From Verrucomicrobiia bacterium (GTDB taxonomy: Bacteria; Desulfobacterota; Binatia; UBA9968), in the NCBI GenBank assembly GCA_035495775.1, contig DATJFG010000187.1, positions 9,786-73,785 of the forward strand: a stretch of DNA of 64,000 nt. The letters run 5' to 3'. Below the pieces are notes generated by a model. It did not search any database, was not told the DNA's origin, and worked only from the letters and a program-made list of their open reading frames with translations. Numbering within the stretch: position 1 is the first letter of the stretch; every line of letters begins with the position of its first letter. The position numbers were made by a program, and so were the translations under genes. This document shows, one piece after another, positions 1 through 64,000 of the stretch.

Positions 1-57
1 GCTAGATTTATAGATGAGTTGAAAGGTATAATCGCCGGTCGCGCGTAAGGATTCAGG

Positions 58-1071
58 ATGATCGTTGTCTTAAAACCAGGTTTAAAGCCGGAAGAGGTGC
101 AGAAAGTCATCGAGCGGATCGAGAGCTTTGGGCTCCGCGCGCACATTTCCGAAGGCAAGGAGCGGACGATCGTCGGCGCGATCGGCGACGAGCGCCTCTT
201 GGCGGACCAGAGCCTCGAATCGTTTCCCGGCGTCGAGAAGGTCCTGCCAATCCTGAAGCCTTACAAGCTCGTCAGCCGCGAGTTCCAGAAGCACAATACG
301 ATTATCCAGGTCAACGGCCACGAGATCGGTGGAAAAAAAATCCATGTCATGGCCGGGCCGTGCTCAGTCGAATCGCGCGACCAGGTGCTGGAATCGGCGC
401 TGCCGGCGAAGCAGGCCGGCGCCACGTTCCTCCGCGGCGGCGCGTTCAAGCCGCGCACTTCGCCCTACAGCTTTCAGGGGCTCGGCGAGGAGGGGCTCGA
501 TTATCTCGCGCATGCGCGCAAGGTGACCGGGATGCCGATCATCACCGAAGTGCTCGATCCGCGCGATCTCGACCTCGTGGCGCGCTACAGCGACGTGCTC
601 CAGATCGGCGCGCGTAACATGCAGAACTTCAAGCTCTTGACCGAAGTCGGCAAGCTCAAGATGCCTGTGATGCTCAAGCGCGGTCTCAGTGCCACGATCC
701 AGGAATTCCTCCTTTCCGCCGAATACATCGCCGCCGAAGGCAATCGCAAGATCATTCTCTGCGAGCGCGGCATCCGCACCTACGAGACCGAGACGCGCAA
801 CACCTTGGATTTGAGCGCCGTCCCGGTGCTGAAGCAGTTGTCCCATCTTCCGGTTTTCATCGATCCGAGCCACGGCACCGGTCGCTGGGACCTCGTCGCG
901 CCGATGGCGCTCGCCGGTATCGCCGCGGGCGCGGACGGGCTATTGATCGAGGTCCATTCCAACCCCGAAGTTGCGCTCAGCGACGGGCCGCAGTCCCTCA
1001 AACCGAAAAAGTTCGCCGCGCTGATGGAAGATCTGAGGAAGGTCGCCGCCGCGGTCGGGAGAGAAGTTTAA
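58..1071 (+). CDS. aroF: DAHP synthase (type I-beta, N-terminal regulatory domain)
   Basis: [36 protein letters not shown] and DPSHGTG motifs; first gene of an aromatic biosynthesis operon. Confidence 0.95.
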
Positions 1072-1934
1072 TGGCGCCGCTGTTTAAGAAAATGGTCATC
1101 GCGGGCGTCGGGCTCATTGGCGCTTCGCTGGCGCTCGCGGCGCGTGAGCGCGGCTTGGTCGACGCGATCGTCGGCTACGGCCGGAGCGAGGAGAATCTGC
1201 GCTTCGCGCTCGATAGAGGAATCATCGACAGCTATTTTCACAAGCCCGAAGAAATTCCTCCGGGGACGGACTTTTTGCTCTTGGGCACGCCGGTCGCCGC
1301 CATCGTGCCCCTCACGAAACAATTCCTGCCGTTCATGCGGCCGGGCTGCATCGTCAGCGACGTCGGCAGCGTGAAGGCGGAGATCGTCCGCGACATGGAA
1401 AAGCTTTTGCCCAGCACGATGCCGTTTGTCGGCGCGCATCCGATCGCCGGCGGAGAGCAGTGGGGCGCGGAGCCCGCGCGCGCCGATCTGTTCATCGGCC
1501 AGCGCTGCATACTTACACCGACGAAGAAAACCGATCCGGCCGCTTTGGAGAATGTCGGCACGCTGTGGAAAAGGGTAGGGGCGAAAGTCGAAACAATCGA
1601 CGCCGACGTGCACGATAAAATTCTCGGCCTCGTGAGCCACCTCCCGCACGTGCTGGTCTACGGGCTCGTCAATCTCATGAACCACGCGCGCGTCGATTCG
1701 ACCGAAGTCATCGAATACTGCGGCGGCGGCTTTAAGGATTTCACCCGCATCGCATCGAGCCGGCCGGAGCTCTGGCGTGACATCTGTCTGCTCAACCGCG
1801 AAGCGGTGAGCGCGGGGTTGGCGGATTACATTAAAGAGCTCGAAAAGCTCAAGCGGCTTATCGATGAAGGCAAGGGAGCCGAGATCGAGCGCGAGTTTGC
1901 GCTCGCCAACGAGGCGAGGAGGCGGTTATCCTAA
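1071..1934 (+). CDS. tyrA: Prephenate/arogenate dehydrogenase
   Basis: GVGLIG Rossmann motif, DVGSVK, HPIAG, SHLPH, GGGFKDFTRIA; TAATG overlap with aroF. Confidence 0.93.
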   Translation: MAPLFKKMVIAGVGLIGASLALAARERGLVDAIVGYGRSEENLRFALDRGIIDSYFHKPEEIPPGTDFLLLGTPVAAIVPLTKQFLPFMRPGCIVSDVGSVKAEIVRDMEKLLPSTMPFVGAHPIAGGEQWGAEPARADLFIGQRCILTPTKKTDPAALENVGTLWKRVGAKVETIDADVHDKILGLVSHLPHVLVYGLVNLMNHARVDSTEVIEYCGGGFKDFTRIASSRPELWRDICLLNREAVSAGLADYIKELEKLKRLIDEGKGAEIEREFALANEARRRLS

Positions 1935-3235
1935 GCGCACCGACACCAATCGGCTCGCGGAGAATCGAGCCCGTCAAGCACCCGCTGCGAGGTGAGATCA
2001 GCGTACCGGGGGATAAATCGATCGGCCATCGGGCGGTTATCTTCGCCGCGATCGCCCAGGGCTCGAGCCGGATCGCCAATCTTTCTGGAGGCGAGGACAA
2101 TCACAGTACCATCGAGGCTTTCAGGACGCTCGGCGTGGAAATCTCCGGCGATGATCGCCTGCTGTCGGTCGAAGGAAAGGGCTGGGCAGGGCTTCGCGCG
2201 CCTAAAAAGATCATTGATTGCGGCAATTCCGGGACGACGATGCGGCTTCTCTCGGGTATACTCGCCGGGCGCTCTTTTGTCTCGACGCTCGACGGCGACG
2301 CTTCGCTGAGGCGCCGGCCGATGCGGCGCGTCGTGGAGCCGCTGGAACAAATGGGGGCGCGTATCGAAGGCCGCGACGGCCGGGCGCCGCTCGAGATTCA
2401 CGGCGCTCAGCTCAAGGGGATTCGTTATGCAACGCCCGTCGCCAGCGCCCAGGTCAAGTCGGCGATCCTCTTAGCCGGGCTCCAGGCCGACGGTATTACG
2501 ACGGTCGAAGAGCCGCAGCAGTCGCGCGACCATACGGAAATTATGGCCCGCGCGCTCGGCGCAAAGCTCGAGGCGCAGGATAGGTCAGTGTCTGTCGAAG
2601 GCGGCCACAAACTGTCTCCGCTCGATATCCGGGTTCCCGGCGATCTTTCATCCGCGGCCTTCTTCATGGCGGCAGCGGCCATGATCCCTGGCTCGGATAT
2701 TGTGGTTCGCGAGGTCGGCTGCAATCCGACACGCAGCGGCGTGATCGATGTGCTGAGGCGCATGGGCGTGGCGATCGACTTGGCGAATCCAAGGACGGCC
2801 GCGGGAGAGCCCGTTGCCGACATCAGAGTTCGCGGCTCCAAGCTTAAAGGCATCGACATCGGCCCGGAAGTGGTGGCGCGGACGATCGACGAGTACCCGA
2901 TTCTCGCCGTCGCTGCGGCTTTGGCCGAAGGCGTAACGGCTATTTCCGGCGCGAAGGAGTTGAGGTATAAGGAGTCGGACCGGATTTCGGTCATGACCGA
3001 GATGCTTCGGCGGCTCGGCGTCAATGTCGAAGAGCGCGACGACGGCATGATCATCGAAGGGCGAGATCGATTTTCGGCCGCGGCGGTTCAGAGCGCGGGC
3101 GATCATCGGGTCGCGATGGCGCTCGCGGTCGCCGGGCTCTCGTCGGACGGCGGCGTCGAGATCGACGATACGGCGTGCGCGGATATTTCGTTTCCAGGAT
3201 TTTTCGATTGCCTGGAAAGGATCGCCGGCGCGTAA
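1931..3235 (+). CDS. aroA: 3-phosphoshikimate 1-carboxyvinyltransferase (EPSP synthase); start codon uncertain and non-canonical
   Basis: The ORF track starts at 2135, but the same frame is open back to a TGA at 1865 and encodes the conserved N-terminus LRGEISVPGDKSIGHRAVI; also GNSGTT, RRPM, ASAQVKSA, KESDRI and DHRVAM. Confidence 0.9.
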   Translation, partial: LSAPTPIGSRRIEPVKHPLRGEISVPGDKSIGHRAVIFAAIAQGSSRIANLSGGEDNHSTIEAFRTLGVEISGDDRLLSVEGKGWAGLRAPKKIIDCGNSGTTMRLLSGILAGRSFVSTLDGDASLRRRPMRRVVEPLEQMGARIEGRDGRAPLEIHGAQLKGIRYATPVASAQVKSAILLAGLQADGITTVEEPQQSRDHTEIMARALGAKLEAQDRSVSVEGGHKLSPLDIRVPGDLSSAAFFMAAAAMIPGSDIVVREVGCNPTRSGVIDVLRRMGVAIDLANPRTAAGEPVADIRVRGSKLKGIDIGPEVVARTIDEYPILAVAAALAEGVTAISGAKELRYKESDRISVMTEMLRRLGVNVEERDDGMIIEGRDRFSAAAVQSAGDHRVAMALAVAGLSSDGGVEIDDTACADISFPGFFDCLERIAGA

Positions 3236-3236
3236 G

Positions 3237-3905
3237 GTGAAGAAGATCATCGTCGCTATCGACGGACCGGCGGGCGCGGGCAAGAGCACGGTCGCAAAGC
3301 GGTTGGCAAAAGAGCTCGGTTACACGTATATGGATACCGGCGCGATGTATCGGGCGTTCGCGCTGAAGGCGCGGCGCGACGGCATCGACCTGGAGAGCGA
3401 GAGCGATCTCCGGTCGACGCTCGCCGGGACCAGCGTCGAGCTACTGGAGAAGGATGGACGGCAGAAGGTCCTCCTCGACGGCCGCGACGTTACCACGGAG
3501 ATCCGCGCGCCGGAGATGAGCCAGTGGGCTTCGAAGATCTCGGCGCTCAGGCCGGTGCGAGAGCGAATGGTCGAGCTGCAGCGCGCTTTTGGCGCGCGCG
3601 GCGGCATCGTCGCCGAGGGCCGCGATATCGGCACCGTCGTCTTTCCCGACGCGGAGGTGAAGATCTTTCTCACCGCCCGTCCGGAAGAGCGCGGCAGGCG
3701 AAGGTTCGCCGAGCTCAAAGGACAGGGAAAAGAGGTGACGCTTGAGGAGACCTTAGGAGAGATGAGACAGCGGGACGATCGCGATCAGGGCCGCGAGATG
3801 GCGCCGCTGCGCCAAGCCGAGGACGCCGTCGCGCTCGACTCGACCGGGATGAGCATCGATCAAGTTGTGGAGACCATCATGAAAGAGATCAAAAAATTTA
3901 TTTAG
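3237..3905 (+). CDS. cmk: Cytidylate kinase
   Basis: IDGPAGAGKST P-loop, DTGAMYR, EGRDIGTVVFP; aroA-cmk-rpsA synteny. Confidence 0.96.
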   Translation: MKKIIVAIDGPAGAGKSTVAKRLAKELGYTYMDTGAMYRAFALKARRDGIDLESESDLRSTLAGTSVELLEKDGRQKVLLDGRDVTTEIRAPEMSQWASKISALRPVRERMVELQRAFGARGGIVAEGRDIGTVVFPDAEVKIFLTARPEERGRRRFAELKGQGKEVTLEETLGEMRQRDDRDQGREMAPLRQAEDAVALDSTGMSIDQVVETIMKEIKKFI

Positions 3906-3926
3906 AGAAGGAAGGAAACTAAGCTA

Positions 3927-5672
3927 ATGGCGGAAAATCAACCCAACAACCCAACTACCGGCGACGATTTCAAGACGCTCTTCGAGGAGAGTCTCCGCAC
4001 GGTGAAGCCTGGCGGAGTCGTCAAGGGAAGAGTCGTCGGAATAACCCCCTCGCACGTCATGGTCGACGTGGGCTACAAGTCCGAGGGGCAAATCCCTCTG
4101 CACGAATTTCTCGATCGAGACGGCAACCCGCAGGTGAAGGTCGGGGACGAGATCGACGTCTATTTCGATTCATCCGAAGGCGAAGGCGGCGGCATCGTGC
4201 TCTCGCGCCAGCGGGCGGAAAACATGAAGGTCTGGGAGGACATCGAAAAAGCCGCCCACGACGGCACGGGAGTCGAGGGCGTCATCGTCGCCAAGGTCCG
4301 CGGCGGCTTCAAGGTCGACCTCGGGGTGCCGGCGTTTCTGCCCGGATCGCACGTCGATATCCGGCCGACCCGCAATCTCGACCGTTTTCTCGGCCAGCGC
4401 GATAAATTCGCAGTGCTCAAATTCAATCGCGCCCGCGGCAACGTCGTGGTCTCGCGCCGCGCTCTGCTCGAAAAGGAGCGCGACAGCCTCAAAAAAGAAA
4501 TTCTTAAGGTGCTCGAGGAGGGCGTGATCCTCGAAGGCACCGTCAAGAACATCACGAGCTATGGCGCCTTCGTCGATCTCGGCGGCATCGACGGGATTCT
4601 CCACATCAGCGATATGTCGTGGGGGCGAATCGGCCATCCGTCGGAAATGGTCAATGTCGGCGACCGCATCAAGGTCGTCGTGCTCAAGTTCGACGCGGAG
4701 CGCGAGCGGATTTCACTCGGGATGAAACAGATCATGCCCGATCCGTGGAACACCGTCGCCGAGAAGTACACGGGCGGCACGAGGCTTCAAGGCAAAGTCG
4801 TGAGTCTCGTCGATTACGGCGCCTTCGTCGAGCTGGAAAAAGGGGTCGAGGGTCTGATCCACATCTCCGAAATGTCCTGGACAAAAAAGGTTGCGCACCC
4901 CTCGAAGGTCGTGCAGGTCGGCGAGACCGTCGAGGTCGTCGTGCTGAACGTCGATCCGAATCATCGCCGCATCTCTTTGGGCCTCAAGCAGGTCATGCCG
5001 AATCCGTGGGAGCAGGCGAAGGAGAAATATCCCGTCGGCAGCGTCATCAAGGGCCCGATCCGCAGCGTTACCGACTTCGGCATTTTCGTCGGCGTCGAGG
5101 AGGGCATCGACGGCCTCGTCCACGTTTCGGATCTGCATTGGACAAAAAAGGTCAAGCATCCCTCCGAGCTCTATAAAAAGGGCGACGTGGTCGAGGCGAG
5201 GGTGCTCGGCATCGACGTGCAGAACGAGCGCTTCTCGCTCGGGGTCAAGCAGCTTTCGATGGATCCGTGGCAGTTGATCGCCCAGAAGTATCCCATTGGC
5301 TCCAAAGTCAAAGGCGAAGTCGCGAGCGTGCCGGAGTTCGGCGTCTTCGTGCGCCTGGAAGAGGGCGTCGAGGGCTTGATTCACGTTTCGCAGCTCAGCA
5401 CGGAACGAATCGATAAGCCGTCGAGTCTTTTCAAACCGGGCGACACCGTCGAAGCGGAAGTGATCAATGTCGATCCGCACGAGCGCAAGCTCGGGCTCAG
5501 CATCCGCGCGCTCAAGAAAACCGAAGAGCGCCAGGAGATGGAAAATTATCTCAAGCGCGAGAAAGAAGGCGGCCGGTTCTCTTTCGAGGCGATTCTCAAC
5601 GAAGAGCTGCGGCTCGACCGCGACGAGGAGCCGCGGCCGGCGGAAAAAGGCAAAGGGGGCAATCCGCAGTAG
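3927..5672 (+). CDS. rpsA: 30S ribosomal protein S1
   Basis: Six S1 repeats (YGAFVDLGGIDGILHISDMSW and similar). Confidence 0.97.
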   Translation: MAENQPNNPTTGDDFKTLFEESLRTVKPGGVVKGRVVGITPSHVMVDVGYKSEGQIPLHEFLDRDGNPQVKVGDEIDVYFDSSEGEGGGIVLSRQRAENMKVWEDIEKAAHDGTGVEGVIVAKVRGGFKVDLGVPAFLPGSHVDIRPTRNLDRFLGQRDKFAVLKFNRARGNVVVSRRALLEKERDSLKKEILKVLEEGVILEGTVKNITSYGAFVDLGGIDGILHISDMSWGRIGHPSEMVNVGDRIKVVVLKFDAERERISLGMKQIMPDPWNTVAEKYTGGTRLQGKVVSLVDYGAFVELEKGVEGLIHISEMSWTKKVAHPSKVVQVGETVEVVVLNVDPNHRRISLGLKQVMPNPWEQAKEKYPVGSVIKGPIRSVTDFGIFVGVEEGIDGLVHVSDLHWTKKVKHPSELYKKGDVVEARVLGIDVQNERFSLGVKQLSMDPWQLIAQKYPIGSKVKGEVASVPEFGVFVRLEEGVEGLIHVSQLSTERIDKPSSLFKPGDTVEAEVINVDPHERKLGLSIRALKKTEERQEMENYLKREKEGGRFSFEAILNEELRLDRDEEPRPAEKGKGGNPQ

Positions 5673-5687
5673 CGGATTGAACGGCCG

Positions 5688-6587
5688 ATGGCGCGCGGGC
5701 GTTCGCTGCTGAAAGGGCTGGGCATTCTCTTCGTCCTGGTCCTGATCTTTTTCGTGGCGGTGTTTTTCTATGCCTATCTCACCGGCGGCGAGGCCGGCGT
5801 TTTGACCGCCCTCGGCGGCGACAGCGTCGGCGTCGTGGAGGTCGAAGGGACCATCAACGACTCGCACGATATCATCGAGACGCTGAAGCAGTTCGGCGAG
5901 ACGAGCGGCGTCAAGGCGATCGTCCTGCGGGTCGATTCCCCCGGCGGCGCCGTCGCTCCGACGCAGGAGATCTACGAGGAGATCGAGAAACTCAAGAAGA
6001 AAAAACCCGTGATCGCCTCGTTCGGCGGCATGGCCGCCTCCGGCGGATATTACATCGGCAGCGCCTGCGACCAGATCGTCGCCAATCCCGGAACGCTCAC
6101 GGGATCGATCGGCGTCATCATGGAGCTCGGCAACGTCGAGGAGCTGCTCAAGAAGATCGGCGTGCAGGGCTACAGCGTGAAGAGCGGCGCGAACAAAGAT
6201 ATCGGCTCGCCGCTAAAGCCTCTGACGCCGGAGGGAAGAGCGATCCTGCAAGGTCTCGTCAACAACGTCCACGGCCAATTCGTCGGCGCCGTCGCGAAGG
6301 GGCGGCGGCTCCCGGAGGACAAGGTGCGGGAGCTGGCCGATGGCCGGGTCTACTCCGGCGAGCAGGCGAAAGATTTGGGATTGGTCGACGTTTTGGGTAA
6401 TATGGAAGACGCCGTCGAGCTCGCCGCCAAGCGCGTCGGCATCAAAGGGAAGCCGCAGGTCGTGTACTCACGAAGCGAACAGAAAGGCTGGTTCGAGCGG
6501 ATGTTCTCCGCGACCTGGCTGCGCGGCTGGACGCGGCACGACAGCCTGGGCCTGCGGTACGAGTGGTCGGCCGCTTTGCTGCCGTGA
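5688..6587 (+). CDS. sppA: Signal peptide peptidase SppA (S49)
   Basis: N-terminal transmembrane segment, DSPGG, AASGGYY, TGSIGV. Confidence 0.93.
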   Translation: MARGRSLLKGLGILFVLVLIFFVAVFFYAYLTGGEAGVLTALGGDSVGVVEVEGTINDSHDIIETLKQFGETSGVKAIVLRVDSPGGAVAPTQEIYEEIEKLKKKKPVIASFGGMAASGGYYIGSACDQIVANPGTLTGSIGVIMELGNVEELLKKIGVQGYSVKSGANKDIGSPLKPLTPEGRAILQGLVNNVHGQFVGAVAKGRRLPEDKVRELADGRVYSGEQAKDLGLVDVLGNMEDAVELAAKRVGIKGKPQVVYSRSEQKGWFERMFSATWLRGWTRHDSLGLRYEWSAALLP

Positions 6588-6650
6588 AGCGCATTTGATC
6601 GAGAATCTCGGGCTCCAACATTCGAAGACGCCGTTCGCCGGAGGACCTTT

Positions 6651-6949
<299 letters not shown>

Positions 6950-6953
<4 letters not shown>

Positions 6954-7459
6954 AGCCGCTCTGGGCTCCCTGGCGCATGGCTTACATCGAGGAGGAGAAG
7001 GCGCCGGGGTGCATCTTTTGCGACAAACCCAAGGAAACAGACCCTCGCGCCGCATTGGTCCTGACCCAGACCGTCCATTCCGTGGTCATGCTGAATAAAT
7101 ATCCGTACAACAACGGTCATCTTCTGATCGCTCCGAAGCGGCACGAACACCATTTTGTGGCCCTGCCGCAAGCGGAATATCGCGACGTCTGCGATACGCT
7201 CAAGCTGTCGGTGGATATCCTTACGCGCGCATTCCGCCCCGGCGGATTCAATGTCGGGATGAATTTGGGACGCACCGCCGGAGCGGGCGTCGAGGATCAC
7301 CTGCATTGGCATATCGTGCCGCGATGGGACGGCGACACGAATTTCATGCCCGTGCTGGGAGAGACGCGCGTCATCCCGCAGCATCTTCTCGATAACTATG
7401 ACCGGCTAAGCCCGATGTTCCGCGATGCGGCTGCGTCGGACCATGAGCACGGTGCTTAG
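6950..7459 (+). CDS. HIT family nucleotide hydrolase (Ap4A phosphorylase-like)
   Basis: LWAPWR N-terminus, CIFC, YPYNNGH, HLHWHIVPRW histidine triad. Confidence 0.9.
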
Positions 7460-7576
7460 ACACGCCGCTTTGGCAAAGGCGAAAGAGGGTTACGGCGTAA
7501 GGCTAGAATTCGTTATTCCACTTCTTCCGTCTTGCGCCTGCATGCTTTATGTTACTAGCTGGAGGGAGGCACTAGC

Positions 7577-8974
7577 GTGAACGAGCCAAAAACTTTAGCG
7601 GAACTTAAGAAGAGCGGCCATCAAGTCCTGACGGTGCGTCAGGAGATGCGGAAAAACCTCGTCCATTGCCTACAGACCAGCAAACGCATCCTGCCGGGGA
7701 TTTTGGGCTACGACGAGACCGTCATTCCAGACATTGAGAATGCGATTCTCTCAGGCCACCATATGGTTTTTCTCGGCGAGCGCGGGCAGGCGAAGTCGCG
7801 CATTATCCGCGGACTGGTCTCTCTGCTCGACGAACGTATCCCGATCGTCCAGGGCTGCGAAATCAACGACAACCCCTTCGAGCCGATCTGCCGGGCCTGC
7901 AAGCGGCGCCTGGCGGAACAAGGCGACGCGCTGCCGATCGAATGGATCGGCCGGGATCATCGCTACGGCGAGAAGCTCGCAACGCCGGACGTCTCCATCG
8001 CCGATCTCATCGGCGAGATCGACCCAATCAAGGTCGCCGAAGGCCGCTATCTCGCCGACGAAGAGACGATTCACTACGGCCTCATCCCGCGCACCAACCG
8101 CGGCATCTTCGCCATCAACGAGCTGCCCGACTTGACCGAAAAGGTCCAAGTCGGTCTGTTCAACTTGATGGAAGAGAAGGACGTTCAGATCAAGGGATAC
8201 AAAATCCGCATGCCGCTCGACGTCGTCATCGTCGCGAGCGCGAACCCCGAGGACTATACGAGCCGCGGGCGGATCATCACGCCGCTCAAAGACCGCTTCG
8301 ACGTTCAGATTCGCACGCACTATCCGCAAAGCATCCAGGACGAGATGGCGATCATGGAGCAGGAGTCGGCGCCGATGAACGAGCGGAGCCATTCGGTCAG
8401 CGTGCCGCAGTTCATCAAGGAGATCCTCGGCCACATGACGTTCGAGGCGCGGAAATCGAACGAGATCAATCAGTCCTCCGGCGTCAGTGTCCGCGTCACG
8501 ATCAACAACTACGAAAGCCTCATCAGCAATGCCGAGAAGCGCGCGCTTCGGCTGAAGGAGACCGAGGTCGTGCCGCGCGTCAGCGATTTTCACGCCGTTC
8601 TCGCTTCGACGAGCGGCAAGATCGAGATGGAGTATGTCGGCGAGGATAAAAAAGAGGACGATCTCGTCGAGAAGCTCGCGAACCGCGCGATTCTCAAGGT
8701 CTTCGATCAATACTTCACGGTGAGTTCGCTGCAGAAGGTCGTCGATTATTTCAACTCGGGCTGGGGCGTCGAAGTCTCCGACGTCATGCCGTCGCAAGAC
8801 TACCTCGAAGGCATCAAAGAGATTCCCGGCCTCAAGGAGGCGCTGCGCACGCTCGGGCCGATGGAGTCGCCGGCGCTCATGGCCTCCGCCACCGAATTTA
8901 TTCTCGAAGGCCTTCATCTCCATCAGAAGCTCAACAAAGAGATCGAGGGCGGAAGAATCACCTACGGGAAATAA
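7577..8974 (+). CDS. Mg-chelatase-like/MoxR-related AAA+ ATPase
   Basis: Walker A GERGQAKS, Walker B variant FAINE, SANPEDYT, LKDRF; adjacent to a VWA gene. Confidence 0.85.
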   Translation: MNEPKTLAELKKSGHQVLTVRQEMRKNLVHCLQTSKRILPGILGYDETVIPDIENAILSGHHMVFLGERGQAKSRIIRGLVSLLDERIPIVQGCEINDNPFEPICRACKRRLAEQGDALPIEWIGRDHRYGEKLATPDVSIADLIGEIDPIKVAEGRYLADEETIHYGLIPRTNRGIFAINELPDLTEKVQVGLFNLMEEKDVQIKGYKIRMPLDVVIVASANPEDYTSRGRIITPLKDRFDVQIRTHYPQSIQDEMAIMEQESAPMNERSHSVSVPQFIKEILGHMTFEARKSNEINQSSGVSVRVTINNYESLISNAEKRALRLKETEVVPRVSDFHAVLASTSGKIEMEYVGEDKKEDDLVEKLANRAILKVFDQYFTVSSLQKVVDYFNSGWGVEVSDVMPSQDYLEGIKEIPGLKEALRTLGPMESPALMASATEFILEGLHLHQKLNKEIEGGRITYGK

Positions 8975-9056
8975 ATGAGGCAACCGCATGAGGCGCCGGG
9001 CAATGGTTTTCGGAAAGGAGATTTTTGCCGACGGCCTGATGCCGCCTGCCTAATCC

Positions 9057-10649
9057 ATGCGCAAAATCCGATATAGCCGATGGGACCGCGCCGGCGCCGA
9101 TGCGGTCGAGACCGACAGCGTCTTCGACCAGCTGAACGACTATATGAACGACACCGGCGATCTGCAGCAGGCGATGCGCCGCCTGATGCAGCGCGGTCTC
9201 AAACAGGGGGAGAGCCGCGTTCCCGGGATGGAGGACCTGCTCTCCCAAGTCGCGCGCGAGATGCGCCGGCTCTACGAACAGTACCGCCTTCAAACGGCTC
9301 AGGACGGGGTCAAACAGCAGCTCGAATCGATCTTGAGCGAAGAGCGCCAGACGCTCGATCAGGCCGACGAGACCGACCCCGAGATCGAAGACAAAAAGAA
9401 GTTTCTCGACCGCCTGCCCGGAAAAACCAGCGACGCGGTCGAGCGGCTCGCCGATTATGATTTTGAAAACCAGCAGGCCAGCGACAAGTTTCAGGACCTT
9501 CTCTCGATGCTCGAGCAGATCCGGCGGCTGGAGAATTCCGTTCGTCGCGAGGGGAATCTCTTTCGCGGGCAGACACCGCTCGATTTAAAGGAAGCGCAGG
9601 ATTTGATCGATCGCCTCGAGGAGCTGCGCCGCCTCGAGGGGCAGCTCTCCAGCATGCGCCCGGATCAGATCGATCTCGAGCTTCTGCAAAAGCTTTTGGG
9701 CGAGCAGGCGCTGAAGGACTTCGAAGGCGTCTCGCGGCTCGAATCGATGCTCGAAGACGACGGCTACGTCGTTGCGCGCGGCGATCATTTCGAATTGACG
9801 CCGAGGGGCGTGCGCCGCATCGGCCAGCTCGCCCTCCGCGACATCTTCGAGCAGCTGCGGCGCGACGCGCTCGGCCGCCACGCGATCCGCAAGCGCGGCT
9901 CGCAGGAGCTCCTGACCGAGCAAAGCCGCCCTTACGCTCAGGGGGACGCGCTTCACATTAATATCATCCACACCTTGAAGAACGCCCTCCTCGCCGAAGG
10001 CCGCCTCCCGATCCGGCTCAGACCGGAAGATTTCATGGTCTACGAGTCGGAGCATTCGACGCGCGCCGCCACCGTTCTGCTGCTCGACATGAGCTGGTCG
10101 ATGAGCTGGGACGGCCGCTTCGCCGCCGCGAAAAAAGTCGCGCTGGCGATGGACAGCCTCATGCGCGCGATGCATCCCCGCGATTATTTCGGCATCGTCG
10201 GGTTCTTCACCCGCGCCGTCGAGCTCAAGGCCAAGGATCTGCCCGAGGCGACCTGGAATATGGGCGACCCGTTCACCAACCTGCAGGACGGCCTTCATCT
10301 CGCCTCGGAGATGCTCGACCGCAAACCGAGTCAGAACCAGCAGATGATCATCATCACCGACGGCCAGCCGACGGCGTATTGCCGTCAGGGGCGTCTCTAT
10401 TGCGAGTGGCCGCTCAGCTTCGGCGGCATCAGCCAGCGTGCCGCGGAAGAGACGCTCCGCGAGGCCGAGCGCGTCACCCGCCGCGGTATCACGATCAATA
10501 CCTTCATGCTGGACGACAGCCCCGTCCTCAAGGAATTCGTCGACGCGCTCACGCGCATTAACCACGGCCGCGCGTTTTATACCCGGCCCGAGCGCCTGGG
10601 CGAATATCTCCTGGTCGACTACGTCTCGCGGCGCCGAAAAAGAGTCTAA
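9057..10649 (+). CDS. VWA domain protein (partner of the AAA+ ATPase)
   Basis: MIDAS elements DMSWSM, TNLQ and ITDG in the C-terminal half; coiled-coil-like N-terminus. Confidence 0.85.
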   Translation: MRKIRYSRWDRAGADAVETDSVFDQLNDYMNDTGDLQQAMRRLMQRGLKQGESRVPGMEDLLSQVAREMRRLYEQYRLQTAQDGVKQQLESILSEERQTLDQADETDPEIEDKKKFLDRLPGKTSDAVERLADYDFENQQASDKFQDLLSMLEQIRRLENSVRREGNLFRGQTPLDLKEAQDLIDRLEELRRLEGQLSSMRPDQIDLELLQKLLGEQALKDFEGVSRLESMLEDDGYVVARGDHFELTPRGVRRIGQLALRDIFEQLRRDALGRHAIRKRGSQELLTEQSRPYAQGDALHINIIHTLKNALLAEGRLPIRLRPEDFMVYESEHSTRAATVLLLDMSWSMSWDGRFAAAKKVALAMDSLMRAMHPRDYFGIVGFFTRAVELKAKDLPEATWNMGDPFTNLQDGLHLASEMLDRKPSQNQQMIIITDGQPTAYCRQGRLYCEWPLSFGGISQRAAEETLREAERVTRRGITINTFMLDDSPVLKEFVDALTRINHGRAFYTRPERLGEYLLVDYVSRRRKRV

Positions 10650-10689
10650 ATCTCCACGCATGACGCCGGCGCAAAACCGGGAGAGGTCC

Positions 10690-11178
10690 ATGACTGCGAA
10701 TAAACAGGACTGGCGTAACCACGGCGTCCACATCGTTCACTCGAACCAGTTCGATTCCAACACGCCGCAGACGCCCGGCATGACCCGCGCGGCGGCGATC
10801 AACCACGCCATCGCCGGCGCGAACAAGCTCTGGGCGGGCAGCGTCGAGATCCATCCCAACGCCAAGACCGCGCCGCATCACCACGGCGAACTGGAAAGCA
10901 TCATCTACGTGATCAGCGGCAAAGCGCGGATGCGCTGGGGCGAGAAGCTGGAATACGCCGCCGACGCCGGTCCCGGCGATTTTATCTTCGTTCCGCCCTA
11001 CGTGCCGCACCAGGAGATCAATGCCTTGGAAAACGAGCCGCTTCTGTGCGTCGTCGTGCGCAGCGATCAGGAGCCGGTGGTCGTCAATTTGCAGATCGAC
11101 TCGGTGGAGAAGCCCGAAGAAGTCACGTGGGTCGATCCGGGTCATCCGAAGAGTAGCTCCACACACTCGCCGCAGTAA
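10690..11178 (+). CDS. Cupin domain protein
   Basis: HHHGELE and VPPYVPHQE cupin metal motifs; ATG at 10690 follows a GAGAGG RBS. Confidence 0.85.
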   Translation: MTANKQDWRNHGVHIVHSNQFDSNTPQTPGMTRAAAINHAIAGANKLWAGSVEIHPNAKTAPHHHGELESIIYVISGKARMRWGEKLEYAADAGPGDFIFVPPYVPHQEINALENEPLLCVVVRSDQEPVVVNLQIDSVEKPEEVTWVDPGHPKSSSTHSPQ

Positions 11179-11184
11179 ACTTCC

Positions 11185-11213
11185 TTGACAATCTCCTCCA
11201 TCCCTCTTATCCT
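11185..11213 (+). promoter_or_regulatory. Putative sigma70 promoter of the merR-mutS operon
   Basis: TTGACA (11185-11190), 17 bp spacer, TATCCT (11208-11213). Confidence 0.65.
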
Positions 11214-11251
11214 GCGCTGAAAACATTCGTGTTTTCATTTGCGGAGGTGGG

Positions 11252-11719
11252 ATGGATACGTTCGACAGCAAAACGGTGAGCCGAATCGTCGGGGTGAGTC
11301 TCCGGCAGATTCAGTATTGGGACGAGCGCGGTTTTATTCGTCCGTCGGTCAAAACGGCGGGCGGCCGCGGCACCAAGCGGCTCTATTCGTTCTCTGATCT
11401 CGTCCAGCTCAAGGTGGTGAAGGACCTCGGCGATCACGGCTTGAGCTTGGGCAAGATTCGCCGCTGCCTCCGTCATCTCAAAGTGTCTTTTCCCGGACAC
11501 AAACAAGCCCTTCAGTCGCTGCGTTATCTGACCGACGGAGAGAAGCTTTTCGTCCTAACGAGCGACCGCCAGAAGATTCTCGAAGCGATGGACCGGCAGT
11601 TCGTCTTCTCACTCGGCATCGGGAACCTCGTCCATGAGCTCGACGGCGAGGTGCGCCGTCTCGCCGGGCGCGATATTCCGCCGGCAAGGCGAACCGAAGG
11701 GAAGAAAAGCGCGGCGTAA
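11252..11719 (+). CDS. MerR-family HTH transcriptional regulator
   Basis: VSRIVGVSLRQIQYWDERGFIRP...RLYSFSDL MerR HTH. Confidence 0.88.
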   Translation: MDTFDSKTVSRIVGVSLRQIQYWDERGFIRPSVKTAGGRGTKRLYSFSDLVQLKVVKDLGDHGLSLGKIRRCLRHLKVSFPGHKQALQSLRYLTDGEKLFVLTSDRQKILEAMDRQFVFSLGIGNLVHELDGEVRRLAGRDIPPARRTEGKKSAA

Positions 11720-11722
11720 AAA

Positions 11723-14320
11723 ATGGAACCCGCAAAGCTCACCCCGATGATCCGGCAGTACCTCGAGATCAAGGAGAGGTATCGCGACGCGATCCTCTTT
11801 TTCCGTCTCGGCGATTTCTACGAGATGTTTTTCGACGATGCGGAAAAGGCGTCGAAGATCCTCGACATCGCGCTTACATCGCGGAGCCGCAGCGAGGAGG
11901 GGGCGGTGCCGCTCTGCGGCGTGCCTTATCATTCGATGACCCCCTATGTGGGCAAGCTCCTCGATGCCGGCTACAAGGTCGCGATCTGCGAGCAGGTGGA
12001 AGATCCGAAAGAGGCCAAGGGGATAGTCCAGCGCGAGGTGGTGCGCGTCGTTACGCCCGGGACGGTCACCGACAGCGATGCGCTCGAGGCGCGCGACAAC
12101 AGCTTTCTCGCCGCGGTGGCGCGCGGCAAGAACGGCTTTGGCCTCGCGCTGACCGACGTGACGACCGGAGAGTTCCGCTTCACCATCGCCGCCGATTACG
12201 CGGCTCTGAAGGATGAGCTCGGCCGGGTCCAGCCGCGCGAGCTGATTCATGACAATAGCGAAGAGGCTCTCGCCGCGGATTTCGCCAGAGACTTTCCCGG
12301 TGTGCATCTCAGTCCCGCCGGCGCGCCGTGCTTTGCCGCCTCGGCGATGGAGCGCTTGAAGGCGCTCGATCTCTGGTCGGCGCCGCGCGATCCGGAGTGG
12401 GAGCAGGGGATTCGCGCGGCGGCCGCGATCGTCGCTTATCTGGACGATAATTCACCCAAGGTCGTAAAGGCGCTCCGAGACCTGCGCTCCTATTCCAGCT
12501 CGCAGTATCTCATGCTCGACGAGACGACGCGGCGGAACCTCGAGCTTACGGCGGATTTCCAGGGCAATAAGAAGAACTCTCTTTTCGGCGTCATCGACCG
12601 GACCGATACGGCCATGGGCGCTCGGCGGCTGCGCCAATGGCTTCTTTACCCGCTGCTGGACGAGCGGGCGATTCGCGCGCGGCAGGAGGGCGTCGAAGAG
12701 CTGGTGGAAAACTATCGCGGCCGCCAGGAGCTCAAAGAGCTGCTTCGCCGCGTTCAAGATCTGGAGCGCCTCGGCGGCAGGGTCGTCGCCGGCAGCGCGC
12801 AGCCGCGTGATCTGGTCGCGGTGAAAGAGACGCTTCGCGCCGTCCAGCCGATCAAGACGGCGCTCGGGGAGCGTACGGCGGGCATTTTCGCTTCGATAGC
12901 CGAGTCGATGACCGATCTCCCGCACGTCGTCGGACTCATCGAGCAGGCGATCGTCGACGATCCGCCCGCTGCGGTTAAAGACGGCGAGACGATCCGGCCG
13001 GGATTCAACGTGGAATTGGACGAGCTGCGCTCGATCCGTAAGGACGCGAAGCAATGGGTCGCGCGCTTCGAGGCCGCGGAGAAAAAGCGCACCGGCGTTC
13101 AGTCGCTCAAGGTCCGCTATAACCGCGTGTTCGGATATTACATCGAGGTGACGCGCGCCAATCTGGCGGCGGTGCCGCCGGACTATATTCGCAAGCAGAC
13201 GCTCGCGAACGGCGAGCGCTATATCACCTCCGAGCTCAAGGAATACGAGGCGAAGATTCTCAACTCGGAAGAGGAGATTCAAAAACTCGAGCTGTCGCTG
13301 TTCGCGCAGGTCCGCGAGAGAATCGCCGCCGAGTATCTCCCGATGAAGCGGACCGCCGATACGCTCGCCGATCTCGACGCGCTCCTCTCCCTCGCCGAGG
13401 CCGCTCATTCGGAGCATTTCGTCCGCCCCAAGCTCGACGGCGGGCGGGAGATTTTTATCCGTGAGGGGCGCCATTCCGTCGTCGAGGCGGTGATCGGACG
13501 CGCCGCGTTCGTTCCGAACGACTGCCGGCTCGATCCCGATTCGCGGCAGATCGTCGTCCTCACGGGGCCGAACATGGCGGGGAAGTCGACGTATATGCGC
13601 CAGGTGGCGCTCATCGTCGTGCTCGCGCAGATGGGCGGTTTTGTTCCCGCGGCGGAGGCGCGCATCGGGCTGGTCGACCGAATCTTCACGCGCATCGGCG
13701 CGGCGGATTATCTCGCGCGCGGCGAGTCGACCTTCATGGTCGAGATGCGCGAGACGGCGCACATTCTCCGCCACGCGACGGCGAGGAGCTTGATTTTGCT
13801 CGATGAGGTCGGCCGCGGCACCAGCACCTTCGACGGCATCTCGATCGCATGGTCGGTTGCCGAGTCGCTGCACGATTCGCCGCACCGGCCGCGGACGCTC
13901 TTCGCGACGCATTACCACGAGCTCACAGACCTCGCGCTCACCAACGATCGCGTCAAGAACTTCAACTTCGCCGTGAAGGAATGGAAGGGGGAAGTGATCT
14001 TCCTCAGGAGCCTGGTCGAAGGCGCCGCGAGCCGGAGCTACGGCATTCATGTCGCGAAGCTCGCCGGCCTGCCGGCCAGCGTCATCGAGCGCGCCAAGGA
14101 AATACTCAAAAATCTTGAAGGCGGCGAGCTCGACGAGCGCGGCCGGCCGCGTCTCGCGCGCGGCGCGCGCAAGGACGAGGCGGCGCAGATGCCGCTGTTC
14201 GTCGGCGAGGACAAGCTCCGCTCGGATCTTAAAGATATCGAGGTCGCGACGCTGACGCCGATCGACGCTCTAAATCTGCTGAATTCTTTCGTCGAGCGCG
14301 TGAAAAAGGAGAACGACTGA
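11723..14320 (+). CDS. mutS: DNA mismatch repair protein MutS
   Basis: TPMIRQY, GDFYEMFF, TGPNMAGKST, STFMVEM, DEVGRGTST, ATHYHEL. Confidence 0.97.
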   Translation: MEPAKLTPMIRQYLEIKERYRDAILFFRLGDFYEMFFDDAEKASKILDIALTSRSRSEEGAVPLCGVPYHSMTPYVGKLLDAGYKVAICEQVEDPKEAKGIVQREVVRVVTPGTVTDSDALEARDNSFLAAVARGKNGFGLALTDVTTGEFRFTIAADYAALKDELGRVQPRELIHDNSEEALAADFARDFPGVHLSPAGAPCFAASAMERLKALDLWSAPRDPEWEQGIRAAAAIVAYLDDNSPKVVKALRDLRSYSSSQYLMLDETTRRNLELTADFQGNKKNSLFGVIDRTDTAMGARRLRQWLLYPLLDERAIRARQEGVEELVENYRGRQELKELLRRVQDLERLGGRVVAGSAQPRDLVAVKETLRAVQPIKTALGERTAGIFASIAESMTDLPHVVGLIEQAIVDDPPAAVKDGETIRPGFNVELDELRSIRKDAKQWVARFEAAEKKRTGVQSLKVRYNRVFGYYIEVTRANLAAVPPDYIRKQTLANGERYITSELKEYEAKILNSEEEIQKLELSLFAQVRERIAAEYLPMKRTADTLADLDALLSLAEAAHSEHFVRPKLDGGREIFIREGRHSVVEAVIGRAAFVPNDCRLDPDSRQIVVLTGPNMAGKSTYMRQVALIVVLAQMGGFVPAAEARIGLVDRIFTRIGAADYLARGESTFMVEMRETAHILRHATARSLILLDEVGRGTSTFDGISIAWSVAESLHDSPHRPRTLFATHYHELTDLALTNDRVKNFNFAVKEWKGEVIFLRSLVEGAASRSYGIHVAKLAGLPASVIERAKEILKNLEGGELDERGRPRLARGARKDEAAQMPLFVGEDKLRSDLKDIEVATLTPIDALNLLNSFVERVKKEND

Positions 14321-15663
14321 TGCGAGCGAAAGTATTCGTTACGTTCGCGTTCGCATTGGTACTCGCTCTGATCGTCGCGGATTCAGGCTCGGCCGCTGTC
14401 TCCCAGGATCGCGAACTCTACCTCTCCGCCAAAAAAGAGTACGACGCCATCATTAAGAGCAGAGTGACGCCGCAGGCTCGCATCCGCCTCGAGAAAGTCG
14501 GCGCACGCTTCGAGAAGCTGCCGCAGGATTATCCCAAGAGCGCGTATGCCGATGCCGCCTATTATCACGCGGGCGTTATTTACAATGAGGTTTATCGATC
14601 GGCGAAAGACCAGCGTGCGCTCGAGCGGAGCATAACCGATTTCCGTCTGCTTGTGTCGAAGTACCCAAAAAGTGCGTATGCCGCGGAGAGCGGCTATCGT
14701 CTGGCGCTTGCGCTCGAAGAGGGTAAGGGCGAGGCAAACGCAGCGCGCCACCACTACGCGCTCGTCGGCGCCAAATATCCGCAGAGCGACTGGGGCCGCA
14801 AATCCCGGGCGCGGCTGGCCGCCCTGGAAGCCAAGCTCGACGGCGACAAAAAAGAGCAGAGCCGTCCTGTCACCGCTGTGGCCAAACGAGCGGAGAAAGA
14901 GACGCCGCAGGCCATCGTTTTAAGTGAGAAGAGAAACGATCCGCCGCAACCTAAATTAGCGAAGCCGGCGCCGCCCGGCCTCCGCAAGATCGTCATCGAC
15001 CCGGGGCACGGCGGCAGAGATCCGGGCGCCGTTGGCATCGCCGGCCTGGCGGAGAAAGACATCGCGCTCGCCGTCGCCCGCAAGCTTGCGGCGCGGCTGA
15101 AGACGGAGATGGGTATCGAGGCAATTCTGACGCGGGACGACGATCGATTCGTTTCACTCGAAGAGCGGACGGCGATGGCCAATAAACAAGGCGCCGATCT
15201 TTTTATCTCGCTCCATGTGAACGCGAGCCCCAATAGCGAGGCGCGCGGCGTCGAAACGTACTATCTCGATAATACGACCGACGAGGCCGCGCTCCGAATG
15301 GCGGCGCGCGAAAACGGCATCGCGCGGGATAGGATTTCCGATCTGCAATTCATCTTGAGCGACATGGTGCAGAACTTGAAGCTCGAGGACTCCATCACGC
15401 TGGCCCATCGGCTGCAAAGTTCCGTTGTATCGCAGATGGGCCGGCGCTATGGTGAACTGAGGGACCTCGGCGTCAAAAAGGCGCAGTTCTATGTGCTTGT
15501 CGGCGCGCGCATGCCGAGCGTTCTGGTCGAGATGTTTTTTATTACCAACAACGTCGAGGCCCGGGCGCTCGCGGGGGAGGATTACCAACAGACGCTCGCC
15601 GACGCGCTTTTTGAAGGCATTAAAAAATATCAGGACAACGCGCAGGTCGTGAAAAGTCTCTAG
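14320..15663 (+). CDS. N-acetylmuramoyl-L-alanine amidase with N-terminal TPR-like repeats
   Basis: Signal peptide; IDPGHGGRDPGA, ISLHVNA and PSVLVE Amidase_3 motifs. Confidence 0.92.
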   Translation: MRAKVFVTFAFALVLALIVADSGSAAVSQDRELYLSAKKEYDAIIKSRVTPQARIRLEKVGARFEKLPQDYPKSAYADAAYYHAGVIYNEVYRSAKDQRALERSITDFRLLVSKYPKSAYAAESGYRLALALEEGKGEANAARHHYALVGAKYPQSDWGRKSRARLAALEAKLDGDKKEQSRPVTAVAKRAEKETPQAIVLSEKRNDPPQPKLAKPAPPGLRKIVIDPGHGGRDPGAVGIAGLAEKDIALAVARKLAARLKTEMGIEAILTRDDDRFVSLEERTAMANKQGADLFISLHVNASPNSEARGVETYYLDNTTDEAALRMAARENGIARDRISDLQFILSDMVQNLKLEDSITLAHRLQSSVVSQMGRRYGELRDLGVKKAQFYVLVGARMPSVLVEMFFITNNVEARALAGEDYQQTLADALFEGIKKYQDNAQVVKSL

Positions 15664-15669
15664 CCAGCG

Positions 15670-18378
15670 ATGACGACGAATGAGATTTCTGAGTTTCTGC
15701 TCGACGACGCGTGGGAGGATTCCGGTGCGCGCTCCTATGTCGAGCGCGCGAGACGCGTTCTGCTCGAGCGGCATCGCGCCGGCGCGAGCGGCCGCGAGAT
15801 CGTCGCCGCCTACACGACTCTCATCGACCGTCTGATCATCCGCGTTTATCAAGCGGCGAGCGAAGACTATATTCAGCGTTATCCGAGCCTCGACCCGCGC
15901 TGCGTGCTCGCGGCGCAGGGCGGCTACGGCCGCGGCGAATTGAATCCGCAGTCCGACATCGATCTTCTCTTTCTTTACCACTGGAAGGTTTCCCCCTATG
16001 TCGAAGCGGTAACGGAAAAAGTTCTTTATACGCTTTGGGACGCCGGCCTCACCGTCGGACACGCCACGCGCAATGTCGCGGATTCGATGCGCATGGCGAG
16101 CCAGGACATGAAGATTCGCACGTCTTTGCTCGATGCCCGCTATCTTTCCGGCGATCAGGCGCTTTACGGGGAGTTCGACCAGGCGGTCAGGGATTATCTG
16201 ACAAAAAAGAATGACGACCGCTTCATTCGCGAAAAACTCGCCGAAAGCGAGGAGCGACACGAGCGCTACGGCGGATCGGTTTACGTGCTCGAGCCCGACG
16301 TCAAGGAGAGCGAGGGCGGACTGAGAGATATCCATACCGCGCTCTGGATCGCAAAAATGAAGCGCGACATCCTGACCATCGACGACCTCGCCCGCGAAGG
16401 CGTCATCACCGAGACGGATGCGGCGGCGCTCAAATCAGCGCAGGATTTTCTCTGGCGCGTCAGAAACGAGCTCCACTTCCATTCGAAGAAGCATCAGGAT
16501 CAGTTGACTTTCGAAGAGCAGGAAATCGTCGCGCGGGCGCTCGGATTCACCGACGAGGGGCCGGTGAAAGGCGTCGAAACGTTCATGCGCTGGTATTATC
16601 TCGAAGCCGCGGAGATCAGCCGCGTTTCGACTTTGATCATCCACCGTCTCACCGATCCTGGCGAGCCGGCGCAGTGGAGCTGGCGCGGACTCGTCGCGGG
16701 TGCTGCGGGAAAAGAAATTCGGCCCGGCGTGCGCATATCCCGCGGCATGCTGTGGATCATCGACCCGGCCGCCTTCCGCGCCAAGTCGGAGGCGCTCATC
16801 GGCATTTTTTCCGACGCGCAAAAGAACAAAGTCGAGGTCAGCCACGAAACGCGCGAGCTCATTCGGCAGCAGCTCGACCGCATCGACGACTCATTCCGGA
16901 GCGATCCGGCCGTCGCAGCGGTGTTTCTGGATATCCTTCGCTACAAGGAGCGCGTTTACGAGACGCTCATGGAAATGCACCGCACCGGCGTATTGGGGGC
17001 CTACATTCCGGAGTTTGGCCGGCTGCTGTGCATGGCGCTTCACGACCTCTACCACATCTATACCGTCGATCAGCATTCGCTCCGTCTCGTGAGAGAATTG
17101 GAGCGCCTGAAATCCGGAGAGTTTCGCTCTGAGCTCCCGCTGCTCACGCAAATGGCCCGGGACATCGAGAAGATCGACATCCTCTATCTCGGCCTCATGT
17201 TTCACGACATCGGTAAAGGACTCGGCGGGGGACACTCGGAAAAGGGGCGCGACATTACGCGCGTCATCGCCGGTCGTCTCGGTCTCAACTTCGACGACAC
17301 CCAGCAGCTCGAATTTCTCGTCCTCCACCACCTTTTGCTCGCTCATACCGCGTTCCGCCGTGATATCGAGGACGACAAGCTCGTCGTCGATTTCGCAAAG
17401 GCAATGGGTAACGTGAGCAACTTAAAAATGCTCTACCTCCTCACCTACGCCGACATGAAATCGGTCGGGCCGCAGGTCTGGAACCATTGGAAAGCGTCGC
17501 TGCTGGAGCAGCTGTATTTGGGCTCGTTGCACATTCTCGAAGAGATCGAGAAAGGCTTGCCGGGCGAGGATCGTCTTTCGCGGCTGAGGCGCATCCAGTC
17601 TCGTATAGAGAATCGTCTGGCGAGCCAGTACCCGCGTGATCGGGTGCGGGCCTTCATCGACGCGATGCCGGATCGCTACTTTTTAACCACTCCCGAGGAC
17701 GAGGCGCCCGGGCATTTCGATCTCATCGAAAGAATCAAAGGACAGCTCTACGTTTCCTCCGTTCGCCATCTGCCTGAAAAAGAGTTCAGCGAAATTACCG
17801 TCTGCACGACCGACCGCCCGGGGCTCTTCGCCAGCATCGCGGGCGTATTCGCCGCGATGAACCTCGATATCCTGAGCGCGCGGATCATTACGCGTAAGGA
17901 CGGCCTCATCCTCGACGTGTTCCGCATCTCGCACATGAACATGGCCGAAGCGGTGATGAAGCCGGAGAAGTGGACTCGCGTGCAGGCGCTGCTCGAAAAA
18001 GTGCTCGCCGGGGAGATCGATGTCGCCCGGCTCGTCGATCAGTCGGACCGGCCATCGCTATTCAAGCGCCGTGCCCCCCAAGTGCCGACCGCGATCCAAA
18101 TCGACAATGACGTTTCGGATGACTTCACGATCGTCGAGGTCTATACGCAGGACCGCATCGGCGTGCTGTTTACGATCACGCATACGCTGCATCAGCTGGG
18201 TCTCTCCATTCACGTCGCCAAGATCTCGACGAACATCGATCAGGTCGCCGACATCTTTTACGTCGCCGACGAGCACGGAAGAAAAGTTGGCGACGCATCG
18301 CGGCTCGAGGCCATCCGTAGCGAGCTCTATCGCGCCTTGGTAGGTGACAATGAAAGACTCGCTCAGCCCACAAATTGA
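15670..18378 (+). CDS. glnD: [Protein-PII] uridylyltransferase
   Basis: GGYGRGEL..SDIDL nucleotidyltransferase, EPDVKESEGGLRD, HD domain (YTVDQH, FHDIGKG), two C-terminal ACT domains. Confidence 0.96.
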   Translation: MTTNEISEFLLDDAWEDSGARSYVERARRVLLERHRAGASGREIVAAYTTLIDRLIIRVYQAASEDYIQRYPSLDPRCVLAAQGGYGRGELNPQSDIDLLFLYHWKVSPYVEAVTEKVLYTLWDAGLTVGHATRNVADSMRMASQDMKIRTSLLDARYLSGDQALYGEFDQAVRDYLTKKNDDRFIREKLAESEERHERYGGSVYVLEPDVKESEGGLRDIHTALWIAKMKRDILTIDDLAREGVITETDAAALKSAQDFLWRVRNELHFHSKKHQDQLTFEEQEIVARALGFTDEGPVKGVETFMRWYYLEAAEISRVSTLIIHRLTDPGEPAQWSWRGLVAGAAGKEIRPGVRISRGMLWIIDPAAFRAKSEALIGIFSDAQKNKVEVSHETRELIRQQLDRIDDSFRSDPAVAAVFLDILRYKERVYETLMEMHRTGVLGAYIPEFGRLLCMALHDLYHIYTVDQHSLRLVRELERLKSGEFRSELPLLTQMARDIEKIDILYLGLMFHDIGKGLGGGHSEKGRDITRVIAGRLGLNFDDTQQLEFLVLHHLLLAHTAFRRDIEDDKLVVDFAKAMGNVSNLKMLYLLTYADMKSVGPQVWNHWKASLLEQLYLGSLHILEEIEKGLPGEDRLSRLRRIQSRIENRLASQYPRDRVRAFIDAMPDRYFLTTPEDEAPGHFDLIERIKGQLYVSSVRHLPEKEFSEITVCTTDRPGLFASIAGVFAAMNLDILSARIITRKDGLILDVFRISHMNMAEAVMKPEKWTRVQALLEKVLAGEIDVARLVDQSDRPSLFKRRAPQVPTAIQIDNDVSDDFTIVEVYTQDRIGVLFTITHTLHQLGLSIHVAKISTNIDQVADIFYVADEHGRKVGDASRLEAIRSELYRALVGDNERLAQPTN

Positions 18379-19276
18379 TTTTTTCCTCGAGACGCTGGCC
18401 GTCGAGAAGGGTCTGGCCAAAAATACCGTCGAGGCCTACAGCCGCGATCTCAACCGCCTCGCTCGCTTTCTGCAGGCCCGTGGCGTAGCGGAGTGGGGCG
18501 CTGCGCGCGAAATCGACCTGCGGCTCTTTATCGGCGCTCTGCGCAACCGCAAACTCGCGGCGCGCTCGATCGCGCGCGCGGTGGTCGCGATGCGACAGCT
18601 CTATCGTTTTCTGGAAAAAGAGCAGTTGGTGCGCGGGAATCCATTGCCGCAAATGACCGAGCGGACCAGGCCGCGCAAGCTGCCCCACGTTCTGAGCGGC
18701 GATGAAATCGCCAAGCTCCTTGCCCAGCCGGATCCCGCGACCAGCCTCGGTTTGCGCGATCGCGCGATGCTCGAACTGCTCTACGCCTCGGGGCTGCGCG
18801 TATCCGAACTCATTTCCCTGCAAACCCATCACATCAATCTTGACGGCAATTACCTGATCGTGAAGGGCAAGGGCTCGAAAGTGCGGCAGGTTCCGTTCGG
18901 GAGAAAGGCGCACCAAGCGTTGATACGGTATTTGAACGAGGTCAGGCGGACATTGTCCCGCGACCGGCAAACCTCCGATCTATTCGTCACGCGCTCGGGC
19001 AAAGCGATGACCCGGCAGGGGTTTTGGAAAGCCTTGAGACAACACCGGCTTGCGGCGGGAATCGAAAAACGGGTCACGCCCCACACGCTGCGGCATTCCT
19101 TTGCAACGCACCTGTTGGAGAACGGCGCCGACCTTCGCTCGGTGCAGTCGATGCTAGGCCATGCCGATATTTCGACGACGGAAATCTACACGCACGTCGC
19201 CCGCGATCACTTAAAGCGGGCGCATCAGAAGTACCATCCTCGCGAGCGCGCCACCGGTAAAAGTACGCGAAAATAA
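18344..19276 (+). CDS. xerD: Tyrosine recombinase XerD (alternative start at 18350)
   Basis: RDRAMLELLYASGLRVSEL, GKGSK, TRQGFW, TPHTLRHSFATHLL, LGHADISTTEIY, HQKYHPR. Confidence 0.92.
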   Translation: MTMKDSLSPQIDFFLETLAVEKGLAKNTVEAYSRDLNRLARFLQARGVAEWGAAREIDLRLFIGALRNRKLAARSIARAVVAMRQLYRFLEKEQLVRGNPLPQMTERTRPRKLPHVLSGDEIAKLLAQPDPATSLGLRDRAMLELLYASGLRVSELISLQTHHINLDGNYLIVKGKGSKVRQVPFGRKAHQALIRYLNEVRRTLSRDRQTSDLFVTRSGKAMTRQGFWKALRQHRLAAGIEKRVTPHTLRHSFATHLLENGADLRSVQSMLGHADISTTEIYTHVARDHLKRAHQKYHPRERATGKSTRK

Positions 19277-19330
19277 TGAATTTTTCCTTGTGTTTTCCCC
19301 CGCCGTGCCGTATTTTCGGATTATCCCTGC

Positions 19331-19981
19331 ATGGAAGATACGATTCGGGAAATCGCGATATTGGCCGTGCCGGTCTTGTTCGGGGTCATTTTTCATGAAG
19401 TTGCGCACGGCTGGGTGGCGAATAAACTCGGGGATCCGACGGCTGCGCGTATGGGACGGCTGACGCTCAACCCGATCTCTCACATCGATCTTTTCGGAAC
19501 CATCATTCTCCCTGCACTGTTGTATATCAGCGGCGCGCGTTTTCTCTTCGGCTACGCCAAGCCGGTGCCGGTGAATTTCAATAATCTGCGCAATCCCAAG
19601 ACGGATATGATTTGGGTTGCGCTCGCGGGTCCGTTGACCAATATCTTGCTCGCGTTGGCGAGTCTTTACGCCCTAAAATTCGCCAACGGTTCACAGACGG
19701 ACGCTTCGCCGACGATGATGCCGATTTTGCTCATGGCTCAGGTGAGCGTCGAGATCAACGTCATGCTCGCGACGTTTAATCTTTTCCCCATTCCGCCGCT
19801 CGACGGCGGCAGGGTGCTTGTGGGACTCTTACCGAGACGACTGTCCACAACGGTCGCGCGCATAGAACCGTTCGGTTTCCTGATTATTATTTTATTGCTG
19901 ATGACCAATAAAATCGATTTTATCCTTGGACCGATCCGCCGTTTAGTGTTGGGGATGCTCGGCGCGCTCTTGCTCATCTAA
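19331..19981 (+). CDS. Site-2 protease family (M50) membrane metalloprotease
   Basis: HEVAH, NLFPIPPLDGG, several transmembrane segments. Confidence 0.92.
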   Translation: MEDTIREIAILAVPVLFGVIFHEVAHGWVANKLGDPTAARMGRLTLNPISHIDLFGTIILPALLYISGARFLFGYAKPVPVNFNNLRNPKTDMIWVALAGPLTNILLALASLYALKFANGSQTDASPTMMPILLMAQVSVEINVMLATFNLFPIPPLDGGRVLVGLLPRRLSTTVARIEPFGFLIIILLLMTNKIDFILGPIRRLVLGMLGALLLI

Positions 19982-19985
19982 CGCG

Positions 19986-20963
19986 ATGGATACGATCGTC
20001 AGCGGCATGCGGCCGACAGGCCGCCTTCATCTGGGCCATCTCCATGGCGCGCTCAAGAACTGGGTGCGGCTTCAGAAGGACTATCGCTGTTATTTTTTCG
20101 TCGCCGACTGGCATGCGCTGACGACCGACTATGCCGCGCCGCAAGAAGTGCGGCAGAGCGGCATCGAGATGGTCGCCGACTGGCTCGCCGTCGGTCTCGA
20201 TCCGAAGCGTTCGGTCATCTTCCGCCAATCGGCGATCAAGCAGCATGCCGAGCTGCACCTGCTCCTGTCCATGATCACGCCGCTCCCTTGGCTCGAGCGC
20301 AACCCGACGTACAAAGAACAGATGCGCGAGGTCGAGGGCAAGGACCTCTCGACCTATGGTTTCTTGGGCTACCCGGTGCTCCAGGCGGCCGATATTGTCA
20401 TGTACAAAGCGAACAAGGTTCCCGTGGGAGTCGATCAGGCGCCTCATGTCGAGCTCACTCGCGAGATCGTACGGCGCTTCAACCAGTTCTATGGCGCCAT
20501 CTTTCCCGAGCCGGGAGTTTTGCTCACCGAAATTGCAAAAGTGCCCGGCCTCGACGGGCGCAAGATGAGCAAGAGCTATAACAACGCCGTCTTTCTCACC
20601 GATACGCCGAAAGAGATCGATCAGAAGCTCTCCCGCATGATGACCGATCCGGCGCGGGCCACGCGAAAGGACCCGGGGGAGCCGGAAAAATGTCCGACGT
20701 TCAACCTGCACAGGATTTACTGCACGCCCGATGAGATCGACTACGTGACGAAAGGCTGCCGCACCGCGGGAATCGGCTGCCTCGAATGCAAAAAGGTCAT
20801 GATCAAGCACGTCATCGCCGACCTCGCGCCGATCCAGGAGCGGCGCGCTGCGTTCGAGAGCCGTCCGGCTTACGCCGAGGAGGTGCTCGAAGAAGGCAAT
20901 CGCGCGGCGGCGGTTCGCGCGGACGAGACGATGAGTGAAGTCCGGAAAGCGGTGGGCCTATGA
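19986..20963 (+). CDS. trpS: Tryptophan--tRNA ligase
   Basis: SGMRPTG, HLGH, YPVLQAADI, KMSKS. Confidence 0.96.
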   Translation: MDTIVSGMRPTGRLHLGHLHGALKNWVRLQKDYRCYFFVADWHALTTDYAAPQEVRQSGIEMVADWLAVGLDPKRSVIFRQSAIKQHAELHLLLSMITPLPWLERNPTYKEQMREVEGKDLSTYGFLGYPVLQAADIVMYKANKVPVGVDQAPHVELTREIVRRFNQFYGAIFPEPGVLLTEIAKVPGLDGRKMSKSYNNAVFLTDTPKEIDQKLSRMMTDPARATRKDPGEPEKCPTFNLHRIYCTPDEIDYVTKGCRTAGIGCLECKKVMIKHVIADLAPIQERRAAFESRPAYAEEVLEEGNRAAAVRADETMSEVRKAVGL

Positions 20964-21730
20964 ACAAGTTTCAACTCGAGATTTTCGAAGGCCCGCTCGA
21001 CCTCCTGCTCCATCTCATCAAAAAAAACGAGGTCAGCATCACCGACATTCCGATCGCCGTCATCACCGAGCAGTATCTCGCCATGCTGGAATTGATGGAG
21101 GGCCTCGACCTCGACGTGGCGGGCGAATTCCTCGTCATGGCGGCGACGCTGGTGCACATCAAATCGCGCATGCTCCTGCCTCCCGACGAGAGTGACGCCG
21201 GCGACGAGGAGGAGGGCGGCGATCCGCGCGACGAACTGATGCGGCGACTGTTGGAATATCAGAGGTTCAAGGAAGCCGCGGGCGAACTCGAACGGCGCGA
21301 TATTTTAAGGCGCGACGTTTTCGCCCGTTCGCCGGAGCCTCCGGAAAAGGCCGAGACGATTGGTTTCGAAAGCGTCTCTCTGTTCGATCTTATCTCGGCG
21401 CTGCGCGCGGTCATCGAACGGCTGCCGAAAGATTCGGCGCATCGGGTCGTCCTCGATACGGTTTCGGTCAGGGAAAAGATGAGCCTGCTTTTGCAGGATC
21501 TCCATCGTCGGGGCCAGGTCGTTTTCCAGGAGCTTTTCGCCGCGGCGGTATCGCGGCTCGAGGTGATCGTTACGTTTCTCGCCATGCTCGAACTGGTCAA
21601 AATTCGCGCAGTCAAGATTTCGCAGGAAGAAGCGGCCGGCCCGATCGTCATCGCTCCGGCGGCGCCGCTCGAAGAGGTGCAGGAAAAAATCGCCGGCGTC
21701 ATGATCGAGGATGAAAATAATGGAGCATGA
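20960..21730 (+). CDS. scpA: Segregation and condensation protein A
   Basis: FEGPLDLLLHLI, EFLVMAATL..IKSRMLLP, TFLAMLELVK. Confidence 0.95.
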   Translation: MNKFQLEIFEGPLDLLLHLIKKNEVSITDIPIAVITEQYLAMLELMEGLDLDVAGEFLVMAATLVHIKSRMLLPPDESDAGDEEEGGDPRDELMRRLLEYQRFKEAAGELERRDILRRDVFARSPEPPEKAETIGFESVSLFDLISALRAVIERLPKDSAHRVVLDTVSVREKMSLLLQDLHRRGQVVFQELFAAAVSRLEVIVTFLAMLELVKIRAVKISQEEAAGPIVIAPAAPLEEVQEKIAGVMIEDENNGA

Positions 21731-22334
21731 TCAACTCAAGTCGATATTGGAAAGTCTGCTCTTCGCCTCTGAGGAGCCCGTGACGCTGGCCCGCTTCGCC
21801 GATGTCCTGGAAGGCGCTGAGCGAAAAGAGATCGCCGCGGTCCTCGCCGACATGCAGGCTGAATACGACGCCGGTGGGCGCGGTTTTCGGCTGTCGGAGG
21901 TCGCTGGCGGATTTCAGTTGAGGACGGCGCGGGAGAACGCCGATTGGGTGAAAAAGCTCTACCGCGACCGGCCGGCGCGCATGGGCCGCGCGACGCTGGA
22001 AACGCTCGCGATCATCGCTTACAAGCAGCCGATGACGCGGGCTGAGATCGAGGCGATTCGCGGCGTGGACGTCGACGGCGTCGTGGCGACGCTGTTGGAC
22101 CGCCGACTGATCCGCATCGTCGCCCGGAAAGACGTACCGGGACGGCCGTTTCTGTACGGCACAACGCCCGAGTTTTTGCAGCTATTCAATCTGAAGGATT
22201 TGAGTCAACTCCCAACGTTGAAGGAAATGGAAGAAATGACTCTGCCCGAACCTCCCGAAGATGAAGCCCCGCCGGCGAACAATGAGCCAGTGGATAGCGA
22301 GGAAAATAGCGATAAAATAAATACTCAAGAGTAA
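21720..22334 (+). CDS. scpB: Segregation and condensation protein B
   Basis: LESLLFA, ETLAIIAYKQP.TRAEIEAIRGV, GRPFLYGTT. Confidence 0.95.
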   Translation: MEHDQLKSILESLLFASEEPVTLARFADVLEGAERKEIAAVLADMQAEYDAGGRGFRLSEVAGGFQLRTARENADWVKKLYRDRPARMGRATLETLAIIAYKQPMTRAEIEAIRGVDVDGVVATLLDRRLIRIVARKDVPGRPFLYGTTPEFLQLFNLKDLSQLPTLKEMEEMTLPEPPEDEAPPANNEPVDSEENSDKINTQE

Positions 22335-22379
22335 TCTTGAGGGACTGCTCATTCCTCACGGTTCACTTCCCAACAGTTT

Positions 22380-23150
22380 ATGGAGCGCCTGCAGAAAATT
22401 CTCGCCCGAGCCGGCGTTGCTTCGCGCCGCGAAGCGGAAAGATGGATCCAGCAAGGGCGCGTGACGGTTAACGGCGCCGTCGTTACAAAGCTCGGCACGC
22501 AAGCCGACTCGGCAAAAGACAAGATCAAGGTCGACGGAAAGCTCATCGCCCGTCCGACGCTCCGCTACGTCATGTTTCACAAACCGCCTGGGATGATCAC
22601 GTCGTTGCGCGACCCGCAGGGCCGGCCGGACCTCAGCCAATGGCTGGAAGGGCTGGGCGCGAAGGGACGCCTTTTTCCCGTCGGCAGGCTCGATTTTAAC
22701 TCCTCCGGACTTCTGCTTCTAACCAACGATGGCGAGCTGGCGCAAAAACTCATGCATCCACGCTACGAGGTGAGAAAGATTTATCGCGTGAAGATCAGCG
22801 GCCGTCCTTCGGAAGAAGAACTCGAGCGGCTGAGAAAAGGCATTCGGCTCGAAGACGGCTGGACCGCGCCCGCGAAGGTCAAAGTCGTAGAGATGCTGAA
22901 CAAGAAGGCATGGCTCGAGGTCGAAATCCACGAAGGCCGCTACCGCGAGGTGAGACGCATGTTCGAGGCGCTGGGGTTTTTCGTCGAGAAGCTCATCCGC
23001 CTACGCATGGGACCGCTGCGGCTGGGCTCGCTTGCGCCCGGAGAATACCGTCCGCTGCTGCCGCAGGAAATCTCGGCGCTCAAGAAGGCCGTCGGACTAT
23101 ATAGATCACCGCATCAGCACGCCGAGAAATTGCAAAAAGAATCCGATTAA
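22380..23150 (+). CDS. rluB: rRNA pseudouridine synthase (RluB/RsuA family)
   Basis: S4 domain ERLQKILARAGVASRR, VGRLD catalytic Asp, EGRYREVRRM; scpAB-rluB synteny. Confidence 0.9.
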   Translation: MERLQKILARAGVASRREAERWIQQGRVTVNGAVVTKLGTQADSAKDKIKVDGKLIARPTLRYVMFHKPPGMITSLRDPQGRPDLSQWLEGLGAKGRLFPVGRLDFNSSGLLLLTNDGELAQKLMHPRYEVRKIYRVKISGRPSEEELERLRKGIRLEDGWTAPAKVKVVEMLNKKAWLEVEIHEGRYREVRRMFEALGFFVEKLIRLRMGPLRLGSLAPGEYRPLLPQEISALKKAVGLYRSPHQHAEKLQKESD

Positions 23151-23333
23151 CAGGCATGCCAGACCCCATAGAGAGGGGCGCGGCGCATTCACCTCGAAGA
23201 CTTTGCCGAGCCATTGCAGCGAAGGTGGCCAGGTATGGGCCTCTTCGGAGATCCGCGTAGCCGCGAGAAGGAAATAGGCGCCGGCGAAATTTATTGCCAG
23301 CCCCAACGCGCTCAGCCAATCGGATAACGGCAT
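23106..23333 (-). CDS. Small two-TM hypothetical membrane protein (75 aa)
   Basis: ATG at 23333; MPLSDWLSALGLAINFAGAYFLL...SLWGLACLLIGFFLQFLGVLMR with two hydrophobic segments; overlaps the rluB 3' end. Confidence 0.5.
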   Translation of the reverse strand: MPLSDWLSALGLAINFAGAYFLLAATRISEEAHTWPPSLQWLGKVFEVNAPRPSLWGLACLLIGFFLQFLGVLMR

Positions 23334-23432
23334 AGAAAATTTATAACGCAGCAGGTGACCTAAAAACAGCCGAAGATCCGACAGTTGACGGGCGGGACTG
23401 TTAGGTGGAGAATCTACCTGCTCGAGATATTC

Positions 23433-24404
23433 ATGGACAGCAAGCGACACATCTTTATCGAAGACCGCATCGAGTCGCTCGACGACCTCGACCGCTGTTT
23501 TAAGGAGCTGCTCGAGCCCAGAACGGACCGGAACGGGAACAAGCAGTGGATCTTCCGGGGCTACAAAAACAGCTCCTGGGATTTCGAAACCAAGCTGCAG
23601 CGCGCCATCTTCAAGTTCGGACTCGACGTCAATAAGCCGCTCGATAAAGAATCCAAGCGCGCGCTGTTGCACCCGACTTTGAAGGAGGGCCTCGACGCCG
23701 CCGACAAGACGCACAGCGTTTCTGCTATCGAGGGCGGGCTGCTTAGGCGCTTCAAGCGCCAGTGTCATCATTACACGATGGCAGTTCCCGGCGACGAGAA
23801 CATCATGGAATGGCTCGCGCTGATGCAGCACTACGGCGCGCCGACGCGCCTGCTCGATTGGACCTATTCTTTTTGGGTGGCTGTCTATTTTGCGGTCGAG
23901 GAGTCCGAAAAAGAATGCGTCGTATGGGCGCTCGATTCCCGCTGGATCCGCCAGCGGGTAAAGGCCAAGCTCAACGATGTCTCGCAGCTCATCGACAGCG
24001 AATACGGCGGGAATGACCCGAACGTGACTCGGCGCGAGACGTTCCGCGCGGCCTTTCAGTCCGGAAAGCGGTTCGTCTTCCCGATCAATCCCTATCGACT
24101 GAACGAGCGGCTGGTGCTGCAGCAGGGGCTCTTTCTCTGTCCCGGCGATATCTCATCCTCGTTCGAAGGCAACCTGGAGGCGCTCGCAGATGACAAGAAC
24201 GGCAAGAAGGATTTTTCCGGCAATCTGATAAAGTTCATCATCAAAAATGACCCGCGGCTCAGAAAGAACATCATGCAGCGTCTTCAGCGAATGAATTTAA
24301 ACCGCGCCACGCTCTTTCCCGGACTCGACGGATTCAGTCAGTCGCTCGAAATGCTCATGGTTTTCCCGCACATCCTCGTCCCCGACCCCGAATGGGAAGA
24401 TTGA
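23433..24404 (+). CDS. FRG domain protein
   Basis: WIFRG motif, LMQHYGAPTRLLDWT...VAVYFA, NERLVLQQGLF, LFPGLDG. Confidence 0.88.
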   Translation: MDSKRHIFIEDRIESLDDLDRCFKELLEPRTDRNGNKQWIFRGYKNSSWDFETKLQRAIFKFGLDVNKPLDKESKRALLHPTLKEGLDAADKTHSVSAIEGGLLRRFKRQCHHYTMAVPGDENIMEWLALMQHYGAPTRLLDWTYSFWVAVYFAVEESEKECVVWALDSRWIRQRVKAKLNDVSQLIDSEYGGNDPNVTRRETFRAAFQSGKRFVFPINPYRLNERLVLQQGLFLCPGDISSSFEGNLEALADDKNGKKDFSGNLIKFIIKNDPRLRKNIMQRLQRMNLNRATLFPGLDGFSQSLEMLMVFPHILVPDPEWED

Positions 24405-24495
24405 AATAGCGCGGGATACCTTTTGACCCCCCAAAGGGGGAGCCTCATTGCTACACCCCTAATCCTATCCCGTATGTGCTACGCTCAAGCGAAGC

Positions 24496-25380
24496 ATGAA
24501 CGGACTGCTTTACGACGTCTTGGCCAGCTCACGGCTGCTGCGCGACTTTAAGCGTGCGTTTCGCGATGCGACGCGACTGTCGCTCAAGCTCGTGCCGAAG
24601 AACGCCGCGACTCGATATATCACCGATGCGAGCAACACCTTCTGCGCCTTGATGGCGACCAGCGCCGCCGGCTGCGGCGTCTGTATCGAGGTCCGAAAAA
24701 AATTAGAGCAGCGGTTCGAGCGCAAACTCGCACCGCAAAAGGTATGCTGCTTCGCCGGTATGGTGGATGTCGCGGTCCCCGTCGTCATCGCTGGGAAGCA
24801 CGTCGCCACCCTTTTCGGCGGCCAGGTTTTCTGTCAAAAGCCGGGGACGCGCCAATTCGAGCGGCTTGGTCGTCAGCTGCGCCATTGGGGGATGAATACA
24901 GAGCTGCGGCTGGCGAAGCGGGCGTATTTTCAAACTCCCGTCGTCTCGCCGAAAGAATTCGGCGGCGCGGTGCGTCTGCTCACGGTTTTCGCTAACCAGC
25001 TCGCGGAGTCCGCCAACCGGTTGTTGCTGGCGAAGCATCGAGAAGAGCCAGAGGCCATTACAAGAGCAAAGACATTCGCGCGCGAGCGCGCCGGCGACCG
25101 TGTCACGCTGCGCGATGTGGCGGCACGCGCCCATTTGAGCAAGTATTATTTCTGCAAAACGTTTAAAAAGTCGACGGGAATGACTTTCACCGAATATCTC
25201 TCGCGCCTGCGCATCGAAAACGCAAAAAAGGAGCTCGACGATCCGCGCCTGGCCGTAACAGCAGTGTCGGATCGCGCAGGATTTAACTCCATCTCTCAGT
25301 TCAACCGGGCCTTTCGCCGCTACGAGGGTCGCTCGCCTACGGCTTACCGTGCCGCGCTGCGCCGTCGAGCGGCCGGCTGA
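24496..25380 (+). CDS. AraC-family regulator with PocR ligand-binding domain
   Basis: FC..C...C-FAG...AVPV...GGQV PocR pattern; C-terminal AraC HTH (YFCKTFKKSTGMTF, GFNSISQFNRAF). Confidence 0.88.
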   Translation: MNGLLYDVLASSRLLRDFKRAFRDATRLSLKLVPKNAATRYITDASNTFCALMATSAAGCGVCIEVRKKLEQRFERKLAPQKVCCFAGMVDVAVPVVIAGKHVATLFGGQVFCQKPGTRQFERLGRQLRHWGMNTELRLAKRAYFQTPVVSPKEFGGAVRLLTVFANQLAESANRLLLAKHREEPEAITRAKTFARERAGDRVTLRDVAARAHLSKYYFCKTFKKSTGMTFTEYLSRLRIENAKKELDDPRLAVTAVSDRAGFNSISQFNRAFRRYEGRSPTAYRAALRRRAAG

Positions 25381-25400
25381 TTTCTCTCTCCCTTTCCACA

Positions 25401-25427
25401 CCAATATTCGCTGAGAAAAGGCCAATA
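25401..25427 (+). promoter_or_regulatory. Putative AraC-type direct-repeat operator
   Basis: CCAATA at 25401 and 25422 (21 bp period) between araC and the RCC1 gene. Confidence 0.35.
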
Positions 25428-25532
25428 CCGACGTAGCGCCTTTTCCTCCGCCGAGCGATAGTGCGACTGTCGAAGTTCGCTCTGCAAACGCGCGGATGCG
25501 TATAGCCATTTGCGCGAAGGAAAGGAGACGAA

Positions 25533-26693
25533 ATGTTCACATTTCGTAGATGGAAAACATATTTGGGCGTGGCCGTCGCAGTGTCTCTACTGCTGGTACC
25601 GTTGATGTCATTGGCGGCCAGCGTCACGCCAGGCACGGTGACCGCGTGGGGTTATAACGGACTCGGCTGCCTGGGCGACGGCACGACAACGTCATCCTCA
25701 AAACCTGTCACCGTAGGCTTGCCTGACGGCGTGAGCGCCTTGACGATAACGGCGGGCTCCTTTCACAATCTCGCCATTACCACCGAGGGCGTATACACAT
25801 GGGGCGGTGAAGTGCTCACGCCGACGAAAATAGTGTTTCCGGCGGCCGTGACGGCGGTAAGCGACATCGCCGCAGGCGCCGGTCACAGCCTGGCGCTCAC
25901 GGACGACGGCGTCTATGTATGGGGCGGTAATAGTTCCGGGCAATTAGGTGACGGCACCACCATTTCGAAGCCTGATCCGGTGAAGATTTTCTTTCCATCA
26001 TCCGTCACGGCGATTTTTTCGGTCGCAGCCGGGTCCTACCATAGCCTCGCAGTCACCGACGATGGAGTTTACGCCTGGGGCAGCAACGGCGGCGCGCAGC
26101 TCGGCGACGGCACGCGCACCCAGCGCAACGCGCCGGTGAAGGTTGCTCTGCCGCCGGCGGTGACATCGGTGAGCGCCGTTTCCGGGGGTGGGTTTCACAG
26201 TCTCGCGATCACGAACGACGGCGTCTATGCCTGGGGCAACAACACGTTCGGTCAGCTCGGTAATGGCACGATCACCGACAGCGCGGTGCCGGTGAAAGTT
26301 GTCTTTGCCGTCGCAAAGAGGACAGCGCCGGTCAATGTCACCGCTATCGCGGCGGGTTTTTGGCACAGCCTCGCCATCGGAGATGGCAACATCTACGGCT
26401 GGGGCTACGGTAGCAATGGCGAGCTCGGCTCTCCCGCTGGCTCTACCAATGTCTTTCCAGTCAAGGCGGTGTTCCCGAAAAAGGTCGGCCCGATCGTTTT
26501 TACAGCGGTCTCGGCGGGAGACCTGCATAGCGTTGCGCTGTCGAATGTCGGCGAGGTCTACGCTTTTGGTAATAATTCCGAAGGGCAATTGGGGTCGAAC
26601 AGCAACGGGGGGCCGACGCCGACAAAAGTGCCCAACGAAGGCGGCGTCATCGACGTGAGCGCAGGGTATTACCACAGTCTTGCGCTCCACTGA
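25533..26693 (+). CDS. Secreted RCC1/BLIP-II repeat beta-propeller protein
   Basis: Signal peptide followed by about 7 repeats of V.AWG.N..GQLG.G...P...I.AG..HSLA. Confidence 0.9.
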   Translation: MFTFRRWKTYLGVAVAVSLLLVPLMSLAASVTPGTVTAWGYNGLGCLGDGTTTSSSKPVTVGLPDGVSALTITAGSFHNLAITTEGVYTWGGEVLTPTKIVFPAAVTAVSDIAAGAGHSLALTDDGVYVWGGNSSGQLGDGTTISKPDPVKIFFPSSVTAIFSVAAGSYHSLAVTDDGVYAWGSNGGAQLGDGTRTQRNAPVKVALPPAVTSVSAVSGGGFHSLAITNDGVYAWGNNTFGQLGNGTITDSAVPVKVVFAVAKRTAPVNVTAIAAGFWHSLAIGDGNIYGWGYGSNGELGSPAGSTNVFPVKAVFPKKVGPIVFTAVSAGDLHSVALSNVGEVYAFGNNSEGQLGSNSNGGPTPTKVPNEGGVIDVSAGYYHSLALH

Positions 26694-26724
26694 AAAAACG
26701 AAATAGATAAAGACTGGTTCGGTG

Positions 26725-26757
26725 GAAGGCCCTCGCAAAACGAGGGCCTTCTTTTTT
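26725..26757 (+). terminator. Rho-independent terminator
   Basis: Perfect 11 bp stem GAAGGCCCTCG-caaaa-CGAGGGCCTTC followed by TTTTTT. Confidence 0.9.
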
Positions 26758-26771
26758 CGCAGGCCCGAATG

Positions 26772-27731
26772 TTACTTCATAGACTTTAGCGCTTCGTCGG
26801 CCAGCGACAGATCGGCGACCTGCGAGACCTCGACATCATCTTTGATGTTGCCGGCTTCCTTTTCGAGCGCGATCAGTCTCTTCACCGCCTCGGGCTGGAT
26901 GCGCGCGTCTTTGCTGAAGAAGGACGCCGTGAAATCGTAGGATTTCTCGGCGATATCTTTAGGCATTTGGAATAGCCGCGCGATGAGATCGATGGTCTCG
27001 CGCCGGCGTTCACGGATAAAACGAAGCGCCTCGATTTCGGCGCGGATGACTTTTTTGACCTGCTCCCGCTGATTTTTAATCTTATCGAGATGCGCCGTCG
27101 GTCCGACGAACGGGAATTGCGCGACGTCGGAGGCCTTGACGAGAATCTTGAATCCATGCCGCTCGGCCTCGAATGGCCACGGCGGCGAGATCGCCGCCGC
27201 TGCGATCCGTCCCGAAAGAAGCGCATCGAGGATGAGCTTCTCTTCGCCGATGGTGAGGAGCTGTACGTCCTTCAGCGGCGTGAGGCCGTAGTGCGCCAGT
27301 ATGAGTTTAGTTACCTGGTAGTTCGTCCCGCCGGGATCCGTCACGCCGACAACTTTACCTTTTAATTCCTGCACGCTGTTTTCCTTCGCCACGAGAGCGA
27401 AGAACGGCGCCACGGTGCTGGACGCGACCGCGCGGACGGGGAGTCCGCGCATCGCTGCGCGCAGCGTCGAGCCGATGTTCATTGAATAATCGATCTGGTT
27501 CGTCGCCAGCGCGGTGATGGCGAGCCGCGGCGCAACCTGGACGAGATCGACATCCAGCCCCTGCTTCGAGTAGAAGTTCATCTGCTTGGCGACAAACGCG
27601 CTAAGGAACGGAAGGCCGCGGCTGGCGTATACGATCTTGATCTTTTCCGGCGTCTGTGCGAATGCGGCGGATGTGAGCGTCGACACCACAAAAGCCGCGG
27701 GCAGCAGAAGAGAGAAGCGGAGACGATCCAT
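26772..27731 (-). CDS. ABC transporter substrate-binding protein (NMT1/THI5/SsuA-like)
   Basis: Signal peptide; FYSKQGLDVDLV, ELKGKVVGVT, KDVQLL, ALLSGRIAA pattern. Confidence 0.85.
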   Translation of the reverse strand: MDRLRFSLLLPAAFVVSTLTSAAFAQTPEKIKIVYASRGLPFLSAFVAKQMNFYSKQGLDVDLVQVAPRLAITALATNQIDYSMNIGSTLRAAMRGLPVRAVASSTVAPFFALVAKENSVQELKGKVVGVTDPGGTNYQVTKLILAHYGLTPLKDVQLLTIGEEKLILDALLSGRIAAAAISPPWPFEAERHGFKILVKASDVAQFPFVGPTAHLDKIKNQREQVKKVIRAEIEALRFIRERRRETIDLIARLFQMPKDIAEKSYDFTASFFSKDARIQPEAVKRLIALEKEAGNIKDDVEVSQVADLSLADEALKSMK

Positions 27732-27743
27732 GATGAGCTCTGA

Positions 27744-28670
27744 TTAAGATTTCAAGAAAGTCCAGTCGAACGCCTGCGAAGGCTCCGGAGCACGGTCAAG
27801 CTTCAGTTCCCGCTGGACTTCTTCCATTGCCGCACGCAGCGCGTCGGCGCCCGGCATGCCGCTTGCCGTCCACGTGGGCGCCGCCATTTCATAGCTCCCC
27901 TCCGCCAGCTTCAGATCCATTCCCGTCCATCTCGCGATCGCCTGAACGCTCTCGCGACGGTTCGCCTTGGCATATTGAATCGCGCGCAAGGCCGAGCGGA
28001 CCATGCGTCGCACCTCGCCCGACTGCTTTTGCATATGTTCTATCGCCGTGCCGAAGCCGGCGATTGGCGATGGCACGACGTCGCCGACGAAGAGCAAACG
28101 CGGAAAGCCTTCCTGCTCGAGCATGATGTTGTACGGCGCTTCGATCAGAGTGGCGTCGATGGCGCCCGATTTGAGCGCGGCGAGACGGTTAAGGCCGCCG
28201 CCGACGGCGAGAATCTTCACGTCCTTGTCGGCCGACAGCTTGTATTTCGCAAGCGCGGCGCGCGCCATCGTATCGCTGCTCGCGCCGAAAGACGAGATGC
28301 CGACGATCTTGCCGCGGAGCTGCTCGACGGCGGATATACCCGGCTTCGCGATCAGCGCGAAGTGTGGCTTCTCGCAGATCGTGAGCACGATCCGGAGCGG
28401 CAGGCCGCGCACCGCGGCGCGGATCGTCGAGCCGAGCGCCGTCGTATAGGCGGCATCGCCGGAGATCACCGCCTGAAGCGCCAGCCGCGGGTTCATGACG
28501 ACGAAGTCGACATCGAGTCCCTCATCGCGATAGAAGCCTTTTTCCTTGGCGAGCGCGGCGGGAAACCACGTGAGCGATTTCGACGGGGCCGACACCAGGA
28601 TCTTGCTCTCGGAAAACGCCGGCCCCGGAACGAGCACAACGAGCGCGAGGCACCAGGCGAGTCGATTCAC
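27744..28670 (-). CDS. ABC transporter substrate-binding protein (NMT1/THI5/SsuA-like)
   Basis: Signal peptide; EKGFYRDEGLDV, QLRGKIVGISSFG, ALKSGAIDAT; paralog of the neighbouring gene. Confidence 0.85.
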   Translation of the reverse strand: MNRLAWCLALVVLVPGPAFSESKILVSAPSKSLTWFPAALAKEKGFYRDEGLDVDFVVMNPRLALQAVISGDAAYTTALGSTIRAAVRGLPLRIVLTICEKPHFALIAKPGISAVEQLRGKIVGISSFGASSDTMARAALAKYKLSADKDVKILAVGGGLNRLAALKSGAIDATLIEAPYNIMLEQEGFPRLLFVGDVVPSPIAGFGTAIEHMQKQSGEVRRMVRSALRAIQYAKANRRESVQAIARWTGMDLKLAEGSYEMAAPTWTASGMPGADALRAAMEEVQRELKLDRAPEPSQAFDWTFLKS

Positions 28671-28810
28671 ACCGCCTTAGTGCATCGAATCGCGCCCCCT
28701 GTCAAGATCGGCGGGAGCGGTTCTTGGCCGGCTTGAACCCTTCCGCGGCTACATGCTAAAGGGTATGCCGGATTCAGTCGGGTTCGCATCCTGCGATCAG
28801 GAGGTGACCT

Positions 28811-29629
28811 ATGTCGATTATCACGATCACCCGGGGGGCTTTCAGCGGCGGCCCGGAGCTGGCGGAGCGGGTGGCGGCGCAATTGGGCTACCGCTGTGTC
28901 AGCCGCGAAGTGCTGATGCAGGCGAGCAACCAGTACGGTATTCCCGAGGCGAAGTTTACCGAGATACTCGATACGGCGCCGCATTGGTGGGAGCGCTGGC
29001 AAGAGGGGCTACGACTCTACCGCATCGTCCTGCAGGCGGCGATGTGCGAGGTCGCCCAGGGCGGCAAGCTCGTCTATCACGGCCACGCGGGACAGGATCT
29101 CTTTCCCGGCATTGGTCATGTCCTGCGAGTCTATCTCACCGCGCCGATGAGCTATCGCATAGACCAGGTGCGCGCGCGCGAAGGTATGAGCGAAACTGCG
29201 GCGCTCCATTACATCGAGCAGGTCGATAAGGCGCGCACGCGCAGGCTCCAGGCGCTGTTCGGCGGCGATTGGCGCGATCCCAGCCGCTACGATCTTGTCA
29301 TCAACGTCGGGCATATGGCGATCGAAAGCGCGGCGCATCTCATTGTCGAAGGGTCGCGGCGCCCGGAGTACCAACCGACCGTCGAATCCGAGCGGGCGTT
29401 CCAGGACCTGACGACCGCCGCGCGAGTTCAGGCAGCGCTCATCCTCTCACCCAAAACGCGCAACCTGACGATCAACGTCAATGTGGAGCACGGCCGCGTC
29501 CGTCTCTCAGGGATTCTCGCAAATCTCGACCTCGAGCAGGAAATCATCCGTATCGCCGAGCGCGTCCCGGGCGTCACCGGAGTCGAAAGCGAATTTGAAT
29601 CGCCGCCGATCGAGTATATGTATCCCTGA
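28811..29629 (+). CDS. Cytidylate kinase-like family protein with C-terminal BON domain
   Basis: ITITRGAFSGG degenerate P-loop, VYHGH, DPSRYDLVIN; C-terminal INVNVEHGRVRLSG...VPGVTGV BON pattern. Confidence 0.82.
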   Translation: MSIITITRGAFSGGPELAERVAAQLGYRCVSREVLMQASNQYGIPEAKFTEILDTAPHWWERWQEGLRLYRIVLQAAMCEVAQGGKLVYHGHAGQDLFPGIGHVLRVYLTAPMSYRIDQVRAREGMSETAALHYIEQVDKARTRRLQALFGGDWRDPSRYDLVINVGHMAIESAAHLIVEGSRRPEYQPTVESERAFQDLTTAARVQAALILSPKTRNLTINVNVEHGRVRLSGILANLDLEQEIIRIAERVPGVTGVESEFESPPIEYMYP

Positions 29630-29726
29630 TCTGCTTCGCAGCCGTTCCGCACAGCCGCGTATCAACTCCTGCGCTTGACAGCACAGCCGCGTCTTTATAA
29701 GTCTGGTCAATGAAAGGCAGGACCGC

Positions 29727-30830
29727 ATGACAGACCTCGACAACCTCGCGCCGTTTTACGAGCGCTGGATCAGAGAACAGGGCGTGCCCGTGGTCGAAGG
29801 CTACGGCGTCGATGTCACCGACATTCCCGTCAGTGACTGGGCGCGCAAAGGCGGCCGCGGCGCGTTCGTGCAGCTCCGCGGCATGGAGGGCGCTACCGGC
29901 ATGGAGGTCGTCGAGATCCCGGCGCGGCAGGCGCTCGAGCCGGAGCGGCATCTCTATGAAAAAGTTTTTTATGTCATCAGCGGCTTGGGCTCGACCGAAG
30001 TCTGGCAGAAGGGGCAGCCGAAGCGCTTCTTCGAGTGGGGCGCAGGCAGCCTCTTCGCGACGCCCCTCAACGCATCATACCGCCTGATCAACGGCGGGAC
30101 GCAGCCGGCGCGCCTGGCCGCCGTCACGAATGCGCCGATGATCATGGACATGTTCCACAACAATGACTTCATCTTCAACTGCGACTATCAGTTCACCGAC
30201 CGGTACAACGGCGAGGAGAACTATTTCGAAGCCTCGAACAAGCGGTACGTGGTCGGCCGGGGTAATTATTGGGACACGAACTTCATCGCCGATGTGTCGA
30301 CCGCCGCAATCGACGCGCACGAGTACAAGGGCAAGGGCGGCAGCTTCACGGGCTTCGAGATCGCTGGAAATTCGCTCGTCGGGCATCTCGTCGAATGGCC
30401 GGTAGGCATGTACCACAAGGCGCACTACCACGGCTCAGGAGCGGTGCTGTTAATTTTGAGATCGGAAGGTTACACGATCATGTGGCCGAACGAGCTCGGC
30501 ATCCATCCCTACGCTTCAGGCCACGGTGATCAGGTCGTCCGCGTCGACTGGAAGCCCGGCACCGCATTCGGCCCGCCGAGCGGCTGGTTCCATCAGCATT
30601 TCAACCTCGGCACGGCGCCGGCCCGGCAGCTTGCGCTACGTTACGGCAGCAAACGGCACAAGATGGGGTTTTACGTCGCGGCGCAAAAGCGCGACGGCGG
30701 TGTTTTTATCAGCGTCAAGGAAGGCGGCACGCTGATCGAGTATGAGGATGAGGATCCCGAGATTCGGCGGATTTTCGAGGCGGAGATCAAAAAGCGCGGC
30801 ATCGCAAACGAGATGCCGGCGGTAAGATAA
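29727..30830 (+). CDS. Bicupin protein (gentisate dioxygenase-like fold)
   Basis: Two cupin motifs: PERHLYE...GSLFATPLN and YHKAHYH...WFHQHFN. Confidence 0.78.
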   Translation: MTDLDNLAPFYERWIREQGVPVVEGYGVDVTDIPVSDWARKGGRGAFVQLRGMEGATGMEVVEIPARQALEPERHLYEKVFYVISGLGSTEVWQKGQPKRFFEWGAGSLFATPLNASYRLINGGTQPARLAAVTNAPMIMDMFHNNDFIFNCDYQFTDRYNGEENYFEASNKRYVVGRGNYWDTNFIADVSTAAIDAHEYKGKGGSFTGFEIAGNSLVGHLVEWPVGMYHKAHYHGSGAVLLILRSEGYTIMWPNELGIHPYASGHGDQVVRVDWKPGTAFGPPSGWFHQHFNLGTAPARQLALRYGSKRHKMGFYVAAQKRDGGVFISVKEGGTLIEYEDEDPEIRRIFEAEIKKRGIANEMPAVR

Positions 30831-30871
30831 TAATAGAGCGGTTTCGCCGACGCACTGACGCGCTTGCCCGG

Positions 30872-31570
30872 CTATTCGCCGAGAGCGGCGCGACCGATTC
30901 CTTCCATCAACAAGCGAAAAGCGAGCAGCGCTTCGCGTGCGGCTGCGACCGCTTTCGTGGCCGATTCTTCCGTCACCGCCTGCTCCGAAATAATCTTGAG
31001 CCCCGTTTCGACGTGCTTCTCGTCCTCTTCCATGTGGATCGTGCGCGATCGCAGCTGCTGCTGATTCAATCCGAGGTGCCGCCAGGCGCGGACGTCGTTG
31101 ATGATGATGACGCCCGCCTCGGCGCGGAGCGCCGGGTGATTTATACACTCAAGGCCGGTCGTTGCGGCGAGCCCCTCGACCCAGGAACGCGAGCGGCAGA
31201 TGCTGTCGAGGGCATCGATCGCGACGGCGGTCGACGCCAGCGGGGAAGTCCTTTCGATCTGTTCACGCGTCAGCCCCAAGGCTTCGCCCTGCCGCAATAA
31301 CAAATCGTAATGCGATCCCTGTCCATCGGGTCCGAGCTCTTCCTCGTACATATTGGCGACGAGAAACTTCCGCGCTTCCGACACGGGACAATTGGATGCC
31401 ACGGCCGCGAGCCAGCACGGAAAATTACGCGTGAAATGAGAGAACTGGCTGACGAAAACGCGGCCGCCATCCTTCGTCAGGACGCCCGGTTGAACGCGGT
31501 TGAACGTCGAAGGCTCGAGATAAATCGCTTGTAAAACAATATCTTTGATCTCTTTTTCCAAGCTATTCAT
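30872..31570 (-). CDS. Heme-oxygenase-like diiron protein (CADD/PqqC-like iron-containing redox enzyme)
   Basis: NMYEEELG....SH, GLE and HMEEDEKH give the E/H/E/H/D/H ligand set of HDO proteins. Confidence 0.78.
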   Translation of the reverse strand: MNSLEKEIKDIVLQAIYLEPSTFNRVQPGVLTKDGGRVFVSQFSHFTRNFPCWLAAVASNCPVSEARKFLVANMYEEELGPDGQGSHYDLLLRQGEALGLTREQIERTSPLASTAVAIDALDSICRSRSWVEGLAATTGLECINHPALRAEAGVIIINDVRAWRHLGLNQQQLRSRTIHMEEDEKHVETGLKIISEQAVTEESATKAVAAAREALLAFRLLMEGIGRAALGE

Positions 31571-32510
31571 TGAAAATGCTGCGCGCTTCCTTATTAGCCA
31601 CCGCTGCGCGAGGTAGCTTCCTCATGCGCACGGTCAGCCAATTCCATTGATCGGGATAGCGGCCGATTAGCGCTTCGAGATAACCGACGATCCGGCGCGT
31701 GTTGCCGCTTACATCCTCATACACGCTTCCGCCCCTGATTAAAAGCAACTCGGGCTCGATGATGAGACGGAGTTTGCCATTATAATTCCGTACCAGATAC
31801 ATCGGCACGAGGGCTGCGCGGGTTCGGAGCGCGAGGCTCACCGGCCCGCGCGGCGTGTGAACGCGCTGGCCGAATAGGGAGGTCTCGACTTTGCCCTTTT
31901 TAAGGTTATCTCCGAGGATGAAGACGATCTCGCCCCTTTTCAGCGACCGAACGATGCGAAGAACCGCCGAACCTCGCGGGCGCGAAGAAATGACGTGCTG
32001 GTAGAAAAACGGAAGCTGACGTTCGATAATCGCGGTCAGGCGCTCGTCCGCCGGCATGCGGAAGAGCGTAGAGACGCGGAACCCCTCCATGCCGAGGCGG
32101 GTTCCTACCAGCACGAAGTTGCCGATGTGCGCGCCGAGAGCAATTACGCCCTTGCCTTTGGCGCACGCGGCTCTGAGATTCTCGAGGCCTTCGATGGTTA
32201 CCTTCCGGCGCGCGCGCTCCGGATCGGCGAGCTGGAGAAAACAATCGATCAGCGCGCGGGTGAAATTCTCCTGAACGCCGCGTGCAAGCCCGGCCTTCGT
32301 CGCGGCGGAATACGAGCGACCGAAGGCCGCAGTCAAGTTCTTCACGATTTGACGGCGCGGGATGATGACGCGCACGATCAGCCGAAGCGTCGGCGCTGCG
32401 ATGCGGCGGAAAACATCGGCCGGTAAAGAGCGAACAAGGAAATTGTAAACAAGAAACAGGACTTCGATCGCGCGATACGTGAGCCGATCGACGCTGCGGC
32501 CGCGCCTCAT
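31563..32510 (-). CDS. LpxL/PatA-like lysophospholipid acyltransferase (variant dyad)
   Basis: IEGLENL...GKGVIAL.AHIGNF, ILGD, LFG...TPRGP..LA, PDQWNWL..R. Confidence 0.82.
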   Translation of the reverse strand: MRRGRSVDRLTYRAIEVLFLVYNFLVRSLPADVFRRIAAPTLRLIVRVIIPRRQIVKNLTAAFGRSYSAATKAGLARGVQENFTRALIDCFLQLADPERARRKVTIEGLENLRAACAKGKGVIALGAHIGNFVLVGTRLGMEGFRVSTLFRMPADERLTAIIERQLPFFYQHVISSRPRGSAVLRIVRSLKRGEIVFILGDNLKKGKVETSLFGQRVHTPRGPVSLALRTRAALVPMYLVRNYNGKLRLIIEPELLLIRGGSVYEDVSGNTRRIVGYLEALIGRYPDQWNWLTVRMRKLPRAAVANKEARSIFNE

Positions 32511-32513
32511 TTC

Positions 32514-33674
32514 TTAGGCTTCATCGCGATAGGCGTGGCCGCGCCAATCACGGACGATCTTTTGAATCTCGGCCGACCAGGCCGATTGCAACGGATCGTC
32601 CTTCGGCCAGTCCCGCATGCAGGTTTCTCCGTCCCAATGAGAAATTGACGCTTCGGGCGGGCAGAAAACCGAACGCGCGGGAAAGCCGCGGCGGCGCGTG
32701 TCGGTGAGAATCTCCGCCGCCCTGGTGATGGAGAGAGCGATCGCGAGATCATCCAGTGCAACCGGCAGGATCGGCTTGTCGCGATGCGTGATGGCGGTGA
32801 CATGATAGACAGGACGCGGGGCGCGCGCGGCGGCGGTAAAACTGACGTCGCCGCCGAAGGGGCCTTCTTTCTGCCTTTCGTAAGGCGGAATGAATCCTTC
32901 GATCACGATCTCCGCGGTCGCCGGCACCTCGAGATCGACCGTCTCACACTTGACGAGCTCCAGCGGCGCTCTGCGGATCGCGCCGACGATCTCCGCCTCG
33001 TTCATATCGGGCGGCAGTCGTGTCGCGGCGACCCACGGCGTGACCGGCTCGGTGCCGATCGCGACGGCGAACTCCATCGAGCGGCCGCGCGCCTCATACT
33101 TCGCGTAGTATTGCTCGGCGAATTTTTGCTCCGGTAGCAGCAGCCCGCCCATCGTCTTCCTGCCATGGATCATCAAACGGTCGAGACCCCACCGGCGCGT
33201 ATCGGTATCGGGATCTTTGCCGATGTTCGCGTGCCACGTGCCGATATAAGGACCGCCGTCGTCGCGGTGGAACACCGGCGCTGGGATACTCTGAAGATCG
33301 ATGTCGGCGCCGAGCAGTATGTTCTCCTTGCAAGGTCCGCTTTTCACCAGCACAGGTCGGATCGGGTTTGCTATGCGGCAGAGATACTCCTCGACTATTT
33401 GCGCAGGGGTCGACTCCGGAGGCATATCCATCCCGACCGCGAAGCGAAGAAAGGGAGCATTTCTGCGCCGGCTCAAGCCGATCGGCGCGCCAAAAAGCCG
33501 CCATTCGGGAAAACCGCGAACGTTCGTAAAAAAGGGCGCCGGCGCGCGGAGTTCGTACGAGCGCCGCATGACGGCGGCGACCTCGAAAACCGGCTGCACC
33601 TCATCGTTGACCCTTTGTATTTCCCCCTCGTACGCGAGGCGAGCCAAATAATCACGCAAATCTGAAAAAGGCAT
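32514..33674 (-). CDS. Shortened, degenerate UbiD-family protein (Fdc1/HudA-like)
   Basis: DLRDYL, RRSYELRAPAPFF, DGGPYIGTW, VKCETVDLEVPATAEIVIEG; EGPFGG replaces EGPFGE; 386 aa versus 481 and about 530 aa for the other two paralogs. Confidence 0.8.
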   Translation of the reverse strand: MPFSDLRDYLARLAYEGEIQRVNDEVQPVFEVAAVMRRSYELRAPAPFFTNVRGFPEWRLFGAPIGLSRRRNAPFLRFAVGMDMPPESTPAQIVEEYLCRIANPIRPVLVKSGPCKENILLGADIDLQSIPAPVFHRDDGGPYIGTWHANIGKDPDTDTRRWGLDRLMIHGRKTMGGLLLPEQKFAEQYYAKYEARGRSMEFAVAIGTEPVTPWVAATRLPPDMNEAEIVGAIRRAPLELVKCETVDLEVPATAEIVIEGFIPPYERQKEGPFGGDVSFTAAARAPRPVYHVTAITHRDKPILPVALDDLAIALSITRAAEILTDTRRRGFPARSVFCPPEASISHWDGETCMRDWPKDDPLQSAWSAEIQKIVRDWRGHAYRDEA

Positions 33675-33699
33675 CGAACCTCCTTGGAGAATGCATGAT

Positions 33700-33733
33700 T
33701 TATATAATTACTTTTTGTATTGATAGTCAATAC
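33700..33733 (-). promoter_or_regulatory. AT-rich promoter with a palindromic operator overlapping the -35 box
   Basis: GTATTGA-tag-TCAATAC (33717-33733) contains TTGACT on the minus strand, followed by an AT-rich -10 region. Confidence 0.5.
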
Positions 33734-33790
33734 GTTAATTAATTTCGGCCATGAAAACGTAGGGGAATTTGAGCGGCCGTACTCCGGTCC

Positions 33791-35236
33791 CTACTTAAGG
33801 ATGTCTTTCCATTTCTCGCTGTATTTTCGCTTGAGCTCGGGCGAGAGGGCGTTGACCGGCGGGTAACGGTCTTTCCAGGCATAGGGACGGCAGGCATTTA
33901 GGATCGCACGGCTGTTGGTCGTGTCGCCGGCATCGCGCTTGTCGGGGGTGAGCGTCGGATCGAGCGAAGTGGACCAACAGTTGTCGATGACCGTGATCGC
34001 GGTTTTGGGATCGCACCGTGTGGAAACCGCCCACAGCACCTCGCCCATGTCGGTCGGATCTATATCCTCGTCAACCACCACGACGAAACGGCCGTGATAG
34101 TTTCCAGCGCGACATGCGAGCGCGGCCATCGCGGCCTGCTGCGCATGGCCATGGTAGCGCTGCTTGAGCGATACGACGATGAACGGTGCCCCGCCTCCCG
34201 GCGCCGAGCCGCCGACGAAAGACCAGACGCCGCGGATATCCGGCACGTCGGCCTTCTCCAAATAATTCCAGATGGCCGCCGCGCCGATGGGTATGCCGAA
34301 TGTGAGCGACGGCGGCTTGATCGGTGGCGCGCCGGCGATAATCGGGTCATTTCGATAATAGAGGGCTTTGACGCGGATCACCGGCTCTGTCCGTGCGCCA
34401 TGCGCATAGTATCCGGGCCATTCGCCGAACGGCCCCTCGACGCGGCTCTCCTCGGACGGCGGCGGCACCTCGCCTTCGATAGCGATTTCCGCCGCGGCGG
34501 GAATCGGCAAACCGGTTCGCTCGCCCTTAATGATGTCGACCGGCGCGCCGCGGAGCGCGCCCGCGTAGTCGAACTCCGAGACGCCGTAGGGCACCGATTG
34601 ACCGGCCGCGAGCCAGGTGAGCGGCTCCTGTCCGAAAGTGATCGCCACGGGGCACGATTTCCCCAGCGCCCAATATTTCTCGCGCATGATTCGCGCGTGG
34701 TGGCCGGGGGAAATGTAGAGGCCGAGGCGGTCGCGGTCATGCACCTGGACGCGGTAGATGCCGACGTTCACCCAAGGATCATCGGGATCGGTCGTGATGA
34801 CACAGCAGGCGGTGCCGAGATAGCGCCCGCCGTCGAGCTCATGCCAGCGCGGCGCGGGAAAAACAGTCATGTCGATGTTCGCACCGCTTTTCGTGTTCTC
34901 CAGCACCGGCCCCTCGGCGACGGTGCGCGGAGGAATCGGCTTTAAATTTTGCAGCGACTTTCGCCAGCGGAGCACCATCTCGGTCCTCGGCAAATCCGGC
35001 GGCATGCCCGAAGCGAGCGCGATGCGCCGCGGATGATTCACGAGATTCGATGCTACGCGGTACGACGGCGGGTGGCCGGGTATCTTGTCGAAGAGGAGAA
35101 GGGGATGGCTCTCGCGGTTGGCGAAGAGCTCAGTCAGCGCGCCGATCTCGAGATCCCAATCGGCGCCGTGGATATCTTCCACGTCGCCGAGCTTGCGCGC
35201 GGCATCGATAAATTCGCGGAGATCGTTGAACGGCAT
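33791..35236 (-). CDS. UbiD-family prFMN-dependent (de)carboxylase
   Basis: DGGRYLGT, NVGIYRVQ (conserved Arg), EGPFGEWPGYY, VVVDEDIDPTD, WAVSTRCDP. Confidence 0.9.
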   Translation of the reverse strand: MPFNDLREFIDAARKLGDVEDIHGADWDLEIGALTELFANRESHPLLLFDKIPGHPPSYRVASNLVNHPRRIALASGMPPDLPRTEMVLRWRKSLQNLKPIPPRTVAEGPVLENTKSGANIDMTVFPAPRWHELDGGRYLGTACCVITTDPDDPWVNVGIYRVQVHDRDRLGLYISPGHHARIMREKYWALGKSCPVAITFGQEPLTWLAAGQSVPYGVSEFDYAGALRGAPVDIIKGERTGLPIPAAAEIAIEGEVPPPSEESRVEGPFGEWPGYYAHGARTEPVIRVKALYYRNDPIIAGAPPIKPPSLTFGIPIGAAAIWNYLEKADVPDIRGVWSFVGGSAPGGGAPFIVVSLKQRYHGHAQQAAMAALACRAGNYHGRFVVVVDEDIDPTDMGEVLWAVSTRCDPKTAITVIDNCWSTSLDPTLTPDKRDAGDTTNSRAILNACRPYAWKDRYPPVNALSPELKRKYSEKWKDILK

Positions 35237-35255
35237 CGCGTTTTTCGACCAAAAA

Positions 35256-36047
35256 TTAAAAGTGCCCCGCTTCTTTGGCGTGCGTGTAAATACCGTCGTG
35301 GAACAGCGCGACGTAATCGGCGTTGGTGAGGCAGCAATATTGCGGTGACCAGCCGGGGCGCGTCCAGACGAGCCCGTCTTGCAGCAGGGTCTGGAAGATC
35401 AAGCGCGTCACTTGGCCGTGCGCCATGAGTCCTTCCTCGTGCTCCTCGAGGTCGGCCTCTTCATGCACCTGGAAGTAATGCAGGTCGGCGTCTTTGAATT
35501 TATATTTTTCGAGCAGCGCCCGGCGCCACTCACGCGCCCAGTGGCCGAACATCTCCTCGTTGAGCGAGCGCGCCCACCATTCGATCAAGGCGCCTTCATA
35601 GACCAGCCCGCGCGCGAATTCCGTCAGCGCACGGCATTCGGCGAAGACCTCACAATTGACCATCTCCTCGCGGGTCACGCCGAAGGTTTTACCCTGCTCG
35701 ATCAGGACTTGGATGTGGCCGGGGATTTTCGGATTCACGAGCTCGTCGCTGATCTTCCCGACGAACGGGCCGAGCAGCTCCGGGTGGCGGCTGAAAAATC
35801 CCATGTGGCGCTGATAAATGATCAGATGAAAATTGTTGATCTCGACCGGATAGCTATACCAGTGCGTCCAAAAAAGTTTGATTGTCTCGAGCGGCAGCCT
35901 CCCGGCGGTCAAATCGCGCATGAAATCACCCTGGAAGATTTTCTTCTGCCAGCGGGCGTACATTTTCTTGACGATGTCGTCGGTGAACGCCGTCGCTTCA
36001 TCGGCGCTCATCTTTCTGCCCCAGTCAAGGCCGCCGTTCGCGCTCAT
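35256..36047 (-). CDS. Heme-oxygenase-like diiron protein (TenA/PqqC-like fold)
   Basis: FMRDLTAGRLP N-terminus, DELVNPKIPGH, NEE, YFQVHEEAD...H putative metal ligands. Confidence 0.68.
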   Translation of the reverse strand: MSANGGLDWGRKMSADEATAFTDDIVKKMYARWQKKIFQGDFMRDLTAGRLPLETIKLFWTHWYSYPVEINNFHLIIYQRHMGFFSRHPELLGPFVGKISDELVNPKIPGHIQVLIEQGKTFGVTREEMVNCEVFAECRALTEFARGLVYEGALIEWWARSLNEEMFGHWAREWRRALLEKYKFKDADLHYFQVHEEADLEEHEEGLMAHGQVTRLIFQTLLQDGLVWTRPGWSPQYCCLTNADYVALFHDGIYTHAKEAGHF

Positions 36048-36063
36048 GCTTCGATCTTCGCCG

Positions 36064-36990
36064 TTATCCAAGCGGCAGCGACACACCGGTCTCAATCAGC
36101 CCTTGGCGCAACTCCTGGCGCTCCTTGTCGGTGAACGGCGCGCATTCCCAGCGCGGGAACCGCGGCACTGGCAGCCCGCGCATGCGCATGATCTCGCCGA
36201 AAACGACTCGGCCGTGCTCCGGCAGATAGCGCCCGACGACGTTCATGATCGCCGCGAGTTGATCGTGCGCTTTGTGCGCTTCCTCGAGCTTGCCGTGCTT
36301 CAAGCCGAGAAACATCTTGACACAGAGCTCGGGGAAGGGCGTCGACGGCGGATGGATCGCGCCGCGCACGCCGAGCGAGTAGGCGCCGTAGAGCGAGAAG
36401 ATCGAGCCGGGGAAGATGCCGACCGACTTCGGCAGCTTGAAGGCGTAGCCGAGCAATTGGTCGAAGGGGAGGAACGAAACTTTGATGCCCGCGAGCGGAT
36501 TGGGCGCGATCGCTTCGATCACCTTCAGCACCTTCGGCGGCGTGATATGGACGTGCGTCGTCTCGGTGTTGTCGTAGATGAACATCGGCGTGCCCGGCAC
36601 CGATTTGGCGATGGCTTTGTAATGAAGATAAACCTCAGCGTCGTTATGCGGATAATAGTAAGGAGGCACGACCGCGATCGCATCGACGCCGAGACCGACC
36701 GCGTGGCGCGCGAGGTCGATCGAAGAGTAAGTATTCGCCGTGCCTATGTGGAGCACGATCGGGACTTTCCCGGCAACGCGGCGCACGAGTCGCTCGGCGA
36801 CGCGCTTGCGCTCGTCGATCTCCATTACCATGCCTTGCCCGTGCGTACCGAGAGCGAAGAAGCCTTGGACACCCGCATTGACGTAAAAATCGGTCAGTGC
36901 GTCGGTTCCAGCTTCATCGACCGCGCCGTCTTCTTTGAAAGCCGTCGGCATTGGAATGAGAATGCCTTCGATCTGCCCATTGCTCGCCAT
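36064..36990 (-). CDS. DapA/NanA-family class I aldolase/lyase
   Basis: GILIPMPTAF, GTHGQG, VVPPYY, catalytic Tyr (IYDN) and Schiff-base Lys (GIKVS). Confidence 0.85.
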   Translation of the reverse strand: MASNGQIEGILIPMPTAFKEDGAVDEAGTDALTDFYVNAGVQGFFALGTHGQGMVMEIDERKRVAERLVRRVAGKVPIVLHIGTANTYSSIDLARHAVGLGVDAIAVVPPYYYPHNDAEVYLHYKAIAKSVPGTPMFIYDNTETTHVHITPPKVLKVIEAIAPNPLAGIKVSFLPFDQLLGYAFKLPKSVGIFPGSIFSLYGAYSLGVRGAIHPPSTPFPELCVKMFLGLKHGKLEEAHKAHDQLAAIMNVVGRYLPEHGRVVFGEIMRMRGLPVPRFPRWECAPFTDKERQELRQGLIETGVSLPLG

Positions 36991-37071
36991 AATTCACCTC
37001 CGAAAAACGGTCGGAAAGAATAAACTGCTTTCTCTATATGAACTCGCAGCGGCGCTTGTCAAGGTTGCGGG

Positions 37072-38013
37072 TTACTTCTTCGCTTGAATCTCTTTCATAA
37101 ATCGCCAGTCGAAGATCTTCGACTCGGGAATGTCGTCTTTGATCTTGAACTGCTCGCGGGCGATGCGGATTTCCGTATCGACGGTCTTTTTAGCGACCAA
37201 ACCATCCTCGTTCAGCGAGCGCAGCGCGTACTGGTAGATCTTCTCCACCGAGTCGCCGCTGATCTTCAGATAATCGCGCATGATCGCGAGCGTCTCTGGT
37301 TTATTCGGTCGCATGAAACGTACGCCCTTCAACGTTGCGCGGATCATGCGCGTGATCTGCTCGGGATTTTTCTGGATTTTATCCTGCGCCACGCCGAGAC
37401 CGCCGAGGCGGATATTGACGGCATCGCCGAGATAGAGCAAATCGACGAAACCCATTTGCTCGGTTTTTTGAATGTAGGCGAGATCGACCGGCGACGCGTC
37501 GGCGCTGCCGACCGCGAGTGCGCTGACGCGCTCGCTGGAGCCCCCGAGGGCCAGGAACGTGACATCTTTGTCGGCATTCATGCCCGCCTGGATCAACGCT
37601 TCGCGTACGGCGAGGTGCGGCACCGAATTCAAGCCGCTCACGGCGATGCGCTTGCCCTTCAAGTCGGCAAGAGTTTTTATGCCGGGCCGCGCGATCAACA
37701 TGTGCAGCGGCTTGTCGAGCCATCCCATCACGGTCTTGAGCGGCAACCCTTGAATGCTCGCACTGGAGACGATTCCGGAAACGGTCGAGTAATCGAGCTC
37801 GCCCGCGAGCAGCGCCGCGACCTGGATGCCGGTGCGGACAGCGATCTTCCGCACCTCCAGACCCTCTTCCTGGTAGAAGCCTTTGCGTTTGGCGATCTCC
37901 GTCGGCAGCTCGTAGAGGCCGACGGTGGAGATGCCGAGGGTGACAATTTCGCCGCGCGCCGTCACGCAGGTCACAGTTAAAAGAAGCAAGGCGGAAAAAG
38001 CGATCGTTTTCAT
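37072..38013 (-). CDS. ABC transporter substrate-binding protein (NMT1/THI5/SsuA-like)
   Basis: Signal peptide MKTIAFSALLLL; KGFYQEEGLEV, DLKGKRIAVS, KDVTFLALG. Confidence 0.85.
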   Translation of the reverse strand: MKTIAFSALLLLTVTCVTARGEIVTLGISTVGLYELPTEIAKRKGFYQEEGLEVRKIAVRTGIQVAALLAGELDYSTVSGIVSSASIQGLPLKTVMGWLDKPLHMLIARPGIKTLADLKGKRIAVSGLNSVPHLAVREALIQAGMNADKDVTFLALGGSSERVSALAVGSADASPVDLAYIQKTEQMGFVDLLYLGDAVNIRLGGLGVAQDKIQKNPEQITRMIRATLKGVRFMRPNKPETLAIMRDYLKISGDSVEKIYQYALRSLNEDGLVAKKTVDTEIRIAREQFKIKDDIPESKIFDWRFMKEIQAKK

Positions 38014-38040
38014 GCATTCTCCCGTCGAGAGACTCACAAG

Positions 38041-38106
38041 CTTCTAACCTCACGCGGTGCTTCTGTCAACGCGCTGCTTGACCGAAAAATCCCGCAGGTG
38101 TAGCGT
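38041..38106. promoter_or_regulatory. Back-to-back divergent sigma70-like promoters
   Basis: Plus strand: TTGACC (38078)-N17-TAGCGT (38101). Minus strand: TTGACA (38069-38064)-N17-TAGAAG. Confidence 0.5.
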
Positions 38107-38131
38107 CCTCAACGATAGAACGGAGGGAGTG

Positions 38132-39724
38132 ATGTCGTACTACCGCGATCTGCACGAGTGGCTGCACATGCTCGAAGAGAAGGGATACCTCAATCGCGTT
38201 TCTCGGCGCATCAACAAAGACACCGAGATGCACCCGCTGGTGCGTTTGCAATTTCGCGGGCTGCCGGAGCGGGAGCGCAAGGGCTGGTTCTTTGACAATA
38301 TCGTCGACGTGCGCGGAAAATCCTACGACATTCCCGTCGCGCTCGCCGTCATGGCGCCGAGTCGTGCCGTGTACGCGCTCGGCATGGGCGTCGAGTCGTC
38401 GCAAGAAATTCCTGCGAAATGGGCTGCGGCGCAGACGCGGCCGGTCGAGCCGCGGATCGTCTCCTCGGCTCCATGCCAGGAGATCGCCTTCACAGGTGCG
38501 GAGTTGGAAAACGCCGGCGGCCTCGGCATGCTGCCGGTGCCGATCTCGACGCCGGGCTTCGACAGCGGCCCGTTTTTCAGCTCCGGGCATTGGGTCACCA
38601 AAGACCCTGAGACGGGCGATTACAACTTCGGCACCTATCGCGCGCAGGTGAAGAGCCCGAGCCGCCTCGGCCTGTTCGCCTTCGCCTACCAGGATGTCAG
38701 CCAGCACTGGAACAAGGCGCGCGCGCGCAAGATGCCGCTCGAAGCGGCCGTCGTCGTCGGCTGCACGCCGAATCTCTCTTACTGCTCGACCGCGCGCATG
38801 CCGCCGGGCGCGGAATATGCCATCGCCGGCGCGATCGCCGGCGAGCCGCTCGAGCTCGTCCGCTGCAAGACGGTCGATCTACTGGTTCCGGCGCGAAGCG
38901 AGATCGTCATCGAAGGAATTATTCCCACCGACGAGGTCGAGCCCGAAGGCCCCTTCGGGGAGTTCACCGGCTACATGGCGCACCGGGCGCTGGACAAATT
39001 CATGAACGTGACGGCGATCACGCGGCGCCGCGATGCGATCTTTCAGGCGTTCTTGAGCCAGTTCCCGCCCAGCGAGTCGAGCATCCTGCGCGGTGTCGGG
39101 CTCGAAGGGCTTATCTATAAGATCCTCACTGTCGATAAGAAAATAAAAGGCATCCTCGAAGTGGCGCTTCCCGACGCGGCCGGAAGCCACGGCGTCGGCA
39201 TCATTCGGATGAATCGCGAGGCGGTCGGCGATCCGCTGGCGGTGCTCAACATCGTCGCCGACATGCCGCGCGCCGCGCCGAAGATTTTGATCGCCGTGGA
39301 TGAAGATATCGACGCGCGCGACGCCGAGGCGGTGCAATGGGCGATGGCCTATCGCATGCAGCCGCATCGCGATATTCGGATTCGCGACATCAAAGTCTCG
39401 ACGGCGCTCGACTTTTCTCTGGCGCCGCCTTCTTCGCGCCAAGACGCCGAGGCGCAGAGAGGCTCGGCAATCTTGATCGACGCGACCCGGAAGTGGGAGT
39501 ATCCGCCGGTGTCTTTGCCGCGGCGCGAGTTCATGGAAAAGGCGCAGGCGATCTGGCGCGAGCTTGAACTTCCGCCGCTCGAGCTCAAGAAGCCGTGGTT
39601 CGGCTATAACCTCGGCAGCTGGAGCGAGGAAGACCAGGCCGACGCCGAGCGTGCGCTGCGCGGCGAGCACTACGAGACGGGCGAAGCCCGGCGCGCGCAA
39701 CGTGGCCGCCCGCAGAAAGATTGA
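38132..39724 (+). CDS. UbiD-family prFMN-dependent (de)carboxylase
   Basis: YRDLHEWL, NFGTYRAQ, VRCKTVDLLVPARSEIVIEG, EGPFGEFTGY, VDEDID; ATG follows GGAGGG. Confidence 0.9.
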   Translation: MSYYRDLHEWLHMLEEKGYLNRVSRRINKDTEMHPLVRLQFRGLPERERKGWFFDNIVDVRGKSYDIPVALAVMAPSRAVYALGMGVESSQEIPAKWAAAQTRPVEPRIVSSAPCQEIAFTGAELENAGGLGMLPVPISTPGFDSGPFFSSGHWVTKDPETGDYNFGTYRAQVKSPSRLGLFAFAYQDVSQHWNKARARKMPLEAAVVVGCTPNLSYCSTARMPPGAEYAIAGAIAGEPLELVRCKTVDLLVPARSEIVIEGIIPTDEVEPEGPFGEFTGYMAHRALDKFMNVTAITRRRDAIFQAFLSQFPPSESSILRGVGLEGLIYKILTVDKKIKGILEVALPDAAGSHGVGIIRMNREAVGDPLAVLNIVADMPRAAPKILIAVDEDIDARDAEAVQWAMAYRMQPHRDIRIRDIKVSTALDFSLAPPSSRQDAEAQRGSAILIDATRKWEYPPVSLPRREFMEKAQAIWRELELPPLELKKPWFGYNLGSWSEEDQADAERALRGEHYETGEARRAQRGRPQKD

Positions 39725-39790
39725 GGCGGCGCTTTCGTAGCACGCTGAAAGCGTATACCATGAAAAAGATCACACAACAGGAGTACGAAC

Positions 39791-40303
39791 ATGGAAACCA
39801 CCAACCCGGTCGTGAGCTTCTCGACAAACGCGGGCGACTTTTCCGCTGAGATTTTCGTCGACAAGGCGCCGATCAGCGCGGAGAACTTCTTGAGTTACGT
39901 CAAGGAAGGCTTCTTCGACGGCCTCATCTTTCACCGAGTCATCCCGCGTTTCATGATCCAGGGCGGCGGCTTCGATAAAGACATGAAGCAGAAAAAGGCC
40001 AAGGCGCCGATCAAGAACGAGGCCGGAAACGGCTTAAAGAATCTGACCGGCACATTGGCTATGGCTCGGACCAACGTCGTCGACAGCGCGACCTGCCAAT
40101 TCTTTATCAACGTGACCGATAATGAATTTCTCGACCACAAGAACAACAGCCCCGATGGATACGGCTACGCGGTCTTCGGCCGCATCAGCGATGGAATGGA
40201 CGTCGTGCACAAGATCGAAAAAGTACGCACGGGTAATCGAGGTTTGCACCAGGACGTACCGGTCGAGCCGGTCGTGATTAATTCGGTAAAGCTGGCAAGT
40301 TAA
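39791..40303 (+). CDS. ppiB: Cyclophilin-type peptidyl-prolyl cis-trans isomerase
   Basis: FHRVIPRFMIQGGG, GTLAMART, QFFINV, GYAVFG. Confidence 0.92.
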   Translation: METTNPVVSFSTNAGDFSAEIFVDKAPISAENFLSYVKEGFFDGLIFHRVIPRFMIQGGGFDKDMKQKKAKAPIKNEAGNGLKNLTGTLAMARTNVVDSATCQFFINVTDNEFLDHKNNSPDGYGYAVFGRISDGMDVVHKIEKVRTGNRGLHQDVPVEPVVINSVKLAS

Positions 40304-40356
40304 ACACGCGTTTATCCGGCGGCAGTTTCCCTATTCGAGAGTGCCGGCGCTGTGGT

Positions 40357-42024
40357 TTACTTAAGCGGCTCGAGCTGAAAATCGATTCTTTTCGCACCGA
40401 CGTCGACTGGGTTCTTCTTATATTCTCCCGCCATATTCCCCGGCTCTTTGTTTCCGATGTTCCCGTCCTTGGCGAGCCGTGCGGAAATGAAGAGCTTGCC
40501 CGAGAAAAGCGAGCCCGGCATCATGACATCCTCCGGACCGATCGAATAGCTCATAGGAAATTTCGGATGGCCGATTTTTTTCACGGCCAGTGGGGGGCCC
40601 GCGCCGCTCGTCGATTTTGCGATGATGAATAGTACCGCCTTCTGATCGACGGCCGGCTTCGATTTCGGGTCGACATCAATAACCCCTTGAATCGCGCCTC
40701 CGGCCGCTTGCGCCTCCGCGGGGGGACGCTGTTTCGCCGGAGCGGCGGTTTGCGCCGGGGCCGGAGACTGTTTGGTGGGAGCGGCGGTATTTTTTACGGT
40801 GCCGGGCTTGTCGAGTTCGGCGATCTTGTTTTCGACTTCGGTCTTCTCCTGACCCGGCGGCATCATACTCGAAACTTTTTCCAGCAGTCGGCGCGCTTCC
40901 GCCGCATCCGTTCCGTTTTGCGCGAGCAGCATGCCCTTGCCCCACAGTGCGACAGGCGCATTCGGGTCCGCGGCGAGCGCGCGGTCGAAAGCCGTGATGG
41001 CCCCGTCCGTATGGCCCGCCTGCGCGAGCATCAGGCCCATATAGGCGTTGGCTTCCGGATGATTCGCGTCGATAGCGAGGACTTTCTTGAAGGCGTCGAT
41101 CGCTTGGGGCCAATCCCGTTTTTCGAACGACGCGCGCCCCTGCGCCATCAGTGCGTCCGGGCTTCCCGAAGAGGTTCCTGTTAGGAACCCGCCGGTGATC
41201 GTATCCTGGGCCGAACTTCGCTGCCGTGTCGCCTGCATGAGCAGGGCGCCAAGCGATAAACCGAGCAGCAGCAGAAAGACAGCGCCGGTTACGAGCTGCC
41301 AGCCCTTTAACCCGCGTCGGTCTGCCGGCATGTGAGGCTTTTTCTCAGTTGTGCTTCTTCGCGGCGACGCGTGAACTGCTAACGGCTGAGGCAGAGCCAT
41401 GAGTTTTTGTCCGACCGCGGCCGCTTCCCCCGCCAGACGGCGGCGCATAGCAGCATAATCGGCGTCGGAAAGCTTACCGGACTGAAAATCGAACTCGATT
41501 TCTTTCTCCTCGGTTTCGATGCGTTCGCGCTCGCCTTGTAAAAACTCACGATTGTCGCTATCCGGCGAAACGTTCGCCTGCGCCGACAAAGACGAGGTTG
41601 CGGCCGTGCCGTCGGTCTTATTTCGTCTGACCCAGCGGCGCGTCACGAAGACGACGAGCAGGAGACCCAATACTGCGCCGGCGGCGGGTAAAACCCAGAG
41701 GACGAGGCCGAAGCCTTTCGCCGGCGGTGCGAGCAGCACCCAGTCTCCATACTTGGAGACAAAGAATTTTCTGATCTCCTCCGGGCTTTTCCCTTGCTCG
41801 AGCTGTTCTTTAACCAATGCGCGCATCTCCTGCGCCAGCTCCGAAGGCGAATCGGCGACGGAGAGATTCTGACACACGGGGCAGCGGAGCTCGGCGGCGA
41901 TCGCGCGCGTCTGCTCTTCGATATCCGGCGGCTGCGCCGCCGGAAGGGAGTAAGTGAGTAATTGTAAAGTGAGAAGCGTCAGGAGGAATCGAACGCCTAT
42001 TTTTTTGAGTTTAACACTGCTCAC
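40357..42024 (-). CDS. ccmH: Cytochrome c maturation protein CcmH fused to a CcmI/CycH-like TPR region
   Basis: ELRCPVCQN CXXC motif, FFVSKYGDWVL, TPR repeats, C-terminal GPPLAVK domain. Confidence 0.88.
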   Translation of the reverse strand: MSSVKLKKIGVRFLLTLLTLQLLTYSLPAAQPPDIEEQTRAIAAELRCPVCQNLSVADSPSELAQEMRALVKEQLEQGKSPEEIRKFFVSKYGDWVLLAPPAKGFGLVLWVLPAAGAVLGLLLVVFVTRRWVRRNKTDGTAATSSLSAQANVSPDSDNREFLQGERERIETEEKEIEFDFQSGKLSDADYAAMRRRLAGEAAAVGQKLMALPQPLAVHASPRRSTTEKKPHMPADRRGLKGWQLVTGAVFLLLLGLSLGALLMQATRQRSSAQDTITGGFLTGTSSGSPDALMAQGRASFEKRDWPQAIDAFKKVLAIDANHPEANAYMGLMLAQAGHTDGAITAFDRALAADPNAPVALWGKGMLLAQNGTDAAEARRLLEKVSSMMPPGQEKTEVENKIAELDKPGTVKNTAAPTKQSPAPAQTAAPAKQRPPAEAQAAGGAIQGVIDVDPKSKPAVDQKAVLFIIAKSTSGAGPPLAVKKIGHPKFPMSYSIGPEDVMMPGSLFSGKLFISARLAKDGNIGNKEPGNMAGEYKKNPVDVGAKRIDFQLEPLK

Positions 42025-42037
42025 TGATCACTCCTCG

Positions 42038-42604
42038 CTAACGTATTGACGTGTAGTCGCCTTTGCCTTCTTTGCTCGTTATGATCCGCTGGCGCGCCTC
42101 CGCGGCCTTGGCCGTGACGATCGGCCCGTGGATTTCGCCGACGTGCTTGTAGACGATCCGGCCGTCGGGATCGACGAAGAAAGTCTCTGGAATTCCCCAG
42201 ACGCCGAAATCGATGGCGATGCGCCCGGTCGAATCGGCGCCGTTCGGATAGGTCACGCCGAATTGATTGACGAACGCGCGTCCGTTTGTCTCCGTGTCCT
42301 GAATCTCAATACCGAGGAAGACGACGTCTCCTTGTCGCATGTTCTGCCAGGTTGCCTCGAGTTCCTTGGCCTCGGCGATGCACGGAGGACACCACGAGGC
42401 CCAGAAGTTGATAAACACCACCTTGCCGCGGAGATCGGAAAGCTTCACTTTCTCCCCGGTGAAAAGCGTCAGCGTGAAATCCGGAGCTTGTCGACCGACG
42501 AGCGGCGAAGGGATGTAGCGCGGATCGCGGAAGAAGCCGTAGGCGAGCAGCGCGACAAACGGTACGATCAGGGCCAATGTGATAATGAGGCGGCGCAGCG
42601 GCAT
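42038..42604 (-). CDS. ccmG: Thiol:disulfide oxidoreductase CcmG/TlpA
   Basis: NFWASWCPPC, GIPETFFVD; ccm context. Confidence 0.85.
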   Translation of the reverse strand: MPLRRLIITLALIVPFVALLAYGFFRDPRYIPSPLVGRQAPDFTLTLFTGEKVKLSDLRGKVVFINFWASWCPPCIAEAKELEATWQNMRQGDVVFLGIEIQDTETNGRAFVNQFGVTYPNGADSTGRIAIDFGVWGIPETFFVDPDGRIVYKHVGEIHGPIVTAKAAEARQRIITSKEGKGDYTSIR

Positions 42605-42614
42605 CAAAAAGATC

Positions 42615-44612
42615 TCAACTCTCGGCGATCAGCTCCGAACGCACCGCCTGCTCAACGCCGACTTCTGAAAACCTTCTCGCTGGCCATACCGCGATGAGCG
42701 TTCCGAGGACAATAACCGCTCCGCCGAGCCAGATCCAGACGACCAGCGGCCGGACGAGCACCTTAAGCGTCGCGCGGTTTTTGTCGAGCTCGCTAAAGCC
42801 CGAAAGGATCAAGTACAAGTCTTCGGTGAAGGTGCTGCGATGGACAGCCCGGCCGACCGGAGATTGCTGGTTGGGAAAAAACTTGAGCGCGGGCGCTAGC
42901 TGGCCGATCGAGCGGCCGCCGCGCGTGACTTCAAAGACTCCTTCGACGCGGTAATGCGTCGGCTGCTCGATCGACCGAAGTCCCTCGAGGCGGATTTTAT
43001 AATCGGCGACCTCGAGCGTCTCACCGCGTCCGAGCGTCGCTTGGCGTTCCACGCTGTAGCTCATCGAGCCGGCGATGCCCAACGCGATCAAAACGATGCC
43101 GAGATGGACGACCAGCCCCCCGTAGCGCCGCTGATTGCGGCGGGCGAGCATTGTGAGCGCGCGAAACATGCCTTCACCTGCGAGCCGCCGCCGCGCGCGC
43201 ACGGCCAGCGCCGTGTCGTAAATAATGGTCGCCGCGACAAACGCGCAAACAGTCACGCCGAGCAGCGGGAGAAAGTCGCGCACCACGAGAACAAAAACAA
43301 TCATCGCCGCGGCCAACGAGGCGACCGCCGGCCAGAGGAAATTCCGCTTTAAGTTGTCCCACGAGGCGCGGCGCCACGCGATCATCGGACCCACGGCCAT
43401 GAGAAAGACGAGCGCCAAAAAAATCGGTACGGTCGCGGAATTGAAATAAGGCGCTCCGACGCTCACCGGCTTTCCTGTCACGGCCTCGGCGATGAGCGGA
43501 AAGATTGTGCCTAAAAAGATCGTAAACAGCGCGGAGACGAGAAGCACATTGTTGAGCAGAAAGGTCGATTCGCGGCTCACCATCGAATCGAGCTGCGGCT
43601 GCCCCTTCAAAAGATCCGAGCGGTAGGCCAATAGCCCGAAGGAAGAGATTAAAATGACCGCTAAAAATGCGAGAAAGATCGTCCCCACGGGACCGTTCGA
43701 AAAGGCGTGGATCGACGAGAGAACTCCAGAGCGGGTTAAAAACGTGCCGAAGATCGTCAGGCTGAACGCGACGATAATCAGCGAGAGATTCCACACCTTC
43801 AGCATACGCCGGCGCTCCTGAACCTGGACGGAATGCAGAAACGCAGTCGCCGGCAGCCAAGGCATGAAGGCCGCGTTCTCGACCGGATCCCACGCCCAGT
43901 AGCCGCCCCAACCGAGCACATGATAGGACCACCACGCGCCGACCAAGTTGCCCATCGTGAGAAAGAACCAGGCGGTAATCGTCCAGCGCCGCGTCGTCAC
44001 GATCCATTCTTCGTTGATCTTGCCGACGATCAGCGCCGCCATCGCGAAGGCGTAGGGGACAGTCAGACCGACAAATCCGGTATAGAGCAGGGGCGGATGG
44101 CTCATCATGTTCGCGTCTTCGAGAAGAGGATTTAAGCCGCGACCATCGAGCGGGACAGGCGAAACCGTCTCGAACGGATTGGAAGCGAACGCCAAGACGC
44201 CGAGAAAGAAAGCCGAGACGATGGAGAAGATCATCAAGACCCAGGGCATCGTCTCTGCGTGGCGGTCTTTATAAATCCACGCGACCAGTCCTGAGAAGAT
44301 GATGAGGAGCCACTCCCAGAGCATCAAAGAGCCTTCGAGCGCGCCCCACAGGCCGGTGATCCGATAATAGATCGGCGTCGCACGCGTCGTGTTCATCGCG
44401 ACGTACTGGATCGAGAAATCGGTCGTCACCAAACCGATAATTAACGCCAGGGCGGCGACCGTGACGAGCACGAACTGGCCCAGGATGGCGATGCGCGCGC
44501 TGGATAAGAATGTGGCCTTGCCGGTGCGATTGAGCAGTATCGGTGCGGCGATGCCCCAGAGCGCCAACGCAAAGGCGAGGAGGACGGCGGTGTGGCCCAC
44601 GAAAGCGGTCAT
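42615..44612 (-). CDS. ccmF: Heme lyase CcmF
   Basis: GLNPLL, HPPLLY, WGGYWAWDPVEN, GTFLTRSG..SIHAF. Confidence 0.96.
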   Translation of the reverse strand: MTAFVGHTAVLLAFALALWGIAAPILLNRTGKATFLSSARIAILGQFVLVTVAALALIIGLVTTDFSIQYVAMNTTRATPIYYRITGLWGALEGSLMLWEWLLIIFSGLVAWIYKDRHAETMPWVLMIFSIVSAFFLGVLAFASNPFETVSPVPLDGRGLNPLLEDANMMSHPPLLYTGFVGLTVPYAFAMAALIVGKINEEWIVTTRRWTITAWFFLTMGNLVGAWWSYHVLGWGGYWAWDPVENAAFMPWLPATAFLHSVQVQERRRMLKVWNLSLIIVAFSLTIFGTFLTRSGVLSSIHAFSNGPVGTIFLAFLAVILISSFGLLAYRSDLLKGQPQLDSMVSRESTFLLNNVLLVSALFTIFLGTIFPLIAEAVTGKPVSVGAPYFNSATVPIFLALVFLMAVGPMIAWRRASWDNLKRNFLWPAVASLAAAMIVFVLVVRDFLPLLGVTVCAFVAATIIYDTALAVRARRRLAGEGMFRALTMLARRNQRRYGGLVVHLGIVLIALGIAGSMSYSVERQATLGRGETLEVADYKIRLEGLRSIEQPTHYRVEGVFEVTRGGRSIGQLAPALKFFPNQQSPVGRAVHRSTFTEDLYLILSGFSELDKNRATLKVLVRPLVVWIWLGGAVIVLGTLIAVWPARRFSEVGVEQAVRSELIAES

Positions 44613-45052
44613 GACTTCTTCTCCTCCGGCGCGGGGATAAAGCTATTCGGAGCATTCGGTTTCTGGTGCTCGGCCGGGCTGTATTCCTCGGCGTGCTTGG
44701 CCATGATCGTGTTGGCCATGAAGACGCCGTCGCCGCCGATTTTCCCTTCGACGACCGCTCCCTTCCCATCGCCGAAAAGGTCGGGGGGGACGCCGTGAAA
44801 ATAGATCGGGATCACGGCGTTTCCGTCGGTCAGTTGGAATCGGTAGGTGAGACCGTCGCTGTTTCGGTGCAGCGAGCCTTTGACGACCATGCCGCCGACG
44901 CGCAGCGATTTGCCGTCGGCGCCACGCTCCTGCGCCTTCAGTTCGGTCGGAGTCACGAAATAAACCATCGCCTGACGCATGCCGCCATAAATCAGATAGA
45001 AGAGAGCCCCCAGGATAACGATGCCGCCAATAAGAAATCTTTTTTTATGCAT
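44609..45052 (-). CDS. ccmE: Heme chaperone CcmE
   Basis: RVGGMV, PDLF, AKHAEEY (HxxxY heme site). Confidence 0.93.
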   Translation of the reverse strand: MHKKRFLIGGIVILGALFYLIYGGMRQAMVYFVTPTELKAQERGADGKSLRVGGMVVKGSLHRNSDGLTYRFQLTDGNAVIPIYFHGVPPDLFGDGKGAVVEGKIGGDGVFMANTIMAKHAEEYSPAEHQKPNAPNSFIPAPEEKKS

Positions 45053-45194
45053 GTGGATCCGTTCGTTCGTAGGATTCCATTTCCGAAAGCTTGGCCTGCG
45101 CCCGGCTCATCCTCCTGCGTAGAATAAGCCAGTAGATCACGAGGGCCGTCCATACGACTCCGTAAGCCAGCAGAACATATCCCCAACCATCCAT
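45045..45194 (-). CDS. ccmD: Heme exporter protein CcmD
   Basis: 49 aa MDGWGYVLLAYGVVW..., hydrophobic N-terminus with basic tail, between ccmC and ccmE. Confidence 0.75.
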   Translation of the reverse strand: MDGWGYVLLAYGVVWTALVIYWLILRRRMSRAQAKLSEMESYERTDPHA

Positions 45195-45196
45195 CG

Positions 45197-45901
45197 TCAA
45201 GCGGCCCCTTCCAGCATTCCTTGCTGGACCTTCGCCTCGCTTTCGCCGACGTGGATACGCAGCGAAAGCAGATAAAAGTAAAACAGCAGAAAGGCGATGA
45301 AATTCACCGTGAGCGCGATCAGCATCGCCGGATGAATATTCTCCCAGGGAGCTTTGTCCGGCCGGAGAATCGACGGCGGTTGATGTAAGGTGCGCCACCA
45401 GTAGACCGACATGTGGATCAGCGGGATGTCGAGAAAGCCGATGATGCCGAGAATCGCCCCCGCGACGGCGCCGCGCTCCTCGTCTTCGATCAGCGATCTG
45501 AGCATCAGATAGCCGGCAAAAATCATCAGCAGCACGGCTGTGAGCGTGAGACGCGCATCCCATGTCCACCACACGCCCCAGGTCGGCCGCCCCCAGATCG
45601 ATCCCTCGACGATCGTGAGCGCCGTAAATAGGACGCCGATCTCCGCGGCCGAGCGCGCGAGGATGTCGTCCCGCCGCTCGCGTTTCCACAGATACATGCA
45701 ACTGCCGACGAAAACGATGAAAAAGGAAAGATAGGCGGTCAGGATGCTCGGTATGTGCAGATACATGATCCGCTGGACGTCGCCTTGATTTGCGTCCGGC
45801 GGTGCTTTTACGAGGCCGTAATAAAGTCCCACAACTATAAACGCTAGCGCCAGCAGGCCTAAAATGCCGCCGCGTCTGCGTTTCGTATTCTTTACTGGCA
45901 T
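45197..45901 (-). CDS. ccmC: Heme exporter protein CcmC
   Basis: RIMYLHIP, WGRPTWGVWWTWDARLT (WWD domain), WWRTLHQP. Confidence 0.95.
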   Translation of the reverse strand: MPVKNTKRRRGGILGLLALAFIVVGLYYGLVKAPPDANQGDVQRIMYLHIPSILTAYLSFFIVFVGSCMYLWKRERRDDILARSAAEIGVLFTALTIVEGSIWGRPTWGVWWTWDARLTLTAVLLMIFAGYLMLRSLIEDEERGAVAGAILGIIGFLDIPLIHMSVYWWRTLHQPPSILRPDKAPWENIHPAMLIALTVNFIAFLLFYFYLLSLRIHVGESEAKVQQGMLEGAA

Positions 45902-45962
45902 CGTTGAGAAAGTATCAAATCAAATCTACGTCGAAGACGCAAACAAGATCAGACGGCTCCTT

Positions 45963-45982
45963 GTATGTCAAAGTATGTCAAA
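45963..45982. repeat. Perfect 10 bp tandem direct repeat (putative regulator box)
   Basis: GTATGTCAAA twice (TTTGACATAC twice on the minus strand) upstream of ccmC. Confidence 0.6.
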
Positions 45983-46002
45983 ATCCGATGAGCGAGCATC
46001 AA

Positions 46003-46019
46003 CGCAAGCCGCATACCAA
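46003..46019 (-). promoter_or_regulatory. Putative sigma54 (-24/-12) promoter for ccmC-H
   Basis: Minus strand TTGGTATGCGGCTTGCG: GG-N10-GC with TT before the GC. Confidence 0.6.
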
Positions 46020-46132
46020 CCTCGCGAAAGCTTTCTACCAACGAACCATATGGCGATTCGCGTAAAAATTACAGAAAAAAATCGCGGAAATAAGAAAACG
46101 ATGAAATATTTCCTAAAAGCGGGAAACTTTTG

Positions 46133-46810
46133 CTACGATTCGACGACCCATTCGAAGACGAGAATACCGGCGGTGAGAAAAATCACATCGAAGGCGATCA
46201 GCATGTTAAGCCAAGGTAGTGATTCAGCTAATTCCGCGTTGCGCAGTATCGCATCCATTCCGCGGATCGTCGCCAGCACGATGGGGATGAGAAGCGGTAA
46301 GATCAGGAGAGGCAGGAGGATCTCTCGTCCTCTGGCAGTCAGCGTCAATGCGGAGAAAAGAGTCCCGACAACGCAAAAGCCCACCGTGCCCAATAAGCCA
46401 TAAAGAAAAACGAACGGCAATCGGTCCCACACTGGAACGCTGAACAGCACCCAATAGAGCGGAAACACCACGATCTCGACCAACGCCATCAACAGGAGGT
46501 TGAAGCCCGCCTTCGACAAAAAAATGGTCGCTCGGTCGATCGGCGAGATGAGGAGCGCCTCGAGGCAGCGGTTTTCGCGCTCCGGCTGAAAGAGTTGCAT
46601 CAGTCCGAGCGTGCCGCAAAAGACGACGGCGAGCCAGAGAAGACCCGGAGCCATCTCGGTTGCCTTGGTGCGCTCGATATCGAGCGCGAAATTGAAAATG
46701 AAAAGCAGCAGGATGCCGAAAAAAAACATCGCGAGCAGGCTCTCGCGCCGCCGGAGCTCGAGCAGGAGGTCCTTGCGCAGCAGCCAGGCGGTTTGTTTTA
46801 GGAAAGCCAT
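46133..46810 (-). CDS. ccmB: Heme exporter protein CcmB
   Basis: KDLLLELR, PGLLW, FQPEREN..LEALL, REILLPLL..PLLIP. Confidence 0.93.
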   Translation of the reverse strand: MAFLKQTAWLLRKDLLLELRRRESLLAMFFFGILLLFIFNFALDIERTKATEMAPGLLWLAVVFCGTLGLMQLFQPERENRCLEALLISPIDRATIFLSKAGFNLLLMALVEIVVFPLYWVLFSVPVWDRLPFVFLYGLLGTVGFCVVGTLFSALTLTARGREILLPLLILPLLIPIVLATIRGMDAILRNAELAESLPWLNMLIAFDVIFLTAGILVFEWVVES

Positions 46811-47511
46811 GCTTCTCCGCGCGGAAGAAAATCGCCGACGGCCGAAAAGAAACTGTCCCATGAGGCGCGTTTGGCTTCATCGAAGCAGACGCGTCCGCGT
46901 TTCAAGATCACGGCGCGCGAGCAGAGCGCCGCGGCGCGCGCGACATGATGCGTCGCCATGACGACCAGGCCGCCGTTGAGGCAGACCTGCGTCAGATAAT
47001 TTTCCAATAAATCAACGCCGCTGCCGTCGAGCACGCCGTAGGGCTCGTCGACGAGCAAGAACTCCGGTTCGAGCAGCCGCCATTTGGCGATCGATAGGCG
47101 GCATTTCATTCCGCTCGAAAACGAGCCGACGTATTCACCCGCCCAGTCTTTCAGCCCCACGTCGCCGAGCGCGTCGCCGATCGCGCCGCGTTTCTCCATG
47201 CCGTAGAGAGCCAGAAACAGCCGCAAATTTTCTTGCGCGGTTAATTTTTCGTAAAGATGATCTCCCGGCGCGAGGAGCCCGATGCGAGGGCCGCGCCGCG
47301 CGGACTGCCCCGCCCATTTGACGCCGTCGACGAGCATTTCTCCCGCTGTCGGCCGGATAATTCCCGCCAGCGCTTTGATCAGCGTGGTTTTTCCCGCGCC
47401 GTTGGGGCCGAGAAGCGCGACGCATTCGCCGGAGCGAAGCTGAAGGTCGATGTCTTTAAGCGCCCAGGCGAAGCCGTAGCTTTTGGATAGGTGGCGAACT
47501 TCGAGATGCAA
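46798..47511 (-). CDS. ccmA: Heme ABC exporter ATPase CcmA
   Basis: GPNGAGKTT, FSSGMK, LLVDEP, ATH; overlaps ccmB. Confidence 0.88.
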   Translation of the reverse strand: MHLEVRHLSKSYGFAWALKDIDLQLRSGECVALLGPNGAGKTTLIKALAGIIRPTAGEMLVDGVKWAGQSARRGPRIGLLAPGDHLYEKLTAQENLRLFLALYGMEKRGAIGDALGDVGLKDWAGEYVGSFSSGMKCRLSIAKWRLLEPEFLLVDEPYGVLDGSGVDLLENYLTQVCLNGGLVVMATHHVARAAALCSRAVILKRGRVCFDEAKRASWDSFFSAVGDFLPRGEAWLS

Positions 47512-47723
47512 AATTTTCTCCGGAGAGCAGGCGAAGCCAGAATATAGTCGTGAGCGACAAGAGATTCAAGGCCGGCGCGCGGGCGCCGCATCTTGACTCT
47601 TTTTCGCCGATCATATAAGAGGGGAATGCAGCTCAAATCTTATTGAACTTCAAAGCAGCCTAAGGGTTCAAGGGATATGCCCTTAGGTTTCTCTTACTAC
47701 ACAACCCTATAGCAGGAGACCCC

Positions 47724-49130
47724 ATGGCACAATATCAACATATCAAAGTTCCGAAGGACGGGGCGAAAATCACCATGTCAGCGAACAAGAAGCTGAACGT
47801 CCCCGAAAATCCGATTATTCCGTTCATCGAAGGCGACGGCACGGGCCGCGACATCTGGCGTGCCTCGGTGCGTGTCTTCGACGCGGCTGTCGAGAAGGCC
47901 TACAAGGGCAAGCGCAAGATTCATTGGATGGAGGTTTACGCGGGCGAGAAATCCTTCAAGGAGTTCAAGAGCTGGTTGCCCGACGAAACCGTGCAGGCGT
48001 TCACCGAATTTCTCGTCGGGATCAAAGGGCCACTCACTACACCCATCGGCGGCGGTTTTCGCTCGCTCAACGTGACGCTGCGCATCCTGCTTGATCTTTA
48101 CGTTTGTCTCCGTCCGGTGCGCTACTATAAAGGCGTGCCTTCTCCGGTGAAGCATCCGGAATATGTCGACATGGTCGTTTTCCGCGAAAACACCGAGGAC
48201 ATTTACACCGGCATCGAGTTCGCTCAGGGGACCGAGGAGAACCGCAAGTTCAAGGCGCTGGTCAAGGAAAACTTCCCGAAGGAGTTCGGCAAAATCCGCT
48301 TCCCCGAGACCGCCGGCATCGCGATCAAGCCGGTGTCCATCGAGGGCACCGAACGGCTCGTGCGCGCGGCGATCAAATGGTGCCTCGCGAATGGACGCAA
48401 GAGCATCAACTTTGTGCACAAGGGCAACATCATGAAATACACCGAGGGCGCCTTCAAGGAATGGGGCTATGCTCTCGGCAAGCGCGAATTCCGCAATGAC
48501 GTTGTCACGGAGCGCGAGACCTGGATTTTAGGCAACAAAGAGCACAAGTCGAACGTCAGCGTCGAGGAGAACGCGAAGCTCATCGATCCTGGCTATGACA
48601 TGATGTCGCCCGCCCAGCAGAGCGACATCAAGAAGGAAGTCGAAGAGGCGCTGAAGCTCTGGCCGACCCACGGCGACGGAAAATGGAAGACCAAGCTGCT
48701 GCTTAAGGATTCGATCGCCGACGTGAGCCTCCAGTTCGTCTTGATTCGCCCGCGCGACTACGACGTTATCGCAACGCTCAATTTGAATGGCGATTATCTC
48801 TCCGACGCACTCGCGGCGCAGGTCGGCGGCATCGGCATCGCGCCGGGTGCCAACATCAACTACGATACCGGTCACGCCATCTTTGAGGCGACGCACGGCA
48901 CGGCGCCCAAATACGCCGACCTCGACAAGGTCAATCCCGGGTCTGTCATTCTCTCCGGCGAGATGATGTTTCGCTTCATGGGCTGGGGCGAGGCCGCCGA
49001 TTTGATCGTCAAGGGTCTCGAGGGGGCGATTGCCAACAAGACCGTGACCTACGATTTCGAGCGGTTGATGCCGGGAGCGAAGCTCGTCAGCTGTTCCGGC
49101 TTTGGGGACGAGATCATCAAGAACATGTAA
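47724..49130 (+). CDS. icd: NADP-dependent isocitrate dehydrogenase
   Basis: [48 protein letters not shown]. Confidence 0.96.
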
Positions 49131-49165
49131 CCGGCGTCTATCGAAAAGCTCATTCGAGGTTAAAG

Positions 49166-50107
49166 ATGGCCAGAAATAAGATCGCGCTGATCGGCGCGGG
49201 CAATATCGGCGGGACGATGGCGCATCTCTGCGCCCTCAAAGGCTTGGGGGACGTGGTGCTTTACGACGTGATCGACGGCCTGCCGCAGGGAAAGGCCCTC
49301 GATCTCTTGCAGTCCGCGCCGATCGAGAATTTCGACGCCCAGATCATCGGGACGACGAAGTACGAGGATATCGAAGGCGCCGACGTGTGCATCGTCACGG
49401 CGGGGATCGCGCGCAAGCCCGGCATGAGCCGCGATGATCTGCTTGCGACGAACGCCAAGATTCTCGGCCAGGTCTGCGACGGCATCAAAAAATATGCGCC
49501 CAATGCTTTCGTCATCGTCATCACCAATCCGCTCGACGCGATGGTCGGGCTCGTCAGGCAGAAAACGGGCTTTCCAAAAAACCGCGTCGTCGGCCAGTCC
49601 GGAATTCTGGATTCCTCGCGCTACCGCACCTTCATCGCGCAGGAGCTTAAAGTCTCGGTTGCAAGCGTCTCCGCCATGGTCCTCGGCGGACATGGAGACG
49701 ACATGGTGCCGGTGCGGAGCGGCTGCCTCGTCTCCGGCGTTCCGGTCGAGAAGTTCATCCCGTCCGCGCGCCTCGACGAGATCGAAAAGCGGGTACGAAA
49801 CGCCGGCGGCGAAATCGTCGCGCTCTTAAAGACCGGCTCGGCCTTTTATTCACCCGCCTCGGCTGCGGTGCGCATGGCGCAGTCCTATCTGATGGATAAA
49901 AAAGAGATCCTTCCCTGCGCCGCGTACCTCGAAGGGGAATACGGCGTCAACGGCTACTACTTCGGCGTGCCCGTCATGATCGGCGCCGGCGGCATCGAAA
50001 AAATCATCGAGGTCGAGCTCTCCGCGCGCGAAAAGAAGCTCTTCGACGAGTCGCTCTCGCACGTCAAAGAGCTGGTCGCGGCGATGGACCGGGTCGCCAA
50101 AGCGTAA
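49166..50107 (+). CDS. mdh: Malate dehydrogenase (LDH-like)
   Basis: GAGNIG, RKPGMSRDDL, LDSSR, GGHGD. Confidence 0.96.
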   Translation: MARNKIALIGAGNIGGTMAHLCALKGLGDVVLYDVIDGLPQGKALDLLQSAPIENFDAQIIGTTKYEDIEGADVCIVTAGIARKPGMSRDDLLATNAKILGQVCDGIKKYAPNAFVIVITNPLDAMVGLVRQKTGFPKNRVVGQSGILDSSRYRTFIAQELKVSVASVSAMVLGGHGDDMVPVRSGCLVSGVPVEKFIPSARLDEIEKRVRNAGGEIVALLKTGSAFYSPASAAVRMAQSYLMDKKEILPCAAYLEGEYGVNGYYFGVPVMIGAGGIEKIIEVELSAREKKLFDESLSHVKELVAAMDRVAKA

Positions 50108-50111
50108 TCTT

Positions 50112-50150
50112 GAGTCCTGAATTTTGAATTGATATTCAAATTCAGTACTC
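50112..50150. repeat. AT-rich imperfect inverted repeat (hairpin) between mdh and sucC
   Basis: GAGT-C-CTGAATTTTGAAT tgat ATTCAAATTCAG-T-ACTC. Confidence 0.7.
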
Positions 50151-50174
50151 GACATCCATAGTTCTCTCTTCCGC

Positions 50175-51332
50175 ATGAACATCCACGAGTATCAGGCCAA
50201 GGAGCTTTTGAAGCCCTTCGGCGTCTCCGTGCCCCGCGGGCGCGTAGCATCCACCCCGGAAGAGGCGGCTGCCGTCGCGCGCGAGCTCGGCGGCACGTGC
50301 GTGGTCAAGGCGCAGATTCATGCAGGCGGCAGGGGCAAGGCCGGCGGGGTCAAGCTCGTTAAAAGCGCCGAGGAGGCGGAGAAGGCGGCGCGCGAGCTGC
50401 TGGGAAAGATTCTCATCACCCATCAGACGGGGCCGCAGGGTCGTCAAGTGCGGCGGCTCTTGATCGAAGAGGGGCTGCCAATCGCGCGTGAGCTTTATTT
50501 GGGAATGGTTCTCGATCGCGCCGCGGGACGAGTCACGGTTATCGCGTCTTCCGAAGGCGGTGTCGAGATCGAGGAGGTGGCGCGGAAAAGCCCCGAGAAG
50601 ATTTTAAAAGAAGTGGTCGATCCCGCTGTCGGCCTGCTGCCGTTTCAATGCCGGCGGCTCGCCTACGCGCTCGGACTGAACAAGCAAGCGGGCCCCTTCA
50701 CGGCGCTCTTACAAGCGCTCGCGCGTGCCTTTGTCGAAAAGGACTGCTCGCTCGCCGAGATCAACCCGCTCGTCGTCACGCAGGACGCCCGGCTGATCGC
50801 CCTCGACGCCAAGATCAACATCGACAACAACGCGTTGTTCCGCCGACCCGAGATCGAGGCGCTCCGCGACCTGAGCGAGGAGGATCCGAAAGAATACGAG
50901 GCCTCGCGGCTCGGCCTCTCCTATATTTCGCTCGACGGCAACATCGGCTGCATGGTGAACGGCGCGGGCTTGGCGATGGCGACGATGGATATCATCAAGC
51001 TGTCGGGCGGCGAGCCGGCAAACTTCCTTGATGTCGGCGGCGGCGCGACGAAGGAGCGGGTGACCGAGGCGTTTAAAATCCTCTTGTCCGATAAACGCGT
51101 CAAAGGCGTCCTGGTGAACATTTTCGGCGGTATTATGCGCTGCGATGTGATCGCGCAGGGCGTCGTCGACGCGGCGCGCGAGCTCAGTGTCACCGTTCCG
51201 CTCGTTGTGCGGCTTCAGGGCACGAACGTGGATCAGGGACGAAAGATCCTCGCCGATTCCGGACTCGCCATCACGCCGGCTGATACGATCGGCGACGCGG
51301 CTGAGAAGATCGTCAAGGCGATCAATCAATAA
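50175..51332 (+). CDS. sucC: Succinyl-CoA synthetase beta subunit
   Basis: [40 protein letters not shown]. Confidence 0.97.
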
Positions 51333-51349
51333 AATTTTGACTCGAACTC

Positions 51350-52222
51350 ATGTCAATCCTCATCGATAAAACCACTCGCGTCATCACCCAGGGCATCACC
51401 GGCTCGACCGGACAATTTCACACGCGCGCGTGCAAGGAATACGGCACGCAGATGGTCGCCGGCGTAACACCCGGCAAGGGCGGCACGGATTTAGACGGCA
51501 TTCCGATCTTCGACACCGTCGCGCAAGCGGTCGCGGCAACGGGCGCGAACACCAGCGTGATTTATGTCCCGCCGCCGTTCACCGCCGACGCGATCATGGA
51601 GGCGGCCGACGCCGATGTCGGTCTCATCATCTCCATCACCGAAGGCGTTCCGGTCATGGACATGGTGCGGGTCAAGCGGTATCTTGAAGGGAGGCGCTCG
51701 CGCCTGCTGGGACCTAACTGTCCCGGTGTGATCACGCCGGGAGAATGCAAGATCGGCATCATGCCCGGCCACATCTTCAAGCCGGGGCCGATCGGCGTTG
51801 TATCGCGAAGCGGGACGCTCACGTATGAGGCCGTGGACCAGCTGACGCGCGTCGGGCTGGGACAGTCCACCTGTGTGGGCATCGGCGGCGATCCGGTGCA
51901 CGGCATCGGATTTATCGATACGCTGAAGCTGTTCAACGACGATCCGGCGACTGAGGCCGTCGTGATGATCGGTGAGATCGGCGGCAGCGATGAAGAAGAG
52001 GCCGCCGCCTGGGTCAAGGCGAATATGAACAAGCCGGTGACGGCCTTCATCGTCGGGCAGACTGCGCCGCCCGGAAAACGCATGGGGCACGCCGGCGCGA
52101 TCATCTCGGGAGGGAAAGGCACGGCGCAGGAAAAAGTCGCCGCGCTGAGGGCGGCGGGCATCCGAACGGCGTCGTCGCCGGCGCTGATCGGGCAGACGAT
52201 GCGCGAGGTATTCAGGGGCTGA
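51350..52222 (+). CDS. sucD: Succinyl-CoA synthetase alpha subunit
   Basis: [26 protein letters not shown]. Confidence 0.97.
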
Positions 52223-52229
52223 GGAAAAC

Positions 52230-52652
52230 ATGGTCGAACGGACGCTGTCTATCATCAAGCCCGACGCGGTTGCGCGCGGGCTCATCGGCGACATCTTGAA
52301 AAAATTCCAGGCCGGCGGGTTGCAACTCGTGGCGACCAAGCTGACGCGTCTCACCCCCGACCGCGCGCGTGCGTTTTACGCCGTGCACAAAGAGCGTCCT
52401 TTCTTCGCCGGTCTCTGCGAGTACATGTCTTCCGGCCCGATCCTCGTCTCCGTTCTCGAAGGCGAAGGCGCGATCATGAGGCATCGAGAGATTATGGGCG
52501 CGACGGATCCCGCCAAGGCGGCGCCGGGGACCATCCGGCGCGAATGGGGCAAGGACGTGGAAAAAAACGCCGTGCACGGCTCGGACGCGCCGGAGACCGC
52601 GGCGGCTGAGATCAGCTTCTTTTTCAAGCCCGAAGAAATTCACAGCGCCTAG
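52230..52652 (+). CDS. ndk: Nucleoside diphosphate kinase
   Basis: [26 protein letters not shown]. Confidence 0.97.
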
Positions 52653-52692
52653 CACTATCTAAAAATAACCCGTCGCGGCGCTGGCAAGACGC

Positions 52693-53775
52693 ATGAAAGC
52701 CGACATCAAAGACTTGAGCCGCGATGATCTCCAAAAATGGCTCGCCGAGCGCGGGGAGTCCCATTACCGCGCCGACCAAATCCGGCGCTGGCTATTTCAA
52801 AAAGGCGCGCTCTCATTCTCCACGATGACCAACCTTTCGGCCGCGCTGCGCCGCGATTTGGAGGAGGCGTTTGTCATCAGCCGCCTCGAAGTCGTGCGCG
52901 CTGACCATGCCGCCGACGGCACCGTCAAGTTTTTATTCGCGCTTCCCGACCGCTATGAGATCGAAAGCGTGCTGATCCCCGAGCCCAAGCGCCTGACGCT
53001 TTGTATCTCGACCCAGGCAGGCTGCGGCTTGGGCTGTGCCTTCTGCGCAACGGCGCTTCTGGGCCTCAAGCGCAATCTCACCGCCGGCGAGATCGTCGAT
53101 CAGATTCTCGAAGCGTCGCGCACATTGGCTCCGTCGAAGCGGATTACACACATCGTGCTGATGGGCATGGGCGAACCGCTCGCGAATTATCAGCAGACGA
53201 TCGACGCGATCCGCGTCATGACCGACGCCGACACGGGACTCGGCTTCTCGTCGCGACGCGTGACGCTCTCGACGGTCGGTCTCGTGCCGCAGATCAAAAA
53301 ACTTATCGACGAGACTCAAGTGAATCTCGCGATCTCGCTGCACGCGACGACCGACGCGCTGCGGTCGCGGCTCATGCCCGTGAACCGTAAATATCCGCTT
53401 GCCGAGCTGATCGCGTGCGCCCGGGCGCTGCCGATTCCGAAACGGAAACGCATCACTTTCGAGTACGTCGTGCTGCGCGGCGTCAATCATTCGACCGAGG
53501 ACGCCCGGCGCCTGGCGCGGCTGCTCGCGGGCATTCGCGCCAAAATCAATCTCATTCCCTTTAATCCGCATCCCGGAAGCGAATTCGAGCGACCGACCGT
53601 AGAGGAGATCGAGCGTTTTCAAAACGAGCTCGCGGCGCACGGCCTGCAAGTCAACGTGCGGCGGCCCCGCGGTGACGACATTCACGCCGCATGCGGACAG
53701 CTCATGGCCTTCAACGGCGACTCGGTGCCGGGCCGGCGGGAGATTTCGGGCCCGGCTCCTTCCGCCATGCATTGA
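52693..53775 (+). CDS. rlmN: 23S rRNA/tRNA adenine C2-methyltransferase (radical SAM)
   Basis: CISTQAGCGLGCAFC, MGMGEPL, AISLHA, AACGQL. Confidence 0.95.
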   Translation: MKADIKDLSRDDLQKWLAERGESHYRADQIRRWLFQKGALSFSTMTNLSAALRRDLEEAFVISRLEVVRADHAADGTVKFLFALPDRYEIESVLIPEPKRLTLCISTQAGCGLGCAFCATALLGLKRNLTAGEIVDQILEASRTLAPSKRITHIVLMGMGEPLANYQQTIDAIRVMTDADTGLGFSSRRVTLSTVGLVPQIKKLIDETQVNLAISLHATTDALRSRLMPVNRKYPLAELIACARALPIPKRKRITFEYVVLRGVNHSTEDARRLARLLAGIRAKINLIPFNPHPGSEFERPTVEEIERFQNELAAHGLQVNVRRPRGDDIHAACGQLMAFNGDSVPGRREISGPAPSAMH

Positions 53776-53784
53776 GGGTCGCGG

Positions 53785-54654
53785 GTGGCTGAGCGGTCTA
53801 AGATCGTCGGCGTGATAGGCGGAAGCGGCCTCTACCAGATGCCCGGCCTAGCGCGCGTCCGCGAGGTCCGCATCTCGACGCCGTTTGGCCGGCCCTCCGA
53901 TGTTTTTTTTCGCGGCACTCTCGACGGCACCGATATCGTTTTCCTCCCCCGGCACGGCCGCGGCCATATCGTACTCCCCACCGAGATTAATTTCCGCGCG
54001 AATATCTTCGGCTTGAAGAAGCTCGGCGTGGAGCGGATCATCTCCGTGAGCGCCGTCGGCAGTCTTCAAGAGGAGATCGCGCCGGGCCACGTCGTCATCC
54101 CCGACCAATTTATCGATCGGACGACCCGGAGACCGAGCACTTTTTTCGGCAACGGCATTGTCGCCCATGTGAGCTTCGCCGACCCGGTCTGTGCCGAATT
54201 GACCGAGGCGCTTTCGCGCGCCGCGCGCGAGGAGCGCGCGAACGTCCATCACCGCGGCACCTATCTGTGCATGGAGGGGCCGCAGTTCTCGACGCGTGCC
54301 GAGTCGCGTCTGTATCGAAGCTGGGGCGCCGACGTGATCGGCATGACGAACCTTCAGGAGGCGAAGCTCGCGCGCGAGGCGGAAATCTGCTTCGCGACGA
54401 TCGCCCTCGCGACGGACTACGATTGCTGGAACGAAGCCGCAGGAGACGTGGAGATCGAGCAGGTCCTCGCGGTGTTGAAGCAGAACGTCGATCTTGCACA
54501 GCGCATCATTCGCCGCGTGGCGACCCGTTTGCCGAACGAGCGATCCTGCGGCTGCGCCAGCGCACTCAAAAACGCGATCATCACGGACCGAAAAAAGATA
54601 CCTGCGAAGACGCTCCGCGGTCTGAAGCCGATCGTGGGAAAGTACCTAAAATGA
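53785..54654 (+). CDS. mtnP: S-methyl-5'-thioadenosine phosphorylase
   Basis: IGGSGLY, PRHGRGH, EGPQFSTRAES, GMTN, TDYDCW. Confidence 0.93.
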   Translation: MAERSKIVGVIGGSGLYQMPGLARVREVRISTPFGRPSDVFFRGTLDGTDIVFLPRHGRGHIVLPTEINFRANIFGLKKLGVERIISVSAVGSLQEEIAPGHVVIPDQFIDRTTRRPSTFFGNGIVAHVSFADPVCAELTEALSRAAREERANVHHRGTYLCMEGPQFSTRAESRLYRSWGADVIGMTNLQEAKLAREAEICFATIALATDYDCWNEAAGDVEIEQVLAVLKQNVDLAQRIIRRVATRLPNERSCGCASALKNAIITDRKKIPAKTLRGLKPIVGKYLK

Positions 54655-55556
54655 GCATTCTCGTCGTCGGCACCGTCGCTTTCGATTCCATCGAGACTCC
54701 ATCGGGCTCCGCCGAGCGCGTACTGGGGGGCTCGGCCGCCTATTTCGGCATGGGCGCGAGCTTCTTCGCGCCGGTGCGGATCGTCGGGGTCATCGGCCGA
54801 GATTTTCCCGAAGAGTACCTCGATCTCTTCCGCCGCCGCGGCATCGATCTTCAAGGCCTCAAGCGCGAGAGCGGCGACACCTTTCATTGGCGCGGCCGCT
54901 ATCATGAGGACCTGAATGTGCGCGACACGATCGAGCTGCACCTGAACGTCCTTTCGGGCTTCGTCCCCGATCTGCCGGAATCCTACCGCGACGCGGAATA
55001 CGTATTTCTGGGCAACATCGATCCCGATATGCAGCTCGAAGTTCTGCGGCAGCTCCGGTGTCTTCGCCTGGTCGCCTGTGATACGATGGACCATTGGATC
55101 AACAACAGCCTCGGGCCGCTCCGTAAGGTGCTGGAGAAGATCGAGATGCTGGTGGTGAACGACTCGGAGGCCCGCCTGTTGTCCGGCGAGAGCAACATCG
55201 TCCGGGCCGCTCGGGCGATCCTGAAGATGGGGCCGAAGACGGTTCTCATCAAGCGCGGCGAATACGGCGTGCTCCAGTTCTCGGAGTCATCGATCTTTGC
55301 CGTGCCCGCCTATCCATTGGAGGAAGTCTTCGATCCGACCGGCGCCGGCGATTCGTTCGCGGGCGGCCTGTTCGGGCAGCTGGCGCGCTCGGGCGACGCC
55401 GGCGGCCGGGGATTGAGGCGCGCCATCGTTTACGGCAGCGTCGTCGCCTCGTTCACGGTCGAAGATTTCGGCTTGAATCGCCTGAACGCGCTCTCGATGA
55501 AGGAGATCGAGGAGCGCTACCGCCGTTTCGTCGAGCTGACTGATTTTCATACTTGA
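54651..55556 (+). CDS. PfkB-family carbohydrate/nucleoside kinase
   Basis: MSILVVGTVAFD, GGSAAY, DPTGAGDSFAGG; ATGA overlap with mtnP. Confidence 0.92.
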   Translation: MSILVVGTVAFDSIETPSGSAERVLGGSAAYFGMGASFFAPVRIVGVIGRDFPEEYLDLFRRRGIDLQGLKRESGDTFHWRGRYHEDLNVRDTIELHLNVLSGFVPDLPESYRDAEYVFLGNIDPDMQLEVLRQLRCLRLVACDTMDHWINNSLGPLRKVLEKIEMLVVNDSEARLLSGESNIVRAARAILKMGPKTVLIKRGEYGVLQFSESSIFAVPAYPLEEVFDPTGAGDSFAGGLFGQLARSGDAGGRGLRRAIVYGSVVASFTVEDFGLNRLNALSMKEIEERYRRFVELTDFHT

Positions 55557-55585
55557 GAGCGGCGATGCGACAGCTCGGAAATGCC

Positions 55586-56539
55586 ATGGACCTTTCGGTC
55601 GTCATTCCGGTGTACAACGAAGAAGCGAGCATTGAGCCGCTCGTGAACGAGCTCCGCGCTACGCTCGACGCGACCGATAAAAGCTATGAGATCGTGGTCG
55701 TCGACGACGGCAGCATCGACGGGACTTATCCGATGCTTCTCAGCCTGCACCGCAAAGAGCCGCGCTTAAAGGCTGTGCGGTTGAAGCGCAATTACGGTCA
55801 AACCGCCGCCGTGGCGGCGGGCTTCGCGCACGCAGAAGGAGAGATCATCGTCGCCATGGATGGAGACGGACAGAACGACCCGCGCGACATCCCCGAGATG
55901 CTGGAAAAAATCAAAGAGGGCTATGATCTCGTATGCGGCTGGCGTTCGCCGCGCCGCGATCCGTTCTGGACGCGTCGGCTGCCGTCGCGCGCCGCGAACA
56001 GCTTGATCTCCTGGATGACCGGCGTGCGGCTTCACGATTACGGCTGCACGCTGAAGGCGCTCAAACGCGAGATCGCCAAAGAGATGAAGCTCTACGGCGA
56101 GATGCACCGCTTCATCCCGGCGATCGCTTTCGAGCGCGGCGCGAAGATCATCGAGATGAAAGTTCACCACCGGCCGCGCCGCTGGGGACAATCGAAGTAT
56201 GGGATGGCGCGGACATTTCGGGTGATGCTCGATCTCTTGACGGTAAAGTTCCTGTTGAGCTACGCCACCCGGCCGCTTCACGTCTTCGGCGTCGTCGGCC
56301 TTATGTGCGGCGGAACCGGTTTTCTCATCGCCGTTTACCTGACGCTCGAAAAGTTCATCTACGAGGTTCCAATGGGCGGCCGGCCGCTGCTCTTGCTTTC
56401 GATTCTCCTCATCATGATCGCGTTCCAATTCATCACGATGGGGCTTTTGGGCGAAATGCTCGCGAGAACCTATCACGAGTCGCAGGATAAGCCGATCTAC
56501 ACCATCAAGGAAGTTCTAGACGGGAGGAAAGCGGCATGA
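55586..56539 (+). CDS. Glycosyltransferase family 2 (polyprenyl-phosphate glycosyltransferase-like)
   Basis: SVVIPVYNE, VDDGS, MDGDGQNDP, LYGEMHRFIP, two C-terminal transmembrane segments. Confidence 0.92.
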   Translation: MDLSVVIPVYNEEASIEPLVNELRATLDATDKSYEIVVVDDGSIDGTYPMLLSLHRKEPRLKAVRLKRNYGQTAAVAAGFAHAEGEIIVAMDGDGQNDPRDIPEMLEKIKEGYDLVCGWRSPRRDPFWTRRLPSRAANSLISWMTGVRLHDYGCTLKALKREIAKEMKLYGEMHRFIPAIAFERGAKIIEMKVHHRPRRWGQSKYGMARTFRVMLDLLTVKFLLSYATRPLHVFGVVGLMCGGTGFLIAVYLTLEKFIYEVPMGGRPLLLLSILLIMIAFQFITMGLLGEMLARTYHESQDKPIYTIKEVLDGRKAA

Positions 56540-57840
56540 ATCTCGCCGTCGTCGGCACGGGGTATGTGGGGCTTGTCGCGGGGACATGCTTCGCGGCGAC
56601 GGGCAATGAGGTCGTCTGTGTCGATGTCGTCAAGGAGAAAATTGCGGCGCTCAGCTCCGGGAAGGTGCCGATCTACGAGCCGGGTCTCGAGGAATTGGTC
56701 CAGCGAAATCTTGAGGAACAGCGCCTTTCGTTCTCGACCGATCTCGCCGGCGCCGTTCGCAACGCAGAAATTGTCTTCATCGCGGTCGGAACCCCACAAA
56801 GCGAAAACGGCCACGCCGATATCAGCCAAGTGCTCGCGACCGCCCAGGCGATCGCTAAGGCGATGAATGGACGAAAGGTCGTGGTGAATAAAAGCACGGC
56901 GCCGGTCGGCACGGCCGAGCAAATCAAGGCCGCCATGGCGCCGCTCGCAAAGCATCCGTTCGCCGTCGTTTCCAATCCTGAATTTTTGAAGGAAGGCGCC
57001 GCCGTGGACGACTTCATGAAGCCCGACCGCGTCGTTCTTGGAAGCGACGACGCTCAGGCGATCGAACAGCTGAAAGAGCTCTACGAGCCTTTTGTCCGCA
57101 CGGGCAATCCGATTCTCGTGATGGATTCGCGGAGCGCCGAGATGAGCAAGTACGCGGCGAACGCGATGCTGGCGGCGAAGATATCGTTCATCAACGAAGT
57201 CTCGAACCTGTGCGAGAAAATGGGCGCGGACATCAATGAGGTCAGGCGCGTCATCGGGCTGGACCGCCGCATCGGTCCACACTTTATCTTTCCCGGCGTA
57301 GGGTACGGCGGCTCCTGCTTTCCCAAGGACGTGCGCGCGGCGATCGCCATGGGCGAGCCCGACCTCGAGCTGCCGCTGCTGCGGGCCGTCGAGAAGGTCA
57401 ACGAACGCCAGAAAAAACTCCTCATCGAAAAAGTCACGCGCCATTTCGGACATGACTTGAAGGGCCGCACTTTCGCCGTCTGGGGACTTTCGTTCAAGCC
57501 GCGGACAGACGATATGCGCGACGCGCCGGCGATCGTCATCATCGATGCTCTGCTCAAAGCGGGCGCGACCGTTCAGGCCCACGATCCCGAGGCGATGGAC
57601 GAGGCGAGGAAAATCTTCGGCGACCGGATCGGTTATTTCCGGCGCAACTACGACGCGCTCAAAGGGGCCGACGCCCTGCTGATCGTGACGGAATGGAACG
57701 AGTTTCGCCGCCCGAACTTCGCGAACATTAAACAGCTGATGAAGCAGCCGGTCATTTTCGACGGGCGAAATATCTTCGATCCCGAAGACCTGCGGAGGAT
57801 CGGTTTTACTTACTTTTCCATAGGTCGCCGCGATGGCTAG
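56536..57840 (+). CDS. ugd: UDP-glucose 6-dehydrogenase
   Basis: [34 protein letters not shown]. Confidence 0.95.
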
Positions 57841-58771
57841 GATTCTGATCACGGGGGGAGCGGGCTTTATCGGCTCGCACCTCTGCGAGAGTTTTTTGAA
57901 GCGCGGCGATCACGTGGTGTGTGTCGACAATACCTCAACAGGCACGCGCCAAAACATCGCCGCGTATTCGTCGAACCCACGCTTTCGCTTCATCGACCAC
58001 AACGTCAGCAACTATATCGAAATCGACGGCCCGCTCGATATGGTGCTTCATTTTGCATCGCCCGCGAGCCCCGTCGATTATCTCGACATGCCGATCCAAA
58101 CGCTGAAGGTCGGCTCGCTCGGCACGCATAACGCCCTCGGGCTTGCGAAAGACAAGGGAGCCGTCTTTCTCCTTGCTTCGACTTCGGAAGTTTACGGCGA
58201 CCCGCAAGTGAAGCCGCAGCGTGAGGACTACTGGGGAAACGTCAATCCGATCGGACCGCGGGGCGTCTACGACGAGGCGAAGCGCTTCGCCGAGGCGATG
58301 ACGATGGCTTACCACCGAGCTCACAACCTCGACACCCGGATCGTTCGCATCTTTAATACCTACGGTCCTCGAATGCGCATGCGCGACGGACGGGTCGTCC
58401 CCAATTTCATCACCCAGGCGCTCAAAAACGAACCGATTACCGTGTATGGTAAAGGAGAGCAGACGCGGAGTTTCTGCTACATCGATGATCTGGTGCGCGG
58501 TCTTCAACGGCTGCTGGAAGTCGAGCATCATCTACCCGTGAATCTCGGCAATCCGCACGAGATGACGGTGCTCGAATTCGCAAAAAAAATCATCGCGCTC
58601 ACCGCCTCGAAAAGCGAGATCGTCCATCAGCCGCTTCCGCAGGACGATCCGCAGGTGCGCCAGCCCGATATCACCAAAGCGCGCGAACTGCTCGGCTGGG
58701 AGCCCGAGATCGACGTCGATGAGGGTCTCCAGAGAACGATCGAATATTTTAGAGAAAGGCTTCGAGATTGA
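57833..58771 (+). CDS. UDP-glucuronate decarboxylase (UDP-xylose synthase-like)
   Basis: [49 protein letters not shown]. Confidence 0.9.
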
Positions 58772-58772
58772 A

Positions 58773-59699
58773 ATGAGAATTGTGGTCACCGGCGGCGCCG
58801 GATTCATCGCCTCGCACATCGTCGACTCTTACATCGCCAAGGGCCACGAGGTCTTCGTGATCGACAATCTTTCGTCAGGACAGAAAGCCAACCTGAATCC
58901 CGGGGCCAAGCTTTATTCCATGGACATTCTCGATCCCAAAGTCCCCGGCGTCATCGGCGAGATTCGCCCCGACGTGCTGAACCATCATGCGGCGCAGATG
59001 GACGTGCGCCGCTCGGTTGCCGATCCTGTCTTCGACGCGACGACCAATATCCTCGGATTCTTAAATTTGCTGGAAGCGGGTCGAGCGGCGGGCTTGAGAA
59101 AAGTGATCTTCGCTTCTTCCGGCGGGGCGATGTACGGCGAGCAGGAAAAATATCCGGCGCCGGAGGATCATCCGACGCGACCGGCCAGCCCGTATGGCGT
59201 GAGCAAGCTCACCGGTGAGAATTATCTGGCTTACTATCATACGACCTTCGGCATCTCCTATATCGCGCTCCGCTACGCAAACGTTTACGGACCGCGGCAG
59301 AACTTCAAGGGCGAAGCGGGCGTGATCGCGATTTTCATCGACCAGCTTCTGTCGGGCCAGACGCCGGTGATCAACGGCGACGGAAAGCAGACCCGCGACT
59401 TCGTCTACGTGGGCGACGTCGCGGCGGCGAACCTGCTTGCGCTCGAGAACTCGTTCGTCGGCGGCATTAACATCGGCACCGGAATCGAGACCGACCTCAA
59501 CAGCCTTTACCAAAAACTCGCCGAACAGCTGAAGGCGAAAATCGCCGCCGTTCACGGCGCCGCCAAGGAAGGCGAGCAGCGCCGGAGCTGTCTCGACGCC
59601 GAGCGCGCAAAGAAAATTCTCGGCTGGACGCCAAAGACGACGCTCGATCGGGGGCTCGGCGAGACGATCGCGTATTACCGGAGAGCCAGAGCTTCATGA
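58773..59699 (+). CDS. NAD-dependent epimerase (UDP-glucose 4-epimerase-like)
   Basis: [21 protein letters not shown] (YxxxK), NVYGPRQ. Confidence 0.88.
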
Positions 59700-61498
59700 G
59701 CGCAGAGCGCGTCCGGAACTTTTCCATCATCGCCCACATCGACCACGGCAAGTCCACACTGGCAGACCGTCTCCTCGAATACACGGGTGCCGTCAGCGAG
59801 CGCGAGAAAACCGCTCAATTTCTCGACAGCATGGAACTCGAGCGCGAGCGCGGCATCACGATCAAGGCGAGTCCGGTGCGCTTGAGCTACCGCGCCGCCG
59901 ACGGCAACGAATACACGCTCAATTTAATCGACACCCCTGGCCACGTCGACTTCACCTACGAGGTGTCGCGCAGCCTCGCCGCGTGCGAAGGCGCACTGCT
60001 CGTCGTCGATGCCGTGCAGGGGGTCGAAGCGCAGACAGTCGCGCACGTGCAGACCGCCATCGATAATAATCTCGAAGTGCTTCCGGTCATCAACAAGATC
60101 GATCTGCCGAGCGCCGATCCCGAGCGCGTCCGGCACGAGATCGAGGACGTGATCGGGATCGATGCTTCGCAGGCGATCCTCGCGAGCGCCAAGGAGGGGA
60201 TCGGCACCCGGGAGATCCTCGAAGGCATTGTGCATCATTTTCCGGCTCCGACGGGCGATTCCGACGCGCCGCTTCGCGCGCTCATTTTTGACAGCTGGTT
60301 CGATCCCTATCATGGCGCGGTCGTTGTCATGCGCGTCAAGGACGGTCTCGCCCGCAAGGGAATGGCAATTCGCATGATGGCCACGGGAAAGAGTTTTGAA
60401 ATCACGCGGCTCGGCATCTTCGCGCCGGCGCCGGTCGAGGTCGCGGAGCTCAAGGCCGGCGACGTCGGGTTTCTCATGGCGGGTATCAAGGAAATCCGCG
60501 ACACCAGCATCGGTGATACCGTGACCGAGGCGGCACGGCCGGCCACGGAACCTCTGCCTGGATTCAAGCCGATGAAGCCGATGGTCTTCAGCGGCTTGTA
60601 TCCGGCGGACTCCGGCCAATACCAGGCGCTCCGCGATGCGCTCGAAAAGCTACGGCTGAACGATTCGGCATTCACGTTCGAGCCGGAGACTTCGCAGGCC
60701 CTGGGCTTTGGCTTCCGGTGCGGCTTTCTCGGCCTCCTCCATTTAGACATCGTGCGCGAGCGTCTCGAGCGTGAGTACAGCGTCACGCTGATCACCACGG
60801 CGCCGACGGTCGTCTACCGCGTCGTTAAGCTCTCGGGTGAAGTGCTGATGATCGACAATCCGGTAAAACTGCCGCCGGAAGCCGAAGTCGAGCGGATCGA
60901 GGAGCCCGTGATCACCGCGATGATTCATCTGCCTCAAGAATACTTGGGCGGTGTCTTGGGTCTCTGTGAGGAAAAGCGCGGCATCCAAAAAGAGATCCGC
61001 TACCTGGGGCCGAATCGAGTCATGCTCACGTACGAGCTGCCGATGACGGAGATCGTCGTCGATTTCTACGATCGGCTCAAATCACTGAGCCGTGGCTACG
61101 CGTCCATGGATTACGAGCTTGCGGGGTATCGGCCCGGCGATCTCGTTCGCCTCGATATTCGCATCAACGGCGATCCGATGGATGCGATGTCGATGATTAC
61201 CCATCGCGACAAGGCATACCCGCGGGGGCGCGACCTCGTTCAGCGGCTGCGCGAGGTGATTCCTCGCCAGCTTTTTGAGGTCGTCATCCAAGCGGCGGTC
61301 GGCAGTCGTATCATCGCTCGCGAGAGCGTCAAACCGCTTCGCAAAAATGTGACGGCGAAATGCTACGGCGGCGACATTACTCGCAAGCGCAAGTTGTTAG
61401 AGAAGCAGAAGGAAGGCAAGAAGCGGATGAAGCAGGTCGGTCAGGTAGAAATTCCACAAGAGGCGTTCCTCGCGGCGCTCAAGCCTGGTGAAAAGTAA
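59696..61498 (+). CDS. lepA: Translation elongation factor 4
   Basis: [41 protein letters not shown]. Confidence 0.97.
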
Positions 61499-61620
61499 CT
61501 CACCCGAAACCTCGAAGCTGTGGTTTGTCATCCGCTGCGCTTCATGTCATTCTAATATTTCGGCGCGCCTGCGCGCCGGCGGGAATTCGAAAGGGGACTT
61601 TGAATCACGTGGCACAGGAA

Positions 61621-62241
61621 ATGGCCGTAGAGAACAAAAAAGTTAAATCGACGCTTCGCGAATACGTCGAAGCGATCGGCATGGCGCTGCTGCTGGCGCT
61701 GTTCATCCGCACTTTCATCGTGCAGGCGTTCAAGATCCCCTCCGGCTCGATGATTCCCACGCTCCAGATCGGCGACCATATCCTGGTCAATAAGTTAGCG
61801 TACGGCGTGCGCATTCCCGGCTGGGGGCATTATGCCGTGCAGTTCGGTACGCCTAAGCGCGGCGACGTCGTTGTTTTTATATTTCCCGAGGATCGGACCA
61901 AGGACTTCATTAAGCGCGTAATCGGTGTGGCTGGCGATACGGTGGAGATTCGTAACAAGAAGATATTCATCAACGGCAAGCCGATTGAGGATCCGCATGC
62001 TTATTTCGAGGGAGATGATCTTCCCGGCGGCGTCCAAATGAAAGATGAATACGGACCGAAGACTGTCCCGGAAAATCACATTTTCGTCATGGGCGACAAT
62101 CGCGACAAGAGTTACGACAGCCGGTTCTGGGGCTACGTGGATTTAAACGACGTCAAGGGAAAAGCGTTTTTGATCTACTGGTCGTGGGACGGCGGCGATC
62201 GATGGGTGAGATGGGAGCGGCTGGGCGACATTATTTACTAG
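61621..62241 (+). CDS. lepB: Signal peptidase I
   Basis: IPSGSM, FIKRVIG, MGDNRD.SYDSRFWG; lepA-lepB synteny. Confidence 0.95.
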   Translation: MAVENKKVKSTLREYVEAIGMALLLALFIRTFIVQAFKIPSGSMIPTLQIGDHILVNKLAYGVRIPGWGHYAVQFGTPKRGDVVVFIFPEDRTKDFIKRVIGVAGDTVEIRNKKIFINGKPIEDPHAYFEGDDLPGGVQMKDEYGPKTVPENHIFVMGDNRDKSYDSRFWGYVDLNDVKGKAFLIYWSWDGGDRWVRWERLGDIIY

Positions 62242-62406
62242 ATTAAGGCGCCCGCGGCAGCAGCCGTCATCCGATCGATTCTAACGCGTTATCGAATCGT
62301 AAAATTCCGAAATCCCGCATTTTTCATCGTCCGCGGTATATCCACGAAAGCCCTGAATTGAATTCCCCGCCTCCTGCATGTATCGTGTCATTCCGGGGAT
62401 TTAGCG

Positions 62407-62820
62407 GTGCCGGAAAGCCTTTTTGAACAACTCGGCGGCGCAGCAAAGCTGCGCGAAATAATCGACGTGTTCATCGACCGCGTCTTCGATGACCGGATGA
62501 TCGGTTTTTTCTTCCGCAATGTGGATCGTCGGAAGATCAAGGAGCTGGAGTACCAGCTGACGGCGGAATTTCTCGGTGGGCCGGTCGAGTACCGCGGCCG
62601 CCCGCTCGACCAGGCGCATGGCAAGCACCCGATCATGGGCGGCCAGTTCGCCCGACGGATGAAGATCCTGAACGATACGCTCGATGAGTTTCGCGTACCT
62701 GAGGCTGTTCGCGCGGCTTGGATCGAGCACAATGAAAAGCTGCGAGCCCTGATTACGCCGAATAGCGGGTCCGATTGCGATCCCATCCAAGCCGGCAAAA
62801 AATCCGTCCAAGGACGTTAA
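62407..62820 (+). CDS. Group I-like truncated hemoglobin (2/2 globin)
   Basis: SLFEQLGG, IGFFF, FLGGPVEYRGRPL..AH (proximal His). Confidence 0.82.
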   Translation: MPESLFEQLGGAAKLREIIDVFIDRVFDDRMIGFFFRNVDRRKIKELEYQLTAEFLGGPVEYRGRPLDQAHGKHPIMGGQFARRMKILNDTLDEFRVPEAVRAAWIEHNEKLRALITPNSGSDCDPIQAGKKSVQGR

Positions 62821-62850
62821 CGTAACGGATGCTGCGGTGAGAATGGCGCG

Positions 62851-63726
62851 GTGAAGCTTCGCGAAATATATGCCCGTCCGGGCAAAGTGTTTTCGATCGA
62901 ATTCTTTCCTCCTAAAACCGAAAAGGGCGACGAGAGCCTGTTCAAAGAAGTCGCGGCGCTTCAAAGCTTGAAGCCGGCGTTCTGCTCGGTCACTTACGGG
63001 GCTGGGGGCAGCACGCGCGAGCGCACGGTCGATCTCGTTGACCGCATTCATAAAGAATGCTGTCAGGAAGTGATGTGCCATCTGACGGTGGTCGGCCAGT
63101 CGAAGGAGCAGGTGCGCTCCGTGCTCAAGCGGCTGAAAGAAAAAAACATCGAGAATCTGATCGCGTTAAGCGGCGATCCGCCGCAGGGCGTGGCCGACTG
63201 GAAGCCGCATCCCGACGGGTTCACGCACTCGATCGAGCTCGTCCACGAGGCGATGGCGTACGGCTGCTTCTCGATCGCCGTTGCCGGGTTCCCCGAGGTC
63301 CATCCGCGAGCCGAAAGCCGCGAGGATGATCTCAAACATCTCAAAGAGAAAGTCGAAGCCGGCGCCGACGTGATTATCACGCAGCTATTTTTCGACAACG
63401 CTCATTATTACCGTTTCGTCGAAGATCTGAGACGCCTCGGTGTTACAGTGCCGATCGTTCCGGGCCTCCTGCCCATCCTCTCCGCGGCCCAGGTGCGGCG
63501 CTTTACCGATCTCTGCGGCGCAAAGATTCCGGCCAAGCTGCACGAGCGTCTCGCAAAGGTGGAAAACGACGACGACGAAGCCGTGAAGCTCGGCATCGAG
63601 TACGCCACCGAACAATGCCGCAACCTGCTCGATTTCGGCGCGCCCGGCCTGCATTTCTATTCACTCAACAAGGCGCGCTCGGTCCTGGCGATTTTCGAGA
63701 ACCTTGGCCTCGGCCCGAATCGATGA
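62851..63726 (+). CDS. metF: 5,10-methylenetetrahydrofolate reductase
   Basis: SIEFFPPK, SVTYGAGG, GDPP, PEVHP, ITQLFFD, GLHFYSLN. Confidence 0.95.
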   Translation: MKLREIYARPGKVFSIEFFPPKTEKGDESLFKEVAALQSLKPAFCSVTYGAGGSTRERTVDLVDRIHKECCQEVMCHLTVVGQSKEQVRSVLKRLKEKNIENLIALSGDPPQGVADWKPHPDGFTHSIELVHEAMAYGCFSIAVAGFPEVHPRAESREDDLKHLKEKVEAGADVIITQLFFDNAHYYRFVEDLRRLGVTVPIVPGLLPILSAAQVRRFTDLCGAKIPAKLHERLAKVENDDDEAVKLGIEYATEQCRNLLDFGAPGLHFYSLNKARSVLAIFENLGLGPNR

Positions 63727-63819
63727 TGGGCCTCTAGCCGCCCGTCGAATTGAATTCGACGCTTCCCGATAGTAAGGTAGGAAGATATTTTTCGCGCCGC
63801 GAACGCGCGCCGAATAGAC

Positions 63820-64000
63820 ATGGACGAGACAACCGAACAAACGGAGGTGCGGCGGCAGAAGCTCTCAAAGCTCAAGGACGCAGGCGTCCCGCTTTACCCC
63901 AACAATTTCCAGCCCGAACATCTCTCCGCCGACATCGCCGCGCAATTCGGCGCGCTCGCCGACGATCAGCTGGCGGCAACCGGCGGCGGTTTTTCGCTTG
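63820..64000 (+). CDS. lysS: Lysine--tRNA ligase (class II), 5' fragment cut by the window end
   Basis: MDETTEQTEVRRQKLSKLKDAGVPLYPNNF matches the LysS N-terminal RxxKL..L...G..PYP..F pattern. Confidence 0.75.
   Translation, partial: MDETTEQTEVRRQKLSKLKDAGVPLYPNNFQPEHLSADIAAQFGALADDQLAATGGGFSL

Follow-up and report, generated by a model that had tools for sequence, protein, structure and literature searches.

As described in PMC7591250, the degradation of phenazine-1-carboxylate begins with PhdA, and PMC10850782 presents PDB entry 7PDA as the phenazine-1-carboxylate decarboxylase of M. fortuitum. In these accounts the enzyme performs the opening step in breaking down an N-heteroaromatic acid (PMC10850782, PMC7591250). 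A protein of an uncultured Binatia bacterium from soil, here called UbiD-m, resembles this Mycobacterium fortuitum enzyme in its three-domain UbiD architecture and its EGPFGE motif, and the two are ~50% identical over their full length (E = 5.7e-133, PDB sequence search). Unlike in the PhdA/PhdB system, no UbiX (PhdB) gene adjoins UbiD-m; the only UbiX gene in the genome lies on another contig, beside riboflavin kinase. We know of no heme-oxygenase-like dimetal oxidase (HDO) or DapA-like partner described for PhdA. HmfF/HmfG belongs to heteroaromatic diacid catabolism, and PDB entries 6H6X/6H6V, which we take to be the 2,5-furandicarboxylate decarboxylase HmfF, are the closest solved relatives of a second protein of the locus, UbiD-L (E = 4e-48). 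UbiD-L keeps the EGPFGE motif, but the relationship is distant: it has extra N- and C-terminal length, and no hmf genes lie nearby.

Known HDOs are mostly biosynthetic. HDO1 of the locus carries the E, H, E, H-x3-D-x2-H ligand pattern, in common with UndA, BesC, FlcD, and SznF, whereas the last motif of HDO2 is H-x3-D-x3-H. CADD (CT610, p-aminobenzoate synthase) shares the fold of HDO2 at an identity of only ~20%, and PqqC has the same fold. Both proteins fall far short of the CADD family cut-off (HDO1 scores 72.7 bits against 200; HDO2 has no match). The name "PQQ biosynthesis protein C," given by JGI to many HDO2 orthologs, is unsupported, with no match of HDO2 to the PqqC equivalog TIGR02111 and no adjoining pqq genes; HDO1 reaches 34.8 bits on that model against a cut-off of 240.

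NahE-type hydratase-aldolases are DapA/NAL-family lyases of aromatic catabolism. Like these and the KDG aldolase YagE, the DapA-like protein of the locus has a class I aldolase fold with the Schiff-base lysine kept, but it differs in its unusual GTHGQG and IYDNTETT motifs. Clusters of the nic/pic type, which handle pyridine carboxylic acids, follow a similar logic to the locus: a binding protein, a decarboxylase, an oxygenase, and ring cleavage. The enzyme families are different, however, and no Mo-hydroxylase or NicX-type dioxygenase is present in the cluster. Finally, the Bordetella Bug family is an expansion of orphan solute-binding proteins (SBPs) comparable to the many permease-less binding proteins of this genome, though the SBPs of the cluster are of the NMT1/SsuA type rather than the TctC type.

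How is the locus itself organized? The window, that is, the whole stretch of 64,000 nucleotides that was analyzed, contains a ~13-kb cluster at positions 26772..39724 in which 12 genes were called (Table 1). The initial annotation had listed three divergent UbiDs, two HDOs, a DapA-family lyase, a bicupin, an acyltransferase, and three SBPs, all of which were found where it had placed them; it had missed the cytidylate-kinase-like/BON gene. It had also seen UbiD-HDO pairing in two adjacent operons. Judging from the sequence, the seven minus-strand genes running from SBPc through DapA-like, HDO2, UbiD-m, UbiD-s, and the acyltransferase to HDO1 more plausibly form a single operon (spacings of 81, 16, 19, 116, and 3 bp, then an 8-bp overlap), with UbiD-L transcribed divergently. 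The true starts are likely at 36047 for HDO2, 38013 for SBPc (an ATG with a ribosome-binding site), and 38132 for UbiD-L (an ATG with a GGAGG ribosome-binding site). A motif scan of the divergent intergenic region gave no sigma-54 motif and no convincing sigma-70 match. All 12 genes are under purifying selection, with dN/dS of 0.05-0.16 across up to five species.

Table 1. Features of the cluster, with positions in the window.
Feature	Position	Strand	Evidence
SBPa, NMT1/SsuA-like solute-binding protein, 319 aa	26772..27731	-	PF09084 7.4e-19
SBPb, NMT1/SsuA-like solute-binding protein, 308 aa	27744..28670	-	PF09084 2e-22
Cytidylate-kinase-like + BON protein	28811..29629	+	PF13189 4.8e-36, BON 3.1e-11
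Bicupin, 367 aa	29727..30830	+	Cupin_2 4.1e-8
HDO1, heme-oxygenase-like dimetal oxidase, 232 aa	30872..31570	-	PF14518 2e-23
LpxL/PatA-like acyltransferase, 315 aa	31563..32510	-	PF03279 3e-31
UbiD-s, degenerate UbiD paralog, 386 aa	32514..33674	-	PF01977 4e-60, no UbiD_C
UbiD-m, PhdA-like prFMN decarboxylase, 481 aa	33791..35236	-	PF01977 3.8e-62, all three UbiD domains
HDO2, CADD-like heme-oxygenase-fold protein, 263 aa	35256..36047 (ORF to 36095)	-	sub-threshold PF14518 7e-4
DapA-family class I lyase, 308 aa	36064..36990	-	PF00701 4.7e-45
SBPc, NMT1/SsuA-like binding protein	37072..38013	-	PF09084 7.3e-23
Divergent intergenic region, 118 bp, operon / UbiD-L; presumed promoters	38014..38131	.	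sequence inspection
UbiD-L, ~530 aa from ATG	38132..39724 (ORF from 38057)	+	PF01977 4.9e-53, UbiD_C

Linkage in relatives had been set beforehand as a test of the locus, and it is the three-gene core of DapA-like, HDO2, and UbiD-m that stays linked. HDO2 is immediately preceded by DapA-like in all 36 species-level loci with flanking sequence and immediately followed by UbiD-m in 32 of 39. This gene order is kept across dozens of species at protein identities of 70-95%, with spacings of 16 and 19 bp in the window. In loci that lack UbiD-m, an Amidohydro_2 protein replaces it in one and a PYC_OADA/HMGL-like carboxylase-domain protein in another; both are other decarboxylase types, Amidohydro_2 being the family of PicC-type decarboxylases. 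In one relative (G018), HDO2 is missing and UbiD-m comes immediately after DapA-like; at least one lineage can therefore do without HDO2. In a Terriglobia locus, a bicupin, a PQQ dehydrogenase, and parts of an ABC transporter accompany HDO2-like and DapA-like genes. HDO1, the bicupin, UbiD-L, the three SBPs, the acyltransferase, and UbiD-s join the core only in members of the genus or family. From these gene orders, the cluster reads as a mosaic of an older three-gene core and later additions, not as one uniform ancient pathway.

To describe the core proteins, HDO2 belongs to a small, Binatia-centered subfamily (268 clusters at E<=1e-3 among 1.84 billion representatives), and its 263-aa form is 100% identical to a database protein. 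Its AlphaFold (AF2) model (pLDDT 91) best matches CtCADD in Foldseek (TM 0.84-0.85), followed by PqqC, TenA, UndA, BesC, and FlcD, and the candidate metal ligands E102, H111, E164, H195, D199, and H203 are invariant. UbiD-m (dN/dS 0.056) has at least five paralogs of 45-49% identity in the genome, and its substrate therefore need not be phenazine. DapA-like retains the GIK(V)S lysine and shares its two unusual motifs only with its own small subfamily; in the PDB, it comes closest to putative N-acetylneuraminate lyases and to YagE (E = 3e-29 to 2e-25). It is not a true DHDPS (101 bits on TIGR00674, whose cut-off is 206), the canonical dapA of the genome being C101_13, which has the GTTGE and YNxPxR-type motifs that DapA-like lacks.

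The cluster lies in a lineage with dozens of UbiD decarboxylases per genome. This radiation is limited to one order of the Binatia (27-72 per genome); UbiD is absent from 38 of 39 genomes of other families. In the window's genome, 4.5 Mb in size, there are 40-41 UbiDs, ~198 NMT1-type SBPs, 23 HDOs, and 35 related cupins, and in so paralog-rich a genome the co-occurrence of UbiD, HDO, and SBP is by itself weak evidence. The initial annotation had noted the lack of ubiX, a permease, and a local regulator; the first two are indeed missing from the window, but with one UbiX for ~41 UbiDs and ~90% of the SBPs orphans, this is the rule throughout the genome rather than a peculiarity of the cluster. 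A PocR/AraC regulator gene does lie 1.4 kb away (24496-25380), a placement found in this genome alone. Co-occurrence of UbiD and HDO, proposed earlier as a check, gave a split result: 6 of 41 UbiDs lie near an HDO against 1.2 expected (reached in 4 of 1,000 permutations), three of the six being those of the cluster, but in a closed relative with 72 UbiDs (G019), 3 of 27 HDOs have a UbiD within 3 kb where chance predicts 2.4, which is no enrichment. UbiDs are not enriched near SBPs (12/41, 9.8 expected), and HDOs are (13/23, 5.2 expected, reached in none of 1,000 permutations). It is the conserved gene order, not these counts, that marks the cluster as more than chance.

What might the cluster do? 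We give an even chance to its being a catabolic module for a (hetero)aromatic carboxylic acid built around the older core. Exported SBPc, with SBPa and SBPb nearby, would capture the compound and pass it to a transporter encoded elsewhere. With no order of the core steps implied, UbiD-m would strip the ring carboxylate using prFMN from the unlinked UbiX, HDO2 would act as a CADD-like, two-metal, O2-activating enzyme oxidizing the ring or side chain, and DapA-like would cut the resulting 2-oxo acid, via a Schiff base, to pyruvate and an aldehyde. In the window's genus, the added second HDO, metal-binding bicupin, and second intact UbiD may lengthen the route or let it accept more substrates. 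The module is supported by the synteny and tight gaps of the core, purifying selection, the identity of UbiD-m to PhdA, and the single UbiX. Further support comes from the CADD fold and six candidate ligands of HDO2, the HDO-SBP enrichment, the Terriglobia locus, the decarboxylase-type replacements of UbiD-m, and the neighbors of paralogous HDO genes in the genome: amidase, class II aldolase, alpha/beta hydrolase, FAH-family protein, CoA-transferase, and molybdenum hydroxylase. Neighboring HDO and UbiD genes are also seen in at least four orthogroups: UbiD-s and three that belong to the PhdA-like clade. Against it count the missing HDO-UbiD enrichment in G019 and the half of the signal in the window's genome that is the cluster itself, the chance-level UbiD-SBP proximity, a link of SBPc to the core in some species only, and the relative without HDO2. 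The initial proposal of a new aromatic acid pathway is partly supported: the core stays linked in relatives and the context looks catabolic, but the 13 kb is a mosaic and one UbiD is degenerate. That no described pathway fits is supported: the UbiD-HDO set matches no characterized pathway found, the cluster proteins reach no NCBIfam equivalog cut-off, and the literature search turned up neither a paper that connects UbiD with HDO nor UbiD work on Binatia/Binatota.

Could the core instead build a ring? DapA-like would condense pyruvate with an amino-aldehyde to a partly reduced N-heterocyclic dicarboxylate, HDO2 would aromatize it by a PqqC-like oxidation, and UbiD-m would remove one carboxylate, leaving a small acid of the pyridine or quinoline type that would serve as a chelator, a signal, or the precursor of a cofactor. 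The gene order equals this order of steps. The tetrahydrodipicolinate ring is itself a product of DapA-family enzymes, whose NahE-type members form quinaldic acids from 2-aminobenzaldehydes. HDO2's nearest folds, CADD and PqqC, are biosynthetic, which also counts against the catabolic module, and its orthologs are 69-93% identical (dN/dS ~0.05). The chromosomal region around the core is a housekeeping one, with PPIase and ccm genes next to it, and the core matches the adjacent PPIase in conservation; a biosynthetic role would fit this too. However, DapA-like falls far under the DHDPS cut-off without that enzyme's motifs, it is linked to exported binding proteins, its paralogous contexts are catabolic, and no typical exporter, tailoring enzyme, or regulator was found at the cluster; the Amidohydro_2 replacement fits either direction equally. 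On balance, biosynthesis appears unlikely.

That even the core genes are independent, piled up by chance from hugely expanded families, is very improbable: the paralog numbers, the chance-level UbiD-SBP and G019 results, and the variable outer genes are as expected from such accretion, but the core order over dozens of species, its 16-19 bp gaps, purifying selection on all genes, and HDO-UbiD adjacency in separate orthogroups are not. Least probable of all is HDO2 as a UbiD accessory (a prFMN-maturing oxidase or bound subunit) rather than an enzyme that works on the pathway substrate, an idea that draws on the paralogous pairs with an HDO directly beside a PhdA-like UbiD, on the oxidative maturation that prFMN requires, and on the oxidation of tricyclic cofactors by PqqC-type proteins, and that is opposed by the few UbiD genes with an HDO neighbor (among 41 in the window's genome or 72 in G019), by UbiD-m persisting without HDO2 in G018, by the even tighter tie of HDO2 to DapA-like, and, weakly, by the lack of any HDO-UbiD fusion protein found.

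Turning to the remaining genes, UbiD-s, UbiD-m, and UbiD-L are mutually 27-32% identical. UbiD-s (closest PDB matches, 6DA6 and Fdc1) has lost ~100 aa in frame from its C-terminal domain, as alignment with full-length orthologs (489-493 aa) shows, and its EGPFGE motif is missing the second Glu; despite this it is under purifying selection (dN/dS 0.10 across five species) and is probably a non-catalytic partner. UbiD-L adjoins the DapA-like/HDO2 pair in genus g1 and family f2 (L044, L047), not in most f1 species. HDO1 has sequence matches in the PDB to a TenA-domain protein, CADD (1.9e-10), and PqqC, and its E76/E77, H87, E141, H179, D183, and H186 are invariant in 13 sequences (dN/dS 0.075). 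The bicupin, convergent with HDO1, had been compared with the ring-cleaving gentisate type, but no test places it there: it has no PDB sequence match, and its AF2 model (two barrels, pLDDT 71) is closest in Foldseek to oxalate decarboxylase OxdC, MncA, and vicilins (TM ~0.48). Invariant H233, H235, H289, H291, and N293 form a His-rich site in the C-terminal barrel.

The three SBPs have hydrophobic, signal-like N termini and are predicted to be exported. SBPc (closest PDB match only 5e-9) is the first operon gene in the window's genus and lies upstream of DapA-like in 9 of 41 HDO2-ortholog loci (including L031-L033 and L036-L039; the L035 contig ends short of its position). SBPa, with no permease or ATPase nearby, is an orphan, and its orthologs in genus relatives (79-82%) adjoin SBPb, which is 33% identical to SBPa (dN/dS 0.098). 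UbiD-s and the acyltransferase come and go even inside the genus or family, the latter missing from relatives G008, G006, G015, and G001 and showing the highest dN/dS of the cluster (0.16). It is hard to place the acyltransferase and the kinase-like/BON protein in a catabolic route, which counts against the module, and for these two genes, SBPa, and SBPb, a chance pile-up is possible. The kinase-like/BON gene (dN/dS 0.069) is kept beside the bicupin in genus and family relatives.

The cluster comprises twelve genes within 26772-39724, all of which were recovered by open reading frame (ORF) listing and a codon-usage gene call. The gene set read in the initial annotation is thereby confirmed: three UbiD paralogs (UbiD-m, UbiD-s, and UbiD-L), two heme-oxygenase-like dimetal oxidases (HDO1 and HDO2), a DapA-like lyase, a bicupin, an acyltransferase, and three NMT1/SsuA-like binding proteins (SBPa, SBPb, and SBPc). 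The seven minus-strand genes from SBPc to HDO1, separated by 81, 16, 19, 116, and 3 bp and ending in an 8-bp overlap, constitute a single operon, judging by their arrangement. The three SBPs have signal-like N termini and the cluster enzymes do not. The surroundings in the window are housekeeping DNA (aro genes, cmk, rpsA, mutS, trpS, scpAB, ccm, and TCA genes), and neither ubiX nor an ABC permease gene is found in the 64 kb. A scan for sigma-70 promoters and terminators gave counts not above those of shuffled sequence (7 versus 4.8 and 17 versus 18, respectively); no sigma-54 consensus site lies near the cluster, and the window total is below that of the shuffles. Just upstream of the cluster, genes for a PocR-sensor/AraC regulator and a six-repeat RCC1-like protein sit between a gene for an FRG-domain protein and SBPa, an insertion in this genome only. 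The regulator was rejected as a regulator of the cluster because its gene is missing at the same position in three relatives (G002, G009, and G011).

Genes of the cluster (window coordinates) and further regions of the same genome (G000)
Feature	Position	Strand	Arrangement
SBPc	37072-38013	minus	operon gene 1
DapA-like lyase	36064-36990	minus	operon gene 2
HDO2	35256-36047	minus	operon gene 3
UbiD-m	33791-35236	minus	operon gene 4
UbiD-s	32514-33674	minus	operon gene 5
LpxL-like acyltransferase	31563-32510	minus	operon gene 6
HDO1	30872-31570	minus	operon gene 7
UbiD-L	ATG at 38132	plus	divergent from operon; GGAGG ribosome site
Bicupin	29727-30830	plus	convergent with HDO1, after kinase-like/BON gene
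Cytidylate-kinase-like/BON gene	28811-29629	plus	toward HDO1; missing from the list in the initial annotation
SBPb, SBPa		minus	beyond kinase-like/BON gene and bicupin
FRG-domain, PocR/AraC, and RCC1-like genes	window 23385-26693
UbiD with in-frame TAA	C70:45524-47149 (L112:9524-11149)		between two HDO genes
UbiX row	C30:14338-17244 (L117:4338-7244)
UbiX-size flavoprotein	C30:15537-16049		adjoins riboflavin kinase gene

How far is this arrangement conserved? A DNA search across 30 relatives (with G016 left out), from which twenty regions were fetched and compared, found the cluster within the genus (70 to 83% DNA identity) and portions of it in more distant relatives. The order kept in genus and family relatives is SBPc, DapA-like, HDO2, UbiD-m, and HDO1, then the bicupin and the kinase-like/BON gene, then SBPb and SBPa; the acyltransferase gene is missing in G001, G006, G008, and G015. 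All twelve genes are under purifying selection (dN/dS of 0.046 to 0.16, from up to five species). A scan with an HDO2 alignment, taking one genome per species, yielded 80 loci in which genes were mapped by tblastn. HDO2 orthologs with 69 to 93% identity are present in 41 of the 80, nearly all from Binatia or "Deltaproteobacteria" MAGs. The DapA-like gene lies directly upstream of HDO2 in every one of the 36 loci with upstream flank, at reduced identity or coverage in three of them (L049, L056, and L067), and 32 of the 39 loci with flank have a UbiD-m ortholog immediately downstream of HDO2, the exceptions being L039, L042, L044, L045, L046, L047, and L062. In L044 and L047, from family f2 of the window's order, UbiD-L is the neighboring UbiD in place of UbiD-m, while the position is filled by an Amidohydro_2 protein in L062 and by a PYC_OADA/HMGL-like carboxylase-domain protein in L045. 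UbiD-L is adjacent in six loci (these two plus L031, L032, L033, and L038), HDO1 in only four, and the bicupin in only three. In G018, the DapA-like gene is followed directly by UbiD-m, without HDO2. Sampling across the class put HDO2-like genes (E<=1e-60) in 7/7 genomes of family f1 and 2/2 of f2; 0/6 genomes of f3 and none of 105 genomes from 16 other families have them. What emerges is an older DapA-like/HDO2 pair, nearly always accompanied by a UbiD, that acquired additional genes in the lineage of the window.

Of the 41 HDO2-ortholog loci, 24 have a divergent PPIase gene upstream. Many f1 species carry, just past this gene, a CoA-transferase A/B pair (PF01144) whose two subunit genes are separated by a 145-aa gene (L039, L050, L054, L057, L058, L060, L064, L065, L068, and others); G000 is without the pair there. 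The pair might belong to the same route as the triad.

The three UbiDs of the cluster are 27 to 32% identical among themselves. UbiD-m has domains PF20695, PF01977, and PF20696, and UbiD-L has PF01977 and PF20696. The motif EGPFGEW of UbiD-m is invariant in 20 sequences and UbiD-L has EGPFGEF; we take the second glutamate of EGPFGE to be the acid-base catalyst (E282 of Fdc1). The nearest solved relatives of UbiD-L are 6H6X/6H6V (E = 4e-48), and those of UbiD-s are 6DA6 and Fdc1. UbiD-m aligns end to end with PDB 7PDA (E = 5.7e-133), which PMC10850782 gives as PhdA, the phenazine-1-carboxylate decarboxylase of M. fortuitum. At about 50% identity, this kinship to PhdA is a relationship of sequence, and G000 holds at least five further paralogs that are 45 to 49% identical to UbiD-m. 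Such PhdA-like paralogs could be miscounted as phenazine degraders in metagenome surveys based on homology.

UbiD-s is without the UbiD_C domain because of an in-frame deletion of ~100 residues in its C-terminal domain relative to full-length orthologs. Its motif reads EGPFGG, with the second glutamate lost, and other short forms have A, D, or G there. The short form (389 to 391 aa) is found in G002, G004, G009, and G011, and the full-length form (489 to 493 aa) in G007, G015, and the Binatia MAG locus L035; in G001 the gene call is 428 aa long and its alignment has a gap, and G006, G008, and G010 have no copy. Because the degenerate form is retained under selection (dN/dS of 0.10 in five species), UbiD-s likely has a noncatalytic role, and it may be a pseudoenzyme subunit. 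A catalytic Arg-to-Pro change in UbiD-s was withdrawn, as the changed arginine sits in a DGGRY motif and the GxYR arginine, presumably the catalytic one in UbiD, is kept as GLDR.

HDO1 and HDO2 are barely alignable. HDO1 is an ordinary member of PF14518 (83.5 bits versus a cut-off of 28.9), and HDO2 has no family match above threshold. According to its structural model (pLDDT 91), which best matches CtCADD (TM 0.84 to 0.85) and then PqqC, TenA, UndA, BesC, and FlcD, HDO2 has a heme-oxygenase-like helical fold. The ligand pattern of CADD is E, H, E, H-x3-D-x2-H. Residues E76/77, H87, E141, H179, D183, and H186 of HDO1, invariant in 13 sequences, fit this pattern by sequence position. In HDO2 the invariant residues E102, H111, E164, H195, D199, and H203 are candidate ligands, the last spacing being x3 versus x2 in CADD. 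Neither protein qualifies as PqqC (TIGR02111, cut-off of 240; 34.8 bits for HDO1 and no match at E<=0.001 for HDO2) or as a CADD-type p-aminobenzoate synthase (TIGR04305, cut-off of 200; 72.7 bits for HDO1 and no match for HDO2). The HDO2 subfamily is small, with 268 clusters at E<=1e-3 among 1.84 billion representatives, and is centered on Binatota. An exhaustive search of the representatives recognized no fusion of an HDO2-like protein to UbiD or DapA, and a word-based search, weak as evidence, found no longer HDO2 forms. Five proteins of the representative library (P0079, P0084, P0085, P0109, and P0181; 483 to 519 aa) consist of two HDO2-like halves in tandem.

The DapA-like protein keeps the Schiff-base lysine (GIKVS) and has the motifs GTHGQG and IYDNTETT. 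It was rejected as a 4-hydroxy-tetrahydrodipicolinate synthase on its TIGR00674 score (101.1 bits versus a cut-off of 206.15) and on the absence of the canonical motifs GTTGE and YN.P.R, which are found in the true dapA of G000, C101_13, elsewhere in the genome. The SBPs match Pfam NMT1, all fall below the SsuA subfamily cut-off, and have no permease or ATPase gene adjacent. The acyltransferase matches PF03279 (109 bits) and was rejected as an LpxL/LpxM lipid A late acyltransferase, since all 17 NCBIfam models are below cut-off (best, 85.5 bits versus 273). Its neighbor with a cytidylate-kinase-like domain (PF13189) and a BON domain has a degenerate P-loop region; the gene is conserved beside the bicupin and, in L046, lies beside an LpxL-like gene. 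The kinase-like/BON protein and the acyltransferase may form a separate lipid-related unit.

Could the cluster simply reflect the abundance of these families? The 4.5-Mb assembly of G000 carries 40 Pfam matches to UbiD (41 ORFs by iterated profile), about 198 NMT1-type SBPs, 22 to 23 HDOs, 35 cupins related to the bicupin, 11 DapA-family genes, and one UbiX. In permutations of this genome, UbiD-SBP proximity is at chance (12/41 versus 9.8 expected), and enrichment is seen for HDO-SBP proximity (13/23 versus 5.2 expected; reached in 0/1000 permutations) and UbiD-HDO proximity (6/41 versus 1.2 expected; reached in 4/1000), three of the six HDO-proximal UbiDs belonging to this cluster itself. In the closed 4.46-Mb genome G019 (72 PF01977 matches and 27 HDO positions), HDO-UbiD proximity came out at chance (3/27 within 3 kb versus 2.4 expected), and a general HDO-UbiD pairing rule was then rejected. 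With this result and the G000 counts, family counts in 13 kb therefore say little in this organism.

Related gene groupings recur at individual loci. On contig C6 of G000, an amidase, a class II aldolase, a long UbiD, a PhdA-like UbiD, a bicupin, an HDO1-like HDO, and a hydrolase are encoded together. Contig C70 has a PhdA-like UbiD gene flanked by two HDO genes; a single in-frame TAA divides the UbiD gene into ORFs of 207 and 330 aa, and pseudogenization, a sequencing error, or read-through could explain the interruption. An HDO2-like gene accompanies an FAH-family gene and a CoA-transferase gene on C83, and an HDO is found with a molybdenum hydroxylase, a bicupin, and a glyoxalase-fold protein on C84. 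Other Binatia species have a second conserved array of HDO, UbiD, SBP, HDO, UbiD, and SBP genes, often with a UbiD-L-like gene near. HDO-adjacent UbiDs fall into at least four orthogroups, three within the PhdA-like clade and the fourth being UbiD-s, and HDO adjacency takes 5 label changes on a quick maximum-likelihood tree of 59 UbiDs versus 15.8 in shuffles. A Terriglobia chromosome (L076) carries a row of genes for a PQQ dehydrogenase, a lactonase-like propeller, an HDO2-like and a DapA-like protein, two unknown proteins, a bicupin, an ABC permease, and an SBP, so the pairing of HDO2-like and DapA-like genes is not confined to Binatia.

What might the triad do? The core is best read as a set of catabolic genes whose enzymes have not been described in combination before, and for the catabolic route itself the scales are evenly balanced. 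The steps, whose sequence is not fixed, would be as follows. (i) The substrate would be taken up via an orphan binding protein. (ii) UbiD-m would decarboxylate the ring. (iii) HDO2 would carry out an O2-dependent oxidation. (iv) The DapA-like lyase would cleave a C-C bond of a 2-oxo acid. HDO1, the bicupin, and UbiD-L would extend the route in a lineage-specific manner. The new (hetero)aromatic acid pathway proposed in the initial annotation is partly supported: literature searches found no characterized pathway combining UbiD with heme-oxygenase-like proteins, and the pairing goes unmentioned in the abstracts of the HDO similarity-network and Binatota/aromatic papers. Its gentisate-type bicupin fails, the protein having no PDB sequence match at E<=0.01, no NCBIfam match, and, for a moderate-confidence model, top Foldseek matches to oxalate decarboxylase, MncA, and vicilins (TM of about 0.48). 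The bicupin remains a likely metalloenzyme because the His-rich site of its C-terminal (second) barrel is conserved.

That the same three core genes are biosynthetic is improbable by comparison with the catabolic route. It is similarly doubtful that the triad is a previously unseen route in which an N-heteroaromatic carboxylic acid is assembled or broken down by a CADD/PqqC-like two-metal oxidase acting together with a prFMN decarboxylase and a Schiff-base lyase; conversion of a tetrahydropyridine or quinoline dicarboxylate to a mono-acid arene would be an example. If true, such a route would connect the HDO and UbiD superfamilies functionally for the first time, and the Binatia order would offer a natural collection of (de)carboxylases together with matching oxygenases and binding proteins. 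Interest in UbiD/prFMN enzymes stems from their use in catalyzing the reversible (de)carboxylation of aromatic and heteroaromatic compounds. To our knowledge, HDOs are a young superfamily, nearly all of whose known members act in natural-product biosynthesis. Research on either family would gain a new reaction context and a defined set of three genes to express from a conserved operon of UbiD and HDO genes, and the value of the core lies mainly in enzyme discovery.

The radiation of UbiDs, SBPs, and HDOs in the window's order may be a more striking result than the cluster. Each of the seven sampled genomes of f1, f2, and f3 (G000, G002, G008, G019, G020, G032, and G040) has 27 to 72 PF01977 matches; of 39 genomes in 13 further Binatia families, 38 have none. 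First-look candidates for NMT1-type SBPs number 244 to 256 in the genus, about 96 in other f1 genera, and 34 in f3, versus 9 or fewer in other Binatia families, and HDOs number 13 to 30 per genome in the window's genus, G040, and G019, versus 0 to 6. We know of no other organism with a similar number of UbiDs, which would make this the largest lineage-specific UbiD radiation known to us, and literature searches found no paper on a UbiD radiation in Binatia/Binatota. The SBPs make up roughly 5% of the called genes in G000; 157 of the ~198 have a hydrophobic N terminus, and only 22 have an ABC ATPase-like gene within 4 genes, leaving ~90% without a nearby transporter gene, in what looks like a large orphan-SBP system. 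With 27 to 72 UbiDs, about 200 mostly orphan SBPs, and up to 30 HDOs per 4 to 5 Mb, an unusual scavenging strategy is suggested, aimed at a wide variety of carboxylated ring compounds in soil organic matter. The only UbiX-size flavoprotein of G000 is encoded on contig C30 in a row with genes for an XdhC-like protein, a riboflavin kinase of the CTP-dependent (archaeal) type, and a protein with an FMN-dependent dehydrogenase fold; this row may be a dedicated prFMN supply operon for the about 41 UbiDs.

Follow-up and report, generated by a model that had tools for sequence, protein, structure and literature searches.

UbiD decarboxylases of the Fdc1/TtnD type, LpxL/PatA-family membrane acyltransferases, and CADD-like dimetal oxidases (HDOs) are the closest described relatives of the three proteins considered here, and PhdA stands closest to a neighboring enzyme. 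Excerpts of PMC10850782 set out the UbiD domain layout, in which a C-terminal helix contacts other subunits, and identify structure 7PDA as PhdA. In Fdc1, residues 277 and 282 must be acidic, with E282Q inactive and E282D left with ~7% of kcat (PMC5818171, in the portions cited here). For PatA, excerpts of PMC8519569 describe charge-relay roles that include Glu200 as the second acid, and name a thioester, not a free acid, as the donor. According to sections of PMC13108848, the HDO superfamily has only about a dozen characterized members, most of which use fatty-acid or amino-acid substrates. Tyr27 and Lys152 of CADD have sacrificial roles (PMC9522330 and PMC13108848, each in part), and the Y27F exchange abolishes pABA formation (PMC9522330).

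The locus described here lies in a 64-kb window, meaning the whole 64,000-nucleotide stretch of DNA that was analyzed, from a Candidatus Binatia metagenome-assembled genome (MAG) of an uncultured soil bacterium. A minus-strand row within the window encodes, in order, a truncated UbiD-family protein (the S1 form of a gene termed UbiD2), an acyltransferase (AT), and an HDO (Table 1). All three frames are open. The UbiD-like frame stops at a TAA, the ATG of the AT follows after 3 bases, and the ATG of the HDO falls inside the end of the AT gene to give an 8-bp overlap, in agreement with the preliminary description of this DNA. Among relatives, the UbiD2/AT junction was a 4-bp overlap or abutting in 6/6 cases with a clear start, and the AT/HDO junction was overlapping or abutting in seven of eight, the eighth having an 11-bp gap.

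The AT-rich spacer 5' of the truncated UbiD gene, 116 bp long, holds TTGACTATCAATAC...TTATAT, the near-palindrome TTGA-CTA-TCAA, and AAGGAGG 5 bp ahead of the UbiD ATG. A motif derived from it, TTGACTNTNNATANNNNAANNNNTTA, had a single match in the window, and none of 100 shuffles reached one match. The same motif occurs 5' of UbiD2 at eight other loci (L001, L003, L006, L007, L008, L024, L071, and L079), and it was the sole well-conserved block in an alignment of seven spacers; these features agree with the AT-rich promoter and palindrome first proposed for the unit. A generic promoter scan of the window did not flag this site, and an Rfam search returned no match for the region. The hairpin 54 bp past the HDO stop is only a candidate terminator, because 8.4 sites of this kind would be expected by shuffling and the scan gave 6. 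Together, these sequence features support the view of three tightly coupled genes that have a conserved promoter-like site of their own, and UbiD2, AT, and HDO are probably co-transcribed.

Table 1. Coordinates, strand, and basis of assignment of features in the 64-kb window.
Feature	Position	Strand	Basis or remark
Bicupin protein	29727..30830	+	Cupin_2; convergent with HDO, 41 bp between stops
Terminator-like hairpin (candidate only)	30797..30818	-	Pattern scan
CADD-like dimetal oxidase (HDO), 232 aa	30872..31570	-	PF14518/PF03070; PF14518 83.5 bits
LpxL/PatA-family membrane acyltransferase (AT), 315 aa	31563..32510	-	PF03279
Truncated UbiD-family protein (UbiD2, S1 form), 386 aa	32514..33674	-	Pfam UbiD_N + UbiD, no UbiD_C
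Promoter-like/operator-like motif TTGACT-N-TCAATA ... TTA	33705..33730	-	In the spacer before the truncated UbiD gene
Full-length UbiD decarboxylase (UbiDfull)	33791..35236	-	All three Pfam UbiD domains; upstream block
Second divergent HDO-like protein (HDO2)	35256..36095	-	Weak PF14518, E 7e-4, under cut-off
DHDPS-family (class I aldolase-like) protein	36064..36990	-	PF00701 154 bits; upstream block, first of its enzyme genes
NMT1/THI5-like periplasmic solute-binding protein	37072..38037	-	PF09084 82 bits; head of the minus-strand row

The truncated UbiD protein passed the Pfam cut-offs for PF20695 (56 bits) and PF01977 (203 bits), and PF20696, the oligomerization domain, was absent from it in the Pfam scan. 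Relative to full-length orthologs, ~100 residues of this domain are deleted in frame, leaving the N-terminal and prFMN-binding domains, the central helix, and the C-terminal helix. Its best PDB sequence match was 6da6 (5e-65), followed by Fdc1 entries (~1e-52 to 1e-57). An AF2 model (pLDDT 81; residues 341-363 form a disordered junction) gave Fdc1/HudA/TtnD as its best Foldseek matches, and the fold agrees with the Fdc1/TtnD type (PDB 4za4, 6da6) at a TMq of ~0.8. The same deletion was found in all S1 sequences aligned; this clade has at least 13 sequences (that of the window and 12 clusters), 72-100% identical to the copy in the window and 378-389 aa long in 13/13.

Residue states in the former active site also set the S1 clade apart from Fdc1/TtnD enzymes. 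The Glu-Arg-Glu/Asp network (Fdc1 E277, R173, and E282) is incomplete, with E270 and R166 kept and Gly275 at the E282 position. Among the residues that we take to be the metal ligands holding the prFMN phosphate in Fdc1 (N168, H191, and E233), one of three is kept, the corresponding residues here being R161, K184, and E226. Position 275 is Gly in six, Asp in four, and Ala in three of the 13 S1 sequences, whereas it is Glu in 13 of 14 full-length orthologs. Asp165 and Lys184 are new and invariant in the clade (13/13 each), where 11/14 full-length orthologs have Tyr and Asn, respectively, and position 161 varies (Arg in 8, Leu in 2, His in 2, Gln in 1) against Asn in 11/14. The carboxylate-binding Arg166 is retained in 13/13. 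Judged from these residues, the protein in the window cannot act as a UbiD decarboxylase through the known mechanism, as the preliminary description had recognized. Four of the 13 S1 sequences carry Asp275, and given the residual activity of Fdc1 E282D, as excerpted from PMC5818171, some members of the clade might retain weak chemistry.

Despite its disabled site, this gene is not decaying. The S1 genes of L001, L007, and L024 are separated by dS of 0.38-0.72 with dN/dS of 0.086-0.098, the copy in the window compared with these three gave 0.10-0.11, and its tail (346-386) gave 0.13. Stops and frameshifts were absent from S1 UbiD2 in 4/4 loci and in 12 protein clusters down to 72% identity. With the catalytic Glu lost and a dN/dS of ~0.09, the truncated UbiD is thus probably a constrained pseudoenzyme. 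The full-length UbiD2 pair L006-L008 gave 0.081, AT 0.15-0.18, HDO 0.07-0.09, and the neighboring UbiDfull 0.045-0.083. Decay of an arrangement unique to this genome, with dN/dS near 1, had been raised at the outset as a possible refutation; the arrangement also occurs in other genomes, and the three genes have dN/dS of 0.07-0.18, far under 1.

The AT matches PF03279 over its full length (positions 12-294 of the 295 in the profile; 109.2 bits, cut-off 22.3) and has the hydrophobic N-terminal segment, read from the sequence, that is typical of the LpxL/PatA family. 17 NCBIfam models matched it, all far under cut-off (best, 85.5 bits against 273), and it received no specific LpxL, LpxM, LpxP, or PatA equivalog assignment. 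It shares the full-length domain and the general-base His with PatA and LpxL/LpxM (PDB 5f2t, 5kn7), and in a profile alignment to PatA and LpxM, Asp201 falls at PatA Glu200 and at the LpxM Asp. Unlike LpxL/LpxM, it lacks the acid at the +5 position of HX4D/E: the sequence reads H128-I-G-N-F-V133, with Val133 aligned to the Glu of HFGTWE (HX4E) in LpxM. It also lies outside any lpx cluster and is patchily distributed in the order. In a motif survey, AH[IL]GNF[VI] was present in 24/24 ortholog rows, AH.G.F in 29/29 rows of a paralog group at 33-40% identity, and AH.GNWE in 8/8 outgroup rows, with the downstream Asp in every row. Since His128 and Asp201 are kept, the AT is probably active. The missing acid is common to paralogs in housekeeping contexts and is therefore no mark of repurposing. 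The early observation that two members of the operon lack a canonical catalytic acid holds to the letter (Gly275 and Val133), but for the AT the absence is lineage-wide rather than a local loss. Three AT paralogs, including this gene, were found in the genome, none within an lpx cluster. Homologs of LpxC and WaaA are present.

The HDO has the expected fold and a 3-His/3-carboxylate site, with all six ligands (E77, H87, E141, H179, D183, and H186) present and invariant in 32/32 aligned orthologs. These findings uphold the first-pass claim that all six putative iron ligands are kept, and the Pfam results for all three proteins likewise sustain the original family assignments. The AF2 model (pLDDT 91) matched 4lqx, CtCADD, PqqC, and BesC in Foldseek; the nearest structure overall is the uncharacterized SSO2700 (4lqx), and the closest functionally characterized solved relative by sequence is CtCADD (1.9e-10). 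The seven-helix heme-oxygenase-like fold (TMq ~0.75) and the ligand set are common to CtCADD/NePabS (PDB 1rcw, 8va9), but the sacrificial residues of those enzymes are not: CADD Tyr27 aligns with F23, a Phe in at least 90% of the 32 orthologs, and Lys152 aligns with A152, in a column made less certain by nearby gaps. With these substitutions and a TIGR04305 (CADD) score of 72.7 bits (cut-off, 200), we rejected a role as self-sacrificing pABA synthase. "PQQ biosynthesis protein C" labels in source annotations are unsupported, the TIGR02111 (PqqC) score being 34.8 bits, far short of the 240 set as cut-off. The HDO looks metal-competent from its sequence and probably has O2-activating dimetal activity.

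Upstream of the operon lies a conserved block of four genes. The product of its nearest gene, UbiDfull, has PhdA (7pda), a phenazine-1-carboxylate decarboxylase, as its closest solved relative (E 5.7e-133, residues 3-479) and keeps the EGPFGE motif, a likeness that concerns UbiDfull and not the three operon genes. About a dozen paralogs of UbiDfull occur in the genome at 44-48% identity. HDO2, which adjoins UbiDfull in all cluster loci, showed faint PDB matches to TenA-like and CADD entries, and its orthologs align from residue 14-17 onward, which probably places the true start near 36047. The DHDPS-like protein reached no NCBIfam equivalog cut-off and is 86-94% identical in relatives, and the solute-binding protein has the same position in L001, L005, and L007. 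The bicupin protein, without a match in a PDB sequence search, is a conserved neighbor on a separate transcript (79-89% identity, convergent in relatives). In tblastn searches the genome gave ~40 UbiD, 19 bicupin, and >150 NMT1-like matches. Family membership suggests a catabolic role for this island.

Gene presence among relatives did not follow the operon as a unit. L005 has AT-HDO without UbiD2 and without its promoter; in L079 (= L149) a full-length UbiD2 is followed by an intact HDO, the AT being absent; in L148 and L150 the HDO directly follows UbiDfull, with neither UbiD2 nor AT; and L010-L015 carry the AT without the HDO. The sequences behind these patterns, MAGs and metagenome contigs from related organisms, are non-independent samples. 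The UbiD2 slot could be judged in 17 loci: four had the S1 deletion, six a full-length gene, three had lost it (L005, L148, and L150), three had other in-frame deletions (L003, L010, and L071), and L078 had a deletion with a frameshift. The AT was immediately 5' of the HDO in 12/12 loci where the two adjoin. Among 121 genomes of the order, the HDO turned up in 15, with 11/11 other genomes of genus g17 among them (a tally that rests on the unpublished genome G074), and an AT ortholog in 56 of the 121 and in 8/11 other genomes of the genus (tallies that include G074 and G092). Between L006 and L003, identity is 92.8% over DHDPS-UbiDfull and 82-84% over UbiD2-AT-HDO, with dS of 0.18-0.24 and 0.53-0.95, respectively; at the sequence level this contrast is a sign of separate histories for the upstream block and UbiD2-AT-HDO. 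Relatives lose each gene independently, which argues for a loosely assembled operon rather than a new machine of three parts. The preliminary description had held that orthologs with normal catalytic residues and unlinked genes would tell against a common system, and this came true in part, since UbiD2 orthologs are full length with the catalytic Glu and the genes can be unlinked. Its central proposal, one repurposed three-gene functional module, is not supported, given the partial combinations listed above.

The locus is probably best explained, with modest confidence on our part, as a mosaic operon, restricted to its lineage and lying in an island for aromatic-acid catabolism, rather than as an obligate three-part system. 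A single conserved promoter would drive three translationally coupled genes. The first would derive from an Fdc1/TtnD-like prFMN decarboxylase whose clade lost the oligomerization domain and the catalytic Glu, gained Asp165 and Lys184 beside the old active site, and is retained by purifying selection; its product would have become a pseudoenzyme, or would at least have ceased to be a decarboxylase of the UbiD type, and may now bind a ligand or a partner. The second would encode a membrane acyltransferase, probably active through a PatA-like His128/Asp201 pair, as an accessory, patchily distributed paralog. The third, an HDO acting with O2 on a small-molecule substrate, would be the stable member, always last after the block of solute-binding protein, DHDPS-like aldolase, HDO2, and PhdA-like UbiD, and would most likely serve the (hetero)aromatic-acid catabolism of that block, with the truncated UbiD and AT as dispensable passengers on its transcript. 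Some observations count against this mosaic reading: tight translational coupling across species is expected of proteins that work together, and strong purifying selection on the dead UbiD implies a function that it leaves unnamed.

A rival explanation, following the idea of the preliminary description, is an integrated tailoring module, in which the HDO would oxidize an acyl or aryl group, the AT would place it on an envelope lipid, and the UbiD remnant would bind or present the acid, all within a single pathway. The overlaps kept at both junctions, the conserved promoter, the constraint on all three genes, the invariant Arg166, and the substrates of most characterized HDOs in the covered sections of PMC13108848 are consistent with such a module, and LpxC and WaaA imply that lipid A acceptors exist. 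We nevertheless consider it unlikely: close relatives carry each gene without the others, the genus retains the HDO more fully than the AT, more distant AT orthologs occur in unrelated envelope-type contexts (MacB/FtsX, TANGO2, and TonB), LpxL/PatA donors are thioesters rather than free acids (for PatA, PMC8519569 as excerpted), and no linked lipid gene lies within the window.

Asp165 and Lys184, invariant in the clade, point to neofunctionalization of the short UbiD over passenger status. It is conceivable, though we would not expect it, that this protein is a monomeric prFMN-domain derivative. Its pocket, which has these two residues and the kept Arg166 but lacks the catalytic Glu, would then take up either a flavin or an aromatic or unsaturated acid and pass it to the co-translated HDO. 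If true, a substrate-presenting pseudoenzyme would work with an HDO, a partnership undescribed for either family.

Quite doubtful is a further reading, that the truncated UbiD is a non-catalytic subunit, docking by its C-terminal helix, of a partner encoded nearby, either the HDO or the PhdA-like UbiDfull, the latter modeled by analogy on the two UbiD-like subunits of phenylphosphate carboxylase. UbiDfull and UbiD2 keep their tandem order at the same eight loci as the promoter-like motif; the helix, a subunit contact in UbiD enzymes (PMC10850782, in excerpt), is retained in a constrained tail; the second-best NCBIfam models were phenylphosphate carboxylase alpha for the remnant and beta for UbiDfull, both far under cut-off; and elsewhere in the genome, on C6, an HDO paralog adjoins a UbiD paralog. 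However, the deleted part is exactly the canonical UbiD interface domain, and genomes without UbiD2 keep intact UbiDfull and HDO, so neither needs it. Recurrent lesions across the 17 UbiD2 loci might suggest that the UbiD copy is a slowly decaying pseudogene, still open, in an operon otherwise of AT and HDO, but this is very improbable given S1 constraint equal to that of the full-length pair, the uninterrupted S1 frames, and the two new invariant residues.

Under the preferred mosaic reading, the idea of a three-gene system fails on comparison, and the finding opens no long-standing question. For genome annotation, "PqqC" is an erroneous label for this HDO, and absence of the HX4D acid in LpxL-family proteins of Binatia should not be equated with inactivity. 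The HDO field gains a member that resembles CADD yet is clearly not sacrificial, and that is tied to a catabolic island rich in decarboxylases. Within the covered portions of the literature on Binatia UbiD and on inactive or paralogous prFMN UbiD proteins, we found no report of a UbiD protein that lacks a domain and is nevertheless under constraint. For UbiD enzymology, the locus would offer a natural experiment, in which a clade of at least 13 sequences, deficient in the oligomerization domain and the catalytic Glu, is held at a dN/dS of ~0.09; elsewhere in its orthogroup, in-frame lesions have arisen independently at least four more times, and the gene has been lost outright in several cases.

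The three genes under study, which encode a truncated UbiD-like protein, an LpxL/PatA-family acyltransferase, and a CADD-like heme-oxygenase-like protein (HDO), form the end of a minus-strand row. It runs from an NMT1-like binding protein through a DHDPS-like aldolase, a second, divergent HDO-like protein (HDO2), and a full-length PhdA-like UbiD (UbiDfull) to a 116-bp spacer and then the three genes. The tight packing noted in the preliminary description holds, with 3 bases between the UbiD-like stop and the acyltransferase ATG and 8 bp shared by the acyltransferase and HDO genes. Judged from sequence, each of the three comes from a known superfamily, and NCBIfam equivalog cut-offs were reached by none of them. 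A bicupin, for which a PDB sequence search returned no match, and a cytidylate-kinase-like/BON protein converge on the row from the opposite side.

Genes of the minus-strand row and neighboring features, with window coordinates
Feature	Position	Strand	Length	Remarks
NMT1-like binding protein	start 38037	minus		head of row
HDO2	35256-36095, probable start near 36047	minus		directly upstream of PhdA-like UbiD
UbiDfull	35236->33791	minus		116-bp spacer after, then truncated UbiD
Truncated UbiD-like protein	33674->32514	minus	386 aa	Pfam UbiD_N + UbiD, without UbiD_C
Acyltransferase	32510->31563	minus	315 aa	Pfam Lip_A_acyltrans (PF03279)
HDO	31570->30872	minus	232 aa	Pfam Haem_oxygenas_2/TENA
Third UbiD-family gene	38057-39724	plus	555 aa	UbiD + UbiD_C domains, long N-terminus
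FRG-domain protein	23385-24404	plus		just outside cluster
PocR-sensor/AraC-type regulator	24496-25380	plus		just outside cluster
RCC1-repeat protein	25533-26693	plus		just outside cluster

Three of the four features that define the UbiD family are not intact in the truncated UbiD, whose best solved relatives are TtnD (6da6, 5e-65) and then Fdc1. With the T. atroviride Fdc alignment put on A. niger numbering (spacings of 5, 18, 42, 44, and 5 fit), Fdc1 N168, R173, H191, E233, E277, and E282 correspond to window R161, R166, K184, E226, E270, and G275, respectively; we take N168, H191, and E233 to be the metal-holding residues. The loss of a canonical catalytic acid claimed for this protein is located at the Fdc1 E282 position, now G275. 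In Fdc1, positions 277 and 282 must both be acidic, and the E282Q variant has no activity (PMC5818171). In addition, approximately 100 residues of the oligomerization domain (domain names after PMC10850782) are gone in frame, with the central and C-terminal helices kept. The AF2 model has a pLDDT of 81, with values below 50 in two stretches, residues 341-363 at the junction left by the deletion and residues 278-280 where the Glu loop used to be. Full-length orthologs of this gene (UbiD2) measure 484-492 aa and are 63-67% identical to the truncated protein.

The deletion is shared by a short UbiD2 form, termed S1, which comprises the window's copy and 12 protein clusters at 72-99% identity, all 378-389 aa long. 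Position 275 is G in six, D in four, and A in three of the 13 S1 sequences versus E in 13 of 14 full-length sequences. Position 184 is K in all 13 versus N in 11 of 14, position 165 is D in all 13 versus Y in 11 of 14, and position 161 is R in eight, L in two, H in two, and Q in one versus N in 11 of 14.

The truncated UbiD is not decaying. Nei-Gojobori dN/dS within the S1 clade was 0.086 (L001-L007, dS 0.38), 0.091, and 0.098 (dS 0.72), and the window's copy compared with those of loci L001, L007, and L024 gave 0.10-0.11 at a dS of 1.1-1.3, pairs with dS >1 being near saturation. The part of the tail that remains (346-386) shows constraint as well (dN/dS 0.13), and a full-length UbiD2 pair (L006-L008) gave 0.081. 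In the same species pairs, dN/dS was 0.045-0.052 for UbiDfull, 0.07-0.08 for HDO, and 0.15-0.18 for the acyltransferase. Comparisons set aside as frame artifacts (dN >2) were HDO2 versus L007, L006, L008, and L003, the acyltransferase versus L008, and the UbiDs versus L003. For all three genes dN/dS is thus far below 1, and the decay raised as an alternative in the preliminary description is not indicated. The novel element at this locus is the constrained, domain-deleted, Glu-less UbiD clade, of which literature searches within a limited collection found no earlier description.

The UbiD2 orthogroup is nonetheless unstable, with other lesions that have different boundaries. P0082, P0083, and P0085 are 385-389 aa long and keep the Glu; P0087 and the L071 copy have 362 aa and P0165 has 363 aa; L003 (cluster P0097) misses residues 138-196; and L010 (P0088) and P0113 are without the Glu loop. 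Among the 17 loci in which the UbiD2 slot was judged, the gene was full length in six (L002, L006, L008, L072, L079, and L121, with the partial L002 copy so assigned from ORF length). Four carried the S1 deletion (the window, L001, L007, and L024), three had other in-frame deletions (L003, L010, and L071), one had a deletion plus frameshift that is possibly an assembly error (L078), and three lacked the gene (L005, L148, and L150). Elsewhere, full-length orthologs occur by themselves among unrelated genes (L073-L077 and L081); a further case is cluster P0070, which is labeled Verrucomicrobia.

The acyltransferase, the second member described as lacking a canonical acid, does carry Val133 at the HX4D/E position, in which it differs from LpxL/LpxM/PatA while sharing the other features tried. 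Its motif, A-H128-I-G-N-F-V133, has the form common to 24 of 24 ortholog rows (48-100% identical); AH.G.F was found in 29 of 29 rows of a 33-40% paralog group and the classical AH.GNWE in eight of eight outgroup rows (survey without L063 and without L023 and L025, whose matches are <180 residues). In a 16-sequence profile, Val133 aligned with the Glu of LpxM HFGTWE, and an invariant Asp201 (ILGD) aligned with PatA Glu200 and the LpxM Asp. In PatA, the general base is His126, which is tuned by Glu200 (PMC8519569). Because of this survey and the Asp201 alignment, we read the missing acid as a lineage trait and the acyltransferase as probably active.

A search of 121 sampled genomes of the order found orthologs of the acyltransferase (E <= 1e-70) in 56; among the 58 high-quality genomes the count was 38, and among the 11 congeneric genomes other than this one it was eight. 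These tallies take in the unpublished genomes G074 and G092. The enzyme is accessory, not core, and a core housekeeping lipid A role was rejected given its presence in just those 56 genomes. More distant orthologs lie beside MacB/FtsX, TANGO2, and TonB genes. In two loci of more distant Binatia (L020 7518-8384 and L021 1676-2563), the neighbors are a TANGO2-family protein, an ABC pair of MacB/FtsX type, and a TonB-like protein, which may point to a function in the envelope or with lipids.

Two paralogs exist in the genome itself, one adjoining ispG/proS and the other ileS. One of these two paralogs, on contig C87 in an ileS/MFS/DyP context, has a UbiD approximately 0.9 kb away; a general acyltransferase-UbiD link was rejected because, with some 40 UbiD matches in the genome, such proximity is probably coincidental. 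Between this paralog and the UbiD lies a conserved gene (L070 7044-7880, plus strand) that by eye looks like a class II aldolase/adducin-like gene; a longer antisense ORF overlaps it and hides it from simple longest-ORF calling.

All six putative metal ligands attributed to the HDO (E77, H87, E141, H179, D183, and H186) were invariant in 32 of 32 orthologs and align with the CtCADD ligands. Its AF2 model is confident (pLDDT 91), with the best fold matches to uncharacterized SSO2700 (4lqx), then CtCADD, PqqC, and BesC, and with UndA and PolF lower; in ESM Atlas, the matches were confined to generic clusters named "iron-containing redox enzyme/TENA." In CtCADD, pABA arises from cleavage of the enzyme's own Tyr27 and Lys152, and the reaction is lost in Y27F (PMC9522330 and PMC13108848). 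Two CADD-specific features are lacking in the HDO. It has F23 and A152 at the aligned positions, the A152 column being less certain, and it scores below the TIGR04305 cut-off (72.7 versus 200 bits). The HDO is neither CADD nor PqqC, despite "PqqC" source labels. A survey of 121 order genomes found it in 15, including 11 of 11 congeneric genomes other than this one, two of two of g7, and one of two of g17 (the unpublished G074), and in none of 24 other genera sampled from the order.

The promoter-like region that the unit had been proposed to own is conserved. When seven spacers were aligned, the motif TTGACT.T..ATA....AA....TTA and the region of the ribosome-binding site lined up and the flanks did not. 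The motif has a single match in the 64-kb window (0 of 100 shuffles reach one) and is kept upstream of UbiD2 in eight other loci (L001, L003, L006, L007, L008, L024, L071, and L079). A generic promoter scan did not list this site, Rfam gave no match over 30700-38200 at E up to 0.1, and terminator-like sites in a generic scan were not enriched (6 found versus 8.4 expected).

The same spacer divides the cluster. Between L006 and L003, identity is 92.8% over DHDPS-HDO2-UbiDfull versus 82-84% over UbiD2-acyltransferase-HDO, and dS, computed with exact coordinates, is 0.18-0.24 versus 0.53-0.95; from this step, the two halves have separate histories. The drop is sharp and coincides exactly with the spacer between UbiDfull and UbiD2, as would be expected if recombination swapped one cluster half between Binatia lineages.

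To our knowledge, no described system combines a truncated UbiD, an acyltransferase, and an HDO, and the preliminary description had proposed a repurposed three-gene module. The arrangement is not unique to this genome: the acyltransferase lies immediately upstream of HDO in 12 of 15 HDO-bearing loci, with overlap or abutment at seven of eight junctions (an 11-bp gap in one), and UbiD2 and the acyltransferase overlap by 4 bp or abut in six of six clear cases. Conserved tight junctions thus stand, but each gene occurs without the others in relatives. The remaining three HDO-bearing loci have no acyltransferase: in L079 (= L149), a full UbiD2 is followed after 94 bp by an intact HDO, and in L148 and L150 HDO follows UbiDfull. 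In L005, UbiD2 is missing together with its promoter, and the acyltransferase lies 45 bp past the UbiDfull stop; in L010-L015 the acyltransferase adjoins the bicupin with no HDO. As the relatives are related MAGs, these losses represent few events, not many independent trials. On comparison across loci, a three-gene system is not supported. A three-chain fold of the acyltransferase, HDO, and truncated UbiD, with the UbiD as partner, gave a score that was not specific against a control with the acyltransferase replaced, a result that weighs on neither side of the binding question.

UbiDfull aligned from end to end with PhdA (phenazine-1-carboxylate decarboxylase, 7pda; 5.7e-133), so identified in PMC10850782, and has about a dozen genome paralogs at 44-48% identity; N-heteroaromatic or polycyclic acids are hinted at as the compounds decarboxylated. 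The third UbiD-family gene is oriented divergently from the NMT1-like gene heading the cluster. HDO2 falls below the Pfam cut-off, and by eye its ligand pattern (DE...GH, NEE, HEEAD..EEH) resembles that of CADD, except that the last motif is one residue longer. The datasets listed as containing this stretch are DNA runs from soil and rhizosphere, with no RNA run among them. Homologs and related contigs carry source names that put the genome in Candidatus Binatia. In the assembly (4.5 Mb, 191 contigs, 98.5% complete), tblastn with window genes gave approximately 40 matches for UbiD, 19 for the bicupin, 11 and 7 for the HDO types (six besides the HDO2 gene for the latter), >150 for each NMT1-like query, and only 3 for the acyltransferase. 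The UbiD, bicupin, and NMT1/THI5-like families are strongly expanded for this genome size and often lie near one another (for example, on contigs C158, C146, C83, and C84). Elsewhere the genome encodes LpxC, WaaA, and, on contig C30, a UbiX candidate. The PocR-sensor/AraC-type regulator could control the cluster.

What stays constant within the genus is the set DHDPS-HDO2-UbiDfull ... HDO, which converges with the bicupin. Given this constancy, HDO would be part of a catabolic island, and the truncated UbiD and acyltransferase would be dispensable members of the HDO transcript.
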